From Escherichia coli (GTDB lineage: Bacteria; Pseudomonadota; Gammaproteobacteria; Enterobacterales; Enterobacteriaceae): a DNA stretch of 64,000 bases. Position 1 is the first letter of the stretch. Each line of letters opens with the position of its first letter. The notes beneath the pieces were generated by a model that saw only the letters and a program-made list of their open reading frames with translations, was not told where the DNA came from and searched no databases. The DNA is taken from NCBI RefSeq assembly GCF_046105845.1, contig NZ_CP151004.1. One strand, written 5' to 3'. Of the stretch, positions 1 through 64,000 are shown piece after piece. The position numbers were made by a program, and so were the translations under genes.

Positions 1-205
1 TGTACACAGATGGTGCAATATGTTTGAAAAGATCGGAGTCTATGGGTTAGTTTTTATAGCAAACGTTGTTCTCAACGGCGCTAAAAAACAGACACATTAA
101 AAATGTGGGTAATTATTTTAAAAGAAAATCATATATTAAATAATAATACGAGATATGTTTTCATATTTAGTGTACTGTATACGGCCATTTATACAGGAAA
201 AGCCT

Positions 206-376
206 ATGTCAGAACGTAAAGACTCAAAATCACGCCGTAATTATCTCGTTAAATGTTCCTGCCCAAACTGCACCCAAGAGTCAGAACACAGTTTTTCAAG
301 AGTACAAAAAGGTGCCCTTTTGATCTGCCCTCATTGCAACAAAGTATTCCAGACAAATCTTAAAGCTGTAGCTTGA
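206..376 (+). CDS. Small zinc-ribbon protein (56 aa, two CxxC pairs), prophage moron of the YnfQ/YmcF kind
   Basis: ATG at 206 is preceded by AGGAAAA. Sequence is MSERKDSKSRRNYLVKCSCPNCTQ...ICPHCNKVF. It lies next to cspB as in Qin-type prophages. The family name is from memory only. Confidence 0.4.
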   Translation: MSERKDSKSRRNYLVKCSCPNCTQESEHSFSRVQKGALLICPHCNKVFQTNLKAVA

Positions 377-739
377 TTGATTTTATTCGTAACAAGTATT
401 TTTTATATTTTAATAACATATTTAAAGCAGATAATAAAAAACCCGCCTGAGCGGGTTTAATATTGTGGTACTTTTTGTGGGAGTCATCCACTTACGCACT
501 TTGTTTTGCTATGCCAGCAGTTAGCTTCTGCTGTAAAACTATTCATGCAGCAAACCTGCACTTCACCACAATGGTTAGCATACTTTTCCTGATTAAGTTA
601 TTGCCAAATATGCTGGCCATTGTTTCATGTATTGGACCTCCTTACTATTTATTAAAGAGATCCAATATTCACCACTCTGTCTGTATCTCCACTCAGGCAT
701 CAGCCTTCTTCGTTATCGTATACAGACAAACTATGAATT

Positions 740-955
740 TTAATCAGTAATTATGACATTTGCTGCTGCAGGACCTTTAGCACCACTCTCTACAGAGAAG
801 GTAACCTTTTGACCTTCAAATAAGGTTCGAAAATTATCATTCTGAATCGCAGAAAAATGCACAAACACATCTTTACTACCATCAACAGGAGAAATAAAGC
901 CAAAACCTTTATCAGCGTTAAACCATTTTACTAAACCAGTCATTTTATTTGACAT
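740..955 (-). CDS. cspB: Cold-shock protein CspB
   Basis: 71-aa [41 protein letters not shown]... with RNP1/RNP2 motifs KGFGFI and VFVHF. It matches my memory of E. coli CspB almost residue for residue. Confidence 0.9.
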
Positions 956-1255
956 TCTACATTCCTTAACTTGAGCCTTTCGGCATAAATGGCTTGTATA
1001 ACAGAAACGACTTCGTACTTAATTGGAGAGACTCAAAGAAGGAATAAGTGAATAACACCTGAAATGAGAACTGCTTTAGTAAACTACTTCGTATATCGTC
1101 TGTTCTTCAAACCGACGCAATCATTAACGCATAGTTGAACATATGAAGCAATGTTTATTTTAGACATCCAGCCATCTTCAACCCCATCAAAAAACTATAG
1201 CTTTCTTCAGGAACGTGTGTATAGTGCGCCCAGTTATCAGTATTAAGGAATTTTT

Positions 1256-1468
1256 TTGTCCCGTAAAATGACAGGAATTGTCAAAACCTTTGACGGCAAA
1301 AGCGGCAAGGGTCTTATCACCCCATCCGATGGTCGTATCGATGTCCAGCTTCATGTTTCAGCGCTCAATCTCCGCGATGCAGAAGAAATTACCACCGGAT
1401 TACGCGTGGAATTTTGCCGGATAAATGGTCTGCGTGGCCCTTCAGCTGCCAATGTTTACCTTTCATGA
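1256..1468 (+). CDS. cspF: CspF/CspH-type cold-shock-domain paralog
   Basis: 70 aa, [26 protein letters not shown]...[22 protein letters not shown] start lies 7 nt after AAGGA. It is divergent from cspB as in Qin. Confidence 0.8.
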
Positions 1469-1751
1469 GCTATATTAAAGCTTTAATTTCAGGCCCCATC
1501 GAATCAAACATGGAGAGTTTTCATGAATAACCCCGTCTGTCTTGATGACTGGTTGATTGGCTTTAAAAGCTTATGCTGTACTTTGACCGTAATAGCTCTG
1601 CTAATAATGTAATATGCAGACTCATTGTATCTAGGGACATAGTACTGGAAGAAAACATTTTAAACATCAGGCAAAGTCACCCGATAAATAATAAGTAAAC
1701 AAACATGAATCCCGGAATGAGATTCAACATCTCTATTACCCTATTTAAAGC

Positions 1752-1780
1752 ACAAAAACCCGCTCATCAGCGGGTTTTCT
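1752..1780 (-). terminator. tR-prime-like intrinsic terminator (bidirectional hairpin)
   Basis: AACCCGC-tcatca-GCGGGTT stem (1757-1776) with a T-run on the minus strand (A-run 1754-1758 on plus), about 65 nt downstream of the putative late promoter. Confidence 0.6.
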
Positions 1781-1823
1781 ACTTTTTCTTAACGTCGGGT
1801 ATATAAAGCCCATCGTTGAAAAA

Positions 1824-1852
1824 ATTTTATCCATATTTTTTGAAAAATGCAA
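1824..1852 (-). promoter_or_regulatory. Putative late promoter PR-prime just downstream of Q
   Basis: On the minus strand: TTGCAT (1847-1852), 17-nt spacer, TAAAAT (1824-1829). It lies between the Q stop (1884) and the hairpin terminator. Confidence 0.55.
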
Positions 1853-1883
1853 GCATTACGTCGCCATCTTCGGCGAAAATCAT

Positions 1884-2636
1884 TTATCTCGTCACTTTTC
1901 TTAATTGCACCTCAGCATATGCTTCTTCCTGCCAGCACTTTGTAACCAGTTTATCAATGACATCTGCATATCCTTTGTACCACTGATAATCAGTCAGGTC
2001 TGGTACCAGCTTCTGGACATGACACCGCGCCAGTGTCGTTGGTAAACGACTAAACCGGTTTCCATTGCAACGCCCACAAATCTTATAAACAGGCGCGCCA
2101 TGAAGCCGGGTCCTTTTTTCATCCAGGACAATACCTTTACCCTTACACCCTCTGCACGCTGTGCTGACTTCTCCCTTACCATGACAATGCTGACATAGTT
2201 CCTTCACCCACTCTTCCTTGATAACAGACTCCCCGCTTCTGGAGTATTTCACCACTTCGCGCAATACATTATGAAATCCAGTACCAGCACAAGGCTCACA
2301 GCGAGCCTTACTTGCCGCAGACCTGGAATAATCAGCAAAGGCAAAACTCACAAGGTAAGGGATGATCTGTAACCGGATTTCTTCACTCAATTTGTTCAAT
2401 GTCGGGTTATCCAGTGCCATCGCGTAATTGAGCAGACCTTCAATCGCAAACTGAGGATCCTGAACGCCAGCTTTTGCCAGGAATAAGGCAAACCCAAGCG
2501 GTGCTTTCGACTGCACCATCCCCTGCGCAGCCATCACATCCGTAATCGTTAAACCACCTGAGCCTGTCGCCGGTGCGGCATCACTCAATTTTGGAGATTT
2601 TGGGGAGTAATATTTTGGTAAGGCTTCAAGGTTCAT
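1884..2636 (-). CDS. Late-gene antiterminator Q (QuuQ-like, 250 aa)
   Basis: ATG 2636 with a GGAGAA SD (the ORF track extends 14 codons further). It has a Cys-rich zinc region CEPCAGTG...CQHCHGKG...CRGCKGKG...CGRCNG and sits directly upstream of PR-prime/tR-prime. Confidence 0.8.
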   Translation of the reverse strand: MNLEALPKYYSPKSPKLSDAAPATGSGGLTITDVMAAQGMVQSKAPLGFALFLAKAGVQDPQFAIEGLLNYAMALDNPTLNKLSEEIRLQIIPYLVSFAFADYSRSAASKARCEPCAGTGFHNVLREVVKYSRSGESVIKEEWVKELCQHCHGKGEVSTACRGCKGKGIVLDEKRTRLHGAPVYKICGRCNGNRFSRLPTTLARCHVQKLVPDLTDYQWYKGYADVIDKLVTKCWQEEAYAEVQLRKVTR

Positions 2637-2649
2637 GCTCGTTCTCCAC

Positions 2650-3645
2650 TTACGCCAGTACGCCAATTGCCAGCGCACGATCGATAAAACGAAATATCAG
2701 CTCCAGTTGGGAGCCATACTTCTCTTCAAATGTCACGGTATCCGCATGCAGCTCGTCGTGATGCTTTCTGCACAAAGGCAACACAAAGAGATCATGCGCT
2801 TTTGTACCCATTCCACCCTGACCGTGGCCTATCAGGTGGTGGGGATCATCAGCTGGCTTTCCACAACATGCGCACGGCTGCGTCTTAACCCAGCGCGTGT
2901 ACTTTTCATTAACCCAGCGGCGACGTTTGGGGCGTAACATAAAAGACTCCGGCGACTCCGGATCCACTTTCAGCGCCAGCACCTTTTTCGCTTTATCCTG
3001 GATGATGCTGGTGGCAGGAACCGAAGGCACAAGGTCACTTTCCCGGGTGACAGATGGCACAACAGGCTTCGGTAATCTCAGTGCCTTACGGGCTGCACTT
3101 TCCGGTAAGGCATCCGCCAAATCATTACGAACCAGCCACCAGCACAGTTCCGGCATTGTCACAACGTGACTGTCATCAAAACCGAGATCCCGACGCACGA
3201 CAGACAACACCCAGCGGGCACAGTTATCCGTTGCCATTGATTCCAGCCGTTCCGTGAACTGGTCACGCAGCTGGTTATCGCAGTGCCAGCACAGACGAAT
3301 TGCTCCCGGAGCGTGCCGCATTGTGGTCATGTTCTCGCTGTGCCAGTCGGAATGAGGCCACTGACAGCCCTTTTCACGAAGTAACCAGCTTTCAAGACAT
3401 TCCACGCCACCAGCACGACGGATCACTGCCTCATTGCGGAACACGGCCCGAACGGCAGGATCATCCGCCAGCGGTTGTGATGCCGCCGGAACGGCACCAC
3501 TGGCGAAAGATGAATAACGTTCCGGCTCAGGCTCCAGCAGGACACGCCCCTGCATAAACAGGGGCATCAGCTCTGAACCTGGCCTGAACAATACAATCCC
3601 CATACGCGGGGCAATTTCAGGGGTCAGTAGTGCTCTCACGGTCAC
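2650..3645 (-). CDS. DUF968 / YdfU-like protein with HNH-like C-terminus
   Basis: 331 aa. The C-terminal segment CACCGKPADDPHHLIGHGQGGMGTKAHDLFVLPLCRKHHDELH is an HNH-type motif. It occupies the same position as ydfU in Qin (memory). Confidence 0.7.
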   Translation of the reverse strand: MTVRALLTPEIAPRMGIVLFRPGSELMPLFMQGRVLLEPEPERYSSFASGAVPAASQPLADDPAVRAVFRNEAVIRRAGGVECLESWLLREKGCQWPHSDWHSENMTTMRHAPGAIRLCWHCDNQLRDQFTERLESMATDNCARWVLSVVRRDLGFDDSHVVTMPELCWWLVRNDLADALPESAARKALRLPKPVVPSVTRESDLVPSVPATSIIQDKAKKVLALKVDPESPESFMLRPKRRRWVNEKYTRWVKTQPCACCGKPADDPHHLIGHGQGGMGTKAHDLFVLPLCRKHHDELHADTVTFEEKYGSQLELIFRFIDRALAIGVLA

Positions 3646-3646
3646 C

Positions 3647-4444
3647 TCAATGAACGGTATCGAGCAGCTTTAACAGCTCAGGGAATCGGGATTCGAAGAA
3701 ATGCGGCTGCGTCTCGCGCGGATTTGCAGGACTGGTGATGTTCTTGCCGAACATGCAGCCTTTCGCCGTCAGCGACCAGAATTTTTTGATGTTGTTAATC
3801 GCGGTACGGCTGTATCGTTCGCGTTGTTCAACGATCCCCAGCTTCACCATCTGGTGATATGCCTGATTAGCCGTCAGGCGGATACCATACTGCCTCAGCA
3901 GTGCACTCAGAGACAGCGTGGGGCGACTTGAGCCATCGTGTGCATCAGCAGGAGCATCAATGGCATAGCGCGGTGCCAGATTCGGTAAGCCAACAGCCTC
4001 CTGGAGTTTCTGGCAGGCACCAAGCACTGAAGAGTTAGACAGGTTTAATTCCCGGCGCATAAAGTCCAGCAGAATCACACCAGCCTGCATCTTGTCAGCA
4101 GCCTGTCCGGATAATTTTTCCGGTGCGCTGGTTACCATGTCGAAAGTACGGATCACCTTCAGATGGAATGACGGGCTGATCCACATTGCATAGGCATACA
4201 CCAGTTCTTTGCAGACATACGTCCCCTGGTTATTTCCGCCACGAATAACGTTAACTGGCTCTATATTGACCGAGTTGCAAATCTGCAACTCGCTTATTAA
4301 ACGCTCAGTTTGCTCATTGCGGAGCCAGAATGCGGGCTTATGCTTATCCAGAGAACCAGCAGCCCTGTGCAGATCGTTCAGGCTGTAACGCCCATAAGCA
4401 TCACGACGAACTTCAATACCATCAATAACCATCAGATTATTCAT
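3647..4444 (-). CDS. KilA-N domain antirepressor-like protein
   Basis: 265 aa. The N-terminus MVIDGIEVRRDAYGRYSLNDLHRAAG...KPAFWLRNEQT...YVCKELVYAYAMWISPSFHLKVI is a typical KilA-N domain. Confidence 0.7.
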   Translation of the reverse strand: MNNLMVIDGIEVRRDAYGRYSLNDLHRAAGSLDKHKPAFWLRNEQTERLISELQICNSVNIEPVNVIRGGNNQGTYVCKELVYAYAMWISPSFHLKVIRTFDMVTSAPEKLSGQAADKMQAGVILLDFMRRELNLSNSSVLGACQKLQEAVGLPNLAPRYAIDAPADAHDGSSRPTLSLSALLRQYGIRLTANQAYHQMVKLGIVEQRERYSRTAINNIKKFWSLTAKGCMFGKNITSPANPRETQPHFFESRFPELLKLLDTVH

Positions 4445-4463
4445 ACTTCGTTTCTCCTCTTAA

Positions 4464-4853
4464 TCAGGCGGCTGCACCCGCCGTTTTCTCGTACTTACTG
4501 ATAGTGATCTCGACCTTCCCTTCCGGGATAACCGGTCCCCACTCCACCAGCATTCTTTTCACCTGACTGTCGTCTTCCCACACACCCGCGTGGGTCAGGG
4601 CGTCAAACAGCGCCTTGTTATAGTTGTCCAGATCGCGGATCCGGTTATCCGGAGGAAACAACACGATCTCCACTGAAGCAGGTGCCGACGTTGGTTTTGG
4701 CAGACGACGTAACTGCTCAAATATTGCTGCACACGCCGCGCTCTGGAATTTGCGCCCCGCCGCGCTTATCAGGCTCTTACCAGCAAACGCCCCTTTGTTG
4801 GGGTGTCGCCAGTACGTGTTCACGCTGGGCGGGAAAGGCAGGATCAGCTTCAT
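4464..4853 (-). CDS. rusA: RusA-family Holliday junction resolvase
   Basis: 129 aa, MKLILPFPPSVNTYWRH...RDLDNYNKALFDALTHAGVWEDDSQV (RusA signature). ATGA overlap with the upstream gene. Confidence 0.85.
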   Translation of the reverse strand: MKLILPFPPSVNTYWRHPNKGAFAGKSLISAAGRKFQSAACAAIFEQLRRLPKPTSAPASVEIVLFPPDNRIRDLDNYNKALFDALTHAGVWEDDSQVKRMLVEWGPVIPEGKVEITISKYEKTAGAAA

Positions 4854-5176
4854 ACTTTCAGGCCCCTCTCATGTAACCAGTGGGCTGCACGCAGTCTGGC
4901 GTTTTCCTCACCGGCAAGCAGTGCGCGGATAATCCCGGCTGCCTCGCTGTCGTCGTCCTTCACTGTGGTATGAAGCGTGATACCCCGGGCCACGCCACGC
5001 TTTATCGTGATGACGCCTTTTTTCTCCAGTGCGCGAAGATGCTCCACCGCTGCATTCACCGAACGGTATCCCAGCATGGCTGCCACCTCCTGATTGGTTG
5101 GCGGGAAACCACGTTCTTTCTGATAAGAAATCAGCATATCCAGCACCTGCTGCTGGCATTGAGTTAACGTCGTCAT
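4850..5176 (-). CDS. LexA N-terminal DNA-binding-domain-only protein (108 aa)
   Basis: From ATG 5176 (TAATG overlap with the upstream stop): MTTLTQCQQQVLDMLISYQKERGFPPTNQEVAAMLGYRSVNAAVEHLRALEKKGVITIKRGVARGITL. This parallels the LexA winged HTH. No Ala-Gly cleavage site or S24 Ser/Lys domain follows. Confidence 0.7.
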   Translation of the reverse strand: MTTLTQCQQQVLDMLISYQKERGFPPTNQEVAAMLGYRSVNAAVEHLRALEKKGVITIKRGVARGITLHTTVKDDDSEAAGIIRALLAGEENARLRAAHWLHERGLKV

Positions 5177-5664
5177 TAAGCCCACACGTAATTCCCTGAC
5201 AGATACCACTCATCACCCGATACAGCGCGCTTGCTGCTTTTCCGTAAGCACCGCTCACGGCGCGCCAGAAAATTGTTTCGTTCTGACTGGGAGTGGCTTT
5301 CACGGAATGCCGCCATCCACACGGTTGCAGCACGACGGTATAAGCCCCTGGACTCCAGTTCTTCAGCCTGGCGGGTCAGGCACAAAATTACCCGGGGATC
5401 GTTAGTGCCGACATAGAAATTGCGCACAGGTCTGGTTTCACGAACTGGTTGTGGTTCCGGCTCCTGCGCTCTCTCAGTCAGGCGCGGGAAATGTCTGCGT
5501 GTATTTCCTTCACAACGGTGAGCCACACGCCCACTCTGACGTAACTTGCTTGCTGACTGCAGAACGCGCTGCCGTGAGTAACCTGCAAAAGCATCTGCAA
5601 TGTCTCCGGAAGTACACCCCGGATGGGCTTCAATGAATTTCTGAACTTCATTCAAAAGACTCAT
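5176..5664 (-). CDS. Phage protein with PerC-like C-terminal segment
   Basis: 162 aa. LESRGLYRRAATVWMAAFRESHSQSERNNFLARRERCL resembles the PerC/Pch activator motif (memory). The N-terminus looks like a winged HTH. Confidence 0.45.
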   Translation of the reverse strand: MSLLNEVQKFIEAHPGCTSGDIADAFAGYSRQRVLQSASKLRQSGRVAHRCEGNTRRHFPRLTERAQEPEPQPVRETRPVRNFYVGTNDPRVILCLTRQAEELESRGLYRRAATVWMAAFRESHSQSERNNFLARRERCLRKSSKRAVSGDEWYLSGNYVWA

Positions 5665-5666
5665 GA

Positions 5667-6485
5667 TTACCCCCTGAATCCTGCCGGGATCTGGCTGTAG
5701 TCCACGTTGTCGTAACTGGCTTTGAAGTACGGGTCCTCGCGTCTGGCTGCAGATACCGCAGGAACTTCCCAGGATTCTTCGAAATGACGATCCGGACCAA
5801 AGAACGTGACAGCCTGTTTCACAAATTGTGTGCCGCTGTTACCCATCGCAGATACCCAGCCCGCGTAGCGTTTCACACCTTCCAGCATGGTTTCGGGTTT
5901 TACCCCCTCATTCAAACGGGCTTTCCAGGCTTTGAAGGCTGCAGATTTTGAATTGCCACCAGCACGTTTGGGGTATGCCAGCCATGCCTGCTCAAACTCC
6001 GGAGAGTATTCCGGTCGGTTTGAACGAACTCGCACAGACTCATCAGCAGATGCACCAACAGCTATTGGTTCATTGACTGGTTCTTTGACTGGTTCAAAAG
6101 AGTGACTGGTTCTGGGTGAATCTCCTGCACCACCCCCTGGTGCAACTCCTGCACTACCTGGTGAATTTGCTGCACCAGATAGTGAATTATTTGCACTACC
6201 CCCTAGTGAATCTCCTGCACCATCAAGATGAAGGAGATAGATATTACTTGAGTTACCTTTTTCACCTTTCCGGGTGACTTTTTTTACCAGCCCGGAATCA
6301 CAAAGGGCCGCAATATGATTCATCACAGAACGTTTGCTAATCTCGCACTGGTCAGCAATATGCTGGTAGCTGGGCCAGCACTCACCCTGATCGCTGGCAT
6401 TATCAGCCAGCTTGATCAGAACCAGTTTTCGCAATGGATTACCCACTCGAATTTTCATCGCTTTAACCATCAGCTCCATACTCAT
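5667..6485 (-). CDS. Replication initiator (O-like): N-terminal wHTH, repeat linker, DnaT-like C-terminus
   Basis: Start ATG 6485 (GGAGGT SD, ATGA overlap with the upstream ORF). It has an HTH segment ...SYQHIADQCEISKRSVMNHIAALCDSGLV, an internal iteron array, and ends ...SQIPAGFRG like host DnaT (...SQIPPGFRG). Confidence 0.7.
   Translation of the reverse strand: MSMELMVKAMKIRVGNPLRKLVLIKLADNASDQGECWPSYQHIADQCEISKRSVMNHIAALCDSGLVKKVTRKGEKGNSSNIYLLHLDGAGDSLGGSANNSLSGAANSPGSAGVAPGGGAGDSPRTSHSFEPVKEPVNEPIAVGASADESVRVRSNRPEYSPEFEQAWLAYPKRAGGNSKSAAFKAWKARLNEGVKPETMLEGVKRYAGWVSAMGNSGTQFVKQAVTFFGPDRHFEESWEVPAVSAARREDPYFKASYDNVDYSQIPAGFRG
6115..6224. repeat. Five 20-nt iterons (spacing 24-21-21-24 bp) inside the O-like gene: candidate phage ori
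   Basis: GGTGAATCTCCTGCACCACC (6115), GGTGCAACTCCTGCACTACC (6139), GGTGAATTTGCTGCACCAGA (6160), AGTGAATTATTTGCACTACC (6181), AGTGAATCTCCTGCACCATC (6205). They are flanked by three TGACTGGTTC repeats (6074, 6086, 6103) and an AT-rich stretch (6225-6290). Confidence 0.65.
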
Positions 6486-6718
6486 GCTGCACCTCCGAGA
6501 TGCTTCATGTTTTTTCCGGAGCAAAAGGCTATAAGCGGCATACTGATGCGGTAATTACGGCCCAGCGGTTCACAAATCACCTTCTGACATTCACGGTCAA
6601 CCAGGCTAACACGTAGAACATGCCCTGCAGGCGTGGTGTACCACTGCCCAACTGTAGGAATTGATGTTTTTTTACGCTGAAGCAAACGGCAAATATTGAG
6701 GATCAACGGATTAAGCAT
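6482..6718 (-). CDS. Hypothetical phage protein (78 aa), translationally coupled
   Basis: The ORF overlaps both neighbours: 8 nt with the upstream gene, and ATGA with the O-like start. I recognise no motif. Confidence 0.45.
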   Translation of the reverse strand: MLNPLILNICRLLQRKKTSIPTVGQWYTTPAGHVLRVSLVDRECQKVICEPLGRNYRISMPLIAFCSGKNMKHLGGAA

Positions 6719-7547
6719 GACGATGCCCTCCGCTGATATTCAGGAGACGGTGAATATGAAAATTAGCCTTATCCGCCAGACGAATACGTTCAGCCTGCAA
6801 GTTAAGAAGGGTTTCTACCAAAACCTGATGCGCCTGCGGATCCGAAAGAGTTACCTTGCGCAGAGCACGTAGTGCAGTTGTTACATAACTGAGTTTATGT
6901 AAGTCTTCATCATTCAGACGAGTGAGGGCTGGGACAGTAGCCATGATGGCAGCCTCCGATAACAGTGAATTACCTTCACCACCGGAAACGCCAATTTCGC
7001 TGGTGGTGAACTGAACGGGGTTGGCGTAACCGGCGTTATCGGAAACCGGCGCACCTTTCGGTGCCCCCGTCCAGCCCACCATAATTTGGGTGTGCACAGA
7101 CACAGACGATAAAAAAGACGCTGGCGCGTCATATATCGCCGATAACATTTCCAGGACGCCAATCCCGTCACCCGCTTTATAAGGTGCCTGAACAGTGTAA
7201 CGTCCCGGAATGGCAGAATCAATGTGCTGGTGGTCCTTCACACTCAACAAAATCACGCCTGAATTTCCACAAAGGACTAAAGCACTCATGCGGGTAGTCT
7301 TTGCGAAGATAGATAACGCGCTGTGTTTCTGGTTCCCAACGAATAACATGGACATAAAGCCCTCTTCCGTCACGAAACCAGCGGTTAAGTTCCCGCACAA
7401 CTCGCCCCCCACAGTCAGGTAAAGTTCTCTGTGGTTACTTACAGCCAGGTGATTTGGTAATCTGCATTCATGCCGTAACAACAGGTGTTCAGCGACACTG
7501 ACCACCAGCTGTTGCGACAAACGGTTATTTGCCGTTAAACTGTTCAT
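6711..7547 (-). CDS. Hypothetical phage protein (278 aa)
   Basis: ATGA overlap with the cII-like gene stop. I recognise no family. Confidence 0.6.
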   Translation of the reverse strand: MNSLTANNRLSQQLVVSVAEHLLLRHECRLPNHLAVSNHRELYLTVGGELCGNLTAGFVTEEGFMSMLFVGNQKHSALSIFAKTTRMSALVLCGNSGVILLSVKDHQHIDSAIPGRYTVQAPYKAGDGIGVLEMLSAIYDAPASFLSSVSVHTQIMVGWTGAPKGAPVSDNAGYANPVQFTTSEIGVSGGEGNSLLSEAAIMATVPALTRLNDEDLHKLSYVTTALRALRKVTLSDPQAHQVLVETLLNLQAERIRLADKANFHIHRLLNISGGHRHA

Positions 7548-8107
7548 GCGTTAGTTTCTCCACAGACACAAAACGCCACGACGCCCGGAGCTGCACACTC
7601 GCGGGCGTCACTCTTTTCTGGAGCGCAAAAGATTTTGTAGACCAGTGCTGCATGCTCTTGGAGCTTCGAAATTGACAGATACAACTCATCATTAATTGCT
7701 GTCTGCTCGTGTGGCTCCACGACCCCATCTTCGATTGCCGAACGAATCTGCTTTGAGTAATTCCCGATCTGTTCGATGACTTCCAGCAGGCGCTGGTTTA
7801 TATCGGCGTTCTCTACTTCCTCAATTTCAGGAAGCGATACGAACACCCCACCAGCAGACTGTGCGACAGCATCCGCAATGTAGTGAGTGTCAGCCGCGCG
7901 CTGTAAAACCATTGCCCATCCCAGCGGGAAAATCTGATCGCCATCGGCACGAAGGCGGTTAAATAATGCGTTCTCTGTTACATCCAGCCAGTCAGCTGCT
8001 TCAGCGTAACCACCCGGCAACGCTGCGATAGTTTTTCTGACAGCTTTCACGTACCACTCAGGCTGTTTTTCTACTTTCCAGTGATACTTACCCACGGTTA
8101 GCCTCAT
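7544..8107 (-). CDS. CII-type (phage 186 CP76-like) regulatory protein
   Basis: 187 aa, directly downstream of cro. ...LPGGYAEAADWLDVTENALFNRLRADGDQIFPLGWAMVLQRA... resembles the CP76/CII family (memory). Confidence 0.55.
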   Translation of the reverse strand: MRLTVGKYHWKVEKQPEWYVKAVRKTIAALPGGYAEAADWLDVTENALFNRLRADGDQIFPLGWAMVLQRAADTHYIADAVAQSAGGVFVSLPEIEEVENADINQRLLEVIEQIGNYSKQIRSAIEDGVVEPHEQTAINDELYLSISKLQEHAALVYKIFCAPEKSDARECAAPGVVAFCVCGETNA

Positions 8108-8138
8108 CGTTCTGTGGTTAAAAATTGAAGGTGTTCTG

Positions 8139-8339
8139 TTAATCTTTCGGATAGATATCCGGTCTTAAGTCAGATTTCGTAATTGCACCTGACGTGCATT
8201 GCTCAAGTTTTTTCGCCAGCACAAAACTGGCTTTTTTATAACCATTGAAAACCAGCCGTAAGTAGCCAGGTGTTGAGCCAACTTTTCCGGCCAACTCGCC
8301 CTGCTGTTCTTTGGTTAAAGAGTCCCAATACGCTTTCAT
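8139..8339 (-). CDS. Cro-like / YdaS-family small HTH repressor (66 aa)
   Basis: ATG 8339 with a GGAGG SD. MKAYWDSLTKEQQGELAGKVGSTPGYLRLVFNGYKKASFVLAKKLEQ... It is divergent from cI. The ORF-track N-terminal extension runs through the operator region. Confidence 0.7.
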   Translation of the reverse strand: MKAYWDSLTKEQQGELAGKVGSTPGYLRLVFNGYKKASFVLAKKLEQCTSGAITKSDLRPDIYPKD

Positions 8340-8344
8340 ACAAT

Positions 8345-8423
8345 ATGTACCTCCAGTATACATATTACATGATTGAAATGAACCTTCAAGATACTTGTAC
8401 CTTATCGGTACAAAGGTTTTAAT
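8345..8423. promoter_or_regulatory. OR-type switch: operators plus divergent PR / PRM promoters
   Basis: Operators are ATGTACC-N7-TACAT (8345-8363) and TTGTACC-ttatc-GGTACAA (8395-8413). PR on the minus strand is TTGAAG (8384-8389), 16 nt, TAATAT (8362-8367). PRM on the plus strand is TTGTAC (8395-8400), 17 nt, TTTAAT (8418-8423). Confidence 0.55.
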
Positions 8424-8429
8424 TTCGTT

Positions 8430-9104
8430 ATGAAAACAATCCATGACATCCGGCGGTCTAACGCCAGAAAACTGAGAGATGGTGTTGGCGGAAATTCATC
8501 CTTTGCCACCATGATTGATCGCGAGCCAACCCAAACCAGCAGGTTTATGGGGGATGGCGCTACTAAAAATATCGGTGACAGCATGGCACGGCACATCGAA
8601 AAATGTTTCGACCTGCCTGTCGGATGGCTTGATCAAGAACACCAGACAACGAACATCACAAAAAAACCTGATGTTTCAATCACTAACAAACAAATAACGT
8701 TAGTCCCTGTCATATCATGGGTACAGGCCGGAGCATGGAAAGAAGTTGGCTATTCTGAGGTTGATTTGAGCACAGCAGAAACGTATCCCTGCCCTGTACC
8801 CTGTGGCGAAATGACTTATATCTTGCGGGTGATTGGTGATTCAATGATTGATGAGTACCGCCCTGGAGACATGATTTTTGTTGATCCCGAAGTCCCTGCC
8901 TGCCACGGTGACGACGTTATTGCATTGATGCACGATACAGGCGAAACCACCTTCAAGCGATTGATAGAAGATGGAACACAGCGTTATCTCAAAGCATTAA
9001 ACCCAAACTGGCCTGAGCCTTACATTAAGATTAACGGTAATTGCTCTATAATTGGTACAGTGATTTTCTCGGGAAAACCAAGAAGATACACAATAAAGGC
9101 CTAA
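8430..9104 (+). CDS. CI-type prophage repressor (HTH + S24 LexA-like autopeptidase)
   Basis: 224 aa. The C-terminal segment ...LRVIGDSMIDEYRPGDMIFVDPE...TTFKRL... carries the S24 Ser/Lys dyad context. It is divergent from cro. Confidence 0.85.
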   Translation: MKTIHDIRRSNARKLRDGVGGNSSFATMIDREPTQTSRFMGDGATKNIGDSMARHIEKCFDLPVGWLDQEHQTTNITKKPDVSITNKQITLVPVISWVQAGAWKEVGYSEVDLSTAETYPCPVPCGEMTYILRVIGDSMIDEYRPGDMIFVDPEVPACHGDDVIALMHDTGETTFKRLIEDGTQRYLKALNPNWPEPYIKINGNCSIIGTVIFSGKPRRYTIKA

Positions 9105-9116
9105 TCAATATTTATG

Positions 9117-9139
9117 AACCTGCTTCGGCAGGTTTTTTT
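9117..9139 (+). terminator. Intrinsic terminator after cI
   Basis: AACCTGC-ttcg-GCAGGTT followed by a T7 run. Confidence 0.8.
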
Positions 9140-9143
9140 ATAC

Positions 9144-9171
9144 TTGACAATGTACCTATGAGATACATAAT
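9144..9171 (+). promoter_or_regulatory. PL-equivalent promoter with embedded operator
   Basis: TTGACA (9144-9149), 16 nt, CATAAT (9166-9171). The spacer contains ATGTACC-N7-TACAT (9150-9168), the same operator form as at OR. Confidence 0.6.
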
Positions 9172-9589
9172 GTATCCAAAAGAAACATGAGGCAGGCAAG
9201 ATTCAAACAAAATTTGGTTGTAACACGGCGTATGGCACATGCGTCGTTAGCGGTCTGGGGACGTTAAAGGGGACAATCCACTCCTTGCTAGGGCAAACAA
9301 ACCAGGTAGCCGGAATGTGCAAGTCAATGATGATGCTGATAAGACGCCTAACCAGCGTGGCGATCCGGTTTGACGCCTGGGAAGAGACCAGGGTGCAACG
9401 ATGAGGGCATTTATGGAGCCGCGACAAAGTGTGGTGCCGTAACTGGCTAAGTGCTCTCAGCGTTGTGGTCATCCGCGAAATGGCGCGGCGGTAAGTATGG
9501 CTGGGTTACTCTTTCCCCGTTGAGGACACCGGATTGTCAGGTTGACCATACGCCTGAGTGACAACCCCACCACAACAGCCACTGCTTTG

Positions 9590-9635
9590 GCGGTACCAGT
9601 TTGTACACTTGCTTCCGGCTGGTACCGCTCTTTTT
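9590..9635 (+). terminator. Intrinsic-terminator-like hairpin inside the long PL leader
   Basis: A 10-bp stem GCGGTACCAG / CTGGTACCGC with a 19-nt loop, followed by TCTTTTT. Confidence 0.55.
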
Positions 9636-9772
9636 ACAAAACAGAGAAGAGCATCACCGGACGACGGGCTCATAACCCAATCCATCCGGGCGGCTGCCAC
9701 CGCAGGTGTTCTTCTCTGTTTTGTGGAGAAACCAACCGACCTTGCAGGGTCGATATGATGAGGAGCAGCAAA

Positions 9773-10135
9773 ATGGCTAGCGAACGCAGTACTGATGTGC
9801 AGGCATTTATCGGGGAGCTGGACGGCGGCGTATTTGAAACCAAAATCGGCGCAGTTCTCAGTGAAGTCGCTTCCGGTGTGATGAACACGAAAACCAAAGG
9901 TAAGGTCTCACTCAACCTGGAAATCGAACCATTTGATGAGAACCGTGTGAAAATCAAACACAAACTCTCATATGTTCGCCCGACTAACCGCGGGAAAATT
10001 TCCGAAGAAGACACCACCGAAACGCCGATGTATGTCAATCGCGGTGGTCGCCTGACTATTCTGCAGGAAGACCAGGGACAATTACTGACTCTTGCCGGTG
10101 AACCTGACGGAAAACTACGCGCAGCAGGTCATTAA
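9773..10135 (+). CDS. YfdP-like phage protein (120 aa)
   Basis: ATG 9773 lies 8 nt after GAGGAG. MASERSTDVQAFIGELDGGVFETKIG... The longer ORF-track form (from 9542) runs through the structured leader. Confidence 0.65.
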   Translation: MASERSTDVQAFIGELDGGVFETKIGAVLSEVASGVMNTKTKGKVSLNLEIEPFDENRVKIKHKLSYVRPTNRGKISEEDTTETPMYVNRGGRLTILQEDQGQLLTLAGEPDGKLRAAGH

Positions 10136-10200
10136 TATCGTTCTTAATTAACTGATTATTTATCTCATCACTGAATATCTTTATATAGTGAGGACTTATT

Positions 10201-11025
10201 ATGTCTCAGAACTTAGACGCAACCGCAATTAATCAAATCCATGCCCTTATTTCTGCTCAGGGTGTTAATGAAATTATCAGTAAGATTGGTGCCGATGCTG
10301 TGGTATTGCCTGAGAATTTCCGCATTCATGATCTGGAAAAATTTAATTTAAATCGCTTCCGTTTCCGTGGTGCGCTTTCCACTGCCAGCATCGATGACTT
10401 TACCCGTTATTCTAAAGATCTTGCAGATGAAGGCACCCGCTGCTTTATCGATGCTGATAATATGCGTGCCGTCAGTGTACTTAACCTGGGTACTATTGAT
10501 GAACCAGGTCACGCAGATAACACCGCCACTCTCAAACTGAAAAAGACAGCACCGTTCTCTGCCCTGTTGTCTGTTAACGGCGAGCGTAACTCCCAGAAGT
10601 CACTGGCAGAATGGATTGAAGACTGGGCCGACTACCTTGTGGGCTTTGATGCTAATGGTGACGCTATTCAGGCAACAAAAGCGGCTGCGGCAGTCCGTAA
10701 AATCACGATTGAAGCAAACCAGACCGCTGATTTTGAAGATAATGACTTCAGCGGCAAACGCTCCCTGATGGAATCTGTCGAAGCGAAGACCAAAGACATT
10801 ATGCCAGTGGCATTTGAAATTAAATGCGTTCCGTTTGAAGGTCTGAAAGAACGTCCGTTTAAATTACGCCTCAGCATTATCACTGGCGATCGTCCTGTAC
10901 TGGTTCTGCGCATTATTCAGCTGGAAGCGGTGCAGGAAGATATGGCTAACGAATTTCGTGATCTGCTTGTTGAGAAATTCAAAGACAGCAAAGTAGAAAC
11001 CTTTATTGGTACTTTCACCGCCTGA
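10201..11025 (+). CDS. yfdQ: YfdQ-like (DUF2303) phage protein
   Basis: 274 aa, [21 protein letters not shown]... It has the same length and order as CPS-53 yfdQ (memory). The SD is GAGGA. Confidence 0.6.
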
Positions 11026-11152
11026 TTTCATTACTGCAAATGCCCCTGCGGGGGCATTTATGGAAACGTAATTAACTCAATAATCACCGGATGGTGAGGG
11101 CTTCCTTTTACCCAAACTCAGCGCGGTGCAGCGCATATACGTGGAGAACAAA

Positions 11153-11689
11153 ATGTCATTTATTAAAACTTTTTCCGGGAAGCATTTTTATTATGACAAG
11201 ATAAATAAAGACGACATCGTGATTAACGATATCGCGGTTTCCCTTTCAAATATCTGCCGCTTTGCCGGTCATCTTTCTCACTTCTACAGTGTCGCCCAAC
11301 ATGCGGTGCTTTGCAGCCAGCTGGTGCCGCAGGAATTTGCTTTTGAAGCGTTAATGCATGATGCAACAGAAGCGTATTGCCAGGATATTCCCGCTCCACT
11401 GAAACGCCTTCTTCCTGACTATAAACGGATGGAAGAAAAAATTGACGCCGTAATCCGTGAGAAATACGGGTTACCCCCAGTTATGAGTACGCCCGTGAAA
11501 TATGCCGATCTTATCATGCTGGCAACCGAACGCCGCGATCTCGGGCTTGATGATGGCTCTTTCTGGCCTGTACTGGAAGGCATCCCGGCAACAGAGATGT
11601 TCAACGTGATTCCACTGGCACCTAGCCATGCCTACGGGATGTTTATGGAACGTTTTAACGAGTTATCGGAGTTACGCAAATGCGCATGA
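11153..11689 (+). CDS. yfdR: HD-domain 5-prime-deoxynucleotidase YfdR
   Basis: 178 aa from ATG 11153, MSFIKTFSGKHFYYDKINKDD... HD-type residues are present (SVAQHAV...LMHDATEAY). It matches K-12 YfdR from memory. Confidence 0.7.
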   Translation: MSFIKTFSGKHFYYDKINKDDIVINDIAVSLSNICRFAGHLSHFYSVAQHAVLCSQLVPQEFAFEALMHDATEAYCQDIPAPLKRLLPDYKRMEEKIDAVIREKYGLPPVMSTPVKYADLIMLATERRDLGLDDGSFWPVLEGIPATEMFNVIPLAPSHAYGMFMERFNELSELRKCA

Positions 11690-12042
11690 ATGTTTTCGAA
11701 ATGGAAGGGTTTCTTCGCGGTAAATGTGTACCGCGAGATCTGAAAGTGAACGAAACAAATGCTGAGTACCTGGTACGTAAATTCGACGCGCTTGAAGCTA
11801 AATGTGCGGCACTGGAAAACAAAATAATACCAGTGTCAGCTGAACTGCCACCAGCAAATGAAAGTGTTCTGTTATTTGATGCTAACGGAGAAGGCTGGCT
11901 GATTGGCTGGCGTTCTCTCTGGTACACCTGGGGACAAAAAGAAACCGGAGAATGGCAGTGGACATTTCAGGTCGGGGACCTTGAAAACTTCAATATCACT
12001 CACTGGGCAGTAATGCCAAAAGCGCCGGAGGCTGGAGCATAA
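11680..12042 (+). CDS. yfdS: YfdS-like DUF551 protein
   Basis: 120 aa. The C-terminus ...GWLIGWRSLWYTWGQ...ITHWAVMPKAPE is DUF551-like. It overlaps the yfdR stop. Confidence 0.55.
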   Translation: MRMNVFEMEGFLRGKCVPRDLKVNETNAEYLVRKFDALEAKCAALENKIIPVSAELPPANESVLLFDANGEGWLIGWRSLWYTWGQKETGEWQWTFQVGDLENFNITHWAVMPKAPEAGA

Positions 12043-12662
12043 TGACCACATTTACCAATAAAGAACTGATTAAAGAAATCAAAGAACGAATCAGCAGCCT
12101 AGAGGTTCGAGACGATATTGAGCGCCGTGCTTATGAAATTGCTCTGGCATCGCTAGAAGAGGAGCCGGTGGCATGGCTGCATTCAGAAAATGGCTTAGGT
12201 ATTCCGGCAATAACGAGGAGTAAAAACATTGCTGACAGTTGGTTATCAAAGGGCTGGTATGTTCAGCCGCTATATATAGCCAAGCCAGTGCCGGTGGTGC
12301 CAGATGCTCGTCCGTCTTTAAATAATGGCATAGTCGGCTTTGATGAAGGCTGGAACGCCTGCCGCGCCGCCATGCTTAATGGTGCCGAACCTGTAAGCCA
12401 GACTTACAAGTTGAACGAGCTGTCGGGCAACTCTCCGGTAACTCCGGATGGTTGGATAAGCTGTAGTGAGCGAATGCCGAACGATAAACAGTATGTTTGG
12501 TGTTGGGGTAAGTCTTACGGCTGGACTGAGTACGATACCTTCGAAGGGTATTACGATTGTTCGAGAAACAAATGGTGGGCAGTTACTGACAATGGGGAAG
12601 AACCGGCATCGAAAGTAACCCACTGGATGCCGCTACCGGAGCCGCCGCAGGAGGTGAAGTAA
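12042..12662 (+). CDS. DUF551 domain phage protein (206 aa)
   Basis: The C-terminus ...DGWISCSERMPNDKQYVWCWGKS...VTHWMPLPEPP is the DUF551 pattern. ATGA-type coupling to both neighbours. Confidence 0.6.
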   Translation: MTTFTNKELIKEIKERISSLEVRDDIERRAYEIALASLEEEPVAWLHSENGLGIPAITRSKNIADSWLSKGWYVQPLYIAKPVPVVPDARPSLNNGIVGFDEGWNACRAAMLNGAEPVSQTYKLNELSGNSPVTPDGWISCSERMPNDKQYVWCWGKSYGWTEYDTFEGYYDCSRNKWWAVTDNGEEPASKVTHWMPLPEPPQEVK

Positions 12663-12856
12663 TGAACAACTTAATGACAACTAAACAAGTCGCCGATTTC
12701 TGTGGTGTTTCAGTATCGACAGTTCTTCGCTGGAACAGCGTAAACAGGAGAACTGGCCAGAAATACAGGCCTGACTTTCCAGATCCTGATATTAAATCCT
12801 GCCCAAATAAATGGGCATCACACAAGATTTACAGATTTGCGGGAGTGATTGATTAA
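12662..12856 (+). CDS. Excisionase-type small HTH protein
   Basis: 64 aa. MTTKQVADFCGVSVSTVLRWNS is an HTH_17/excisionase-like helix-turn-helix. It is the last gene of the early-left operon, near int. Confidence 0.55.
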   Translation: MNNLMTTKQVADFCGVSVSTVLRWNSVNRRTGQKYRPDFPDPDIKSCPNKWASHKIYRFAGVID

Positions 12857-13138
12857 TATGTATTAGCTTAGATGTGAGCTGACACATCTATGATTAGATG
12901 CCAAACCAAATCTGAGCGTCCACTCTTTAACAAGAGCGGACGTTACCAATGACCATATGACATGAATCGATAAGATCAAAACATTATCGCCAAGAAATGT
13001 CATACCATTGATACAAATAAAATTGATTACCCCCTTACTCTTGTTGAAAAGTTAGTCGTAGAGTACCTATCGCAATGTAATCAGCTTTAATCATCTGAAA
13101 ATTACTCCTTAAAAATTAGCTTTTATATACTGAACAAA

Positions 13139-13858
13139 TTAAATCTCTGTTTCTTTTCCTGTTCGGCTCAACCAATACTCCATTGTTTGAGTATGAATCT
13201 TTTCAGCGTATATTTTATCAATTAATTTATCTCGTTTTTCTTTAATGACTTTACGCAGTGAATCATATAACATAAAAAAACGTTCATCATCTTCCTCATT
13301 ATTACCATAATTTATTTGATTGAGTTCTGAAAAAATATGATAGCACCTTTTTTTCTTGGTCCCCGGCAATATTAAAACCAAGCCACATTGATCATATTCA
13401 AATTCACCTTTATGGGCAGCAAAGTTATGTCTAACATTCATAATAGAATCATGTAAATCTCTGTATTTTTCTGGCACATGCTTTCTCTGCAATGTGAATC
13501 GACGCCCTTTCGCCTCTGTAAAACACTTACCGTAAGTAACAACTTTTGATATAAATAAAGACTTTAATATTAGATTCTTTTCTAAATCAGGATAAATAAA
13601 GTGTTGTTCTCTATTAATGTTATTACAAATGTTTTTTATTATATTCTCCCAACCAATAACATTCCGAAGATCTTTATCCAGCAACTGTAAGGCCACATAT
13701 TGTTCTACAAAGCGGCCTTTTAAAGGTATTCGTGGTAATATTACACCTTTCTGCTTATAAACTCTTTCTATCGTATTATCTGGATATTGGATCTTCCTTA
13801 TTTCTATTCCGTCTTCTTCTGATACCCTTACTAATGGTTCATTTTTTAACTTTGACAT
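13139..13858 (-). CDS. AT-rich accessory gene (239 aa) with HEPN-like R-x4-A-H motif
   Basis: AAGAGGG SD. It is visibly more AT-rich than the rest of the prophage. The NVRHNFAAHKG motif is at aa 141-151 (core R143-H149, nt 13412-13432). It sits between xis and int. Confidence 0.75.
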   Translation of the reverse strand: MSKLKNEPLVRVSEEDGIEIRKIQYPDNTIERVYKQKGVILPRIPLKGRFVEQYVALQLLDKDLRNVIGWENIIKNICNNINREQHFIYPDLEKNLILKSLFISKVVTYGKCFTEAKGRRFTLQRKHVPEKYRDLHDSIMNVRHNFAAHKGEFEYDQCGLVLILPGTKKKRCYHIFSELNQINYGNNEEDDERFFMLYDSLRKVIKEKRDKLIDKIYAEKIHTQTMEYWLSRTGKETEI

Positions 13859-14143
13859 GTTAACCCTCTTAAATAAAAAACTAACTTTATCCAGATAGTG
13901 TCCGTTAAGAAGTTTTCGTTACAACTAAGTTTCTAGGTAAATCATGAATCAACCTATAGTATCAAAAACATTTGGTGGTAAACATCTGCATTTATCAAAT
14001 AGCAGGAGCGATTTAGGGGCATAGGGATAGTGATGATATCTATACCCGTGCCCTCTTATGTCAACACAATGGCGTAAACTTAACGCTCACATCTCGCTCA
14101 AAGTGTGCTAGGAGATTTGGTTATGTTCAGGTGATACAAACCG

Positions 14144-15367
14144 TCAGTTTGAATCAGAGATAGTACAATTAACAATCGATTCAACCCTCTTCCACCATGC
14201 CAGGTAAGCTTTACGCTGTTCTTCTAGATAATCGCTCTTATCATAAACTTGCCATACCCCTGGCAGCTTATGACCAAGCATAATTTCTGCGATATGAGGC
14301 GCAGTAAGATCAGAAAAATTTGTTCGTGCTGTCCGTCTCAAGTCATGAAGAGACCAATGAGGGAATTGATATCCTAAACGCCGCCACGCGTACTGCATTA
14401 AATTGTAAGGCAGCGACTGTAATGATGTCCTACCGACTGGCTCCCTGCTTCCTTCCTTAGTAAAAAGCATATCGGAACCGTTGTTCATAGAGATAACGTA
14501 TTTTATAAGCTCTTCAACCGGTTCAATAATGGGCCGCTTTAGCGGTTCGCCTGTTATGTCCCCTGTCTTATGTCGTTCAGGTGGTACAGTCCATACCTTA
14601 TTTATGAAATCAAAATCACCCACCCTAGCAGTAATTAGCTCCGAACTACGGCAACCAAAATGCAGTAATAGTTTAATGAAGGCCCGGTATTTGGGAACCA
14701 TTCTAGAGCCATCGATCGCAGCATAAAGAATTTTAATTTCATCGTGTGTCAGAAACCGTTTCTTCTGACCTTTACGGATATCCATATCTTTACCCGTGAT
14801 ATCCGACAGCGGGCGAGTTTCAATAAGCTTTCTCTTATACGCCCAGACATGGGCCTGCTTTGCGTTAATTAGCAATCGGTCTGCTATTGCTGGAGTCTTA
14901 GTGCTAAGAGGCTCCAGGACTTCTAACCAATCATGCAATGTAGCTGCATCGTGAGGGATATTCCCGATTTTAGAGAACAGGTGCAGCTCAAACGAGCGGA
15001 GTATCTGTTCAGAACCCTTTTTATTTTTTACACAATATGCTTCATACCAGGCACGGATCACAGACTCTACCGTCATGGCTTCAGTAGCTTTTCGTTTTTC
15101 AGCCTGCTTGACCAATCGTGGATTACGGTTTGACTCGAGTTCACCACGGAGACGGATAACTTCTTCTCTGGCCTCTTTTAATCCAGTTGCCGGGTAAGTT
15201 CCGATATCAAGACGCTCACCTTTCCCTGCCCATTGATAACGATATTGAAACACTACGCGACCTTTCGGTGATACTCTGACAGACAGACCATCACGATCGG
15301 ATTTAACCAAAACCTTATCACGTTCCTTTCCAACGACTGAACGCAACCACGCATCAGACAGCGCCAT
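14144..15367 (-). CDS. int: Tyrosine integrase (P4/CP4-57 type, DUF4102 N-terminal arm-binding domain)
   Basis: 407 aa. N-terminus ...DGLSVRVSPKGRVVFQYRYQWAGKGERLDIGTYP. C-terminal catalytic context ...HFGCRSSEL...WSLHDLRRTARTNF...LGHKLPGVWQVYD (R..HxxR..Y). Confidence 0.9.
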   Translation of the reverse strand: MALSDAWLRSVVGKERDKVLVKSDRDGLSVRVSPKGRVVFQYRYQWAGKGERLDIGTYPATGLKEAREEVIRLRGELESNRNPRLVKQAEKRKATEAMTVESVIRAWYEAYCVKNKKGSEQILRSFELHLFSKIGNIPHDAATLHDWLEVLEPLSTKTPAIADRLLINAKQAHVWAYKRKLIETRPLSDITGKDMDIRKGQKKRFLTHDEIKILYAAIDGSRMVPKYRAFIKLLLHFGCRSSELITARVGDFDFINKVWTVPPERHKTGDITGEPLKRPIIEPVEELIKYVISMNNGSDMLFTKEGSREPVGRTSLQSLPYNLMQYAWRRLGYQFPHWSLHDLRRTARTNFSDLTAPHIAEIMLGHKLPGVWQVYDKSDYLEEQRKAYLAWWKRVESIVNCTISDSN

Positions 15368-15596
15368 TACTCACCTTGTACAAATCGCAAAACACCTCTG
15401 CTGCTTTGTACATTATGTACAAGCATATGTACAGATTTTTGATGAAAGCAACCTGATCGATTTAAAGTTACATGAAAGAATTTTCAATTAAAGAAGCCAC
15501 ATAACTATATGTATTTAAATGAGTTATATAACCAGACCTCAATTAACTGAAAGGATTTTGAAAGAGTAAAAGAGCTTTAATTTGGGATTAATTATT

Positions 15597-15662
15597 GGGG
15601 TGAGAAATAATGGCAAAAGTGCGGCGCTTCGCCACCTCTTGCAAATAAGGAGACAACGTCAT
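15597..15662 (-). pseudogene. prfC: prfC 5-prime stub (codons 1-22) cut by the prophage junction
   Basis: Reverse complement reads ATG ACG TTG TCT CCT TAT ... = [22 protein letters not shown], the RF3 N-terminus just before its P-loop (HPDAGKT). It then diverges into AT-rich phage DNA (..NN stop at 15588). Confidence 0.8.
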
Positions 15663-15752
15663 AATTCTTTCTTCTTGAGTAAGCGGCATCGCGCCGCGCT
15701 TGTTGAAAACGAAAAATTGCGGCTATTTTACCCATCAACGGGGGGGAGGCAA

Positions 15753-16430
15753 TCAGTGTTTACACAGGAGCTGCTCCAGTTCGTGCAACGAAGAAACTGT
15801 CCAGGTGGGCGCGATGCCTTCTGGTTGCTCGCGATTGTGCGCATTCAGCCAGCAGGTCGCAAGCCCGGCGTTGATGCCACCGAGAATATCGGACTCGGCA
15901 GTGTCGCCAACCATCAGCACGCGTGAACGGTCAGGATTGCCCGCCTGTTCCAGCGCATAATCGAAAATTTTCTTATTCGGTTTGGCAACGCCAACTTCTT
16001 CGGAAATCACCAGCAAATCGAAATAATCACGCAGGCCCGTGCGTTCCAGACGCACTTGCTGCAAAGCGCTAAAGCCGTTGGTGATGATGCCAATTTTAGC
16101 ATTGCCACGAATGGCGTTAAGCAGAGAAACCGCGCCCGGCAGCGGCGTACAGATTTCCGCCATCGCATTAATAAAGGCTTCGTTGAGTTTACCCGGCTCG
16201 ACGTTCAGCCGTTCGGCCCAGCTCTCAAACCGCCCGTGCTGAAGCTGTAATGAAGTGATCGCGCCGTTTTGATAATCCACCCACAGTGGCTTGTTAACGG
16301 CCTGATAGTCCTGAAAATCTTCAGCGGTAAAGGTGACGCTGTAATCAAGAAACATCCGCTGCAGGCCGGTGAATGAGTCAAAGGTAAACAGCGTTTCATC
16401 GGCATCAAAGAAAATCCAGTCCCACTTCAT
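15753..16430 (-). CDS. yjjG: HAD-family pyrimidine 5-prime-nucleotidase YjjG
   Basis: 225 aa, [15 protein letters not shown]... (HAD motif I DxDxT). Synteny with rimI and holD. Confidence 0.9.
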
Positions 16431-16444
16431 TATTCCACCTTGTC

Positions 16445-16891
16445 TTACATACTGATTGGCAACGCCATGATGATGGCGTCTTCGCGACCGTCCGTGGTGG
16501 GGTAGTAATTGCGGCGAATCGTCGCCTCGTTAAAGCCTAAACTTTCGTACAGTGCAATGGCGGCAGCGTTTGAGGCACGGACTTCCAGCCATAGCGTCGC
16601 CACGCCGCGTTTTTCCAGTTCGTCGATCAGATGTTCCAGCAGCGCCCTTCCCAATCCCTGACGCTGATAGTCAGGATCGACCGCAATATTGAACAATGTA
16701 GCTTCATCCAGCACCACTTGCGTAATCGCAAACGCCGCCATTTTGCCGTTTTGCGTTAACTGAAAGTTGAGATAACGCTCGCCCTGGTTGCTGGCAAAGG
16801 TTTTTTCACTCCACGGAAAGGCGTGGGCGCGTTGTTCAATGTGGTAAGCCGCTGGTAAATCAGTCGTTTCGAGGGAAGAAATCGTGTTCAT
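16445..16891 (-). CDS. rimI: Ribosomal protein S18 alanine N-acetyltransferase RimI
   Basis: 148 aa GNAT protein (...[18 protein letters not shown]...) that overlaps holD as in K-12. Confidence 0.9.
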
Positions 16892-17273
16892 ATGTGCAAA
16901 TTTGTTGCCATAACGCGGCGCGTGCCGTTGGGTTTGCCCGTAATTCGGTGAGCGCCGGTGATGCCACCTGAGCGCCTTCCAGTGATAGCGGTTCGTCAGT
17001 ACCCAACCGCCAGCTGTTGCAGCGACTGCCTTGCGGCAGCATCGCGATTTTTTCTGGCGTCAGTTGCAGCACTTGATCGGGGCTGACGGTTAATGCGCGC
17101 AGAACATCGCTCACTAAAGGATCAGTCAGGGCGGGAAGATCGTTTGCCACCATCACCAGACGGACGTGTGCCGGGATCGCAATGGCAATCTCCCCCTGCA
17201 ACGCGCCAGGGCGACGCAGCGACCACTGGGTAATGCCCAGTTGCTGTAACTGCCAGTCTCGTCGGGATGTCAT
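16860..17273 (-). CDS. holD: DNA polymerase III psi subunit
   Basis: 137 aa, MTSRRDWQLQQLGITQWSLRRP... Synteny. Confidence 0.9.
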   Translation of the reverse strand: MTSRRDWQLQQLGITQWSLRRPGALQGEIAIAIPAHVRLVMVANDLPALTDPLVSDVLRALTVSPDQVLQLTPEKIAMLPQGSRCNSWRLGTDEPLSLEGAQVASPALTELRANPTARAALWQQICTYEHDFFPRND

Positions 17274-17375
17274 AGCGAATCGCTCCTGTTGTCAGGGGCG
17301 CAAATATAGCAAATTCGTCGATACCGCGCCAACATATGGCTATAATCGCCGCCAGTATCAATTGAGGAGCATTCC

Positions 17376-18407
17376 ATGTCTGCATTTACCCCGGCAAGTG
17401 AAGTCTTGCTGCGTCACAGTGATGATTTCGAACAAAGCCGTATTCTTTTTGCCGGAGACTTACAGGATGACCTGCCCGCGCGTTTAGATACCGCGGCCAG
17501 CCGTGCTCATACCCAGCAATTCCACCATTGGCAGGTGTTAAGCCGCCAGATGGGGGATAACGCCCGTTTTAGTCTGGTCGCCACGGCGAATGATGTCGCA
17601 GATTGCGATACGTTGATTTACTACTGGCCGAAGAACAAACCGGAAGCCCAGTTCCAGTTGATGAATTTACTTTCTCTGCTGCCGGTGGGCACGGATATTT
17701 TTGTCGTTGGCGAGAACCGCAGCGGCGTGCGCAGCGCCGAACAGATGCTGGCAGATTATGCGCCGTTGAATAAAGTCGACAGCGCCCGTCGCTGTGGCCT
17801 CTATTTTGGTCGTCTGGAAAAACAGCCGGTGTTTGATGCCGATAAATTCTGGGGCGAATACAGCGTCGATGGCCTGACGGTCAAAACGCTGCCGGGCGTG
17901 TTTAGCCGCGACGGTCTGGATGTCGGTAGCCAGTTGCTGCTCTCGACGTTAACTCCGCACACGAAAGGTAAAGTGCTGGATGTCGGCTGTGGCGCGGGCG
18001 TGCTTTCTGTTGCCTTTGCGCGCCATTCGCCGAAAATTCGTCTCACTCTGTGCGATGTCTCTGCGCCAGCGGTAGAAGCCAGCCGCGCAACACTTGCCGC
18101 CAACGGTGTTGAAGGTGAAGTCTTTGCCAGTAACGTCTTTTCCGAGGTGAAAGGTCGTTTTGATATGATCATCTCCAACCCGCCGTTCCACGATGGGATG
18201 CAAACCAGCCTCGATGCGGCGCAAACGCTGATTCGCGGCGCGGTGCGTCATCTTAATAGCGGCGGCGAGCTGCGAATTGTAGCGAACGCCTTCCTGCCTT
18301 ATCCGGACGTGCTGGATGAGACATTTGGCTTCCACGAAGTGATCGCGCAAACCGGGCGCTTCAAGGTGTATCGCGCCATTATGACCCGCCAGGCGAAGAA
18401 AGGTTAA
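17376..18407 (+). CDS. rsmC: 16S rRNA m2G1207 methyltransferase RsmC
   Basis: 343 aa with the SAM motif [12 protein letters not shown] and NPPFH. Confidence 0.9.
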
Positions 18408-18420
18408 GTATCTGATATCT

Positions 18421-18468
18421 GTCGCCGCATACCGTGTCGGATGCGGCGTACACGCCTTCTCTGACCGA
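18421..18468. repeat. REP element
   Basis: GCCGCATACCGTGTCGGATGCGGCGTACACGCC is the typical REP palindrome, located after rsmC. Confidence 0.6.
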
Positions 18469-18537
18469 CAAACGAATTATCCACAATCCGCTGATGGACA
18501 TTTTTCCAGCAATTACACCTCCGGCGATAATTAACTA

Positions 18538-18565
18538 TTGACGAAAAGCTGAAAACCACTAGAAT
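18538..18565 (+). promoter_or_regulatory. leuV operon promoter
   Basis: TTGACG (18538-18543), 16 nt, TAGAAT (18560-18565), followed by the GC-rich discriminator GCGCCTCC. It is about 40 nt upstream of the first tRNA. Confidence 0.7.
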
Positions 18566-18606
18566 GCGCCTCCGTGGTAGCAATTCTTTTTAAGAATTGA
18601 TGGTAT

Positions 18607-18693
18607 GCGAAGGTGGCGGAATTGGTAGACGCGCTAGCTTCAGGTGTTAGTGTCCTTACGGACGTGGGGGTTCAAGTCCCCCCCCTCGCACCA
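18607..18693 (+). tRNA. leuV: tRNA-Leu (CAG), copy 1
   Basis: 87 nt, GCGAAGGTGGCGGAATTGGTAGAC...TTCAAGTCCCCCCCTCGCACCA. The anticodon loop TTCAGGT gives CAG. It has a long variable arm and an encoded CCA. Confidence 0.95.
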
Positions 18694-18721
18694 AAAACCA
18701 CGTTGATATTGCTCGCACTGG

Positions 18722-18808
18722 GCGAAGGTGGCGGAATTGGTAGACGCGCTAGCTTCAGGTGTTAGTGTTCTTACGGACGTGGGGGTTCAAGTCCCCCCCC
18801 TCGCACCA
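18722..18808 (+). tRNA. leuP: tRNA-Leu (CAG), copy 2 (one variable-arm C to T difference at 18769)
   Basis: The same 87-nt sequence except GTGTTC instead of GTGTCC in the extra arm, which turns a C-G pair into a U-G pair. Confidence 0.95.
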
Positions 18809-18842
18809 AACGAGGCGATATCAAAAAAAGTAAGATGACTGT

Positions 18843-18929
18843 GCGAAGGTGGCGGAATTGGTAGACGCGCTAGCTTCAGGTGTTAGTGTCCTTACGGACG
18901 TGGGGGTTCAAGTCCCCCCCCTCGCACCA
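18843..18929 (+). tRNA. leuQ: tRNA-Leu (CAG), copy 3
   Basis: Identical to copy 1. Confidence 0.95.
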
Positions 18930-18967
18930 ATTATCTTTACTTCCTTTCTTGTTGCTTCCCTGTTTTA

Positions 18968-19204
18968 TCATCCCTGCTTCAAATTCATTATCATCAGCAT
19001 GATGCCAGCAATAAGCGCCAGGCACGATGGCAGCAAAACGTAATGCCGCAACTGTTTGTGATACAGCATCACCGGCGTCAATACTAATCCCATCAGAATG
19101 ATAATCCGCCATTGATCCGGCGATAAATCCGCATACATCAGCCCTGCAATCAGCAATCCCGGCAGCAACACTCCCCAGCCACTGCCCAGCGTACGTTGCA
19201 ACAT
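18968..19204 (-). CDS. yjjZ: Small membrane protein YjjZ (78 aa)
   Basis: ATG at 19204. MLQRTLGSGWGVLLPGLLIAGLMYADLSPDQW... is hydrophobic. It is divergent from fhuF and shares the Fur-box region. Confidence 0.65.
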   Translation of the reverse strand: MLQRTLGSGWGVLLPGLLIAGLMYADLSPDQWRIIILMGLVLTPVMLYHKQLRHYVLLPSCLALIAGIMLMIMNLKQG

Positions 19205-19222
19205 GGTTTCATCTCTTTCATT

Positions 19223-19262
19223 GATAATGATAACTAATATCATATGATAATTTTTATCATTT
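19223..19262. promoter_or_regulatory. Fur boxes in the yjjZ-fhuF divergent region
   Basis: GATAATGATAACTAATATC (19223-19241) matches the 19-bp Fur consensus GATAATGATAATCATTATC at 16/19. A second GATAAT...TATCAT element lies at 19246-19260. Confidence 0.75.
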
Positions 19263-19344
19263 GCAAGCCAGAGAAATCCCTTGCTATCGGGTAAACCTAT
19301 CGCTAGGATTAGCAATCATTATCATTTAGATTACTATCCCGATT

Positions 19345-20133
19345 ATGGCCTATCGTTCCGCACCGCTCTATGAAGATGTTATCTGGCGAACGCATCTCCA
19401 GCCGCAGGATGCTGGGCTTGCACAAGCCATACGGGCGACGATCGCCGAACATCGTGAACATTTGCTCGAGTTTATCCGCCTGGATGAACCCGCTCCGCTT
19501 AACGCCATGACGCTGGCGCAATGGTCATCAACGAATGCGCTAAGTTCTCTACTCGCGGTCTATTCCGATCATATCTATCGCAACCAACCAACGATGATCC
19601 GCGAGAACAAACCGCTGATCTCACTATGGGCGCAATGGTATATCGGCCTGATGGTGCCACCATTAATGCTGGCGCTACTGACGCAGGAAAAAGCATTAGA
19701 TGTGTCGCCGGAACATTTCCACGTTGAGTTTCACGAAACCGGACGCGCCGCCTGTTTCTGGGTCGATGTGTGTGAAGATAAAAACGCAACACTACATTCG
19801 CCGCAGCAGCGAATGGAAACGTTAATCAGCCAGGCGCTTGTTCCGGTTGTGCAGGCACTAGAAGCGACGGGAGAGATCAACGGCAAACTTATCTGGAGTA
19901 ATACCGGTTATTTGATCAACTGGTATCTCACTGAGATGAAGCAGCTGCTTGGCGAGGCGACGGTTGAATCGCTGCACCATGCCCTCTTTTTTGAGAAAAT
20001 GCTCACGAACGGTGAAGATAATCCACTCTGGCGTACCGTGGTACTGCGCGACGGCCTGCTGGTGCGCCGCACTTGCTGCCAGCGTTATCGCTTACCGGAT
20101 GTGCAGCAATGTGGCGATTGTACGCTGAAATGA
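19345..20133 (+). CDS. fhuF: Ferric-siderophore reductase FhuF
   Basis: 262 aa with the C-terminal 2Fe-2S motif CCQRYRLPDVQQCGDCTL. Confidence 0.9.
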   Translation: MAYRSAPLYEDVIWRTHLQPQDAGLAQAIRATIAEHREHLLEFIRLDEPAPLNAMTLAQWSSTNALSSLLAVYSDHIYRNQPTMIRENKPLISLWAQWYIGLMVPPLMLALLTQEKALDVSPEHFHVEFHETGRAACFWVDVCEDKNATLHSPQQRMETLISQALVPVVQALEATGEINGKLIWSNTGYLINWYLTEMKQLLGEATVESLHHALFFEKMLTNGEDNPLWRTVVLRDGLLVRRTCCQRYRLPDVQQCGDCTLK

Positions 20134-20170
20134 AAGCACTGCCGGGGAAGTAAACCCGGCATCATGCGGA

Positions 20171-20848
20171 TTAATAGGGATGCAACACATTACTTGCTTC
20201 GCAATGCCGCATACATAACAGAATATCTGCGGCCTCCAACAACCCTGCGTCAGAACTTACGCCCAGTTTCGACATCACATTAAATTTATGTGCACGGATC
20301 GTTTTGATATTGCGTTTAAGCTGCTCGGCAATTTGTGTCATTGAGTAGCCACGCGACATAAAGCGCAATATTTCTCTCTCCGTCGGGCTTAGCGTCCGGC
20401 TTTGGTTAATGTACCACTGATTGTTCAGTCGGTCGGTCGCCTGACGTACACCATTTAATGACAAAAAGAGTTCCTGATGAAAAATCTCCAGCGTTGACGC
20501 TTTACTTAATACACCGTCCAGCGGTGATGGCGACAATGAACCAATCAGCCGAGCTTCAATATCATCATCCGCAATAACTAAACGCCGGGTACGCGGAAAC
20601 TTAATCGCCAGTTCAGTCAGGCAAGATAATCCCTCTCTGCGCTCACTTCTCATGGCAGAAAAAGAAAAAATGACCGCCGCAAACGAGATCCGCGACATGG
20701 CATCCTGAAATGACTCCTGACTGGTATAGGTATGGAGCTTATAAGGGTTACCCGCAAACTTTCTGAATAAACTCTCAATACCGATACTACTCATGACGCA
20801 TTTTTCTATGAGTGCGACATTTCTCTTCTTAATTCGGCTGTGTTCCAT
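20171..20848 (-). CDS. bglJ: LuxR-type regulator BglJ
   Basis: 225 aa with the C-terminal LuxR HTH ([36 protein letters not shown]). It overlaps yjjQ. Confidence 0.85.
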
Positions 20849-21531
20849 TCTGCGGCATCTCCATAAACAGAAGGCAAGTTAAGTTCTCTTGCACCCTGCG
20901 CGCTATTTATCCATGCATACATTTCAGCGTTGCTGTGAATTGCCAGTCGACGCATCGCACTGTTTTTTTGGGCGCTGATAGTTTTATTACTTTTCTTAAG
21001 CAATGAAGCTATCTGGTTGATGCCCCATCCTTTACCTAATAGCCGCAGTACCTTGCGCTCTGAAAGAGTGAGAATGACGGAGCGATAGCTAAAATCATGA
21101 GTTTCAATCATTGCCGGAGAGGTCAGCATGGCGCTGATACGCTCTGAGTGCGTATTGCCGGAACGTACGGTCTTGACCAGATTCTCAATGGGTTCAACAT
21201 CAGACAATAACGTCGCCGTAGGGCACATGAGCATTTCTACTGCCTGGGAATACCAGGAACGTGACACCATGAAAACCCAGTGAATTTCCCGATATTGTGA
21301 GATTAAAGAATAATAATGTTCACAAACAGAACGTGGATCTTCACTTTCACCGGCTAAATCAGCAATGACTAATCCGGAACGACGTAATTGTAATAAGGTA
21401 AGGTCCTCCGCAGAGGCGCTGGATATTATTTCATATTCAGGGAAGTGAGTCCTCATGACCTCTTTTAACCCTGCTTGCATAACAGGTATTTTACTGATAA
21501 CAATTCCATTTTTGCAGCATCCTGGCAACAT
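20806..21531 (-). CDS. yjjQ: LuxR-type regulator YjjQ
   Basis: 241 aa with the LuxR HTH ([34 protein letters not shown]). It lies upstream of bglJ in the same operon. Confidence 0.85.
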
Positions 21532-22150
21532 ATTTCCTCCACATCCACTGTCTATAAATCATGATGGTTTATTCAGGATATTCATCCCTTAAATATTTTC
21601 AGCAAATTAATAGATTAAGCGAATAAATTATCCTTTGCATTCACTTTTATATCAGCATACTCCTGCTGCACATTAACTCCACTGCATGTGTCAGAAGGTT
21701 AGCATCAAATGATAACCTGGTGAAATAGCCTGGAGACATTTAAAATATCTACATTAAGTTGTTAGAAATACTTAATGAAAAACAGAAATCTCATTCATTT
21801 AATTTATAATTAAATGATATCTCTTCTCGCAGAATGCGGGAATCACACAATCAATATTTATTCAATAAAATCTAATGGTTTTAACTTGTTAACATTAAAA
21901 AACGCGCCCAGCTATCTATTATCCTGACTCGTAAAGGTCAAACAATAAATTCATTATAGTGATAATATTCATTCGATAGTTTGTTTACGGCGAGAGATAA
22001 TTCGCTTTTTATCACCAAGCGTCTCCCGATAACCAGGATTAATCAGCGCAATTTTGATCTTAACCTACCGCAAAACAGCCGTGCTTCATGATACAAATGG
22101 ATTCTCATTATCTGAACAATACGCAGCACGTCTATGACAAAGGGCGAGTT
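21532..22150. promoter_or_regulatory. AT-rich divergent yjjQ / yjjP control region (H-NS-silenced in K-12 per literature)
   Basis: About 600 bp, strongly AT-rich, with no credible ORF. The regulatory role is established knowledge for K-12 and is not read from this sequence. Confidence 0.4.
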
Positions 22151-22921
22151 ATGCAAACTGAGCAACAGCGAGCCGTAACACGGCTTTGTATCCAGTGTGG
22201 ATTATTTCTTTTGCAACATGGTGCGGAAAGCGCGTTGGTTGATGAGCTTTCCTCACGACTGGGTCGGGCGCTGGGAATGGACAGCGTCGAAAGTTCTATC
22301 TCTTCGAACGCCATAGTGCTGACAACTATTAAAGATGGGCAATGCCTGACATCGACACGAAAAAATCAAGATCGCGGCATTAATATGCATGTGGTGACTG
22401 AAGTCCAGCACATTGTGATTCTGGCGGAGCATCATCTGCTGGATTACAAAGGTGTAGAGAAACGATTTAGCCAAATTCAGCCATTACGTTACCCGAGATG
22501 GCTGGTAGCCTTAATGGTCGGCCTTTCTTGCGCCTGTTTCTGTAAACTCAATAAAGGTGGCTGGGATGGTGCCGTCATCACCTTCTTTGCCAGTACGGTC
22601 GCGATGTATATCCGCCAGCTACTGGCACAGCGTCATCTTCATCCACAGATCAACTTTTGCCTCACCGCTTTCGCCGCCACCACCATTTCCGGATTGCTTT
22701 TGCAACTTCCCACTTTCAGCAATACCCCCACCATCGCGATGGCCGCCAGCGTTCTGCTGCTGGTGCCGGGCTTTCCGTTGATTAATGCCGTCGCCGATAT
22801 GTTTAAAGGCCACATCAATACCGGACTGGCACGCTGGGCGATCGCCAGTCTGCTGACACTGGCTACCTGCGTCGGCGTAGTGATGGCACTGACGATTTGG
22901 GGGCTACGCGGATGGGTGTGA
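22151..22921 (+). CDS. yjjP: Inner membrane protein YjjP (ThrE family; 256 aa)
   Basis: ATG 22151, [27 protein letters not shown]... The ORF-track start is 21 codons upstream. Confidence 0.8.
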
Positions 22922-23385
22922 TCGAATTTCTGTTAGCGTTGGCGCAGGATATTATCCTCGCCGCCATTCCTGCGGTCGGCTTTGCGATGGTGTTCAACGT
23001 TCCCGTGCGGGCGTTACGCTGGTGTGCGCTGCTTGGCGCGATTGGTCATGGTTCACGAATGATCTTAATGACCAGCGGGCTGAATATTGAGTGGTCAACC
23101 TTTATGGCCTCCATGCTGGTCGGCACCATTGGTATTCAATGGTCGCGCTGGTATCTGGCGCATCCGAAAGTGTTTACCGTGGCGGCTGTTATCCCCATGT
23201 TTCCGGGCATATCGGCTTATACCGCAATGATTTCGGCGGTAAAAATCAGCCAGCTAGGTTACAGCGAACCGTTGATGATTACCCTGTTAACCAACTTTCT
23301 TACAGCTTCATCGATTGTTGGTGCGTTATCTATCGGTCTTTCCATTCCTGGATTATGGTTGTACCGCAAGCGCCCTCGCGTATAA
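22912..23385 (+). CDS. yjjB: Inner membrane protein YjjB (157 aa)
   Basis: ATG 22912, [13 protein letters not shown]... It overlaps the end of yjjP. Confidence 0.8.
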
Positions 23386-23491
23386 AATTGCCTCGCTTAA
23401 GCACACGGATGAGAGACAGCCTCCTCTCCTCCGTGTGTTACTATAAAAGTTATCTCCCTTCTCGTTCATCGTTCCATATTTGAGAAACAGT

Positions 23492-24031
23492 ATGTCTTCC
23501 AGAGTTTTAACCCCGGACGTCGTTGGTATTGACGCCCTGGTACACGATCACCAAACCGTTCTGGCAAAAGCTGAAGGCGGTGTGGTTGCCGTATTTGCTA
23601 ACAATGCCCCGGCGTTTTATGCCGTCACGCCTGCACGCCTGGCTGAACTGCTAGCGCTGGAAGAAAAGCTGGCGCGTCCGGGAAGCGATGTCGCTCTGGA
23701 CGATCAACTCTATCAGGAACCGCAAGCTGCTCCCGTTGCTGTACCCATGGGGAAATTCGTCATGTATCCGGACTGGCAACCCGATGCCGACTTTATCCGC
23801 CTGGCGGCGCTATGGGGCGTGGCACTAAGAGAGCCGGTGACCACCGAAGAACTGGCCTCATTCATTGCCTACTGGCAGGCGGAAGGTAAAGTCTTTCACC
23901 ATGTGCAGTGGCAACAAAAACTGGCGCGCAGCCTGCAAATCGGTCGTGCCAGCAACGGCGGACTGCCGAAACGAGATGTGAATACGGTCAGTGAACCTGA
24001 CAGCCAAATTCCACCAGGATTCAGAGGGTAA
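23492..24031 (+). CDS. dnaT: Primosomal protein DnaT (179 aa)
   Basis: [21 protein letters not shown]...[13 protein letters not shown]. It is followed 2 nt later by dnaC. Confidence 0.9.
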
Positions 24032-24033
24032 CG

Positions 24034-24771
24034 ATGAAAAACGTTGGCGACCTGATGCAACGCCTGCAAAAAATGATGCCTGCCCATATCAAACCTGCTT
24101 TCAAAACGGGTGAAGAACTACTGGCCTGGCAGAAAGAACAAGGGGCGATCCGCTCCGCCGCTCTCGAACGTGAAAATCGGGCGATGAAAATGCAGCGCAC
24201 CTTTAACCGCTCCGGTATTCGTCCACTGCATCAGAACTGCTCCTTTGAGAACTATCGCGTTGAGTGTGAAGGGCAAATGAATGCGTTAAGCAAAGCGCGC
24301 CAGTATGTCGAAGAGTTTGACGGCAACATCGCCAGCTTCATCTTTTCTGGTAAGCCAGGAACCGGCAAAAACCATCTGGCGGCGGCAATCTGCAACGAGC
24401 TGCTGCTACGCGGTAAATCCGTATTGATCATCACCGTGGCCGATATTATGTCGGCGATGAAAGATACCTTCAGGAATAGCGGTACCAGCGAAGAACAACT
24501 GCTTAACGATCTGAGCAACGTTGATCTGCTGGTGATCGATGAGATCGGCGTGCAGACCGAATCGAAATACGAAAAAGTGATCATCAACCAGATCGTCGAT
24601 CGCCGCTCTTCTTCCAAACGCCCAACCGGGATGCTGACCAACAGTAATATGGAAGAGATGACCAAGTTGCTGGGCGAACGCGTGATGGACCGTATGCGCC
24701 TGGGTAATAGTTTGTGGGTGATCTTCAACTGGGATAGCTACCGTAGTCGGGTAACGGGTAAAGAGTATTAA
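24034..24771 (+). CDS. dnaC: Helicase loader DnaC
   Basis: 245 aa with Walker A GKPGTGKNHL and Walker B LLVIDEIG. Confidence 0.95.
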   Translation: MKNVGDLMQRLQKMMPAHIKPAFKTGEELLAWQKEQGAIRSAALERENRAMKMQRTFNRSGIRPLHQNCSFENYRVECEGQMNALSKARQYVEEFDGNIASFIFSGKPGTGKNHLAAAICNELLLRGKSVLIITVADIMSAMKDTFRNSGTSEEQLLNDLSNVDLLVIDEIGVQTESKYEKVIINQIVDRRSSSKRPTGMLTNSNMEEMTKLLGERVMDRMRLGNSLWVIFNWDSYRSRVTGKEY

Positions 24772-24816
24772 TCTCCGTTTCTGGCGGTATACTGCGACAC
24801 AATTCCACCTTGAGTA

Positions 24817-25314
24817 ATGATGATGAAAACTGTTAAACACCTTCTGTGCTGTGCCATTGCCGCCAGCGCATTAATTTCCACCGGGGTGCATGCTGCGTCC
24901 TGGAAAGATGCGCTCTCCAGCGCCGCCAGCGAACTTGGCAACCAAAACAGCACGACACAAGAAGGCGGTTGGTCGCTCGCGTCATTAACTAACTTGCTTA
25001 GCAGCGGGAATCAGGCCTTAAGCGCAGATAACATGAACAACGCCGCAGGCATTCTGCAATACTGCGCGAAGCAAAAGCTGGCTTCGGTAACCGATGCCGA
25101 AAACATCAAGAATCAGGTACTGGAAAAACTGGGCCTGAACAGTGAAGAGCAAAAAGAAGACACCAACTATCTGGATGGCATTCAGGGTTTGCTGAAAACT
25201 AAAGATGGTCAGCAACTCAATCTGGATAATATCGGAACGACTCCGCTGGCAGAAAAGGTGAAAACCAAAGCCTGCGATCTGGTGTTAAAGCAGGGGCTGA
25301 ACTTCATTTCCTGA
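24817..25314 (+). CDS. yjjA: Secreted/periplasmic protein YjjA (DUF2501)
   Basis: A signal-peptide-like N-terminus MMMKTVKHLLCCAIAASALISTGVHA. The start is ambiguous among three consecutive ATG codons. Confidence 0.75.
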   Translation: MMMKTVKHLLCCAIAASALISTGVHAASWKDALSSAASELGNQNSTTQEGGWSLASLTNLLSSGNQALSADNMNNAAGILQYCAKQKLASVTDAENIKNQVLEKLGLNSEEQKEDTNYLDGIQGLLKTKDGQQLNLDNIGTTPLAEKVKTKACDLVLKQGLNFIS

Positions 25315-25567
25315 ACCGCGAAACGCCGCGTTTTAGCTGTTACCCGGCTGACGCGGCTCTCTCCTGCCCTTTTCCCTGCTCCTGGACGGTTTTCCCCCTG
25401 TTACACGGGAAGCGACCGTAATCAAAAAAGTCTGTTTATAAACTAATTCCTAACAACATCGCATTTTTTTGACACTAGAATTGCAGCAATATGGCGACGC
25501 CATTACATTGTGCTTCTCAAAAAGCTTAAACGTTGGCTAAACGGCCCGGTTTAGTGAGGATCGCCCG

Positions 25568-27859
25568 TTGTCAGAACTACTCTCTTTCGCCCTTTTTCTC
25601 GCCTCTGTGCTGATTTACGCATGGAAAGCGGGACGTAACACCTGGTGGTTTGCAGCCACATTAACGGTACTGGGGCTATTTGTCGTTTTAAATATCACCC
25701 TGTTTGCCAGCGACTATTTTACTGGCGATGGTATTAACGACGCGGTTCTCTATACCTTAACCAACAGCCTGACCGGTGCTGGTGTCAGCAAATACATTCT
25801 TCCGGGTATCGGCATTGTGCTGGGGCTGACGGCGGTGTTCGGTGCGCTGGGCTGGATCCTGCGCCGTCGTCGCCATCATCCGCACCATTTTGGTTACAGC
25901 CTGCTGGCACTATTACTGGCGCTGGGTTCAGTGGATGCCAGCCCGGCATTTCGTCAGATAACGGAACTGGTGAAATCCCAGTCACGCGACGGCGACCCGG
26001 ACTTTGCGGCTTATTATAAAGAGCCGTCGAAAACTATCCCTGACCCGAAACTCAACCTGGTTTATATCTACGGCGAAAGTCTCGAGCGAACCTATTTTGA
26101 TAACGAGGCTTTCCCGGATCTCACGCCTGAACTGGGCGCGTTGAAAAATGAAGGCCTGGATTTCAGCCACACGCAGCAGCTGCCAGGAACGGATTACACG
26201 ATTGCGGGCATGGTGGCTTCTCAGTGCGGAATACCGCTGTTTGCCCCATTTGAAGGCAACGCCTCCGCTTCTGTTTCCAGCTTCTTCCCGCAGAACATCT
26301 GTCTGGGCGATATCCTGAAAAACTCGGGTTATCAGAACTATTTCGTGCAGGGCGCGAATCTGCGTTTTGCCGGTAAAGATGTGTTCCTGAAGTCGCATGG
26401 CTTCGACCACTTATATGGCTCAGAAGAGCTGAAAAGCGTGGTGGCCGACCCGCACTATCGCAACGACTGGGGATTCTACGACGATACCGTTCTCGACGAA
26501 GCGTGGAAAAAGTTTGAAGAGCTTTCCCGCTCAGGTCAGCGATTCTCACTGTTTACCCTGACAGTCGATACCCATCACCCGGATGGTTTTATCTCGCGCA
26601 CCTGTAACCGCAAAAAATATGATTTTGACGGTAAGCCTAATCAGTCATTCAGCGCGGTAAGTTGCAGCCAGGAGAACATCGCGACGTTTATCAACAAAAT
26701 CAAAGCGTCACCGTGGTTTAAAGATACCGTCATCGTCGTCTCTTCTGACCATTTAGCGATGAACAACACGGCGTGGAAATACCTCAATAAGCAGGATCGC
26801 AATAACCTGTTTTTTGTCATCCGTGGCGACAAGCCGCAGCAAGAGACGCTGGCAGTGAAGCGTAATACGATGGATAACGGCGCGACGGTGCTGGACATTC
26901 TCGGTGGCGATAACTATCTCGGACTTGGTCGTAGCAGTTTATCCGGGCAGTCAATGTCGGAAATCTTCCTCAATATCAAAGAGAAAACATTGGCGTGGAA
27001 GCCGGATATCATCCGCCTGTGGAAATTCCCTAAAGAGATGAAAGAGTTCACCATCGACCAGCAGAAAAACATGATTGCCTTCTCGGGTAGCCATTTCCGT
27101 TTGCCGCTGCTGTTGCGGGTTTCAGACAAGCGCGTAGAACCGCTGCCGGAAAGCGAATACTCAGCACCGCTGCGTTTCCAGCTGGCCGATTTCGCTCCAC
27201 GCGACAATTTCGTCTGGGTTGACCGTTGCTACAAGATGGCACAACTTTGGGCTCCGGAACTGGCACTCTCCACCGACTGGTGTGTCTCGCAAGGGCAGCT
27301 TGGCGGTCAGCAAATTGTCCAGCATGTTGATAAAACAATGTGGAAGGGCAAAACGGCATTTAAAGATACGGTCATCGACATGGCGCGTTACAAAGGCAAT
27401 GTCGATACGCTGAAGATTGTTGATAACGATATTCGCTACAAAGCCGACAGTTTCATCTTTAACGTCGCCGGTGCGCCAGAAGAGGTGAAACAGTTTAGCG
27501 GAATTTCCCGTCCGGAGTCGTGGGGCCGCTGGTCCAACGCTCAGCTGGGCGATGAAGTAAAAATCGAGTACAAGCATCCGCTGCCGAAGAAATTTGACCT
27601 GGTGATTACCGCCAAAGCATACGGCAATAACGCCAGCCGTCCTATTCCGGTACGCGTAGGCAATGAAGAACAAACCCTTGTGCTGGGCAATGAAGTGACC
27701 ACCACCACACTGCATTTCGATAACCCAACCGATGCAGGCACACTGGTAATTGTGCCGCCGGAACCTGTCTCAACCAACGAAGGGAATATCCTCGGACACT
27801 CGCCGCGTAAGCTCGGGATCGGCATGGTGGAAATTAAAGTGGTAGAACGTGAAGGGTAA
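25568..27859 (+). CDS. opgB: Phosphoglycerol transferase I OpgB (MdoB)
   Basis: 763 aa with a TTG start. It has N-terminal transmembrane segments and a sulfatase-type domain (...[10 protein letters not shown]...SSDHLAMNN). Confidence 0.9.
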
Positions 27860-27872
27860 TTCCTGACTGATG

Positions 27873-27899
27873 TGTAGGTCGCATAAGGTGCGACCTACA
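27873..27899. repeat. REP-like perfect 11-bp hairpin after opgB
   Basis: TGTAGGTCGCA-taagg-TGCGACCTACA. Confidence 0.5.
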
Positions 27900-27997
27900 C
27901 ACCTTCTCCGGCCTACAAAACATCATTGAGAAACAGAAAAAAACAGCGCCCAACACTTCCCCGGACGCTGCATGGCAACTTTAATAATCTCGCCTTA

Positions 27998-29020
27998 TCA
28001 GAAAGTAATTACACCCTTAATCAACTCACGATTGTTAATCACATCGCGCTCGTAGGTTTCTGCCAGCGTGGCGAACGGATAGCGATGGGTTAACATCATG
28101 TCGGCAGTGATTTTCCCTTCCGCCATCAGTCGACCGACTTTAGCGAAATCTTCTGGCGTGGCGTTGCGGCTGCCCATCATCGTCGTTTCTTTTTTATGGA
28201 ATTCCGGATCGGAGAACTGCAACTCACCTTTAAACAGGCCGACAAATACCACCGTGCCGCCGTGACGAATCAGATTCACGGTGTTATTCATCGCATGTTG
28301 ATTACCTGTCGCGTCGATCACTTTCTGCGCCAGAGAACCACCAAACTGCGCCCGCAGCTGCGCGTCAAAATCTTCGGCTGACGGGTCCAGTACAGGTAAT
28401 TCCAGACGCGTTGCCACATGTTCACGGCGCGCCGGACTGGTATCCGCCACCACCACCTGTGCGCCATCGGCTTTAGCGATTGCCGCCGCGCCCAGACCGA
28501 TTGGCCCCGCCCCGACCACCAGCACCTGCTCGCCGGGAGCAATGGCTGCGCGACGCACCGCATGAGCGCTAATAGCGAAAGGTTCAATTAATGCTGCCGC
28601 CTGCGGGTCAATACCGTCTGCGGGCAAAATGTTCGCCACCGGCACGCTCAAATACTCACTAAAACCGCCATCCTGATGCACGCCAATGACTGAAATTTTT
28701 TCACAGCAATTGGTACGACCGCTTTTACATGCAGGGCATTGCTGACAGGCAACATAAGGGATCACAGCAACTTGCTGACCATTTTTAAGATCAGCAATAT
28801 TTTTACCCAGCCCAACAATCTCCCCACATATTTCATGGCCTAAAACACGTGGATAACTAAAAAATGGTTGATTTCCACCCCAGGCATGAATATCGGTACC
28901 GCAAATCCCGACAGACTTAATTTTTATTAATGCTTCATTGTCACCCGGAATAGGTATCTCGCGTTGTTTCCAGACTAATTCTTTCGGCTGCTGGCAAATT
29001 AAAACATTCATCGTAGACAT
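27998..29020 (-). CDS. lgoD: L-galactonate-5-dehydrogenase (Zn-dependent ADH family)
   Basis: 340 aa from ATG 29020 (GGAGAG SD), MSTMNVLICQQPKE...GICGTDIHAW...GHE. Confidence 0.85.
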   Translation of the reverse strand: MSTMNVLICQQPKELVWKQREIPIPGDNEALIKIKSVGICGTDIHAWGGNQPFFSYPRVLGHEICGEIVGLGKNIADLKNGQQVAVIPYVACQQCPACKSGRTNCCEKISVIGVHQDGGFSEYLSVPVANILPADGIDPQAAALIEPFAISAHAVRRAAIAPGEQVLVVGAGPIGLGAAAIAKADGAQVVVADTSPARREHVATRLELPVLDPSAEDFDAQLRAQFGGSLAQKVIDATGNQHAMNNTVNLIRHGGTVVFVGLFKGELQFSDPEFHKKETTMMGSRNATPEDFAKVGRLMAEGKITADMMLTHRYPFATLAETYERDVINNRELIKGVITF

Positions 29021-29158
29021 GATTCGGCTCTCCATTTTTTGTTGCCTTAGATATCAATGAAAATGAAAAATGGCAGCGGAACGGAAAATCTATTTTGTGA
29101 AAACACACGCATAAAAATGTTTTAAATCGGGTTTTAATGGACTCACAAGGAGGAAAAT

Positions 29159-30073
29159 ATGAGTCGTTCACAAAATTTACGCCACAATGTGATTAACCAG
29201 GTCATTGATGATATGGCGCGGGGTCATATCCCTTCCCCACTTCCATCGCAAAGTGCGCTGGCGGAAATGTACAACATCAGCCGCACTACAGTGCGTCATA
29301 TTCTCAGCCACTTACGCGAATGCGGCGTCTTAACGCAGGTTGGAAACGACTATGTTATTGCGCGTAAACCTGACCATGATGACGGTTTCGCCTGTACTAC
29401 CGCTTCAATGAGTGAACAAAACAAAGTGTTTGAGCAGGCTTTTTTCACGATGATAAACCAGCGCCAGTTACGCCCTGGGGAAACTTTTTCTGAACTGCAA
29501 CTGGCTCGGGCCGCGGGTGTCAGCCCGGTTGTAGTAAGAGAATATCTTTTAAAATTCGGCCGTTATAATCTTATTCAAAGCGAAAAGCGCGGCCAGTGGA
29601 GCATGAAGCAATTCGATCAATCCTACGCTGAGCAGCTGTTTGAGCTACGCGAAATGCTCGAAACTCATTCACTTCAGCACTTTCTCAACCTGCCTGATCA
29701 TGATCCTCGCTGGCTGCAGGCGAAAACCATGCTCGAACGTCATCGGCTACTGCGTGACAACATCGGCAATAGCTTTCGCATGTTCTCGCAACTTGACAGA
29801 GATTTTCACTCCTTACTGCTTTCAGCTGCCGACAATATCTTTTTTGATCAATCGCTTGAGATCATCTCAGTCATCTTTCATTTTCACTATCAATGGGACG
29901 AAAGCGATCTTAAACAGCGCAATATCATTGCCGTCGATGAGCATATGACCATTCTCAGCGCTCTGATTTGCCGCAGTGACCTTGATGCCACCCTTGCGCT
30001 CCGTAACCATTTGAATTCAGCTAAACAATCAATGATTCGATCCATTAATGAGAACACGCGTTATGCTCATTAA
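29159..30073 (+). CDS. lgoR: GntR-family regulator LgoR (YjjM)
   Basis: 304 aa with an N-terminal GntR wHTH (LPSQSALAEMYNISRTTVRHILSHL). Confidence 0.85.
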   Translation: MSRSQNLRHNVINQVIDDMARGHIPSPLPSQSALAEMYNISRTTVRHILSHLRECGVLTQVGNDYVIARKPDHDDGFACTTASMSEQNKVFEQAFFTMINQRQLRPGETFSELQLARAAGVSPVVVREYLLKFGRYNLIQSEKRGQWSMKQFDQSYAEQLFELREMLETHSLQHFLNLPDHDPRWLQAKTMLERHRLLRDNIGNSFRMFSQLDRDFHSLLLSAADNIFFDQSLEIISVIFHFHYQWDESDLKQRNIIAVDEHMTILSALICRSDLDATLALRNHLNSAKQSMIRSINENTRYAH

Positions 30074-30287
30074 GTACGGATTAAAAACAGCAAACTATTA
30101 GCGGGTGCACGGTTTTATCAAAAGATAAATACCGGGAAATTCCCGCTTACCTATGCTCACAATCAGTCGACTAAAAATGTTTTTGTGAGCGGTAGTAAAG
30201 TCCTAAAACTTTAACCTGCCGTTAATGTCAACCTTGCGTAATGCACAATTACGTAAACAATTAAAATTATAAATACAGGAGTCCGGC

Positions 30288-31649
30288 GTGGAAAAAGAAA
30301 ATATCACCCTCGATCCGCGTTCTTCATTTACTCCATCTTCGTCGGCAGATATTCCCGTGCCACCAGATGGATTAGTTCAACGCAGTACCCGAATTAAACG
30401 CATTCAAACCACCGCCATGTTGTTATTATTTTTTGCGGCGGTAATCAATTATCTCGACCGCAGTTCGCTGTCGGTAGCAAATTTAACGATTCGTGAAGAA
30501 TTGGGATTAAGTGCCACCGAAATCGGCGCTTTGCTCTCCGTGTTTTCACTCGCTTACGGGATTGCGCAACTTCCTTGCGGCCCACTATTGGATCGTAAAG
30601 GCCCACGCCTGATGCTGGGACTGGGGATGTTCTTCTGGTCACTGTTCCAGGCCATGTCTGGCATGGTGCACAGCTTTACGCAGTTCGTGTTGGTGCGTAT
30701 CGGTATGGGAATTGGTGAAGCGCCGATGAACCCATGCGGTGTAAAAGTCATTAACGACTGGTTCAACATCAAAGAGCGCGGACGCCCGATGGGCTTCTTC
30801 AACGCAGCTTCTACCATTGGCGTTGCCGTAAGCCCACCGATTCTGGCGGCGATGATGCTGGTGATGGGCTGGCGCGGGATGTTTATTACCATTGGTGTAC
30901 TGGGGATTTTTCTCGCCATCGGCTGGTATATGCTCTATCGCAACCGCGAGCACGTAGAACTGACTGCCGTTGAACAAGCTTATCTCAATGCAGGTAGCGT
31001 CAATGCCCGCCGAGATCCGCTCAGTTTTGCCGAATGGCGCAGCCTGTTCCGTAACCGCACAATGTGGGGAATGATGCTCGGATTCAGTGGCATCAACTAC
31101 ACTGCGTGGCTGTATCTGGCCTGGCTTCCTGGTTACCTGCAAACAGCCTATAACCTGGATTTAAAAAGCACAGGGTTGATGGCGGCTATCCCTTTCCTGT
31201 TTGGGGCTGCCGGGATGCTGGTCAACGGTTACGTTACTGACTGGCTGGTCAAAGGGGGAATGGCTCCGATTAAAAGCCGTAAGATCTGCATTATTGCCGG
31301 GATGTTCTGTTCTGCCGCCTTTACGCTGGTCGTACCGCAAGCGACAACATCCATGACGGCGGTTCTGCTGATTGGCATGGCACTGTTCTGTATTCACTTT
31401 GCCGGAACATCCTGCTGGGGCTTGATCCACGTCGCAGTTGCTTCTCGCATGACGGCATCGGTGGGCAGTATCCAGAACTTTGCCAGCTTCATCTGCGCCT
31501 CTTTCGCGCCGATCATTACTGGTTTTATTGTTGATACCACCCACTCATTCCGTCTGGCACTAATCATCTGCGGTTGCGTCACTGCAGCGGGGGCACTGGC
31601 GTACATCTTCCTGGTTCGTCAGCCGATCAACGACCCGCGTAAAGATTAA
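30288..31649 (+). CDS. lgoT: MFS L-galactonate:H+ symporter LgoT (YjjL)
   Basis: 453 aa with a GTG start after ACAGGAG. A 12-TM MFS pattern including DRKGPR. Confidence 0.85.
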   Translation: MEKENITLDPRSSFTPSSSADIPVPPDGLVQRSTRIKRIQTTAMLLLFFAAVINYLDRSSLSVANLTIREELGLSATEIGALLSVFSLAYGIAQLPCGPLLDRKGPRLMLGLGMFFWSLFQAMSGMVHSFTQFVLVRIGMGIGEAPMNPCGVKVINDWFNIKERGRPMGFFNAASTIGVAVSPPILAAMMLVMGWRGMFITIGVLGIFLAIGWYMLYRNREHVELTAVEQAYLNAGSVNARRDPLSFAEWRSLFRNRTMWGMMLGFSGINYTAWLYLAWLPGYLQTAYNLDLKSTGLMAAIPFLFGAAGMLVNGYVTDWLVKGGMAPIKSRKICIIAGMFCSAAFTLVVPQATTSMTAVLLIGMALFCIHFAGTSCWGLIHVAVASRMTASVGSIQNFASFICASFAPIITGFIVDTTHSFRLALIICGCVTAAGALAYIFLVRQPINDPRKD

Positions 31650-31656
31650 ACTCCCT

Positions 31657-31691
31657 ATGCCCGATAACATTTTGCTTATCGGGCATTTTTA
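31657..31691 (+). terminator. Intrinsic terminator between lgoT and tsr
   Basis: ATGCCCGATAA-cattttgc-TTATCGGGCAT followed by TTTTT. Confidence 0.75.
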
Positions 31692-31697
31692 TGGCGA

Positions 31698-33362
31698 TTA
31701 AAACGTTTCCCAATTCTCGCCGCTATCTGCCACGGCCATTTTACGCGGCGTAGCTGGCGTCACGGTTTTTACTACAGCCGATGTTTCACGCTGCTGTTGC
31801 TGCTGTTGCTGAATCCGGAACACTGCCACAGCTTCGGTCAGGCGACTGGCCTGCTCTTCCAGCGCGGCGGCGGCGGCGGCAGATTCTTCCACCAGCGCGG
31901 CGTTCTGTTGAGTTACCCGGTCCATCTCAGCAACCGCTAAGCCAACCTGATCGATACCACGGCTCTGCTCATCAGAAGCAGAAGCAATTTCGCCCATAAT
32001 GTCCGTCACGCGGGTCACGGCGCTGACAATCTCCGCCATTGTTTCCCCGGCGCTTTCGACCAGCGTAGAGCCAACATCCACTTTCCCCACCGAGTCTTCA
32101 ATCAGGCTTTTAATTTCACGAGCCGCCTGGGCGCTGCGCTGGGCCAGATTACGCACTTCTCCCGCGACCACCGCAAAACCGCGCCCTTGCTCACCCGCAC
32201 GCGCAGCCTCAACCGCGGCGTTCAAAGCCAGAATATTGGTCTGGAAGGCAATGCCGTCAATTACGCTGATAATATCGGCGATTTTCTGCGAACTGGTGGA
32301 GATATCGCGCATGGTCTGTACTACGTTATCCACCACTTTGCCGCCGCGTTGCGCCGTTTCAGAAGCACTTAACGCCAGATGGCTGGCCTGACGCGCATTC
32401 TCGGCGTTCTGTTTCACCGTTGCGGTCAGTTGCTCCATGCTGGCTGCCGTCTCTTCCAGCGAAGCGGCCTGTTGCTCGGTGCGCGAAGAGAGATCGTTAT
32501 TGCCGGTGGCGATTTCGCTGGCACCGCTATAAATGGCATTGGCCCCGTTGCGCACATCACCGACGGTACGCATCAGCTCTCCCTGCATATGGCGCAAACT
32601 CTCTGCCAGTTGCCCCATCTCATTAGAGCCATCCACCTCAATCGGTTTCACCAGATCGCCGCCTGCAATATGACGAATGCTGTCAATCAGGCGATTCATT
32701 GGCGCTACCAACGAGGCTTTAATACCGAACCAGACGGCGAAGATGACCGCCAGTACGACGATCATCACGCCCACCAGAATCCACATCGCCTGGCTGTAGG
32801 AGGCATTATTATCGCTGACGGCGATATCATAGAGCCGATCGTTTTGCTCCATGTAAGCCACATACTGCTTCTCGAAACCGTCCTGATATCCCTGGGTCGG
32901 CTGATCAAAGAACTCGTTGATTTTGCCTGCACCTAACAGTTGGATCAGCTCCGCCAGCGCATTGTGATAAATATCGTAATTACGTTTGATCTCTGACGCT
33001 GCGGCGGTGCTCTGACGCGGGTCACGCGGCAACGCTTCGTAATCCGCCCAGTTTTTTTCCGCCTGTTTCAGCGAAATACTGGCACTCTGCATTAGCTCAG
33101 CAACGGTTGAACCGCTACCAATATTATTCTGATCCATCATGTAGCGGATACCCGCGCGGTTGAGGGTGTTACGCGTCTGCAACAACGCAACCCAGCTGCC
33201 ATTCAGCGTGGATTGCTGCTGGCGAATGGTTTGTAAAACAGTGAAATTTTCTTTGTCATTCTTTAAGGCATTAAAGAACAGACCGCCTGATGTCAGTTGT
33301 AAAAGGCCAAAAACGGCCAAAACCAGCAGTAAGCTGGTCACAATTTTGATACGTTTTAACAT
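31698..33362 (-). CDS. tsr: Serine chemoreceptor Tsr (MCP-I), 554 aa with a 7-Gln run in the C-terminal linker
   Basis: The N-terminus is [23 protein letters not shown]. It has a HAMP domain, methylation helices and the highly conserved MCP hairpin, and ends with the NWETF pentapeptide. Confidence 0.95.
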
Positions 33363-33591
33363 GGTTTCTCTTTCCTGTGGACCGATGCAAGATTTTCGGC
33401 CTGGAAAGGAAAAACTTTATAGTCAACGTCATTATCACCGTCGAACATAATTCGTTTTGTTTCATTTTTGTACAAAACTAAGAGCGTCATGAATAAAAAA
33501 ATTAATCTTGTTTATTTATTTCACGCTATTTATCGCAATTTTGCACAATGATGCATCGTATGATGCGCGTTTTAAAGAAAGGATATCTGAT

Positions 33592-34134
33592 ATGTTAAAC
33601 CGTGATTTTGATCATCTATCAACCCTGCTCCATCTTTTTTTTGAGCGTGACGATATTTGCCAAAAGCTTAATATTATTGATCAAAACGAGATCACCGGGT
33701 GGGAAGTTTGGTTCCAGGTGGAGTTTGCTAATATGCTTTGCTCAACAGACCATGAATGGTGGCGTGAACAAACACTATCCTGTGATATGCGCAAAAAGCC
33801 CGAACGCCCCACCCTACGTACAGATTTTTTATTACGCAAAAAAGGCTGGGCACAAGATAGCTATATTGCGCTTGAAATTAAACAGAACAGAGATGCGACA
33901 AGTTGTGTTAAAAATATGATCGCAGACTTAGAGAAAAGCGCCAAAATTAAACGTTCTGAGCTTGATTTGCGTAGTTTCTGGACTTTAGGTATTACCCCGA
34001 TGATCGACAGAGAAAGACTGAACTCTCTCATCGACAGTTATTTAGATGAGAAATTCTATCTTACTAAATCTCGTAAAAAACACGTTTTACTTAAAGAAAT
34101 AAAAAATACACCATATTGCTATATTGTTATTTAA
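33592..34134 (+). CDS. AT-rich orphan protein (180 aa) with PD-(D/E)XK-like D...E-x-K motif
   Basis: ATG 33592 after AAGGA. The segment ...RTDFLLRKKGWAQDSYIALEIKQN... is at nt 33823-33882. It sits in the tsr-btsT intergenic region and is visibly AT-rich. Confidence 0.6.
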   Translation: MLNRDFDHLSTLLHLFFERDDICQKLNIIDQNEITGWEVWFQVEFANMLCSTDHEWWREQTLSCDMRKKPERPTLRTDFLLRKKGWAQDSYIALEIKQNRDATSCVKNMIADLEKSAKIKRSELDLRSFWTLGITPMIDRERLNSLIDSYLDEKFYLTKSRKKHVLLKEIKNTPYCYIVI

Positions 34135-34426
34135 CATTTATGGCATGAATATAATTTTTAGATGAGTAACACAACTGAGGGCTAAAACTCGCCTTGGTTG
34201 TGATCATCATCACATAAATAGCCTTCATAAACCTTGCTCAATACCGCTCAACCGCAAAACTGACCGCTTACGTCCCTAAAATAACCACTCAGTTATTTAC
34301 CTTACTTTACGCGCGCGTAACTCTGGCAACATCACTGCAGGATAGCGGTCAATTTACCTCCTCAAACGCAACGCAAACCTAGAACGGCTTCGGCCAACTA
34401 TTAATCAATACATGCCAGGTTTTACT

Positions 34427-36577
34427 ATGGATACTAAAAAGATATTCAAGCACATACCCTGGGTGATTCTCGGAATCATCGGTGCATTCTGCCTCGCGGT
34501 AGTTGCATTACGTCGGGGGGAGCACGTCAGCGCCCTGTGGATCGTGGTCGCCTCTGTGTCGGTGTATCTGGTGGCGTATCGCTACTACAGTCTGTACATC
34601 GCCCAGAAGGTGATGAAACTCGACCCCACGCGCGCGACGCCTGCGGTTATTAACAACGACGGTCTGAACTATGTTCCGACTAACCGTTACGTGTTGTTTG
34701 GTCACCACTTCGCCGCTATCGCCGGTGCTGGTCCGCTGGTTGGTCCGGTTCTCGCCGCGCAGATGGGCTACCTGCCTGGCACGCTGTGGCTGCTGGCGGG
34801 GGTAGTGCTGGCCGGTGCGGTACAGGACTTTATGGTGCTGTTTATCTCCTCTCGCCGTAACGGCGCATCTCTCGGTGAGATGATCAAAGAAGAGATGGGA
34901 CCAGTACCGGGGACTATCGCGCTGTTTGGCTGTTTCTTAATCATGATCATCATCCTCGCCGTCCTGGCGCTGATTGTGGTTAAAGCCCTGGCCGAAAGTC
35001 CGTGGGGTGTCTTCACCGTTTGCTCAACCGTACCGATTGCGCTGTTTATGGGTATCTACATGCGCTTTATCCGTCCGGGGCGTGTGGGTGAAGTCTCTGT
35101 CATTGGTATCGTGCTGCTGGTTGCCTCTATCTACTTCGGTGGCGTGATTGCTCACGATCCGTACTGGGGTCCGGCACTGACCTTTAAAGACACCACCATT
35201 ACCTTCGCGCTGATTGGCTATGCGTTTGTTTCCGCACTGCTGCCGGTGTGGCTGATCCTCGCACCGCGCGACTATCTGGCAACCTTCCTGAAAATCGGCG
35301 TTATCGTCGGCCTGGCGCTGGGTATCGTGGTGCTGAACCCGGAACTGAAAATGCCTGCGATGACCCAGTACATTGACGGTACTGGCCCGCTGTGGAAAGG
35401 CGCTCTGTTCCCGTTCCTGTTCATCACCATCGCCTGTGGTGCGGTATCTGGCTTCCACGCGCTGATCTCTTCCGGTACGACGCCGAAACTGCTGGCTAAC
35501 GAAACCGACGCGCGTTTCATTGGCTACGGCGCAATGCTGATGGAGTCCTTCGTGGCGATTATGGCGCTGGTTGCTGCGTCCATCATCGAACCGGGTCTTT
35601 ACTTCGCGATGAACACCCCGCCTGCTGGCCTTGGCATCACCATGCCTAACCTGCATGAAATGGGTGGCGAGAACGCGCCGATCATCATGGCGCAGCTGAA
35701 AGACGTTACCGCACACGCGGCAGCGACCGTCAGCTCCTGGGGCTTCGTGATTTCGCCAGAGCAGATCCTGCAAACCGCGAAAGACATTGGTGAGCCTTCT
35801 GTCCTGAACCGTGCAGGTGGTGCGCCGACGCTGGCGGTAGGTATCGCTCACGTGTTCCACAAAGTGCTGCCGATGGCTGACATGGGCTTCTGGTATCACT
35901 TCGGTATTCTGTTCGAAGCCCTGTTCATCCTGACCGCGCTGGATGCGGGTACCCGTTCTGGCCGCTTTATGCTGCAAGACCTGCTGGGTAACTTCATCCC
36001 GTTCCTGAAAAAAACCGACTCTCTGGTTGCCGGTATCATCGGTACTGCGGGCTGTGTGGGTCTGTGGGGCTACCTGCTGTATCAGGGCGTGGTCGATCCG
36101 CTGGGCGGCGTTAAGAGTCTGTGGCCGCTGTTCGGTATTTCCAACCAGATGCTGGCAGCCGTAGCGCTGGTACTGGGCACCGTTGTGCTGATTAAGATGA
36201 AGCGCACCCAATACATCTGGGTAACTGTTGTTCCGGCTGTATGGCTGCTTATCTGCACCACCTGGGCGCTGGGTCTGAAACTGTTCAGCACCAACCCGCA
36301 GATGGAAGGCTTCTTCTACATGGCAAGCCAGTACAAAGAGAAGATTGCTAACGGTACTGACCTGACGGCGCAGCAGATTGCCAACATGAACCACATCGTT
36401 GTGAATAACTACACCAACGCAGGTCTGAGTATTCTGTTCCTGATCGTGGTGTACAGCATCATCTTCTACGGTTTCAAAACCTGGCTTGCGGTGCGTAACA
36501 GCGACAAACGTACTGACAAAGAAACACCGTACGTTCCAATCCCGGAAGGCGGCGTGAAGATCTCTTCGCACCACTAA
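34427..36577 (+). CDS. btsT: Pyruvate:H+ symporter BtsT (YjiY, CstA family)
   Basis: 716 aa from ATG 34427, MDTKKIFKHIPWVILGIIGAF... A polytopic membrane protein. Confidence 0.9.
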   Translation: MDTKKIFKHIPWVILGIIGAFCLAVVALRRGEHVSALWIVVASVSVYLVAYRYYSLYIAQKVMKLDPTRATPAVINNDGLNYVPTNRYVLFGHHFAAIAGAGPLVGPVLAAQMGYLPGTLWLLAGVVLAGAVQDFMVLFISSRRNGASLGEMIKEEMGPVPGTIALFGCFLIMIIILAVLALIVVKALAESPWGVFTVCSTVPIALFMGIYMRFIRPGRVGEVSVIGIVLLVASIYFGGVIAHDPYWGPALTFKDTTITFALIGYAFVSALLPVWLILAPRDYLATFLKIGVIVGLALGIVVLNPELKMPAMTQYIDGTGPLWKGALFPFLFITIACGAVSGFHALISSGTTPKLLANETDARFIGYGAMLMESFVAIMALVAASIIEPGLYFAMNTPPAGLGITMPNLHEMGGENAPIIMAQLKDVTAHAAATVSSWGFVISPEQILQTAKDIGEPSVLNRAGGAPTLAVGIAHVFHKVLPMADMGFWYHFGILFEALFILTALDAGTRSGRFMLQDLLGNFIPFLKKTDSLVAGIIGTAGCVGLWGYLLYQGVVDPLGGVKSLWPLFGISNQMLAAVALVLGTVVLIKMKRTQYIWVTVVPAVWLLICTTWALGLKLFSTNPQMEGFFYMASQYKEKIANGTDLTAQQIANMNHIVVNNYTNAGLSILFLIVVYSIIFYGFKTWLAVRNSDKRTDKETPYVPIPEGGVKISSHH

Positions 36578-36586
36578 CCGTGTTTA

Positions 36587-36614
36587 GCCCCGCTTCGGCG
36601 GGGCTTTGTTCTTA
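36587..36614 (+). terminator. Intrinsic terminator after btsT
   Basis: AGCCCCGC-ttcg-GCGGGGCT followed by TTGTTCTT. Confidence 0.7.
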
Positions 36615-36626
36615 TCAGAGTGAACT

Positions 36627-36830
36627 ATGTTTGGTAACTTAGGACAGGCAAAAAAATATCTCGGCCAGGCGGCGAAGATGTTGATTGGCATTCCAGACTA
36701 CGACAACTACGTCGAGCATATGAAGACCAACCATCCCGACAAGCCGTACATGAGCTATGAAGAATTCTTCCGCGAACGCCAGAACGCGCGCTACGGCGGC
36801 GATGGTAAAGGCGGTATGCGCTGTTGTTAA
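36627..36830 (+). CDS. yjiX: YjiX (YbdD/YjiX small protein family)
   Basis: 67 aa, [52 protein letters not shown]... Confidence 0.85.
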
Positions 36831-36840
36831 TGGAGAGAGC

Positions 36841-37797
36841 ATGAACCCGATTGCAGTTACCCTACTCACCGGTTTTTTAGGCGCAGGAAAAACCACCCTG
36901 CTGCGCCATATTCTTAACGAACAGCACGGCTACAAGATTGCCGTAATTGAAAACGAATTTGGCGAAGTCTCTGTTGATGATCAACTGATTGGCGACCGCG
37001 CCACGCAGATCAAAACGCTGACCAACGGCTGCATCTGTTGTTCGCGCTCCAACGAGCTGGAGGACGCGCTACTCGACCTGCTGGACAATCTCGACAAGGG
37101 CAATATTCAGTTCGATCGTCTGGTTATTGAATGCACCGGCATGGCCGATCCCGGCCCGATTATTCAGACCTTTTTCTCCCATGAAGTTTTATGCCAGCGC
37201 TACCTGCTGGACGGGGTGATTGCACTGGTGGATGCGGTACATGCCGATGAGCAGATGAACCAGTTCACCATCGCCCAGTCACAGGTTGGCTACGCCGACC
37301 GCATTCTGCTGACCAAAACCGACGTCGCAGGTGAAGCAGAAAAACTGCGTGAACGCCTGGCGCGCATCAACGCCCGTGCACCGGTCTACACCGTTACCCA
37401 CGGCGATATCGACCTGGGCCTGCTATTCAACACCAACGGTTTTATGCTGGAAGAGAACGTGGTCAGCACCAAACCGCGTTTCCACTTTATCGCGGATAAA
37501 CAAAACGATATTTCGTCGATTGTGGTGGAACTGGATTACCCGGTAGATATCAGCGAAGTTTCTCGGGTGATGGAAAACCTGCTGCTGGAATCGGCAGATA
37601 AACTGCTGCGTTACAAAGGGATGCTGTGGATTGACGGCGAACCTAACCGCCTGCTGTTCCAGGGCGTTCAGCGCCTCTACAGCGCCGACTGGGACCGCCC
37701 GTGGGGCGATGAAAAACCGCATAGCACGATGGTGTTTATCGGGATTCAGCTGCCGGAGGAAGAGATTCGGGCAGCGTTTGCGGGGTTGAGGAAGTAA
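36841..37797 (+). CDS. yjiA: COG0523 GTPase / metal chaperone YjiA
   Basis: 318 aa from ATG 36841. MNPIAVTLLTGFLGAGKTTLL is the P-loop, and the CICC motif is present. Confidence 0.9.
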   Translation: MNPIAVTLLTGFLGAGKTTLLRHILNEQHGYKIAVIENEFGEVSVDDQLIGDRATQIKTLTNGCICCSRSNELEDALLDLLDNLDKGNIQFDRLVIECTGMADPGPIIQTFFSHEVLCQRYLLDGVIALVDAVHADEQMNQFTIAQSQVGYADRILLTKTDVAGEAEKLRERLARINARAPVYTVTHGDIDLGLLFNTNGFMLEENVVSTKPRFHFIADKQNDISSIVVELDYPVDISEVSRVMENLLLESADKLLRYKGMLWIDGEPNRLLFQGVQRLYSADWDRPWGDEKPHSTMVFIGIQLPEEEIRAAFAGLRK

Positions 37798-37805
37798 GGG
37801 GTTAT

Positions 37806-37835
37806 GGGCCGGATAAGGCGCAGCCGCATCTGGCC
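37806..37835. repeat. REP element
   Basis: GGGCCGGATAAGGCGCAGCCGCATCTGGCC, between yjiA and mrr. Confidence 0.6.
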
Positions 37836-37842
37836 TGATATT

Positions 37843-38757
37843 TCACTCAAAATAGTCCATATCCAGTTTCGGCACCTTCAACAAACGTGAAGAAACCCCT
37901 ACTTCGTTTTCGATCATTAAGTGCACCAGGCGTTCCCCATCAACCAGCACCATACCCTCGACGGATTGGGCAAAGTCACGCGCCTGAGAAGTAAACCCAG
38001 AAGTGGTAATAAACACCCCACGTTTCGCTTTTTGCCCAGCCAGTGCGCCGTAAAATGCCTGTAATTCTGGCCTGCCTACAGTATTCTGCCAACGTTTTGC
38101 CTGAACATAAACTTTCTCCAGGCCAAGTTTATCAAGCGATATCACACCATCGATGCCACCATCTCCAGTACCGCCAACACGCTGCAAATCATCACGGTGG
38201 CCGCCATACCCCAGGCGATGCAAAACATCCAGAACAATGACTTCAAAGCGCGAAGGAGAAACCTGCAATAAGTTTTCCAGAACCTCATCAGCCACCGCAT
38301 CACGAAGCTCTTTTAGCGCCTGATCTAACCGATCGTCCGGGCTGCTCTTTGCAAGTTCTTCATGATCGGGAGAGTCGGCTTTCGGATCTAAATCGACGGC
38401 ATCCGGCCGTGACTTAAGTTTGACATTCACAAAAGCGAAGGCCAGATGGTTCGTCTCCTGCTCCGTCATTGGCTGGGGATGAGACGCAACCCAGTCAAAA
38501 CCCGCAGGAGTCAGGCACCATTTGCCACGCGACAAACTTTGCGACAACCCGGCACGTTTTAAACGGTCATGCGCCCAGCCTGCACGATTTTTATAAACAA
38601 GTTGTCCGCTGGTAATGACTTTCGCTCGCTGGCTGTCATCCAGTCCTAATGCATCCGCGGCAGCCTCATGAACATCACGCGCGGCTGCACCTTCCGGTTT
38701 TGTCGCCAGATAACGCAGAACAGGTTCAATAAATTTGTCATAGGTTGGAACCGTCAT
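37843..38757 (-). CDS. mrr: Type IV methyl-dependent restriction endonuclease Mrr
   Basis: 304 aa, MTVPTYDKFIEPVLRYLATKPEGA... The C-terminal Mrr_cat segment is ...GGIDGVISLDKLGLEKVYVQAKRW (D..QxK). Confidence 0.9.
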   Translation of the reverse strand: MTVPTYDKFIEPVLRYLATKPEGAAARDVHEAAADALGLDDSQRAKVITSGQLVYKNRAGWAHDRLKRAGLSQSLSRGKWCLTPAGFDWVASHPQPMTEQETNHLAFAFVNVKLKSRPDAVDLDPKADSPDHEELAKSSPDDRLDQALKELRDAVADEVLENLLQVSPSRFEVIVLDVLHRLGYGGHRDDLQRVGGTGDGGIDGVISLDKLGLEKVYVQAKRWQNTVGRPELQAFYGALAGQKAKRGVFITTSGFTSQARDFAQSVEGMVLVDGERLVHLMIENEVGVSSRLLKVPKLDMDYFE

Positions 38758-38944
38758 AGTACATCCTTGCAGAATCAGGTAGATGTTTTTCGGCTACTAT
38801 AACACTACAAAAATAGACGAACACGTTAGAAATGAGTCAGTTGCTGTGACTCCGGTCATTGCCCGGAAAGGTACAGAAAGCTAAGATAGGGCGTTATGGG
38901 CCTTAAATATTTGGACAGGCCCACACAGCAATGGATTAATAACA

Positions 38945-41900
38945 ATGATGAATAAATCCAACTTCGAATTCCTGAAGGGCGTCAACGACTTCACTTATGC
39001 CATCGCCTGTGCGGCGGAAAATAACTACCCGGATGATCCCAACACGACGCTGATTAAAATGCGTATGTTTGGCGAAGCCACAGCGAAACATCTTGGTATG
39101 TTACTCAACATCCCCCCTTGTGAGAATCAACACGATCTCCTGCGCGAACTCGGCAAAATCGCCTTCGTTGATGACAACATTCTCTCTGTATTCCACAAAT
39201 TACGCCGCATTGGTAACCAGGCGGTGCACGAATATCATAACGATCTCGACGATGCCCAGATGTGCCTGCGGCTAGGCTTCCGTCTGGCTGTCTGGTACTA
39301 CCGTCTGGTCACCAAAGATTATGACTTCCCGGTGCCGGTATTTGTGTTGCCGGAACGTGGCGAAAACCTCTATCACCAGGAAGTGCTGACGCTAAAACAA
39401 CAGCTTGAACAGCAGGCGCGAGAAAAAGCGCAGACTCAGGCAGAAGTCGAAGCGCAACAGCAGAAGCTGGTTGCCCTGAACGGCTATATCGCCATTCTGG
39501 AAGGCAAACAGCAGGAAACAGAAGCGCAAACCCAGGCTCGCCTTGCGGCGCTGGAAGCACAGCTTGCCGAGAAGAACGCGGAACTGGCAAAACAGACCGA
39601 ACAGGAACGTAAGGCTTACCACAAAGAAATTACCGATCAGGCCATCAAGCGCGCACTCAACCTTAGCGAAGAAGAGAGCCGCTTCCTGATTGACGCGCAA
39701 CTGCGTAAAGCAGGCTGGCAGGCCGATAGCAAAACCCTGCGCTTCTCCAAAGGCGCACGCCCGGAACCCGGCGTCAATAAAGCCATTGCCGAATGGCCGA
39801 CCGGGAAAGATGAAACGGGTAATCAGGGCTTTGCGGATTATGTGCTGTTTGTCGGCCTCAAGCCCATCGCGGTGGTAGAGGCGAAACGTAAAAATATCGA
39901 CGTTCCCGGCAAGCTCAATGAGTCGTATCGCTACAGCAAATGCTTCGATAATGGCTTCCTGCGGGAAACCTTGCTTGAGCATTACTCGCCGGATGAAGTG
40001 CATGAAGCGGTGCCGGAGTATGAAACCAGCTGGCAGGACACCAGCGGCCAACAACGGTTTAAAATCCCCTTCTGCTACTCGACCAACGGGCGCGAATACC
40101 GCGCAGCAATGAAGACTAAAAGTGGCATCTGGTATCGCGACGTGCGTGATACCCGCAATATGTCGAAAGCCTTACCCGAGTGGCATCGCCCGGAAGAGCT
40201 GCTGGAAATGCTCGGCAGCGAACCGCAAAAACAGAATCAGTGGTTTGCCGATAACCCTGGCATGAGCGAGCTGGGCCTGCGTTATTATCAGGAAGATGCT
40301 GTCCGCGCGGTGGAAAAGGCAATCGTCAAGGGTCAACAAGAGATCCTGCTGGCGATGGCGACCGGTACCGGTAAAACCCGTACCGCAATTGCCATGATGT
40401 TCCGCCTGATCCAGTCCCAGCGTTTTAAACGCATTCTCTTCCTTGTCGATCGCCGTTCTCTTGGCGAGCAGGCGCTGGGGGCGTTTGAAGATACGCGTAT
40501 TAACGGCGACACCTTCAACAGCATTTTCGACATTAAAGGTCTGACGGATAAATTCCCGGAAGACAGCACCAAAATTCACGTTGCCACCGTACAGTCGCTG
40601 GTGAAACGCACCCTGCAATCAGATGAACCGATGCCGGTGGCCCGTTACGACTGTATCGTCGTCGATGAAGCGCATCGCGGCTATATTCTCGATAAAGAGC
40701 AGACCGAAGGCGAGCTGCAATTCCGCAGCCAGCTGGATTACGTCTCTGCCTACCGTCGCATTCTCGATCACTTCGATGCGGTAAAAATCGCCCTCACCGC
40801 CACCCCGGCGCTGCATACGGTACAGATTTTCGGCGAGCCGGTTTACCGTTATACCTACCGTACCGCGGTTATCGACGGGTTTCTGATCGACCAGGATCCG
40901 CCTATTCAGATCATCACCCGCAACGCCCAGGAGGGGGTTTATCTCGCCAAAGGCGAGCAGGTTGAGCGCATCAGCCCACAGGGGGAAGTGATCAACGACA
41001 CCCTGGAAGACGATCAGGATTTTGAGGTCGCCGACTTTAACCGTGGCCTGGTGATCCCGGCGTTTAACCGCGCCGTCTGTAACGAACTCACCAACTACCT
41101 TGATCCGACCGGGTCACAAAAAACGCTGGTCTTCTGCGTCACCAATGCCCATGCCGATATGGTGGTGGAAGAGTTGCGTACCGCGTTCAAGAAAAAGTAT
41201 CCGCAACTGGAGCACGACGCGATCATCAAGATCACCGGTGATGCCGATAAAGACGCGCGCAAAGTGCAGACCATGATCACCCGCTTCAATAAAGAGCGGC
41301 TGCCCAATATCGTGGTAACCGTCGACCTGCTGACGACCGGCGTCGATATTCCGTCGATCTGTAACATCGTGTTCCTGCGTAAAGTACGCAGCCGTATTCT
41401 GTACGAGCAGATGAAAGGCCGCGCCACGCGCTTATGCCCGGACGTGAATAAAACCAGCTTTAAGATTTTCGACTGTGTCGATATCTACAGCACGCTGGAG
41501 AGCGTCGACACCATGCGTCCGGTGGTGGTGCGTCCGAAGGTGGAACTGCAAACGCTGGTCAATGAAATTACCGATTCAGAAACCTATAAAATCACCGAAG
41601 CGGACGGCCGTAGCTTTGCCGAGCACAGCCATGAACAACTGGTGGCGAAGCTCCAGCGCATCATCGGCCTGGCCACGTTTAACCGTGATCGCAGCGAAAC
41701 GATAGATAAACAGGTGCGTCGTCTGGATGAGCTATGCCAGGACGTGGCGGGGGTGAGCTTTAACGGCTTCGCCTCGCGCCTGCGGGAAAAAGGACCGCAC
41801 TGGAGCGCCGAAGTCTTTAACAAACTGCCTGGCTTTATCGCCCGCCTGGAAAAGCTGAAAACCGACATCAATAGCCTGAATGATGCGCCGATCTTCCTCG

Positions 41901-42457
41901 ATATTGACGATGAAGTGGTGAGCGTAAAATCGCTGTACGGTGATTACGACACGCCGCAGGATTTCCTCGAAGCCTTTGACTCGCTGGTGCAACGTTCCCC
42001 GAACGCGCAACCGGCATTGCAGGCGGTGATCAATCGCCCGCGCGATCTCACCCGTAAAGGGCTGGTTGAACTCCAGGAGTGGTTTGACCGCCAGCACTTT
42101 GAGGAATCTTCCCTGCGCAAAGCGTGGAAAGAGACGCGCAATGAAGATATCGCTGCCCGGCTGATTGGACATATTCGCCGCGCTGCGGTGGGCGATGCGC
42201 TGAAACCGTTTGAGGAACGTGTCGATCACGCGCTGACGCGCATTAAGGGCGAAAACGACTGGAGCAGCGAGCAATTAAGCTGGCTCGATCGTTTAGCGCA
42301 GGCGCTGAAAGAGAAAGTGGTGCTCGACGACGATGTCTTCAAAACCGGCAACTTCCACCGTCGCGGCGGGAAGGCGATGCTGCAAAGAACCTTTGACGAT
42401 AATCTCGACAACCTGCTTGATAAATTCAGCGATTATATCTGGGACGAGCTGGCCTGA
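38945..42457 (+). CDS. hsdR: Type I restriction enzyme R subunit (EcoKI family, IA)
   Basis: 1170 aa, MMNKSNFEFLKGVNDF... It has helicase motifs MATGTGKTRTA, VVDEAHRG and QMKGRATR, and a nuclease motif ...ADYVLFVGLKPIAVVEAKR. Confidence 0.95.
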   Translation: MMNKSNFEFLKGVNDFTYAIACAAENNYPDDPNTTLIKMRMFGEATAKHLGMLLNIPPCENQHDLLRELGKIAFVDDNILSVFHKLRRIGNQAVHEYHNDLDDAQMCLRLGFRLAVWYYRLVTKDYDFPVPVFVLPERGENLYHQEVLTLKQQLEQQAREKAQTQAEVEAQQQKLVALNGYIAILEGKQQETEAQTQARLAALEAQLAEKNAELAKQTEQERKAYHKEITDQAIKRALNLSEEESRFLIDAQLRKAGWQADSKTLRFSKGARPEPGVNKAIAEWPTGKDETGNQGFADYVLFVGLKPIAVVEAKRKNIDVPGKLNESYRYSKCFDNGFLRETLLEHYSPDEVHEAVPEYETSWQDTSGQQRFKIPFCYSTNGREYRAAMKTKSGIWYRDVRDTRNMSKALPEWHRPEELLEMLGSEPQKQNQWFADNPGMSELGLRYYQEDAVRAVEKAIVKGQQEILLAMATGTGKTRTAIAMMFRLIQSQRFKRILFLVDRRSLGEQALGAFEDTRINGDTFNSIFDIKGLTDKFPEDSTKIHVATVQSLVKRTLQSDEPMPVARYDCIVVDEAHRGYILDKEQTEGELQFRSQLDYVSAYRRILDHFDAVKIALTATPALHTVQIFGEPVYRYTYRTAVIDGFLIDQDPPIQIITRNAQEGVYLAKGEQVERISPQGEVINDTLEDDQDFEVADFNRGLVIPAFNRAVCNELTNYLDPTGSQKTLVFCVTNAHADMVVEELRTAFKKKYPQLEHDAIIKITGDADKDARKVQTMITRFNKERLPNIVVTVDLLTTGVDIPSICNIVFLRKVRSRILYEQMKGRATRLCPDVNKTSFKIFDCVDIYSTLESVDTMRPVVVRPKVELQTLVNEITDSETYKITEADGRSFAEHSHEQLVAKLQRIIGLATFNRDRSETIDKQVRRLDELCQDVAGVSFNGFASRLREKGPHWSAEVFNKLPGFIARLEKLKTDINSLNDAPIFLDIDDEVVSVKSLYGDYDTPQDFLEAFDSLVQRSPNAQPALQAVINRPRDLTRKGLVELQEWFDRQHFEESSLRKAWKETRNEDIAARLIGHIRRAAVGDALKPFEERVDHALTRIKGENDWSSEQLSWLDRLAQALKEKVVLDDDVFKTGNFHRRGGKAMLQRTFDDNLDNLLDKFSDYIWDELA

Positions 42458-42460
42458 CAC

Positions 42461-42589
42461 GTATACACTTCATCCTTCAGGCTACCTCTGCGTTGGCTGC
42501 GCTCGTTCACCCCGGTCACGTACTTCTGTACGCTCCCGGGGATTCACTCACTTGCCGCCTTGATGCAACCTGAATGATTTTGTGTATAT
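42461..42589. repeat. ERIC (IRU) element between hsdR and hsdM
   Basis: An imperfect ~127-bp palindrome GTATACAC...GTGTATA. It contains GTACGCTCCCGGGGATTCAC and CGCTCGTTCACCCCGGTCACGTACTT, which match the ERIC1R/ERIC2 primer regions from memory. Confidence 0.7.
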
Positions 42590-42658
42590 TACCCTCGGCA
42601 ATTTCTTTTTCTGCGGCCCCAAACAATGCGGGCCGCTGCTTAATTTACGGAACTCACA

Positions 42659-44248
42659 ATGAACAATAACGATCTGGTCGCGAAGCTGTGGAAGCTGTGC
42701 GACAACCTGCGCGATGGCGGCGTTTCCTATCAAAACTACGTCAATGAACTCGCCTCGCTGCTGTTTTTGAAAATGTGTAAAGAGACCGGACAGGAAGCGG
42801 AGTACCTGCCGGTAGGCTACCGCTGGGATGATCTGAAATCCCGTATCGGTCAGGAGCAGTTGCAGTTCTACCGTAACCTGCTGGTACATCTGGGCGCCGA
42901 CAATCAAAAGCTGGTGCAGGCGGTGTTCCAGAACGTCAACACCACCATTACCCAGCCGAAACAGTTGACCGAGCTGGTCAGCAATATGGATTCACTGGAC
43001 TGGTACAACGGTGCGCACGGTAAGTCGCGCGATGACTTCGGCGATATGTACGAAGGGCTGCTGCAGAAGAACGCCAACGAAACCAAGTCTGGCGCGGGCC
43101 AGTACTTCACCCCGCGTCCGCTGATTAAAACCATTATTCATCTGCTGAAACCGCAGCCGCGTGAAGTGGTGCAGGATCCGGCAGCAGGTACGGCGGGCTT
43201 TTTGATTGAAGCCGACCGCTACGTTAAGTCGCAAACCAATGATCTGGACGACCTTGATGGCGACACGCAGGATTTCCAGATCCACCGCGCCTTTATCGGC
43301 CTCGAACTGGTGCCCGGCACCCGTCGTCTGGCGCTGATGAACTGCCTGCTACACGATATTGAAGGCAACCTCGACCACGGCGGCGCAATCCGTCTGGGCA
43401 ACACCCTGGGTAGCGACGGTGAAAATCTGCCGAAGGCGCATATTGTCGCCACTAACCCGCCGTTTGGCAGCGCCGCAGGCACCAACATTACCCGCACCTT
43501 TGTCCACCCGACCAGCAACAAACAGTTGTGCTTTATGCAGCATATTATCGAAACGCTGCATCCCGGCGGTCGTGCGGCGGTAGTGGTGCCAGATAACGTG
43601 CTGTTTGAAGGCGGCAAAGGCACCGACATCCGTCGTGACCTGATGGATAAGTGTCATCTGCATACCATCCTGCGTCTGCCGACCGGTATTTTTTACGCTC
43701 AGGGCGTGAAAACTAACGTGCTGTTCTTTACCAAAGGGACGGTGGCGAACCCGCATCAGGATAAGAACTGCACCGATGATGTGTGGGTGTACGACCTGCG
43801 TACCAATATGCCGAGCTTCGGCAAGCGCACGCCGTTTACCGACGAGCATTTGCAGCCGTTTGAGCGCGTGTATGGCGAAGATCCCCACGGTTTAAGCCCG
43901 CGCACTGAAGGTGAATGGAGTTTTAACGCCGAAGAGACGGAAGTTGCCGACAGCGAAGAGAACAAAAACACCGATCAGCATCTGGCTACCAGCCGCTGGC
44001 GCAAGTTCAGCCGCGAGTGGATCCGCACCGCGAAATCCGATTCGCTGGATATCTCCTGGCTGAAAGATAAAGACAGTATTGATGCCGACAACCTGCCGGA
44101 GCCGGATGTATTAGCGGCAGAAGCGATGGGTGAACTGGTGCAGGCGCTGGGCGAACTGGATGCGCTGATGCGTGAACTGGGGGCGAGCGATGAGGCCGAT
44201 TTGCAGCGTCAGTTGCTGGAAGAAGCATTTGGTGGGGTGAAGGAATGA
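42659..44248 (+). CDS. hsdM: Type I R-M N6-adenine methyltransferase subunit
   Basis: 529 aa with the SAM motif DPAAGTAGF and catalytic NPPF. Confidence 0.95.
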   Translation: MNNNDLVAKLWKLCDNLRDGGVSYQNYVNELASLLFLKMCKETGQEAEYLPVGYRWDDLKSRIGQEQLQFYRNLLVHLGADNQKLVQAVFQNVNTTITQPKQLTELVSNMDSLDWYNGAHGKSRDDFGDMYEGLLQKNANETKSGAGQYFTPRPLIKTIIHLLKPQPREVVQDPAAGTAGFLIEADRYVKSQTNDLDDLDGDTQDFQIHRAFIGLELVPGTRRLALMNCLLHDIEGNLDHGGAIRLGNTLGSDGENLPKAHIVATNPPFGSAAGTNITRTFVHPTSNKQLCFMQHIIETLHPGGRAAVVVPDNVLFEGGKGTDIRRDLMDKCHLHTILRLPTGIFYAQGVKTNVLFFTKGTVANPHQDKNCTDDVWVYDLRTNMPSFGKRTPFTDEHLQPFERVYGEDPHGLSPRTEGEWSFNAEETEVADSEENKNTDQHLATSRWRKFSREWIRTAKSDSLDISWLKDKDSIDADNLPEPDVLAAEAMGELVQALGELDALMRELGASDEADLQRQLLEEAFGGVKE

Positions 44249-45615
44249 GTGCGGAGAAATTGCCGGAGGGGTGGGTTGAGTGTGAATTATCCGAACTCGG
44301 TAACATTGTTACAGGGAAAACTCCCAGTACCAAGGAGCCTTCCAATTTTGGAGGCAGCATTCCTTTCATTAAACCAGGCGATCTTGATCTCGGTGGCTAT
44401 ATCATGAATACCGCCGATACTCTGACGGAGAAAGGGTTATCTCTTGTCCCCACTCTTCCTGCCAATTCAGTCGTTGTGACGTGTATTGGAAATTTAGGAA
44501 AAGTTGGAATTACCGCTAAAAAATCAGCATCTAATCAACAAATAAATGCATTGATCCCGTCAGAAAAGCTAAATGTAAAATTTGTTTATTACCAAATTTT
44601 AACATTAAAACCATGGTTAGAGTCTCAATCAGCAGCTACTACAATTGCGATTGTGAACAAGAGCAAATTTTCTCAGGCACCATTTAAATTCCCGTCGCTT
44701 GCCGAACAAAAAATCATCACTGAAAAACTCGATACGCTGCTGGCGCAGGTAGACAGCACCAAAGCACGTCTTGAGCAAATCCCACAAATCCTGAATCGTT
44801 TTCGTCAGGCTATTCTAGCTAATGCTGTGGAAGGAAAATTGACCGACGAATGGCGAGCCGGAAAATGTTATATTACAGAAATCAAAAAAATATCTGATAT
44901 TATTCAGAATGCTCAAGTCGGATTAGTTCGTTCAGCTTCAGATCAAAGCGAAATATGCACTCAAAAAATGAGAACGCCTTATATAAAAATGAATAACATT
45001 CACAATGTTCTCGGAACAAATTTAGAAAAACTCGCTTATGTCAACTGTGATAGCTATGAACTGGAAAAATATAGATTAAAAAATGGAGATTGGCTCTTTA
45101 ATACACGAAATAGTTATGAGTTAGTTGGTAAATCCTGTGTCTGGAATGGATGTAGCAATGCTGTATATAATAATAATATATTAAGAGTTAGACTAAAAGA
45201 AAACTACAATTCTGTTTTTTTAGATTATTGGTTTCACTCGTTCTATGGAGTGAGCATGCTTAATAGTATTAAATCCGCAACAACAAATGTTGCTGCGATA
45301 TATCAGAAAGAACTCTTAAGTAAAAGTGTTCCATTCCCCCCCCTTCCCGAACAAGCCGAGATTGTTCGCCGCGTCGAACAACTCTTCGCCTACGCCGACA
45401 CCATAGAAAAACAGGTCAACAACGCCTTAGCCCGCGTTAACAACCTGACGCAATCCATCCTGGCAAAAGCGTTCCGTGGTGAACTCACCGCCCAGTGGCG
45501 GGCCGAAAACCCGGATTTAATCAGCGGAGAAAACAGCGCCGCCGCGTTGCTGGAAAAAATCAAAGCTGAACGCGCAGCCAGCGGGGGTAAAAAAGCCTCG
45601 CGTAAAAAATCCTGA
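44245..45615 (+). CDS. hsdS: Type I R-M specificity subunit with non-EcoKI target recognition domains
   Basis: 456 aa. The conserved central region (LAEQKIITEKLDTLLAQVDSTKARLEQIPQIL) and C-terminal region (LPEQAEIVRRVEQLFAYADTIEKQVNN...) are as in EcoKI HsdS. The two intervening AT-rich TRDs differ from EcoKI as I remember it. Confidence 0.9.
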   Translation: MSAEKLPEGWVECELSELGNIVTGKTPSTKEPSNFGGSIPFIKPGDLDLGGYIMNTADTLTEKGLSLVPTLPANSVVVTCIGNLGKVGITAKKSASNQQINALIPSEKLNVKFVYYQILTLKPWLESQSAATTIAIVNKSKFSQAPFKFPSLAEQKIITEKLDTLLAQVDSTKARLEQIPQILNRFRQAILANAVEGKLTDEWRAGKCYITEIKKISDIIQNAQVGLVRSASDQSEICTQKMRTPYIKMNNIHNVLGTNLEKLAYVNCDSYELEKYRLKNGDWLFNTRNSYELVGKSCVWNGCSNAVYNNNILRVRLKENYNSVFLDYWFHSFYGVSMLNSIKSATTNVAAIYQKELLSKSVPFPPLPEQAEIVRRVEQLFAYADTIEKQVNNALARVNNLTQSILAKAFRGELTAQWRAENPDLISGENSAAALLEKIKAERAASGGKKASRKKS

Positions 45616-45627
45616 TCATTATTTTCT

Positions 45628-45652
45628 GGCGCACCTTTCCGGTGCGCTTTTT
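45628..45652 (+). terminator. Intrinsic terminator after hsdS
   Basis: GCGCACC-tttcc-GGTGCGC followed by TTTTT. Confidence 0.75.
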
Positions 45653-45747
45653 ATTATTTTACGCCAATCATAACTCACGCAAATATATTTAAATCATTCC
45701 AGAAATTGCCTATTTTATTCTATTTTTAGCTGGACTTTCCCTGTATT

Positions 45748-45767
45748 TACTGATGATATATCCAGGT
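45748..45767. promoter_or_regulatory. LexA (SOS) box upstream of symE
   Basis: TACTGATGATATATCCAGGT has the form CTG-N10-CAG (45750-45765), compared with the consensus TACTGTATATATATACAGTA. Confidence 0.7.
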
Positions 45768-45771
45768 ATTT

Positions 45772-45848
45772 AGCGCGGTGCGGATGTGCGCCAACACACC
45801 CGCACCGCTCATCACAATCACTATTCCAGGAGAATAGCAGTTATGACT
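45772..45848 (-). ncRNA. symR: SymR antisense RNA (antitoxin of symE)
   Basis: Mapped from the remembered K-12 geometry: 77 nt, starting 6 nt inside symE and running antisense over its RBS. A TAAAAT -10 lies 7 nt upstream of the predicted start (AGTCATAACTGC...). The 3-prime hairpin is GCGGTGCGG...CCGCACCGC. Confidence 0.65.
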
Positions 45849-46184
45849 GACACGCATTTTATTGCACAACCGTTCGAAGCAGAAGTCTCCCCGGCAAATA
45901 ACCGTCAATTAACCGTGAGTTATGCGAGCCGCTACCCGGATTACAGCCGTATTCCCGCCATCACCCTGAAAGGTCAGTGGCTGGAAGCCGCCGGTTTTGC
46001 CACCGGCACGGCGGTAGATGTCAAAGTGATGGAAGGCTGTATTGTCCTCACCGCCCAACCCCCCGCCGCTGAAGAGAGCGAACTGATGCAGTCGCTGCGC
46101 CAGGTGTGCAAACTGTCGGCGCGTAAACAAAAGCAGGTGCAGGCGTTTATTGGAGTGATTGCCGGTAAACAGAAAGTCGCGTAA
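45843..46184 (+). CDS. symE: SOS-induced toxin SymE (AbrB-fold, type I TA)
   Basis: 113 aa from ATG 45843, [52 protein letters not shown]... Confidence 0.9.
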
Positions 46185-46345
46185 CAGCGTTTACTCCCGG
46201 TTAACCACCGGGAGCCTTCCACTGACTCAATAGAAACTTTCCCCCTCAGTAAATATTTACCTGCCTGATTGTGCAGTAAAAATCTATTGTTTCAGTACGT
46301 TGCGAAAGCGATAATAGAGGCTTAGCAATGAGGAAGGCACATCTT

Positions 46346-47725
46346 ATGGAATCAATTCAAGCCTGGATTGAAAAATTTATTGAGCAAGCACAGCAACAAA
46401 GTTCGCAATCCACTAAAGATTATCCAACGTCTTACCGTAACCTGCGAGTAAAAGTGAGTTTCGGTTATGGCAATTTTACATCTATTCCCTGGTTTGCATT
46501 TCTTGGAGAAGGTCAGGAAGTTTCTAACGGTATATATCCCGTTATTCTCTATTATAAAGATTTTGATGAGTTGGTTTTGGCTTATGGTATAAGTGACACG
46601 AATAAACCACATGCACAATGGCACTTTTCTTCTGACATACCTAAAACAATCGCAGAGTATTTCCAGGCAACTTCAGGTGTATATCCTAAAAAATACGGAC
46701 AGTCCTATTACGCCTGTTCCCAAAAAGTCTCACAGGGTCTTGATTATACCCGGCTTGCCTCCATGCTGGACAACATAATCAACGACTATAAATTAATATT
46801 TAATTCTGGCAAGAGTGTTATTCCACCTATGTCAAAAACTGAATCATACTGTCTGGAAGATGCGTTAAATGATTTGTTTATCCCTGAAACCACAATAGAG
46901 ACGATACTCAAACGATTAACCATCAAAAAAAATATTATCCTCCAGGGGCCGCCCGGCGTTGGAAAAACCTTTGTTGCACGCCGTCTGGCTTACTTGCTGA
47001 CAGGAGAAAAGGCTCCGCAACGCGTCAATATGGTTCAGTTCCATCAATCTTATAGCTATGAGGATTTTATACAGGGCTATCGTCCGAATGGTGTCGGCTT
47101 CCGACGTAAAGACGGTATATTTTACAATTTTTGTCAGCAAGCTAAAGAGCAGCCAGAGAAAAAGTATGTTTTTATTATAGATGAAATTAATCGTGCCAAT
47201 CTCAGTAAAGTATTTGGCGAAGTGATGATGTTAATGGAACATGATAAACGAGGTGAAAACTGGTCTGTTCCCTTAACCTACTCCGAAAACGATGAAGAAC
47301 GATTCTATGTCCCGGAGAATGTTTATATTATCGGTTTAATGAATACTGCCGATCGCTCTCTGGCCGTTGTTGATTATGCCCTGCGCAGACGATTTTCTTT
47401 CATAGATATTGAGCCAGGTTTTGATACACCACAGTTCCGGAATTTTTTACTGAATAAAAAAGCAGAACCTTCATTTGTTGAGTCTTTATGCCAAAAAATG
47501 AACGAGTTAAACCAGGAAATCAGCAAAGAGGCCACTATCCTTGGGAAAGGATTCCGCATTGGGCATAGTTACTTCTGCTGTGGGTTGGAAGATGGCACCT
47601 CTCCGGATACGCAATGGCTTAATGAAATTGTGATGACGGATATCGCCCCTTTACTCGAAGAATATTTCTTTGATGACCCCTATAAACAACAGAAATGGAC
47701 CAACAAATTATTAGGGGACTCATAG
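46346..47725 (+). CDS. mcrB: 5-methylcytosine-specific restriction enzyme McrBC, GTPase/DNA-binding subunit McrB
   Basis: 459 aa from ATG 46346 (MESIQAWIEKFIEQ...) with the AAA+ GTPase motif GPPGVGKT. An internal in-frame ATG at 46829 (Met162, MSKTESY...) corresponds to the known McrB-S start. Confidence 0.95.
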   Translation: MESIQAWIEKFIEQAQQQSSQSTKDYPTSYRNLRVKVSFGYGNFTSIPWFAFLGEGQEVSNGIYPVILYYKDFDELVLAYGISDTNKPHAQWHFSSDIPKTIAEYFQATSGVYPKKYGQSYYACSQKVSQGLDYTRLASMLDNIINDYKLIFNSGKSVIPPMSKTESYCLEDALNDLFIPETTIETILKRLTIKKNIILQGPPGVGKTFVARRLAYLLTGEKAPQRVNMVQFHQSYSYEDFIQGYRPNGVGFRRKDGIFYNFCQQAKEQPEKKYVFIIDEINRANLSKVFGEVMMLMEHDKRGENWSVPLTYSENDEERFYVPENVYIIGLMNTADRSLAVVDYALRRRFSFIDIEPGFDTPQFRNFLLNKKAEPSFVESLCQKMNELNQEISKEATILGKGFRIGHSYFCCGLEDGTSPDTQWLNEIVMTDIAPLLEEYFFDDPYKQQKWTNKLLGDS

Positions 47726-48771
47726 TGGAACAGCCCGTGATACCTGTCCGTAATATCTATTACATGCTTACCTATGCATGGGGTTATTTACAGGACATTA
47801 AGCAGGCCGACCTTGAAGCCATACCCGGTAACAATCTTCTTGATATCCTGGGGTATGTATTAAATAAAGGGGTTTTACAGCTTTCACGCCGAGGGCTTGA
47901 GCTTGATTACAATCCTAATACCGAGATCATTCCTGGCATCAAAGGGCGAATAGAGTTTGCTAAAACAATACGCGGCTTCCATCTTAATCATGGGAAAACC
48001 GTCAGTACTTTTGATATGCTTAATGAAGACACGCTGGCTAACCGAATTATAAAAAGCACATTAGCCATATTAATTAAGCATGAAAAGTTAAATTCAACTA
48101 TCAGAGATGAAGCTCGTTCACTTTATAGAAAATTACCGGGCATTAGCACTCTTCATTTAACTCCGCAGCATTTCAGCTATCTGAACGGCGGAAAAAATAC
48201 GCGTTATTATAAATTCGTTATCAGTGTCTGCAAATTCATCGTCAATAATTCTATTCCAGGTCAAAACAAAGGACACTACCGTTTCTATGATTTTGAAAGA
48301 AACGAAAAAGAGATGTCATTACTTTATCAAAATTTTCTTTTTGAATTTTGCCGTCGTGAATTACCATCTGTAAATACAACTCGCCCACATTTAAAATGGG
48401 ATGCATCAAGCATATCGGATCAATCACTTAGCTTGTTACCTCGAATGGAAACTGACATCACCATTAACTCATCAGGGAAAATACTTATCGTTGATGCCAA
48501 ATACTATAAAAGCATTTTTTCACGACGAATGGGTACAGAAAAGTTTCATTCTCAAAATCTATATCAACTGATGAGTTACTTATGGTCGTTAAAGCCTGAA
48601 AATGGCGAAAAAACAGGGGGGTTATTAATATACCCACACGTAGACACCTCAGTGAAACATCGTTATAAAATTAATGGCTTCGATATTGGCTTGTGTACCG
48701 TCAATTTAGGTCAGGAATGGCCGTGTATACATCAAGAATTACTCGACATTTTCGGTGAATATCTCAAATAA
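47725..48771 (+). CDS. mcrC: McrBC nuclease subunit McrC
   Basis: 348 aa. GTG start at 47725 overlaps the mcrB stop (TAGTG). PD-(D/E)XK segment ...ETDITINSSGKILIVDAKYY. Confidence 0.9.
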   Translation: MEQPVIPVRNIYYMLTYAWGYLQDIKQADLEAIPGNNLLDILGYVLNKGVLQLSRRGLELDYNPNTEIIPGIKGRIEFAKTIRGFHLNHGKTVSTFDMLNEDTLANRIIKSTLAILIKHEKLNSTIRDEARSLYRKLPGISTLHLTPQHFSYLNGGKNTRYYKFVISVCKFIVNNSIPGQNKGHYRFYDFERNEKEMSLLYQNFLFEFCRRELPSVNTTRPHLKWDASSISDQSLSLLPRMETDITINSSGKILIVDAKYYKSIFSRRMGTEKFHSQNLYQLMSYLWSLKPENGEKTGGLLIYPHVDTSVKHRYKINGFDIGLCTVNLGQEWPCIHQELLDIFGEYLK

Positions 48772-48793
48772 GCGGTAAGTTTTATAGAAAATA

Positions 48794-48820
48794 CCGCTCC
48801 CGACACCACATCGGGAGCGG
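48794..48820. terminator. Perfect 10-bp hairpin between convergent mcrC and the giant helicase gene
   Basis: CCGCTCCCGA-caccaca-TCGGGAGCGG, with a T-rich tail on the minus strand (tattttct). Confidence 0.6.
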
Positions 48821-48827
48821 CTCATCA

Positions 48828-51800
48828 TCAGGAGGCGATCACCTCCACCAGCACATCCGTTGCCCAACTCTCTTCGCTGTTGGCGACATTCCCTTCCTTG
48901 CAGGCCTGAGCCATTTTGACTAACTGGAAAGAAACGTCATCGCGGAAATCAAAGTAATGCCATTGCGATGCAAAGTTGATGCGCCAGTAGCCCATCCCCT
49001 GATCGAAGCGGATCTTCAATACCTGACCATCATCAAAAGTCACCGTCAGTTTACGATGGTGAGGGATATCGCGCGGCGAGTCGAACACCGTCAGTTCTAC
49101 CGGCCTGCCCAGCGCAGCAGCAAACCACTGATCAGCGAAATCCTGAAAATCCGCTATGCTCATCCAGTCATGGAAAGGCCGGTTACCGGGGCGATCTTTA
49201 TCTTTAAATAGCGTATCCAGCGTCACTTCAGCGCCATCGGTCAGCTTTGTTTTTAGCGGTCTCAAAATTGATCCCAACAACGCCAGCGCAACCGGGTTTT
49301 GCAGATAGCGATCGGTATAGTGAACGCCGGTAATTCGCGTGTTATTCATCAGTGACTGCGCTTCTTCATGGTCGTTAAACAGCACGTCCCAGAAGCGTTG
49401 CCCAAACTGCGACAGTGGTCCATTCAACTGTTTGTGGATCTGAATGTCTTTGACCCGCTCGACAGCGTTGGCGGCTTTAGCCGGCAGAATAAATTCGTTC
49501 AGCTCTACCGTTTTATAGCCGAGACTACGTACCACCAGTTCGTCATTCAGGTGCCACTCCGGCCCCGGAATCGTTGCCTGCTGGCTACGAGAGGCCAGCG
49601 TCATCACGCGATCGGCAAAGGTGACCTGAGCAACGATCGGTAATTTCAAATCCTGTTCAACATGGCATAGCCGCACACCCAGCGCAGTAAATTGCGATAG
49701 TTCGTGCAACAGGTCCGGGTCATCCACTCCCGCAGGAATAACAAGATCGACCTCGACGTTGTCTTTTAGCCGATAGTTCTGAACCGCCGCGCGGAACTGA
49801 CGTGCGTATAAATCCCACTCATTGGGCGCGCCGGTCATCCACAGGGTGAGCTTTTCAGCGCCTTCGTTAATCGCCCGGCGAATCGTATCGCCAATGGCGC
49901 CAGGGCAGTAGCGGGCATCCGGCAGCGAGAATGTCTCTTCATCCGGTAAACCGATGTAATACGTGAAGTCATCGCCAAGCCAGGCCAGCGCCGCTTTGCG
50001 ATCCAGCAAATCGTGATCGTGGCGAGTCTGGGAATCAAGCAGGCATTCACTACATGCAGTCTCACAATGGCGGCAGCCTAACTGTTTCACCATTCCCTGC
50101 AATATAGCTTCAATGTGTACCGGTGCGCTGGAGGCAAAACCTGCACCACCGCTGATCACATCATAAAGCTGTACGGCTAATACCGATTGCCCATCCTCCA
50201 GTCTGACCGGACGTACAGAATAGCCGAGTTCTGCGGCGGAGATACCCAGAACGCCCGCCAGCGCCTGACGCAGAGCAACCGCCAGAGTCATGGCAACAAT
50301 CCGCCCCTCCTCTGTGTTATCTGGCAGATACTCGCCGTTTTGCGGTTTGCGCAGAACCATTTCAAAGACATCGGTGCGCGCCAGTGCGCCCAGGGTGACG
50401 TTCTTCATGAGTGCCGTCGAACCGGGGCAAATCAGACGATGATTCTGGCTATCGCGGTCCGCTTTACCCGGACGCGGTGGATAGTGAGCTTCCATGCTTT
50501 TCGGCGCATCATTTTCATTCAGCATCGACTCAGCACGGCCACAGCTCAGACACAATGCATAACCGTGTCCACCTTCCCCCAAACTTTGCTGGAAAACATG
50601 CCCATCAGCCCCAGAAGCCATATAACCCATTAGCGGGTTAGGCAACGGTACGGGCTCTGCTTTAACAAAGACCCACGCGGGGACAACCGGGACGAATTTC
50701 ATGGTTTCAATATTGTTCGTTACCGGAGCGTGTGCATCGGTGACAAACCCGGCAGGCTGCAGCACCTGACGGCGATTATCCATGATTATTTTTTCGCCGC
50801 AGGCGCTATTGGAGCAAAAGAGCATCCCGGAACTGCTCATCCCCTCTTCATAGCCAATGGTCCCGCATTTGTGACAGCGCCAGGCGCAATCCAGACGCTG
50901 GGCTTCATTGGTATCAGCATTAATGTTGTGCCAGTGCAGTGAGACACCGGCAGAGCGGAAGACACGGCCATCAAGAATGATCTCTGCTCCCGGTGCATAT
51001 TCACGAATGGCAACACCGAGGTTACGGGAAGGTAATCCTTTATAACGGGAGACGTTATCTTCACGGTCCTTTTTATCACGACTTTTTTGCGATTTTTCGC
51101 GGATATAATCTTCCATTGTGAAGTTATCAAACGTCACTACATCTGTCGGGAAACCGTATCCCGGCAAGAAGGTTCTGGCAGCTAGATCGCGCAGCAGATA
51201 CTCGCCACAGTGCCGTTTCTTCTCCAGCTCTATGCGCTTACGATAAGGCGTTTGCGGCTGCGACTCACGCTCCTGTGTCACGAGATCGCGATAAACGGAG
51301 AGCCACCGCTGCTGCAGGAAGGTGATCGCGTTGATTGTTTTATCCCGCAGATATTCGGCTCTTGCACCATGCAACGCCGTACCTTTCACCAGCCGTTCCA
51401 GCGCCGTGTCGATATCAAGAACAGGGCGTTCCAGCCAGACTTTGAAGCGTTCGCATTTTGACTGCCCGTCATCTTCACCGAAAAACCAGAGGCTATCGAG
51501 GCTGGTTTTCTCTTTATCGGTTTCGCCAATAACGTTACATAAAAAGTCGGACAGTAATAATGCATTGACGTGACGTTGCACCAGTCGGGCGGAGTTCATC
51601 GCGACCATGGGTGCCGGGATCATGGTTTCAAATGGCCAGAGCGGGTTGGCAAAAACCTGCTGGTCGTGTGGGTTACCTTTACATAGGGTGTAAGAGATCG
51701 CACGTGATTCTTTACTACGCCCGGCTCGCCCGGCGCGCTGTAAATAGTTGGCCGGATGTGGCGGTACGTTGTTCATTACCACCGCAGTAATGCCCCCGAT

Positions 51801-54800
51801 ATCAACCCCCATTTCCATGGTGGTGGAACAGTTGAGAACATTTAGTTGCCCATTCTTGAACATCTTTTCATAGCTTTGCAGACGTTCTGACGACTGCTGG
51901 GCAGAGTGCTCGGCAGTGCGATAGTAGAAACCGCCTTCCACGACACGATCGTTGATGTCTGTCCAGACGTTTTCCGACCGCAATTGTGCGATCAGCGGAT
52001 CATTGCTGACCCAGTCGCGTGCTTTTGCCAGACCCTCTGCGTAGTCTTCCTGTGAACGATCCAGCTTCCAGATTTCCGGCATGGTGACTTTCTGCGCGAC
52101 AAAAGTGTCATATTGCGCCTGGGTAAGATGCTCGAACGAAATATGGGTAGGCAGATAAGGGGTTAAGCCTTTAAAAGCCGTATCCAGGATTTTATTGGTT
52201 ACCGGGCAAATCCAGGCATCCGTGATTAATGAAAAAGTCATATGCTCTTTCGGTAAATAAAAACGGTTGCCATCGGGTTTCAGTACTGCAAGCGGTCCGG
52301 TAAGTTGGGCCCATGCTTCTTTCAGCCATGTATTGATAATATCAATAGTCGCCGTATTGACGGTTTTGAATCCAGCCCCCAGCATCAGTAACTTCGCTAA
52401 ACGATGGGATACGTTGCCATTACGAATTTGAGGCCAGCGTCTGTTCTGATTATCTTCAGGATCTTTTGATTCCGGGTTACGGACGAATTTTGATGAAAAA
52501 CGGCTACCGATCCAGTTTTTCAGCTCATCATCCAGCTGTGTGAAGTTGCTCTCACGAACGTAATGATCCAGCGTAACTTTGAGAAAATCGCGCCAGTCAT
52601 CCAGCGTTAATCCTTTTTCCTGCCAGTGCAGAGGGATCTTATGTATTTTCTCCAGCCCCAGGTAACCAACCTGAACCAGCCCTTGTGTTTCCAGGCTGTT
52701 AGTCCGTTTAGGGCGACGCATGAATTCCCGGAATAACAACATTTCCGAAAGCTTTAGAGGCCCGCCGTTTTCATTAAACACTTCAGGCTTAAGATAATGG
52801 TTATATTGCAGAACCGGGCCACGGATATCGGCTCTCTCTTTAAGCTCGTTAACCATTTCTGTCCAGGTTCGGGATACCAGAGTAATTGCAGCTTTTCCAC
52901 CGATTGCAGACTGGTAAGCCTGTTCAAGCTGCTCGGCCTGCGCTTCTGATAATTTCGCTTGATCCGGCAATCCCCAGCTTCGATATTCTTCTGCCTGCTC
53001 ACGGGCTTGCTTTACCCTGGTCGCTAATTTTTCCAGATCGGCATTAGCGTTCGGCGCCGTGGGCGTTTGCGTTCGTTGATGCCAGCTCAGAATTTCGACT
53101 ACGCTTCCGCGTAAGCGACTACGTTCTGCTTCTTGCTGCATACGCACCGCCATCCGGGCTGTCCCTTGTCGACTATCCGTAAAGGTAATGAGTCGACGTC
53201 CTCGCCCTGGCAACGAATCTGGTCCGACGCCCTCTTTGCCTTCATCACTGGCAAAGTCCTGACAATACTCAAGAACGGTAGGCACGATGTTAGTAACGTA
53301 AAATGGCCCACCTAATAATGCACGCCGAAAGGGTTGTTTTCCGCTCATGCCTCGGTAGCCACAGCCGCTGGCGCTACAAACCTGTTCAATATCATTAATA
53401 ATCAGCGGAATGCTGTCATTATTAATAACGCCAATACGGCGCGTCTGACGGTCGAGGCGTTGTAGGGTATAGCCTGTCTCGCTGGTCTCTCCTGCGGCAA
53501 TAATCAACGGAGGCTGGAAACTGTTCTCTTTTTCGACTTTTTCCTCTGTAGTGTCATGTTCAACAGGTACTTCATCCTGCAAGGAGAACTCATCGCCACC
53601 TTTATTTTCCCATTGGACAAGTTTGCCCTTTTTGTCCTGCGCCAGAAGATGAGGCTCATTACAATCATTACAGAACGCCACTTCGTATACAGGGCTTCCA
53701 CAGTCACAATTTTGTCGCTGGTTCACATACACATAGCCAAAGGGCCAGCCTTTTTCGAGCGGTGTACCGTGCTTTAATCTGCAATCTTTATCAACACAAG
53801 CCCATATTCCCTGGGTATTACGCTGGAAGATATGCGCCCTGACTTTAAGAAATGCGGGATCCTTTGCATTAGGTTGAGTCCCTGAACAGACATCGATCCA
53901 ACGCAGTACTTCCTGCTGGCTGTAATGCTGTTTTGTCAGCACGTTTAACCGCTCTGTTATCTCATCCAGCTTCATCGGATTGGGCTGTTTGACCAACATC
54001 TCACGTATGTAACGCGCTTCGGGGGAATGCGTAAGCGCATAAAAGCGATCAGGACTTATACCTTTAATTTTATTATCATTTTTATCTCTTAGATCCAGAT
54101 CGGGTATTTGCTCTATTTCGTCTAACGGAAGAGAAACGTTTTTGGATGGTTCCAGTTCAGGAATCACCCGACTTCCGTCCAGAACATCGATGCGCTCCTT
54201 CGGGATACCGGATAATTCAGAGAGAAATTTTTTCAGCTGCTTTTCGACGTCGCTGCCGGCAATGGTCGCAGAGGTCGCTACAAAGCGCACATCATCTGGC
54301 GTCACGCCAAACGCTGTCATCACACGACGCAGCTGGAGCGCCAGTTCAGCGGCCTGCGACCCGACATAGGTATGCGCTTCATCCAGTACAATCCAGCGTA
54401 GTGATTTTTGTGCTTTGGATTGCTGGATAATCGGGGCGTCGACCTGGCGAACCATCATATATTCCAGCATCGTGCCGTTGGTCACCAGAATCGGGGCAGG
54501 TTCTTCACGCATTTTTTCGCGCGAGAGCACCTCATTCGGCCTTTTTGCCTGTTCGCTTTTTACCGAAGCGTGTAGGTTTTCGGTGTTACCGTTGTAAAGG
54601 CAGTAGCGGATCCCGGTACCAAAACCACGCGTCCAGGCATCCAGACGCTCGCGCTGTGAATTAATCAGGGCGTTCAATGGATAGAGAAAAAGGGCTCGGA
54701 CACCGACCAACGGATTGTTGCCATTTTCATGCAGTTCCCGGTAAAGATCTTCCAGCACCGGTACCATAAAACATTCCGTTTTACCTGAACCCGTACCACT

Positions 54801-55172
54801 GGTTACCACCACTGAATGTTTCTTTTCCAGCAAAGCTTTCCAACTGGCTAACTGGTGTGTAAAAGGCTTCCAGTCAGCACCAAATCGGTACCGGCCATTA
54901 CTCTGATCATCCAGTGAATCAACCACTGCTTTGCTCAACAATGCGTTGCCTTCCGTCAGACTGCGCATCGTGTGGTTTGACTCCTTCCAGCCAAACATTT
55001 GCTGGAATACCGGAGAAGCAAGGAATGAGCCCGGTTTCCCACAATCAGCCCCCATTTGTTGCGCGAGATGTTCACGCAGCTGCGGGTTGGTTACGCCCAT
55101 GATACTGAGCGTTGCTTCAGTTGAACGAGACAACGATTGTTCAATAAGTGACGAAAAATAGCGTGTAGTCAT
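48828..55172 (-). CDS. druE: 2114-aa DExH-box helicase with DUF1998/MrfA-type zinc module and ~400-aa C-terminal extension (DruE-like)
   Basis: It has GTGSGKT (aa 126-132), DEAH (263-266), SAT (301-303), [12 protein letters not shown] (661-672), [11 protein letters not shown] (1117-1127), QRAGRAGR (1145-1152) and the cysteine cluster [11 protein letters not shown] (1700-1710). AGGA-type SD, 12 nt after the upstream stop. The symbol is assigned from architecture and memory only. Confidence 0.8.
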
Positions 55173-55184
55173 CCTTATTCCTTT

Positions 55185-58100
55185 TTATTTTTTAGCAACA
55201 TAACGCAACAGGCTGCACTGAAAGATGGTCTTAAACCAGCGGGAATCGAAGTCCCTGACTTGCCTCAGGAAAAATACGGCACCGGGTTTACGGTCAAATA
55301 CAGCTTCAAAAGAAGTATTTCCGCTTGCCACAGCTGCAGCGAAGACGGGTAACCAGGCCACGGAATAGCGGTGATTTGCGTCAGGATTAATACCAATCAC
55401 TGGCTTTTTTTGTGACATCATCCATTTATACAGACGCTTGCAGCCATATTCAGGCCAGCGAGCTTCACTGTGCTCACGTAAAAGCTCCTGATACCACCCG
55501 TGGACACAAGATTCAGGAATAGACGGAGGGAGATATCCGTTACTTAACCATTTCTCAATTTCATCGGCATATGTCGGGAACACGAGCCCCAGCCGTTGAA
55601 ACATATTAGTAACCAGTAATTTCTGGGTTTCCTCCGGTGCACCTTTTTGGCTCAGGAACAATTTGAAACGCTCAGATGCAGCTTTGATCTCAAAGATGGG
55701 GAAAAACTCCCATAGAATAGGGAACTCATTCTCAATACGACTCAGGTACTCTGCTGACATTTCAAATTTGAAGAGCGACATTGCCAATGCCTGCGGATGC
55801 TGCACCAGTGCACGCCATACTTCAAAGGTTGCCAGTGGTAAATACCCGAATTGATCGTACAGGCTACGCATAAATTGCCAGCCGGAATGGGCAGGATCGT
55901 TAGCCATCTGTCCGAGAACCAGTGTGATGGTATTAACTTCTGCCTGTGGATTAAAAAGCTGGGTCGCTTTCTGCAATGAGCGGATGTTGCTTTCTTCTAC
56001 CGGTAACGAAGATTCGCCACGAATGAAGCAGGGACGAAAAGCCATCTCTTCACCCGGTTTAGGGACAACCAACCACGGTCCATTTTTGTTAACGATTGAG
56101 CTCAACTCATATTCACCGACAGGCACTCCCTCGCTCATTCTAGATGCTAAGGGAATGGATTTCCTCTCGGGTTCACTTAACAGCATGATAACGGGGGAAG
56201 GAATCTGCCCAGCACGATGGTTCACTGACTGGCTGAGTAATAGTTCTTTTTCATAATCATAGCGCAGGCTGTATTTATAGCGACGAATTTGCCAGGCCAT
56301 GACCACACCTGCCCCCGTAATACGCATCTCAACAACCTGATCAATACCTGCCTCAAGTGAAATCAGGTTCTCAATATGTTCGCGAAGACTATAGAGATTC
56401 AATTCAACAGGACGATCGCTCAACGCCGTATAACACCATTCATGCCATGCCTGTAATCCACTAACGGAGCGCAAATACAACTGCAATGTATATTTTGTCG
56501 GCTCACCATTTCTGGAGAACAGAAACGCTCTGGAACCCAGCAGATCATGCAGCGTAATGTTTTTATCCAGAGGACGTCCGTTTACATCAAGAGCGAGACA
56601 GCCTTTAGCGGGAAAAGGTAACTCAATGTCGATGGGGTCAGCCGCCAAATTAGGCAGAACTTGTAATGTAATAAATGCCGGAGGTACCCCTTCCGCTTTA
56701 AGTTGTATCTCTGTTCGCCCCTCAGTACGCTTACGTGTAGCCTCCAATGTTTTATCTTTAAGTTTTGCTACACAAGGATGCTGTGTGGTGATTAAGATAG
56801 TGCCTTCATTTGCGTGCATTCCACCTTTTATCTCAATACTGAAATCAGCAGGCAAGATACCGATTTTGCGACGCAAGAGCGTTTCATTGTTACTATTACG
56901 GATAGAAAGATATTGAGCCCCCAGCATCTCTTGTATATGACATTGCTCAATTGAAATTCCGCTCAGGTAACGCGTTACATCAATGCTTTGAATATCCGGT
57001 AGTGTAGAAATGACTTTTGGTACACCAATAAATGTTTCATCTGGATGACAAACCCAGCTTGCACGCTTTCCATTTAGAGCAAACCTTCCGATGCTGATTT
57101 GTTCTCTTCCGGTGCGAATCCGATAAGTTTCATTTGCTGTAACTGTAACGTCCTGACATCCCTTCACAGGTAGTGCTTTTAGTCCTAATACGTTTACTGC
57201 GCTCGATTGGCCATCAAAACCAGCAACATTGCTATTATCCCGAGGGAGTACAATCAGAACATCGCTGCTTCGCACACTGCAAGAAGCCTGTCCCTGTAAC
57301 AGCCATTGATCTGCATCAACGATGAAGGTTAACGGCACCTCACCAATGGCAATTTCACTGTCATCAAGTTTAATGCTCCCAACAATCATCCCTCCAGCAC
57401 GAGCCACTAATGACAAACCTGCCGATGGATTTTGCCTGACAAATCTCACTTCGCTTTTACGTAATCGAACTGTTGCCTGTCTGTTTTCCAGGGAAGCATA
57501 GGCTGGCCCAAGGCCAGAGACTTCCTCACCATCTTCACAAATGGCAAGTTCAAAGCGCGTAGTTGACGGCTCGCTTGTTACAGGAAAGGAAACTTCGTCC
57601 GGAAGAGATACTATCACCCTAAGCTCATCTGGATGCTTTTCTGACCAATAGAATTGGCAACGCGTACTCTTATTTTTTTGTAGTCGAGGCTTAGCCTCTA
57701 CAGAGGCTGCGCATAGCAGTCCATTCAAAAAATGCGTTCCTGTTTCATCATCTAACGGTATTGGAAACTCGCTTCGCCAGGTAGGGTGAACCTTCTCAAG
57801 CTGTTGTACTGGTTCTTTGTGATTTATTAGGTTGTGAGTAAGTACTAAGGAATTGAGGTTATCAGCCATATGACTGATAAGTTCTACAGAGGTATCTTCG
57901 CTAAAAACAGTTGGCAGCGCTGATTTTTCTATGACAGCTCTTGCCAGCGAAAGGGCAGAAAAACCTGACTGCTTTGCTTGCTCATATTGTCCAAGGATCC
58001 TGGAGAAAACAGCCAGAAAGCGACTGTCTGATTCTTTGAGTAGCCGGAAAGGTAAACCACCTTCACTGAATAATGTTCCGAGAAAATTGCGTCGTTCAGA

Positions 58101-58475
58101 TTCATAAAATCGAATTGGGCGCAGCCAGTAATCTTCCATCCCTTTCGGTACGATAGTACCAAGCTCTGTGGCGGTGAATGAAATCCCTATTTTTTTATAT
58201 ATAGGGTCCCACGTCCATCCGCATTGCCGTTCATAATCCCTGCGGTACCACTCAGAGCAAAAAAGAACAAAACAGGCAGCAAAGTCCCTATTACATATAT
58301 TAGATTGTGATTGATCGACCGCACGGAGTAGCTGCGTTAATTGGGTATATTCATCATTGGTTGCATGATATTCATAAAGAGGACGGCCATCCGGTTGTCT
58401 CAACCCTCTAAGATTCACAAAGTTACTTAGCCAGGAAGTACATTTTACCCATGAAATGTATTCTGATTGACCCAA
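55185..58475 (-). CDS. druH: ~1100-aa protein of unknown function, operon partner of the helicase (DruH-like; STY4851/ECs_5259-type from memory)
   Basis: The long ORF has no recognisable catalytic motif. The preferred start is TTG 58475, 6 nt after AAGGAG (58482-58487). The ORF-track start GTG 58523 has no SD. There is no in-frame ATG near the 5-prime end. Confidence 0.75.
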   Translation of the reverse strand: MGQSEYISWVKCTSWLSNFVNLRGLRQPDGRPLYEYHATNDEYTQLTQLLRAVDQSQSNICNRDFAACFVLFCSEWYRRDYERQCGWTWDPIYKKIGISFTATELGTIVPKGMEDYWLRPIRFYESERRNFLGTLFSEGGLPFRLLKESDSRFLAVFSRILGQYEQAKQSGFSALSLARAVIEKSALPTVFSEDTSVELISHMADNLNSLVLTHNLINHKEPVQQLEKVHPTWRSEFPIPLDDETGTHFLNGLLCAASVEAKPRLQKNKSTRCQFYWSEKHPDELRVIVSLPDEVSFPVTSEPSTTRFELAICEDGEEVSGLGPAYASLENRQATVRLRKSEVRFVRQNPSAGLSLVARAGGMIVGSIKLDDSEIAIGEVPLTFIVDADQWLLQGQASCSVRSSDVLIVLPRDNSNVAGFDGQSSAVNVLGLKALPVKGCQDVTVTANETYRIRTGREQISIGRFALNGKRASWVCHPDETFIGVPKVISTLPDIQSIDVTRYLSGISIEQCHIQEMLGAQYLSIRNSNNETLLRRKIGILPADFSIEIKGGMHANEGTILITTQHPCVAKLKDKTLEATRKRTEGRTEIQLKAEGVPPAFITLQVLPNLAADPIDIELPFPAKGCLALDVNGRPLDKNITLHDLLGSRAFLFSRNGEPTKYTLQLYLRSVSGLQAWHEWCYTALSDRPVELNLYSLREHIENLISLEAGIDQVVEMRITGAGVVMAWQIRRYKYSLRYDYEKELLLSQSVNHRAGQIPSPVIMLLSEPERKSIPLASRMSEGVPVGEYELSSIVNKNGPWLVVPKPGEEMAFRPCFIRGESSLPVEESNIRSLQKATQLFNPQAEVNTITLVLGQMANDPAHSGWQFMRSLYDQFGYLPLATFEVWRALVQHPQALAMSLFKFEMSAEYLSRIENEFPILWEFFPIFEIKAASERFKLFLSQKGAPEETQKLLVTNMFQRLGLVFPTYADEIEKWLSNGYLPPSIPESCVHGWYQELLREHSEARWPEYGCKRLYKWMMSQKKPVIGINPDANHRYSVAWLPVFAAAVASGNTSFEAVFDRKPGAVFFLRQVRDFDSRWFKTIFQCSLLRYVAKK

Positions 58476-58973
58476 AGCAAGCTCCTTAGAGATAAAAGAT
58501 ACAAAAACAAAACCCCACAACACTTCTAATTTGAAAGAAAACTTTTCAAAATATCGTATAATTAATCAGGCGGCAACAACTAATTTTTCAGGTCGGTACT
58601 ATAAATTAATTTTAGATAAAAATGATATCAACCATCTATTAATCACAACTCATTTATCACCTGGTTTTATAATTTCAAATGAAAATAAATCTCAAACAAT
58701 CAAAAAGTATGCAGTAGCTAACATTTAACTTTCCAGGATATAAAACAATTAGAGAAACTGCACAATAGCGAATAATGAAAGTTGTAAAGTCAGTCAAAAA
58801 ACACAAGCAATCAGTGTGCGTTTTTTGACCGTTATCGACATGAGTTTAAAGAGTTTAGTGAAGAAGATATTCCTGTACACTCCATACCTATTGATGAATT
58901 GTCTCGGGAAAATTTTTATAACTTAATTTAAAAACATAAAAACGTTTTATTATATATAAATCTATACCCCCCC

Positions 58974-59138
58974 TCACTCCACATCCTCCCTGCGTAACCC
59001 AATATCCCTCAACCGCTCATCACTCATCTGCTGTAACACCCGCCGGGCCTGCATTTGCCGCCGCCAACGCCTCACTGCCTGCCAGAGTTGCACAAGTCCA
59101 ATAAACGGTGCTTTAGCTTTGTTTTCGTGAAATTCCAT
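58974..59138 (-). CDS. yjiS: DUF1127 small protein YjiS (54 aa; below ORF-track cutoff)
   Basis: My own translation of the minus strand is MEFHENKAKAPFIGLVQLWQAVRRWRRQMQARRVLQQMSDERLRDIGLRREDVE. There is a GAGGAGG SD 6 nt upstream. Confidence 0.8.
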   Translation of the reverse strand: MEFHENKAKAPFIGLVQLWQAVRRWRRQMQARRVLQQMSDERLRDIGLRREDVE

Positions 59139-59314
59139 CTGCTGCCTCCTCATCTTTCAGAGGCTTCATCATCCGTCTTCTGGCAGTTCACAATACAGAT
59201 GCAAATATTAGTTTTATTTAACATACAGACAGGTTAAAACAGCATCTGCATCCGGTTTTTTAGCCTCATCTGTACCGGTTTTTCTCTCTGTATGGTCCAA
59301 ATAAGGAACACAGC

Positions 59315-60727
59315 ATGACGCGTTATCAACATCTGGCGACTCTACTTGCCGAGCGGATTGAGCAGGGGCTGTATCGTCACGGGGAGAAATTGCCGTCGGT
59401 GCGCAGCTTAAGTCAGGAGCACGGCGTCAGTATCAGCACCGTGCAGCAAGCGTACCAGACGCTGGAGACGATGAAGCTCATCACTCCGCAGCCGCGTTCG
59501 GGTTATTTTGTCGCACAACGTAAAGCCCAGCCGCCAGTGCCGCCGATGACGCGTCCGGTGCAGCGCCCGGTGGAAATAACCCAGTGGGATCAGGTGCTGG
59601 ACATGCTGGAGGCGCATAGCGACAGTTCCATTGTTCCGTTAAGCAAAAGCACGCCGGATGTCGAAACGCCCAGCCTGAAACCGCTCTGGCGGGAGCTAAG
59701 CCGGGTGGTGCAGCATAATCTGCAAACCGTTCTCGGTTATGACTTGTTAGCCGGTCAGCGGGTATTGCGCGAGCAGATTGCCCGCCTGATGCTCGACAGC
59801 GGCTCGGTAGTCACCGCCGATGACATCATCATTACCAGCGGCTGCCATAATTCGATGTCGATGGCGTTAATGGCGGTGTGTAAACCGGGCGATATTGTCG
59901 CGGTCGAATCCCCCTGTTATTACGGTTCGATGCAGATGCTGCGCGGCATGGGCGTGAAAGTGATTGAAATCCCAACCGATCCAGAAACTGGCATCAGCGT
60001 TGAAGCGCTGGAATTGGCGCTGGAACAGTGGCCGATTAAAGGCATCATTCTGGTGCCAAACTGTAATAATCCGCTGGGATTTATTATGCCGGACGCGCGC
60101 AAACGGGCCGTTCTCTCGCTCGCTCAGCGTCATGATATTGTGATTTTTGAAGATGATGTCTACGGCGAACTGGCGACGGAGTATCCGCGCCCGCGGACCA
60201 TTCATTCCTGGGATATCGACGGGCGAGTGCTACTGTGCAGCTCGTTCAGTAAAAGTATTGCACCTGGCCTGCGCGTGGGTTGGGTCGCACCGGGGCGTTA
60301 TCACGATAAACTGATGCATATGAAATACGCCATCAGCAGCTTTAATGTGCCGTCCACGCAAATGGCGGCGGCAACGTTTGTGCTGGAAGGTCACTATCAT
60401 CGCCATATCCGGCGGATGCGGCAGATCTATCAGCGCAATCTGGCACTTTATACCTGCTGGATACGGGAATATTTTCCCTGCGAAATCTGTATTACGCGCC
60501 CGAAAGGCGGATTTTTACTGTGGATAGAATTGCCTGAACAGGTCGATATGGTCTGCGTCGCGCGGCAGCTGTGCCGCATGAAAATCCAGGTGGCGGCAGG
60601 CTCGATTTTCTCGGCTTCCGGCAAATACCGTAATTGTCTGCGCATCAACTGCGCTTTGCCGCTCAGCGAAACCTATCGCGAAGCACTAAAACAAATTGGC
60701 GAGGCCGTGTATCGGGCAATGAAATGA
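59315..60727 (+). CDS. yjiR: MocR-type regulator YjiR (GntR HTH + aminotransferase-like domain)
   Basis: 470 aa with an N-terminal GntR HTH (LPSVRSLSQEHGVSISTVQQAYQTLE) and a PLP-fold C-terminus (...SSFSKSIAPGLRVGW). Confidence 0.85.
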   Translation: MTRYQHLATLLAERIEQGLYRHGEKLPSVRSLSQEHGVSISTVQQAYQTLETMKLITPQPRSGYFVAQRKAQPPVPPMTRPVQRPVEITQWDQVLDMLEAHSDSSIVPLSKSTPDVETPSLKPLWRELSRVVQHNLQTVLGYDLLAGQRVLREQIARLMLDSGSVVTADDIIITSGCHNSMSMALMAVCKPGDIVAVESPCYYGSMQMLRGMGVKVIEIPTDPETGISVEALELALEQWPIKGIILVPNCNNPLGFIMPDARKRAVLSLAQRHDIVIFEDDVYGELATEYPRPRTIHSWDIDGRVLLCSSFSKSIAPGLRVGWVAPGRYHDKLMHMKYAISSFNVPSTQMAAATFVLEGHYHRHIRRMRQIYQRNLALYTCWIREYFPCEICITRPKGGFLLWIELPEQVDMVCVARQLCRMKIQVAAGSIFSASGKYRNCLRINCALPLSETYREALKQIGEAVYRAMK

Positions 60728-60844
60728 ATTCGAAATAGTGGCGAGCCCCCTGATTTCCTCTCACGAATAGCGTGTGACTCGTTTTAACTTTGCAGGGTCA
60801 TCTCCACGTTCCAGCATGGCTTAGGCAAAATGCGCTTCGTTCAT

Positions 60845-60944
60845 GCCGGATGCCATGTGAACGCCTTACCAGGGCTACAAAAATCTTTAAAATTCAATAT
60901 ATTGAATTAGTTATGTAGACCTGATAAGCGTAGCACATCAGGCA
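60845..60944. repeat. BIME/RIP-type element (two REPs flanking an 18-bp palindrome)
   Basis: GCCGGATGCCATGTGAACGCCTTACCAGGGCTACA, then AATTCAATATATTGAATT, then TGTAGACCTGATAAGCGTAGCACATCAGGCA. Confidence 0.6.
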
Positions 60945-60970
60945 GCTTTGCGTTTGTCATCAGTCTCTGA

Positions 60971-61928
60971 TTAGTACTCGATCCAAGGATCGCGCTTGCT
61001 TTCAGGCAAGGGCTGCTCTAATGCCTGCATTTGCTCTGCCGAGAGTCCGGTATATCGTTGTATCCATTCAGGATCTGCCCCATTCTGCAACAACAATCGG
61101 AGGAGGCTCCGTTCCCCTTCTACTTTCCCTTCTTTCCTCCCCCTCTCCCTTCCCAACAGCCATCCATCATTATGAATTCGCTCTGCAATCGTCATTATTC
61201 GCTCCCTTTGTTGTGGCATTCGACTGGTTAGTTCGCTGATAAACTCTTTAAAACGCGCTTCATCGCCAGTCAGTAAAATGTAATTTAACAGCGCAGTTAT
61301 CTGGCTGTCATTAGTACACTCTGTAACCAGTAATACTACCAGTTGGTCGATAAGTCCCATCAGATCGCGCTGGCGAATATGCTTTTGGATCAACTCCAAC
61401 AGGGCGACTCTGCGATGCTGCACAATCTCGTCGTCTGGCACGACAGTGACATCCACCAGCGGGAACGCGGCGTTATAAACTTTCCGTGCGGTAGCCGGGT
61501 CGGCAAATTCGTCCAGCCAGCACAGGGACCAGGGATAAGGACTACGGCTACCGTGATAAAACAGCATCGGGATGACCAGCGGTAGCGGCCGGCGTTTATC
61601 ATGCTCGATATGGCGCTGCATCACCGCCATGGAATAGCGCATAAGGCGAAACGCCATATGAATATCCTCGCGGCTCTGATGTTCAATCACTACGTAAATA
61701 TAACCATCACCTTCACGGGTCTTTACCGACCACAGAAATATCGGAATGTAGCGCCCGCAATTTTTCATCGACAAAGCTGGCGGATTCCAGTTTTAAGCTG
61801 TCGAGATCGCACAGTTCACGTAAATCTTTGGGTAAGTGGATCTCCATAAAATCCCGCGCGGTGTCAGGGTGCGTGAGAAAGGATTTAAATAATGCGTCAT
61901 GCGGCGTGCTGGTTGTGAAGTTTGTCAT
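60971..61928 (-). pseudogene. rpnD: Rpn-family recombination-promoting nuclease (PD-(D/E)XK, transposase_31), split by a 1-nt frameshift
   Basis: ORF 61713-61928 ([27 protein letters not shown]...LHSDI) and ORF 60971-61774 (...[21 protein letters not shown]...) join into one Rpn protein if one base of the A-run at 61736-61738 is removed. Confidence 0.75.
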
Positions 61929-62405
61929 GGCGATCCGTCACCTGTAGATAAGATGGCCCGACTGTAGCGACTAACAAAACCATTCTCACCCGGCAATTTC
62001 TCGTTCCCCGAGGCGCTTTCCAGGCTATTTTTATTCTTCTGCAAACGATACATTTTTCCGGAAACAGGCTCGCATTTTACATTTCCTGTACCCGGCAGAT
62101 ATTCCCCTTTCCACCGCGCTCTTTTGATTAACCGCAAATTTTAATTACACTTAAGGTGTATATTTTCTATGCAACCCATCAATTCAAGAGGTGTAATGTG
62201 CTGATGACTATTTGTAATCGTTATACATTCTGACCTGGAGTCAGAAGGTATTTCTCTGTCTGTGTGTTCACAGGCAGTGTGGTTGATTACATGAAATTCA
62301 GTACATTTGCAGTCTCGTTGCCCTTCTCGCCTGCCTTTCGTCATTACCGACGGTATTGAATTTCGTTTTCCCCGTTGGGGTTCTCCGGACAAGGAGTTGT
62401 TTGTT

Positions 62406-63638
62406 ATGCCACGTTTTTTTGCTCGCCATGCCGCCACGTTGTTTTTCCCGATGGCGTTGATTTTGTATGACTTTGCTGCGTATCTGTCGACGGACCTGAT
62501 CCAGCCTGGGATCATTAATGTGGTCCGTGATTTTAATGCCGATGTCAGTCTGGCCCCTGCTGCCGTCAGTCTCTATCTGGCTGGAGGCATGGCGTTACAG
62601 TGGCTGCTGGGGCCGCTTTCCGACAGAATTGGCCGCAGGCCGGTGCTGATTACCGGGGCGCTAATTTTTACCCTTGCCTGCGCTGCGACAATGCTCACAA
62701 CGTCTATGACACAGTTTCTTATCGCACGTGCAATTCAGGGCACCAGTATCTGTTTTATTGCCACCGTTGGTTATGTCACGGTGCAGGAGGCGTTCGGACA
62801 GACAAAAGGGATCAAGTTGATGGCGATTATCACCTCCATCGTACTGATTGCGCCGATTATTGGCCCGCTTTCCGGCGCAGCTCTGATGCACTTTGTGCAT
62901 TGGAAAGTCCTTTTTGCCATCATTGCGGTTATGGGTTTTATCTCATTTGTTGGCTTACTGCTGGCGATGCCAGAGACGGTGAAGCGCGGCGCGGTTCCGT
63001 TTAGCGCCAAAAGCGTCTTGCGCGATTTTCGTAATGTCTTTTGCACTCGGCTGTTCCTCTTTGGCGCAGCAACCATCTCTTTAAGCTATATCCCAATGAT
63101 GAGCTGGGTGGCTGTCTCGCCGGTGATCCTGATCGACGCAGGCGGCTTAACAACTTCGCAGTTCGCCTGGACACAGGTTCCGGTGTTCGGCGCGGTGATT
63201 GTCGCGAATGCCATCGTGGCGCGTTTCGTTAAAGATCCGACCGAACCGCGGTTTATCTGGCGTGCCGTCCCCATTCAACTGGTCGGCCTCGCGCTGTTGA
63301 TTATCGGCAATCTGCTGTCGCCGCACGTCTGGCTGTGGTCGGTGCTGGGCACCAGTCTGTATGCTTTCGGGATTGGTTTGATTTTCCCGACCTTATTCCG
63401 CTTTACGCTGTTTTCCAATAACTTACCGAAAGGGACCGTCTCCGCATCGCTAAATATGGTGATCCTGATGGTGATGTCGGTCTCGGTCGAAATCGGCCGC
63501 TGGCTGTGGTTTAACGGCGGTCGCTTGCCGTTTCATCTATTAGCCGTTGTGGCGGGCGTTATCGTCGTTTTCACCCTGGCGGGATTGCTCAATCGCGTGC
63601 GCCAACATCAGGCTGCCGAGCTGGCGGAGGAGCGGTGA
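62406..63638 (+). CDS. mdtM: MFS multidrug efflux pump MdtM (YjiO)
   Basis: 410 aa from ATG 62406, [23 protein letters not shown]... with the MFS motif [11 protein letters not shown]. Confidence 0.9.
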
Positions 63639-63678
63639 TTTTTGCGCGATCCTACCGTCAGGCTCTATTCTTAACGTT

Positions 63679-64000
63679 ATGAATAAACTCATTGAACTCA
63701 GACGCGCCAAAATGTTGGCGCTCTCTTTACTGCTTATCGCCGCTGCTACCTTTGTCGTTACGCTGTTTTTGCCACCCAATTTTTGGGTGAGCGGCGTGAA
63801 GGCGATTGCTGAAGCGGCGATGGTCGGCGCACTGGCGGACTGGTTTGCGGTGGTGGCGCTGTTTCGCCGCGTGCCGATTCCGATCATTTCTCGTCATACG
63901 GCGATTATTCCGCGTAATAAAGACCGGATTGGCGAAAATCTCGGCCAGTTCGTGCAGGAAAAATTTCTCGATACCCAGTCTCTGGTGGCATTGATTCGAC
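63679..64000 (+). CDS. yjiN: DUF445 membrane protein YjiN, 5-prime part (runs off the window)
   Basis: ATG 63679, [62 protein letters not shown]... The frame stays open to the window end. Confidence 0.75.

What the first reader, a model, noticed from the sequence alone, without database searches (positions are those of the whole stretch)
55185..58523. The ~1100-aa partner protein is devoid of recognisable motifs and lacks an ATG start
The frame is open from GTG 58523, but the only SD-supported start is TTG 58475 (AAGGAG, 6-nt spacer). There is no in-frame ATG until far inside the gene. The protein shows no P-loop, nuclease, methyltransferase or HTH signature that I can see. Its N-terminal third is Trp/Tyr/Arg-rich (CSEWYRRDYERQCGWTWDPIYKK). 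Its middle looks beta-rich (repeated short hydrophobic-polar alternation, aa ~300-760). Its C-terminal third looks helical (ALAMSLFKFEMSAEYLSRIENEFPILWEFFPIF). A weak non-ATG start suggests low stoichiometry relative to the helicase. The function is entirely open, and it may be the specificity or sensor component.
Basis: seen in the sequence. Interest (0 to 1): 0.6.

Follow-up and report, generated by a model that had tools for sequence, protein, structure and literature searches.

The report
DruH (YjiT) of type III Druantia
The large "motif-less" protein is DruH (E. coli YjiT), the known partner of the DruE helicase in the type III Druantia anti-phage system; it is ordinary, apart from a weak TTG/GTG start codon that is conserved across enterobacteria.

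Summary
An intact 1096-codon gene runs from TTG 58475 (AAGGAG, 6-nt spacer) to the stop at 55185. There is no in-frame ATG before codon 113 and no hit in the local Pfam-A copy.

The protein is not unknown. It is DruH/YjiT of a type III Druantia defence operon (PADLOC DruH 1829 bits; NCBIfam YjiT_fam 1262 bits). [quoted passage not shown]

Five 2026 studies describe DruH from a 24%-identical E. coli paralogue and from Pseudomonas and Mycobacterium. [quoted passage not shown] They variously propose an infection sensor, an ATP-inhibited ssDNA binder or a 3'-5' exonuclease. One study measured about 190 DruH to 470 DruE copies per cell.

My AlphaFold model reproduces that architecture, and fold searches find no enzyme fold.

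Two comparisons add something:
- The TTG/GTG start is kept in 16 of 16 enterobacterial orthologue loci, while druE always starts with ATG. Distant relatives use ATG.
- The published loss-of-function residues of the N-terminal surface (E75, R78, R79, W89 and others) are invariant here. The published ATP/ssDNA pocket is not recognisably conserved.

Verdict: already known, low interest.

The parts
55185..58475 (-). druH (yjiT), 1096 aa plus stop, TTG start
   Evidence: PADLOC DruH PDLC00049, 1829 bits over the full length. NCBIfam YjiT_fam, 1262 bits. RefSeq annotates a CDS of identical extent in strain MS1170.
58473..58487 (-). Translation initiation region: AAGGAG (58487-58482), 6-nt spacer, TTG (58475-58473)
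   Evidence: The SD plus TTG is conserved in 13 enterobacterial orthologue loci, and GAGAGG plus GTG in 3 more. None uses ATG.
57672..58475 (-). N-terminal all-helical domain (aa 1-268; Pfam YjiT_N). It holds the invariant E75, R78, R79, W89, W117, L132, G139 and G140.
   Evidence: AF2 models. Invariant columns. Mapping onto the published loss-of-function mutants of EcDruH.
58191..58259 (-). It holds four of the conserved loss-of-function positions (E75, R78, R79, W89).
   Evidence: for coordinates. for the correspondence to E75A, R78A/R79A and W88A loss-of-function mutants in the paralogue.
55986..57671 (-). Beta-rich middle (aa 269-830), a tandem array of Ig/Fn3-like domains and the most variable part
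   Evidence: AF2 strands at 272-818. Foldseek hits are only Ig/Fn3 arrays. Conservation is lowest at aa 401-500.
55188..55985 (-). C-terminal helical domain (aa 831-1096), the best conserved part within the clade
   Evidence: AF2 helices at 834-1095. Mean identity is 73.6% among enterobacterial orthologues. In PaDruH this domain contacts DruE (10.64898/2026.05.13.724313).
55173..55184 (-). 12-nt druH-druE spacer AAAGGAATAAGG carrying the druE Shine-Dalgarno sequence
   Evidence: It is nearly identical in most orthologous loci, and druE always starts with ATG.
48828..55172 (-). druE (yjiV in full length), 2114 aa, a YprA/MrfA-like SF2 helicase with an MZB domain and a C-terminal PLD-like HxK motif
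   Evidence: PADLOC DruE3, 2697 bits. Pfam DEAD, Helicase_C and MZB. Motifs GSGKT 128, DEAH 264, RAGR 1146 and HRKLTVTFD 2039. It is 33% identical to ECs_5260 over the full length.
48793..48821 (-). Intrinsic-terminator-like hairpin just after druE, between the convergent druE and mcrC
   Evidence: 13-bp stem with 8 GC pairs, followed by a T-rich tail.

Best explanation
Identity. The ORF is druH, known in E. coli as yjiT. [quoted passage not shown] Translation starts at TTG 58475.

Architecture. [quoted passage not shown]

Most likely mechanism (inferred from the published paralogues, not shown for this clade):
1. DruH acts upstream as the sensing or licensing subunit.
2. Its universally conserved N-terminal surface (E75, R78, R79, W89, W117, G139, G140) engages ssDNA-containing or 3'-ended phage DNA intermediates.
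3. The variable Ig array supplies recognition. Phage tail or baseplate proteins have been proposed as targets.
4. The conserved C-terminal domain couples DruH to DruE.
5. DruE then loads on the ssDNA-duplex junction, unwinds 3'-to-5' and degrades phage DNA.

Dosage (inferred). The weak TTG start, set against the ATG start of druE, keeps DruH below DruE in copy number.
For: Shown here:
- Full-length HMM matches to DruH and DruE.
- Operon layout and neighbours.
- The AF2 architecture.
- Homology to PDB 9tud_A 'DruH', E=3e-42 over residues 10-946, and hhalign probability 100% over 1021 columns to the ECs_5259 clade.
- In the profile-profile alignment, 9 of the 9 positions checked from the loss-of-function class are identical in the window, and 8 of them are invariant in its clade (F69 is F in 37 and L in 12 of 49 sequences). 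In the mafft alignment of all 14 mutated positions, 12 are identical.
- DruH diverges faster than DruE in the same loci, and the Ig region diverges fastest.
- The start is TTG or GTG in 16 of 16 enterobacterial orthologues while druE is always ATG.

From papers:
- Both genes are required for defence.
- Published DruH activities: ssDNA binding, 3'-5' exonuclease plus recruitment of DruE through the C-terminal domain, and sensor with dimer-dependent nuclease.
- About 190 DruH to 470 DruE copies per cell.
- Activation by a phage tail protein in M. smegmatis.
Against: - No experiment exists on this clade. The studied E. coli DruH is only 24% identical.
- The published biochemistry conflicts. One group finds no nuclease activity and no stable DruH-DruE complex. 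Another finds exonuclease activity and a complex.
- The ATP/ssDNA pocket residues of EcDruH are not recognisably conserved here, 0 of 9 identical.
- A scan for sigma-70 promoters finds no consensus match upstream of druH.
- Production of the protein from this locus has not been demonstrated.
Confidence: 0.85

Rival explanations
1. DruH is itself an enzyme, a Mg2+-dependent 3'-5' ssDNA exonuclease. Its active site would lie in the N-terminal helical cleft. It would trim 3' ends of forked phage DNA to make 5'-overhang junctions that recruit and activate DruE.
For: This activity was reported for P. aeruginosa DruH, with defence lost in R22A, K28A and E64A (10.64898/2026.05.13.724313). The window protein has an invariant set of acidic and basic residues in the same domain: R23, D29, R31, E42, E75, R78, R79, R119 and E138.
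Confidence: 0.3
2. DruH is a non-catalytic ssDNA clamp gated by ATP. At normal ATP levels a nucleobase pocket between Ig5 and the C-terminal domain is occupied by ATP. When infection depletes ATP, DruH binds the ssDNA produced by DruE and immobilises the phage genome.
For: Cryo-EM structures of EcDruH with ssDNA and with ATP, and R1031A, H1062A and R1064A mutants that reduce defence (10.64898/2026.05.12.722862).
Against: The pocket residues (Y670, N672, H689, Y733, D735, R1031, H1062, R1064, K1067) are conserved only in relatives of EcDruH that are at least 48% identical. They are replaced in members at 33-35% identity. None of the 9 is identical in the window protein in either alignment. Alignment at 17-18% identity is unreliable in this region, so a structurally equivalent pocket is not excluded.
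Confidence: 0.15
3. DruH is mainly a protein sensor. Its Ig-like and baseplate-J-like scaffold would recognise a phage tail or baseplate protein, and that recognition would switch the system on.
For: - Weak co-immunoprecipitation with baseplate protein Bas37_0273, and positive selection in the Ig domains (PMC13192584).
- The M. smegmatis system is activated by minor tail protein Gp25 (PMC13316683).
- Shown here: DruH diverges faster than DruE, and the Ig middle is its most variable part.
Against: The protein association is weak. Other groups explain triggering through DNA structure alone. Foldseek matches to Ig arrays have TM of about 0.1 and say nothing about the ligand.
Confidence: 0.3
4. 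The locus is a decaying remnant, as in E. coli K-12, and the protein is not made or not functional.
For: Only 222 of the 634 E. coli genomes that carry any piece of the gene hold at least 80% of it. K-12-type loci carry two internal deletions, and some strains have IS insertions.
Against: Both ORFs here are full length against their profiles (3-1099 of 1100 and 1-2053 of 2055). The SD, start and inter-gene spacer are intact and conserved. Orthologues at 62-95% identity keep the full length.
Confidence: 0.03
5. Translation starts upstream, at GTG 58523 or TTG 58520, giving a 1112-aa protein.
For: The frame is open from 58523.
Against: These codons have no SD. The 16 extra residues are not conserved, and in 11 of 16 orthologues no start codon exists upstream of the conserved TTG/GTG before an in-frame stop. 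Homologue N-termini and the HMM begin at the TTG.
Confidence: 0.03

Closest known systems
E. coli YjiT / DruH of the immigration-control-region Druantia III operon (RefSeq WP_063625629.1, 'protein YjiT'; NCBIfam NF038336; PADLOC PDLC00049)
   Same: The DNA is 99.8% identical, with the same length, the same TTG start and the same neighbours: hsdRMS, symE, mcrBC, druE, yjiS and yjiR.
   Different: Nothing of substance differs. It is the same gene in another strain.
EcDruH of the Zorya II-Druantia III-ARMADA II island (ECs_5259 in O157:H7 Sakai; strains NCTC12923, ECOR19 and ATCC8739; PDB 9tud_A; 1119 aa)
   Same: - Same family and same two-gene operon.
- Collinear over about 1020 columns (hhalign probability 100%).
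- Same N-helical / Ig-array / C-helical architecture.
- The N-terminal loss-of-function residues are identical.
- A non-ATG start (TTG, or GTG at codon 3) followed by an ATG druE.
   Different: - Only 24% identical in the BLASTP-alignable region (aa 15-563) and 18% over the whole hhalign alignment.
- The last 150 or so residues do not align in a plain profile search (hmmsearch against 9tud_A) or in local hhalign.
- The ATP/ssDNA pocket residues are not conserved.
- The genomic site differs: a satellite-like island, as opposed to the chromosomal immigration control region.
- druE overlaps the druH stop there, whereas here a 12-nt spacer separates them.
PaDruH of Pseudomonas aeruginosa type III Druantia (10.64898/2026.05.13.724313)
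   Same: A two-gene DruH-DruE system in which DruH has N-helical, six Ig-like and C-helical domains.
   Different: The exonuclease activity reported there has not been tested for this clade.
MrfA-MrfB and DISARM DrmAB(C): a YprA-family helicase paired with a separate nuclease or accessory protein
   Same: A YprA/MrfA-like helicase with an MZB (DUF1998) domain works with a partner that acts on ssDNA or 3' ends.
   Different: DruH shares no fold or motif with the MrfB DEDD exonuclease or the DrmC PLD nuclease. In Druantia III the PLD-like nuclease is fused to DruE itself.

Membership tests
DruH (type III Druantia accessory protein) | Full-length sequence match to the DruH profile | tested here: met
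   PADLOC PDLC00049, E=0, 1829 bits, residues 19-1112 against profile positions 3-1099 of 1100. Eleven further DruH models also match.
DruH (type III Druantia accessory protein) | Encoded directly upstream of, and co-directional with, druE (a large YprA-like helicase with DUF1998/MZB) | tested here: met
   druE lies at 48828-55172(-), 12 nt downstream. It matches PADLOC DruE3 at 2697 bits and Pfam DEAD, Helicase_C and MZB.
DruH (type III Druantia accessory protein) | A two-gene system with no druA-D or druF/G genes | tested here: met
   The neighbours are the convergent mcrBC on one side and yjiS/yjiR on the other. In the 17 orthologous loci with full-length druH, druE follows directly.
DruH (type III Druantia accessory protein) | Architecture: N-terminal helical domain, central Ig-like array, C-terminal helical domain | tested here: met
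   AF2, pLDDT 82.6: helices 7-268, strands 272-818, helices 834-1095. Foldseek returns tandem Ig/Fn3 arrays. I did not count the individual Ig domains.
DruH (type III Druantia accessory protein) | Conserved N-terminal functional surface (EcDruH F69, E75, R78, R79, W88, W115, L129, G136, G137) | tested here: met
   9 of 9 are identical in the window (F69, E75, R78, R79, W89, W117, L132, G139, G140). Eight are invariant in the 49-sequence clade; F69 is F in 37 and L in 12.
DruH (type III Druantia accessory protein) | Anti-phage protection that needs both DruH and DruE | not testable with these tools
   Shown only for the paralogous E. coli, Pseudomonas and Mycobacterium systems.
EcDruH-type ATP/ssDNA nucleobase pocket (a feature of one clade, not defining for DruH) | Y670, N672, H689, Y733, D735, R1031, H1062, R1064, K1067 | tested here: not met
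   0 of 9 are identical in the mafft-add and hhalign global alignments. The residues are also lost in members of the EcDruH clade at 33-35% identity. The alignment is unreliable at 17-18% identity, so this is a sequence-level result only.
YjiT family (NCBIfam NF038336; Pfam PF27201 YjiT_N and PF27205 YjiT_2nd) | Score above the curated cut-off | tested here: met
   NF038336 scores 1261.5 bits against a cut-off of 150, covering profile positions 1-1090 of 1090. The Pfam families are precomputed on all close homologues. The local Pfam copy lacks them, which explains the 0 hits.
Druantia subtype III-A (DruE with C-terminal PLD-like domains) | A long DruE (about 2100 aa) carrying C-terminal PLD-like nuclease domains | tested here: inconclusive
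   DruE is 2114 aa and collinear with the III-A DruE ECs_5260 (33% identity over 5-2088). An HxK-type motif, HRKLTVTFD, sits at 2039. No PLD profile hit was obtained.
Known nuclease or NTPase folds (PD-(D/E)xK, HNH, PLD, DEDD, P-loop) | A profile or fold match within DruH | tested here: not met

The most novel reading that the evidence does not exclude
The most novel reading has two parts.

1. The weak start is a selected dosage device. It is TTG or GTG in 16 of 16 enterobacterial orthologues and in 3 of 3 members of a second clade that is only 24% identical. druE is always ATG in the loci examined, and distant relatives use ATG for druH. The device would hold DruH below DruE, preventing self-targeting.

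2. This immigration-control-region clade lacks the ATP/ssDNA pocket of the studied EcDruH. If so, ATP gating is a clade-specific add-on, and the universally conserved N-terminal surface carries the core DruH activity. That would help decide between the conflicting 2026 models.
Probability: 0.3. Interest if true: 0.4.

Novelty: already known. Interest (0 to 1): 0.22.

Why it matters
The finding itself matters little. The gene is annotated (yjiT), the system was named in 2018, and its mechanism was dissected in 2026.

Three points may be useful to specialists:
- This window carries the intact ancestor of the K-12 yjiT/yjiV pseudogene pair, in a clade of Druantia III that appears never to have been tested experimentally.
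- Comparing this clade with the studied one separates a universally conserved N-terminal surface from a pocket that is not conserved. That bears on the disagreement over whether DruH is a nuclease, an ssDNA clamp or a sensor.
- The conserved non-ATG start gives a simple, testable handle on stoichiometry and autoimmunity in a helicase-nuclease defence system.

Tried and rejected
- Local Pfam-A gave no hit for DruH. This turned out to be an age limit of the copy, not absence of a family.
- Foldseek of the whole model against PDB returned only generic Ig/Fn3 arrays at TM of about 0.1. That library ends on 2026-04-08 and lacks 9tud, so no direct structural superposition on a solved DruH was possible.
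- Published EcDruH residue numbers, read directly on the window protein, did not match. This revealed that the studied protein is a paralogue.
- The PaDruH catalytic residues (R22, K28, E64, E220) could not be mapped because I had no sequence.
- The sigma-70 scan found no promoter-like site in the 491-nt AT-rich region upstream of druH, so the promoter remains unidentified.
- I looked for conserved synteny with mcrBC or yjiR in other genera. Only E. whittamii shares yjiR and rpn, and the flanks are too short to judge mcrBC.
- The upstream GTG/TTG starts and the pseudogene reading were considered and rejected.
Full report
**Observation**

The minus-strand ORF at 55185-58523 exists as described (1112 codons from GTG 58523).
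- TTG 58475-58473 follows AAGGAG (58487-58482) and a 6-nt spacer. GTG 58523 and TTG 58520 have no Shine-Dalgarno sequence.
- The first in-frame ATG is codon 113 from the TTG.
- The local Pfam-A copy gives no hit, and there is no Walker A motif.
- The N-terminal third is only marginally richer in W and Y than the rest of the protein. The flagged 23-mer at aa 73-95 is the real local signal.

**Identity**

PADLOC matches the protein to DruH (PDLC00049) at E=0 and 1829 bits, over residues 19-1112 of the GTG frame and profile positions 3-1099 of 1100. It matches the downstream 2114-aa ORF (48828-55172) to DruE3 at 2697 bits.
- DruE carries the Pfam domains DEAD, Helicase_C and MZB/DUF1998.
- NCBIfam places the protein in NF038336 YjiT_fam ('STY4851/ECs_5259 family') at 1262 bits against a cut-off of 150.
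- Homologues carry the newer Pfam families PF27201 (YjiT_N) and PF27205 (YjiT_2nd), and their partners carry PF27116 (YjiV_N). The local Pfam copy simply predates these.

The DNA is 99.8% identical to E. coli chromosomes in which the gene is annotated 'yjiT: protein YjiT', with a 3291-nt CDS. That extent corresponds to the TTG 58475 start.

[quoted passage not shown] A strong terminator-like hairpin at 48821-48793 separates druE from mcrC.

**The start codon**

Three lines of evidence fix the start at the TTG.
- Homologue N-termini align at this codon (MxQSE...).
- The HMM begins there.
- In 11 of 16 orthologous loci from other enterobacterial species, no alternative start codon lies between the nearest upstream in-frame stop and this codon. 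The first in-frame ATG falls at codons 58-203, which would remove invariant residues.

The codon is TTG in 13 of those loci, each with AAGGAG-like SD and the same spacing. It is GTG in 3 (two Proteus species and Pantoea sp. C3). It is ATG in none. Four-fold-degenerate third positions in codons 2-50 are only about 25-65% identical between genera.

druE, by contrast, starts with ATG in every locus. In most enterobacterial orthologues a near-identical 12-nt spacer, TAA-AAAGGAATAAGG-ATG, precedes it.

The pattern changes in more distant relatives.
- Members of the same clade at 41-48% identity (Pseudomonas, Aeromonas, Azotobacter, Methylotuvimicrobium, Salinisphaera) use ATG. In three of them (Pseudomonas, Aeromonas, Azotobacter) druE overlaps the end of druH by 8 nt.
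- A second, deeply diverged enterobacterial DruH clade also uses non-ATG starts. Sakai ECs_5259 is annotated TTG, with GTG at codon 3. Pectobacterium uses GTG. Lelliottia is annotated CTG, with GTG at codon 3. Distant members of that clade use ATG.

For the Sakai-type gene the exact start is annotated, not proven. An ATG also exists at codon 16.

**What is published**

Five 2026 studies address DruH. All used other DruH proteins.

- The E. coli ones (NCTC12923, ECOR19, ATCC8739/EDL933) are the 1119-aa protein of the Zorya II-Druantia III-ARMADA II island.
- This is ECs_5259 in Sakai. It carries every residue number cited in those papers. Over the N-terminal stretch shown, its sequence matches PDB 9tud_A 'DruH', which has the same length.

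| Study | Identifier | Main findings on DruH |
|---|---|---|
| Hu et al. | 10.64898/2026.05.12.722862 | N-terminal globular domain, six Ig-like subdomains, C-terminal domain. ssDNA binding at the Ig5/CTD interface (Y670, N672, Y733, R1031, H1062, R1064, K1067), competitively inhibited by ATP. No nuclease activity and no stable complex with DruE. About 190 DruH and 470 DruE copies per cell from the native promoter. |
| Loeff et al. | 10.64898/2026.05.13.724313 | P. aeruginosa DruH is a Mg2+-dependent 3'-5' exonuclease with a putative site in the N-terminal helical cleft. Its C-terminal domain binds DruE on forked DNA. |
| Wu et al. | PMC13192584 | Likely sensor with a baseplate-J-like/Ig scaffold and positive selection. 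Nuclease activity depends on dimerisation. The N-terminal surface at residues 63-137 is essential (F69A, E75A, R78A/R79A, W88A, Y114A/W115A, L129A, G136A/G137A all abolish defence). |
| Li and He | PMC13316683 | In M. smegmatis the DruH-DruE interaction is essential, and a minor tail protein activates the system. |

**How the window protein relates to the studied one**

| Comparison | Result |
|---|---|
| BLASTP | 24% identity over aa 15-563 |
| Profile of 49 homologues against PDB | Only 9tud_A, E=3e-42, residues 10-946 against 10-961 |
| hhalign, clade against clade (global) | Probability 100%, E=3e-69, 1021 columns, 18% identity |
| DruE against DruE | 33% identical and collinear |

The two E. 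coli operons are therefore old paralogous versions of the same system.

The loss-of-function class of Wu et al. covers 14 mutated positions. In the mafft alignment, 12 of them are identical in the window protein.

I checked nine of these in the profile-profile alignment, and all nine map to identical residues: F69, E75, R78, R79, W89, W117, L132, G139 and G140. Eight are invariant in the 49-sequence window clade, where F69 is F in 37 and L in 12. All nine are invariant in the second clade.

The ATP/ssDNA pocket residues behave differently.
- They are conserved only among relatives of EcDruH that are at least 48% identical.
- They are replaced in members at 33-35% identity.
- None of the 9 is identical in the window protein in either alignment.

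Alignment at this identity is unreliable in the Ig and C-terminal regions, so this is a sequence-level statement only.

**Structure**

AlphaFold2 on the 49-sequence alignment gives mean pLDDT 82.6, with helices at 7-268, strands at 272-818 and helices at 834-1095.
- Foldseek against PDB returns only tandem Ig/Fn3 arrays (myofilament proteins, cytokine receptors, contactins) at TM of about 0.1, and no enzyme.

The N-terminal domain is therefore not a recognisable known fold.

**Evolutionary pattern**

In the same loci DruE is more conserved than DruH.

| Genus | DruE identity to window | DruH identity to window |
|---|---|---|
| Citrobacter | 91% | 77% |
| Raoultella | 79% | 62% |
| Brenneria | 70% | 62% |
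| Salinisphaera | 56% | 41% |

Within DruH, the Ig middle is the most variable part, with the minimum at aa 401-500. The C-terminal helical domain is the most conserved.

This fits a variable recognition module flanked by a conserved functional N-terminal domain and a conserved partner-binding C-terminal domain. That reading is an inference.

**Mechanism I commit to**

DruH is the upstream licensing subunit.
- Its conserved N-terminal surface acts on ssDNA-containing or 3'-ended phage DNA.
- The Ig array contributes specificity.
- The C-terminal domain couples it to DruE, which unwinds 3'-to-5' and degrades.
- DruH is kept sub-stoichiometric by its weak start codon.

Three things are shown here: the identity, the conservation patterns and the start-codon pattern. 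Everything biochemical is inferred from the paralogues. Whether DruH is catalytic remains disputed in the literature, and I cannot resolve it.

**Verdict**

The object is an already known, annotated defence gene, and interest is low.

The modest additions are:
- the conserved non-ATG start;
- the split between a universal N-terminal surface and a pocket that is not conserved;
- the recognition that this window holds the intact form of the K-12 yjiT/yjiV remnants.

Noticed in passing
window 49616-51799 and 53950-56966 (compared with L015:8001-13270): K-12-type loci (for example E. coli ECDA1023) align to the window with two deletions. One, of about 3.0 kb, removes the 3' half of druH and the 5' end of druE. 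The other, of about 2.2 kb, lies inside druE. The K-12 yjiT and yjiV pseudogenes are therefore remnants of exactly this operon. A 921-aa YjiT_N+MZB fusion protein (P0117, 229 members) is a product of such a deletion.
   Followed up: partly
window 55185-58600 against 5426 complete E. coli genomes: 634 genomes carry some part of this druH but only 222 carry at least 80% of it. Several have IS3 or IS100 insertions in or next to yjiT (hits H10-H14). The system is often decayed within the species.
   Followed up: no
L022:12012-15371 (E. coli O157:H7 Sakai ECs_5259), L027, L028: The experimentally studied 1119-aa EcDruH is annotated with a TTG start, and its Lelliottia orthologue with CTG. All share a GTG two codons downstream, which is the annotated start in Pectobacterium. 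The true N-terminus of the published protein may therefore be two residues shorter than the numbering in use.
   Followed up: partly
L023-L026 (Pseudomonas, Aeromonas, Methylotuvimicrobium, Azotobacter): In distant relatives druH starts with ATG. In three of the four loci (all but Methylotuvimicrobium, where a short spacer intervenes) druE overlaps the end of druH by 8 nt (ATGGATAA), which suggests translational coupling. Most enterobacterial loci instead have a 12-nt spacer with its own SD.
   Followed up: partly
window 48828-55172 (DruE), aa 2039-2047: An HxK-type motif, HRKLTVTFD, lies near the C-terminus of DruE. This fits the PLD-like nuclease domain described for type III-A DruE, but no Pfam PLD hit was obtained.
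   Followed up: no
window 58476-58966: The 491-nt region between yjiS and druH is AT-rich; the 1-kb block 58000-58999 that contains it is 36% GC. It contains no sigma-70 consensus match in the simple scan. The druH promoter is unidentified, and H-NS-type silencing is conceivable.
   Followed up: no
window 44000-48999: The 3' part of hsdS, symE and mcrBC have low GC (39-45%), against 47-55% for druE and 45-47% for druH. The immigration control region looks like a mosaic of separately acquired modules.
   Followed up: no
window 60971-61774 (-): An Rpn-family recombination-promoting nuclease / putative transposase gene lies two genes beyond druH, at the proximal edge of the immigration control region. 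It is also present next to the E. whittamii orthologue.
   Followed up: no
window 55185-58475, local Pfam-A versus precomputed Pfam: The local Pfam-A copy reports no family for DruH. Precomputed annotations list PF27201 (YjiT_N) and PF27205 (YjiT_2nd) for every homologue. A 'no Pfam hit' result from the local copy can therefore reflect the age of the library.
   Followed up: yes
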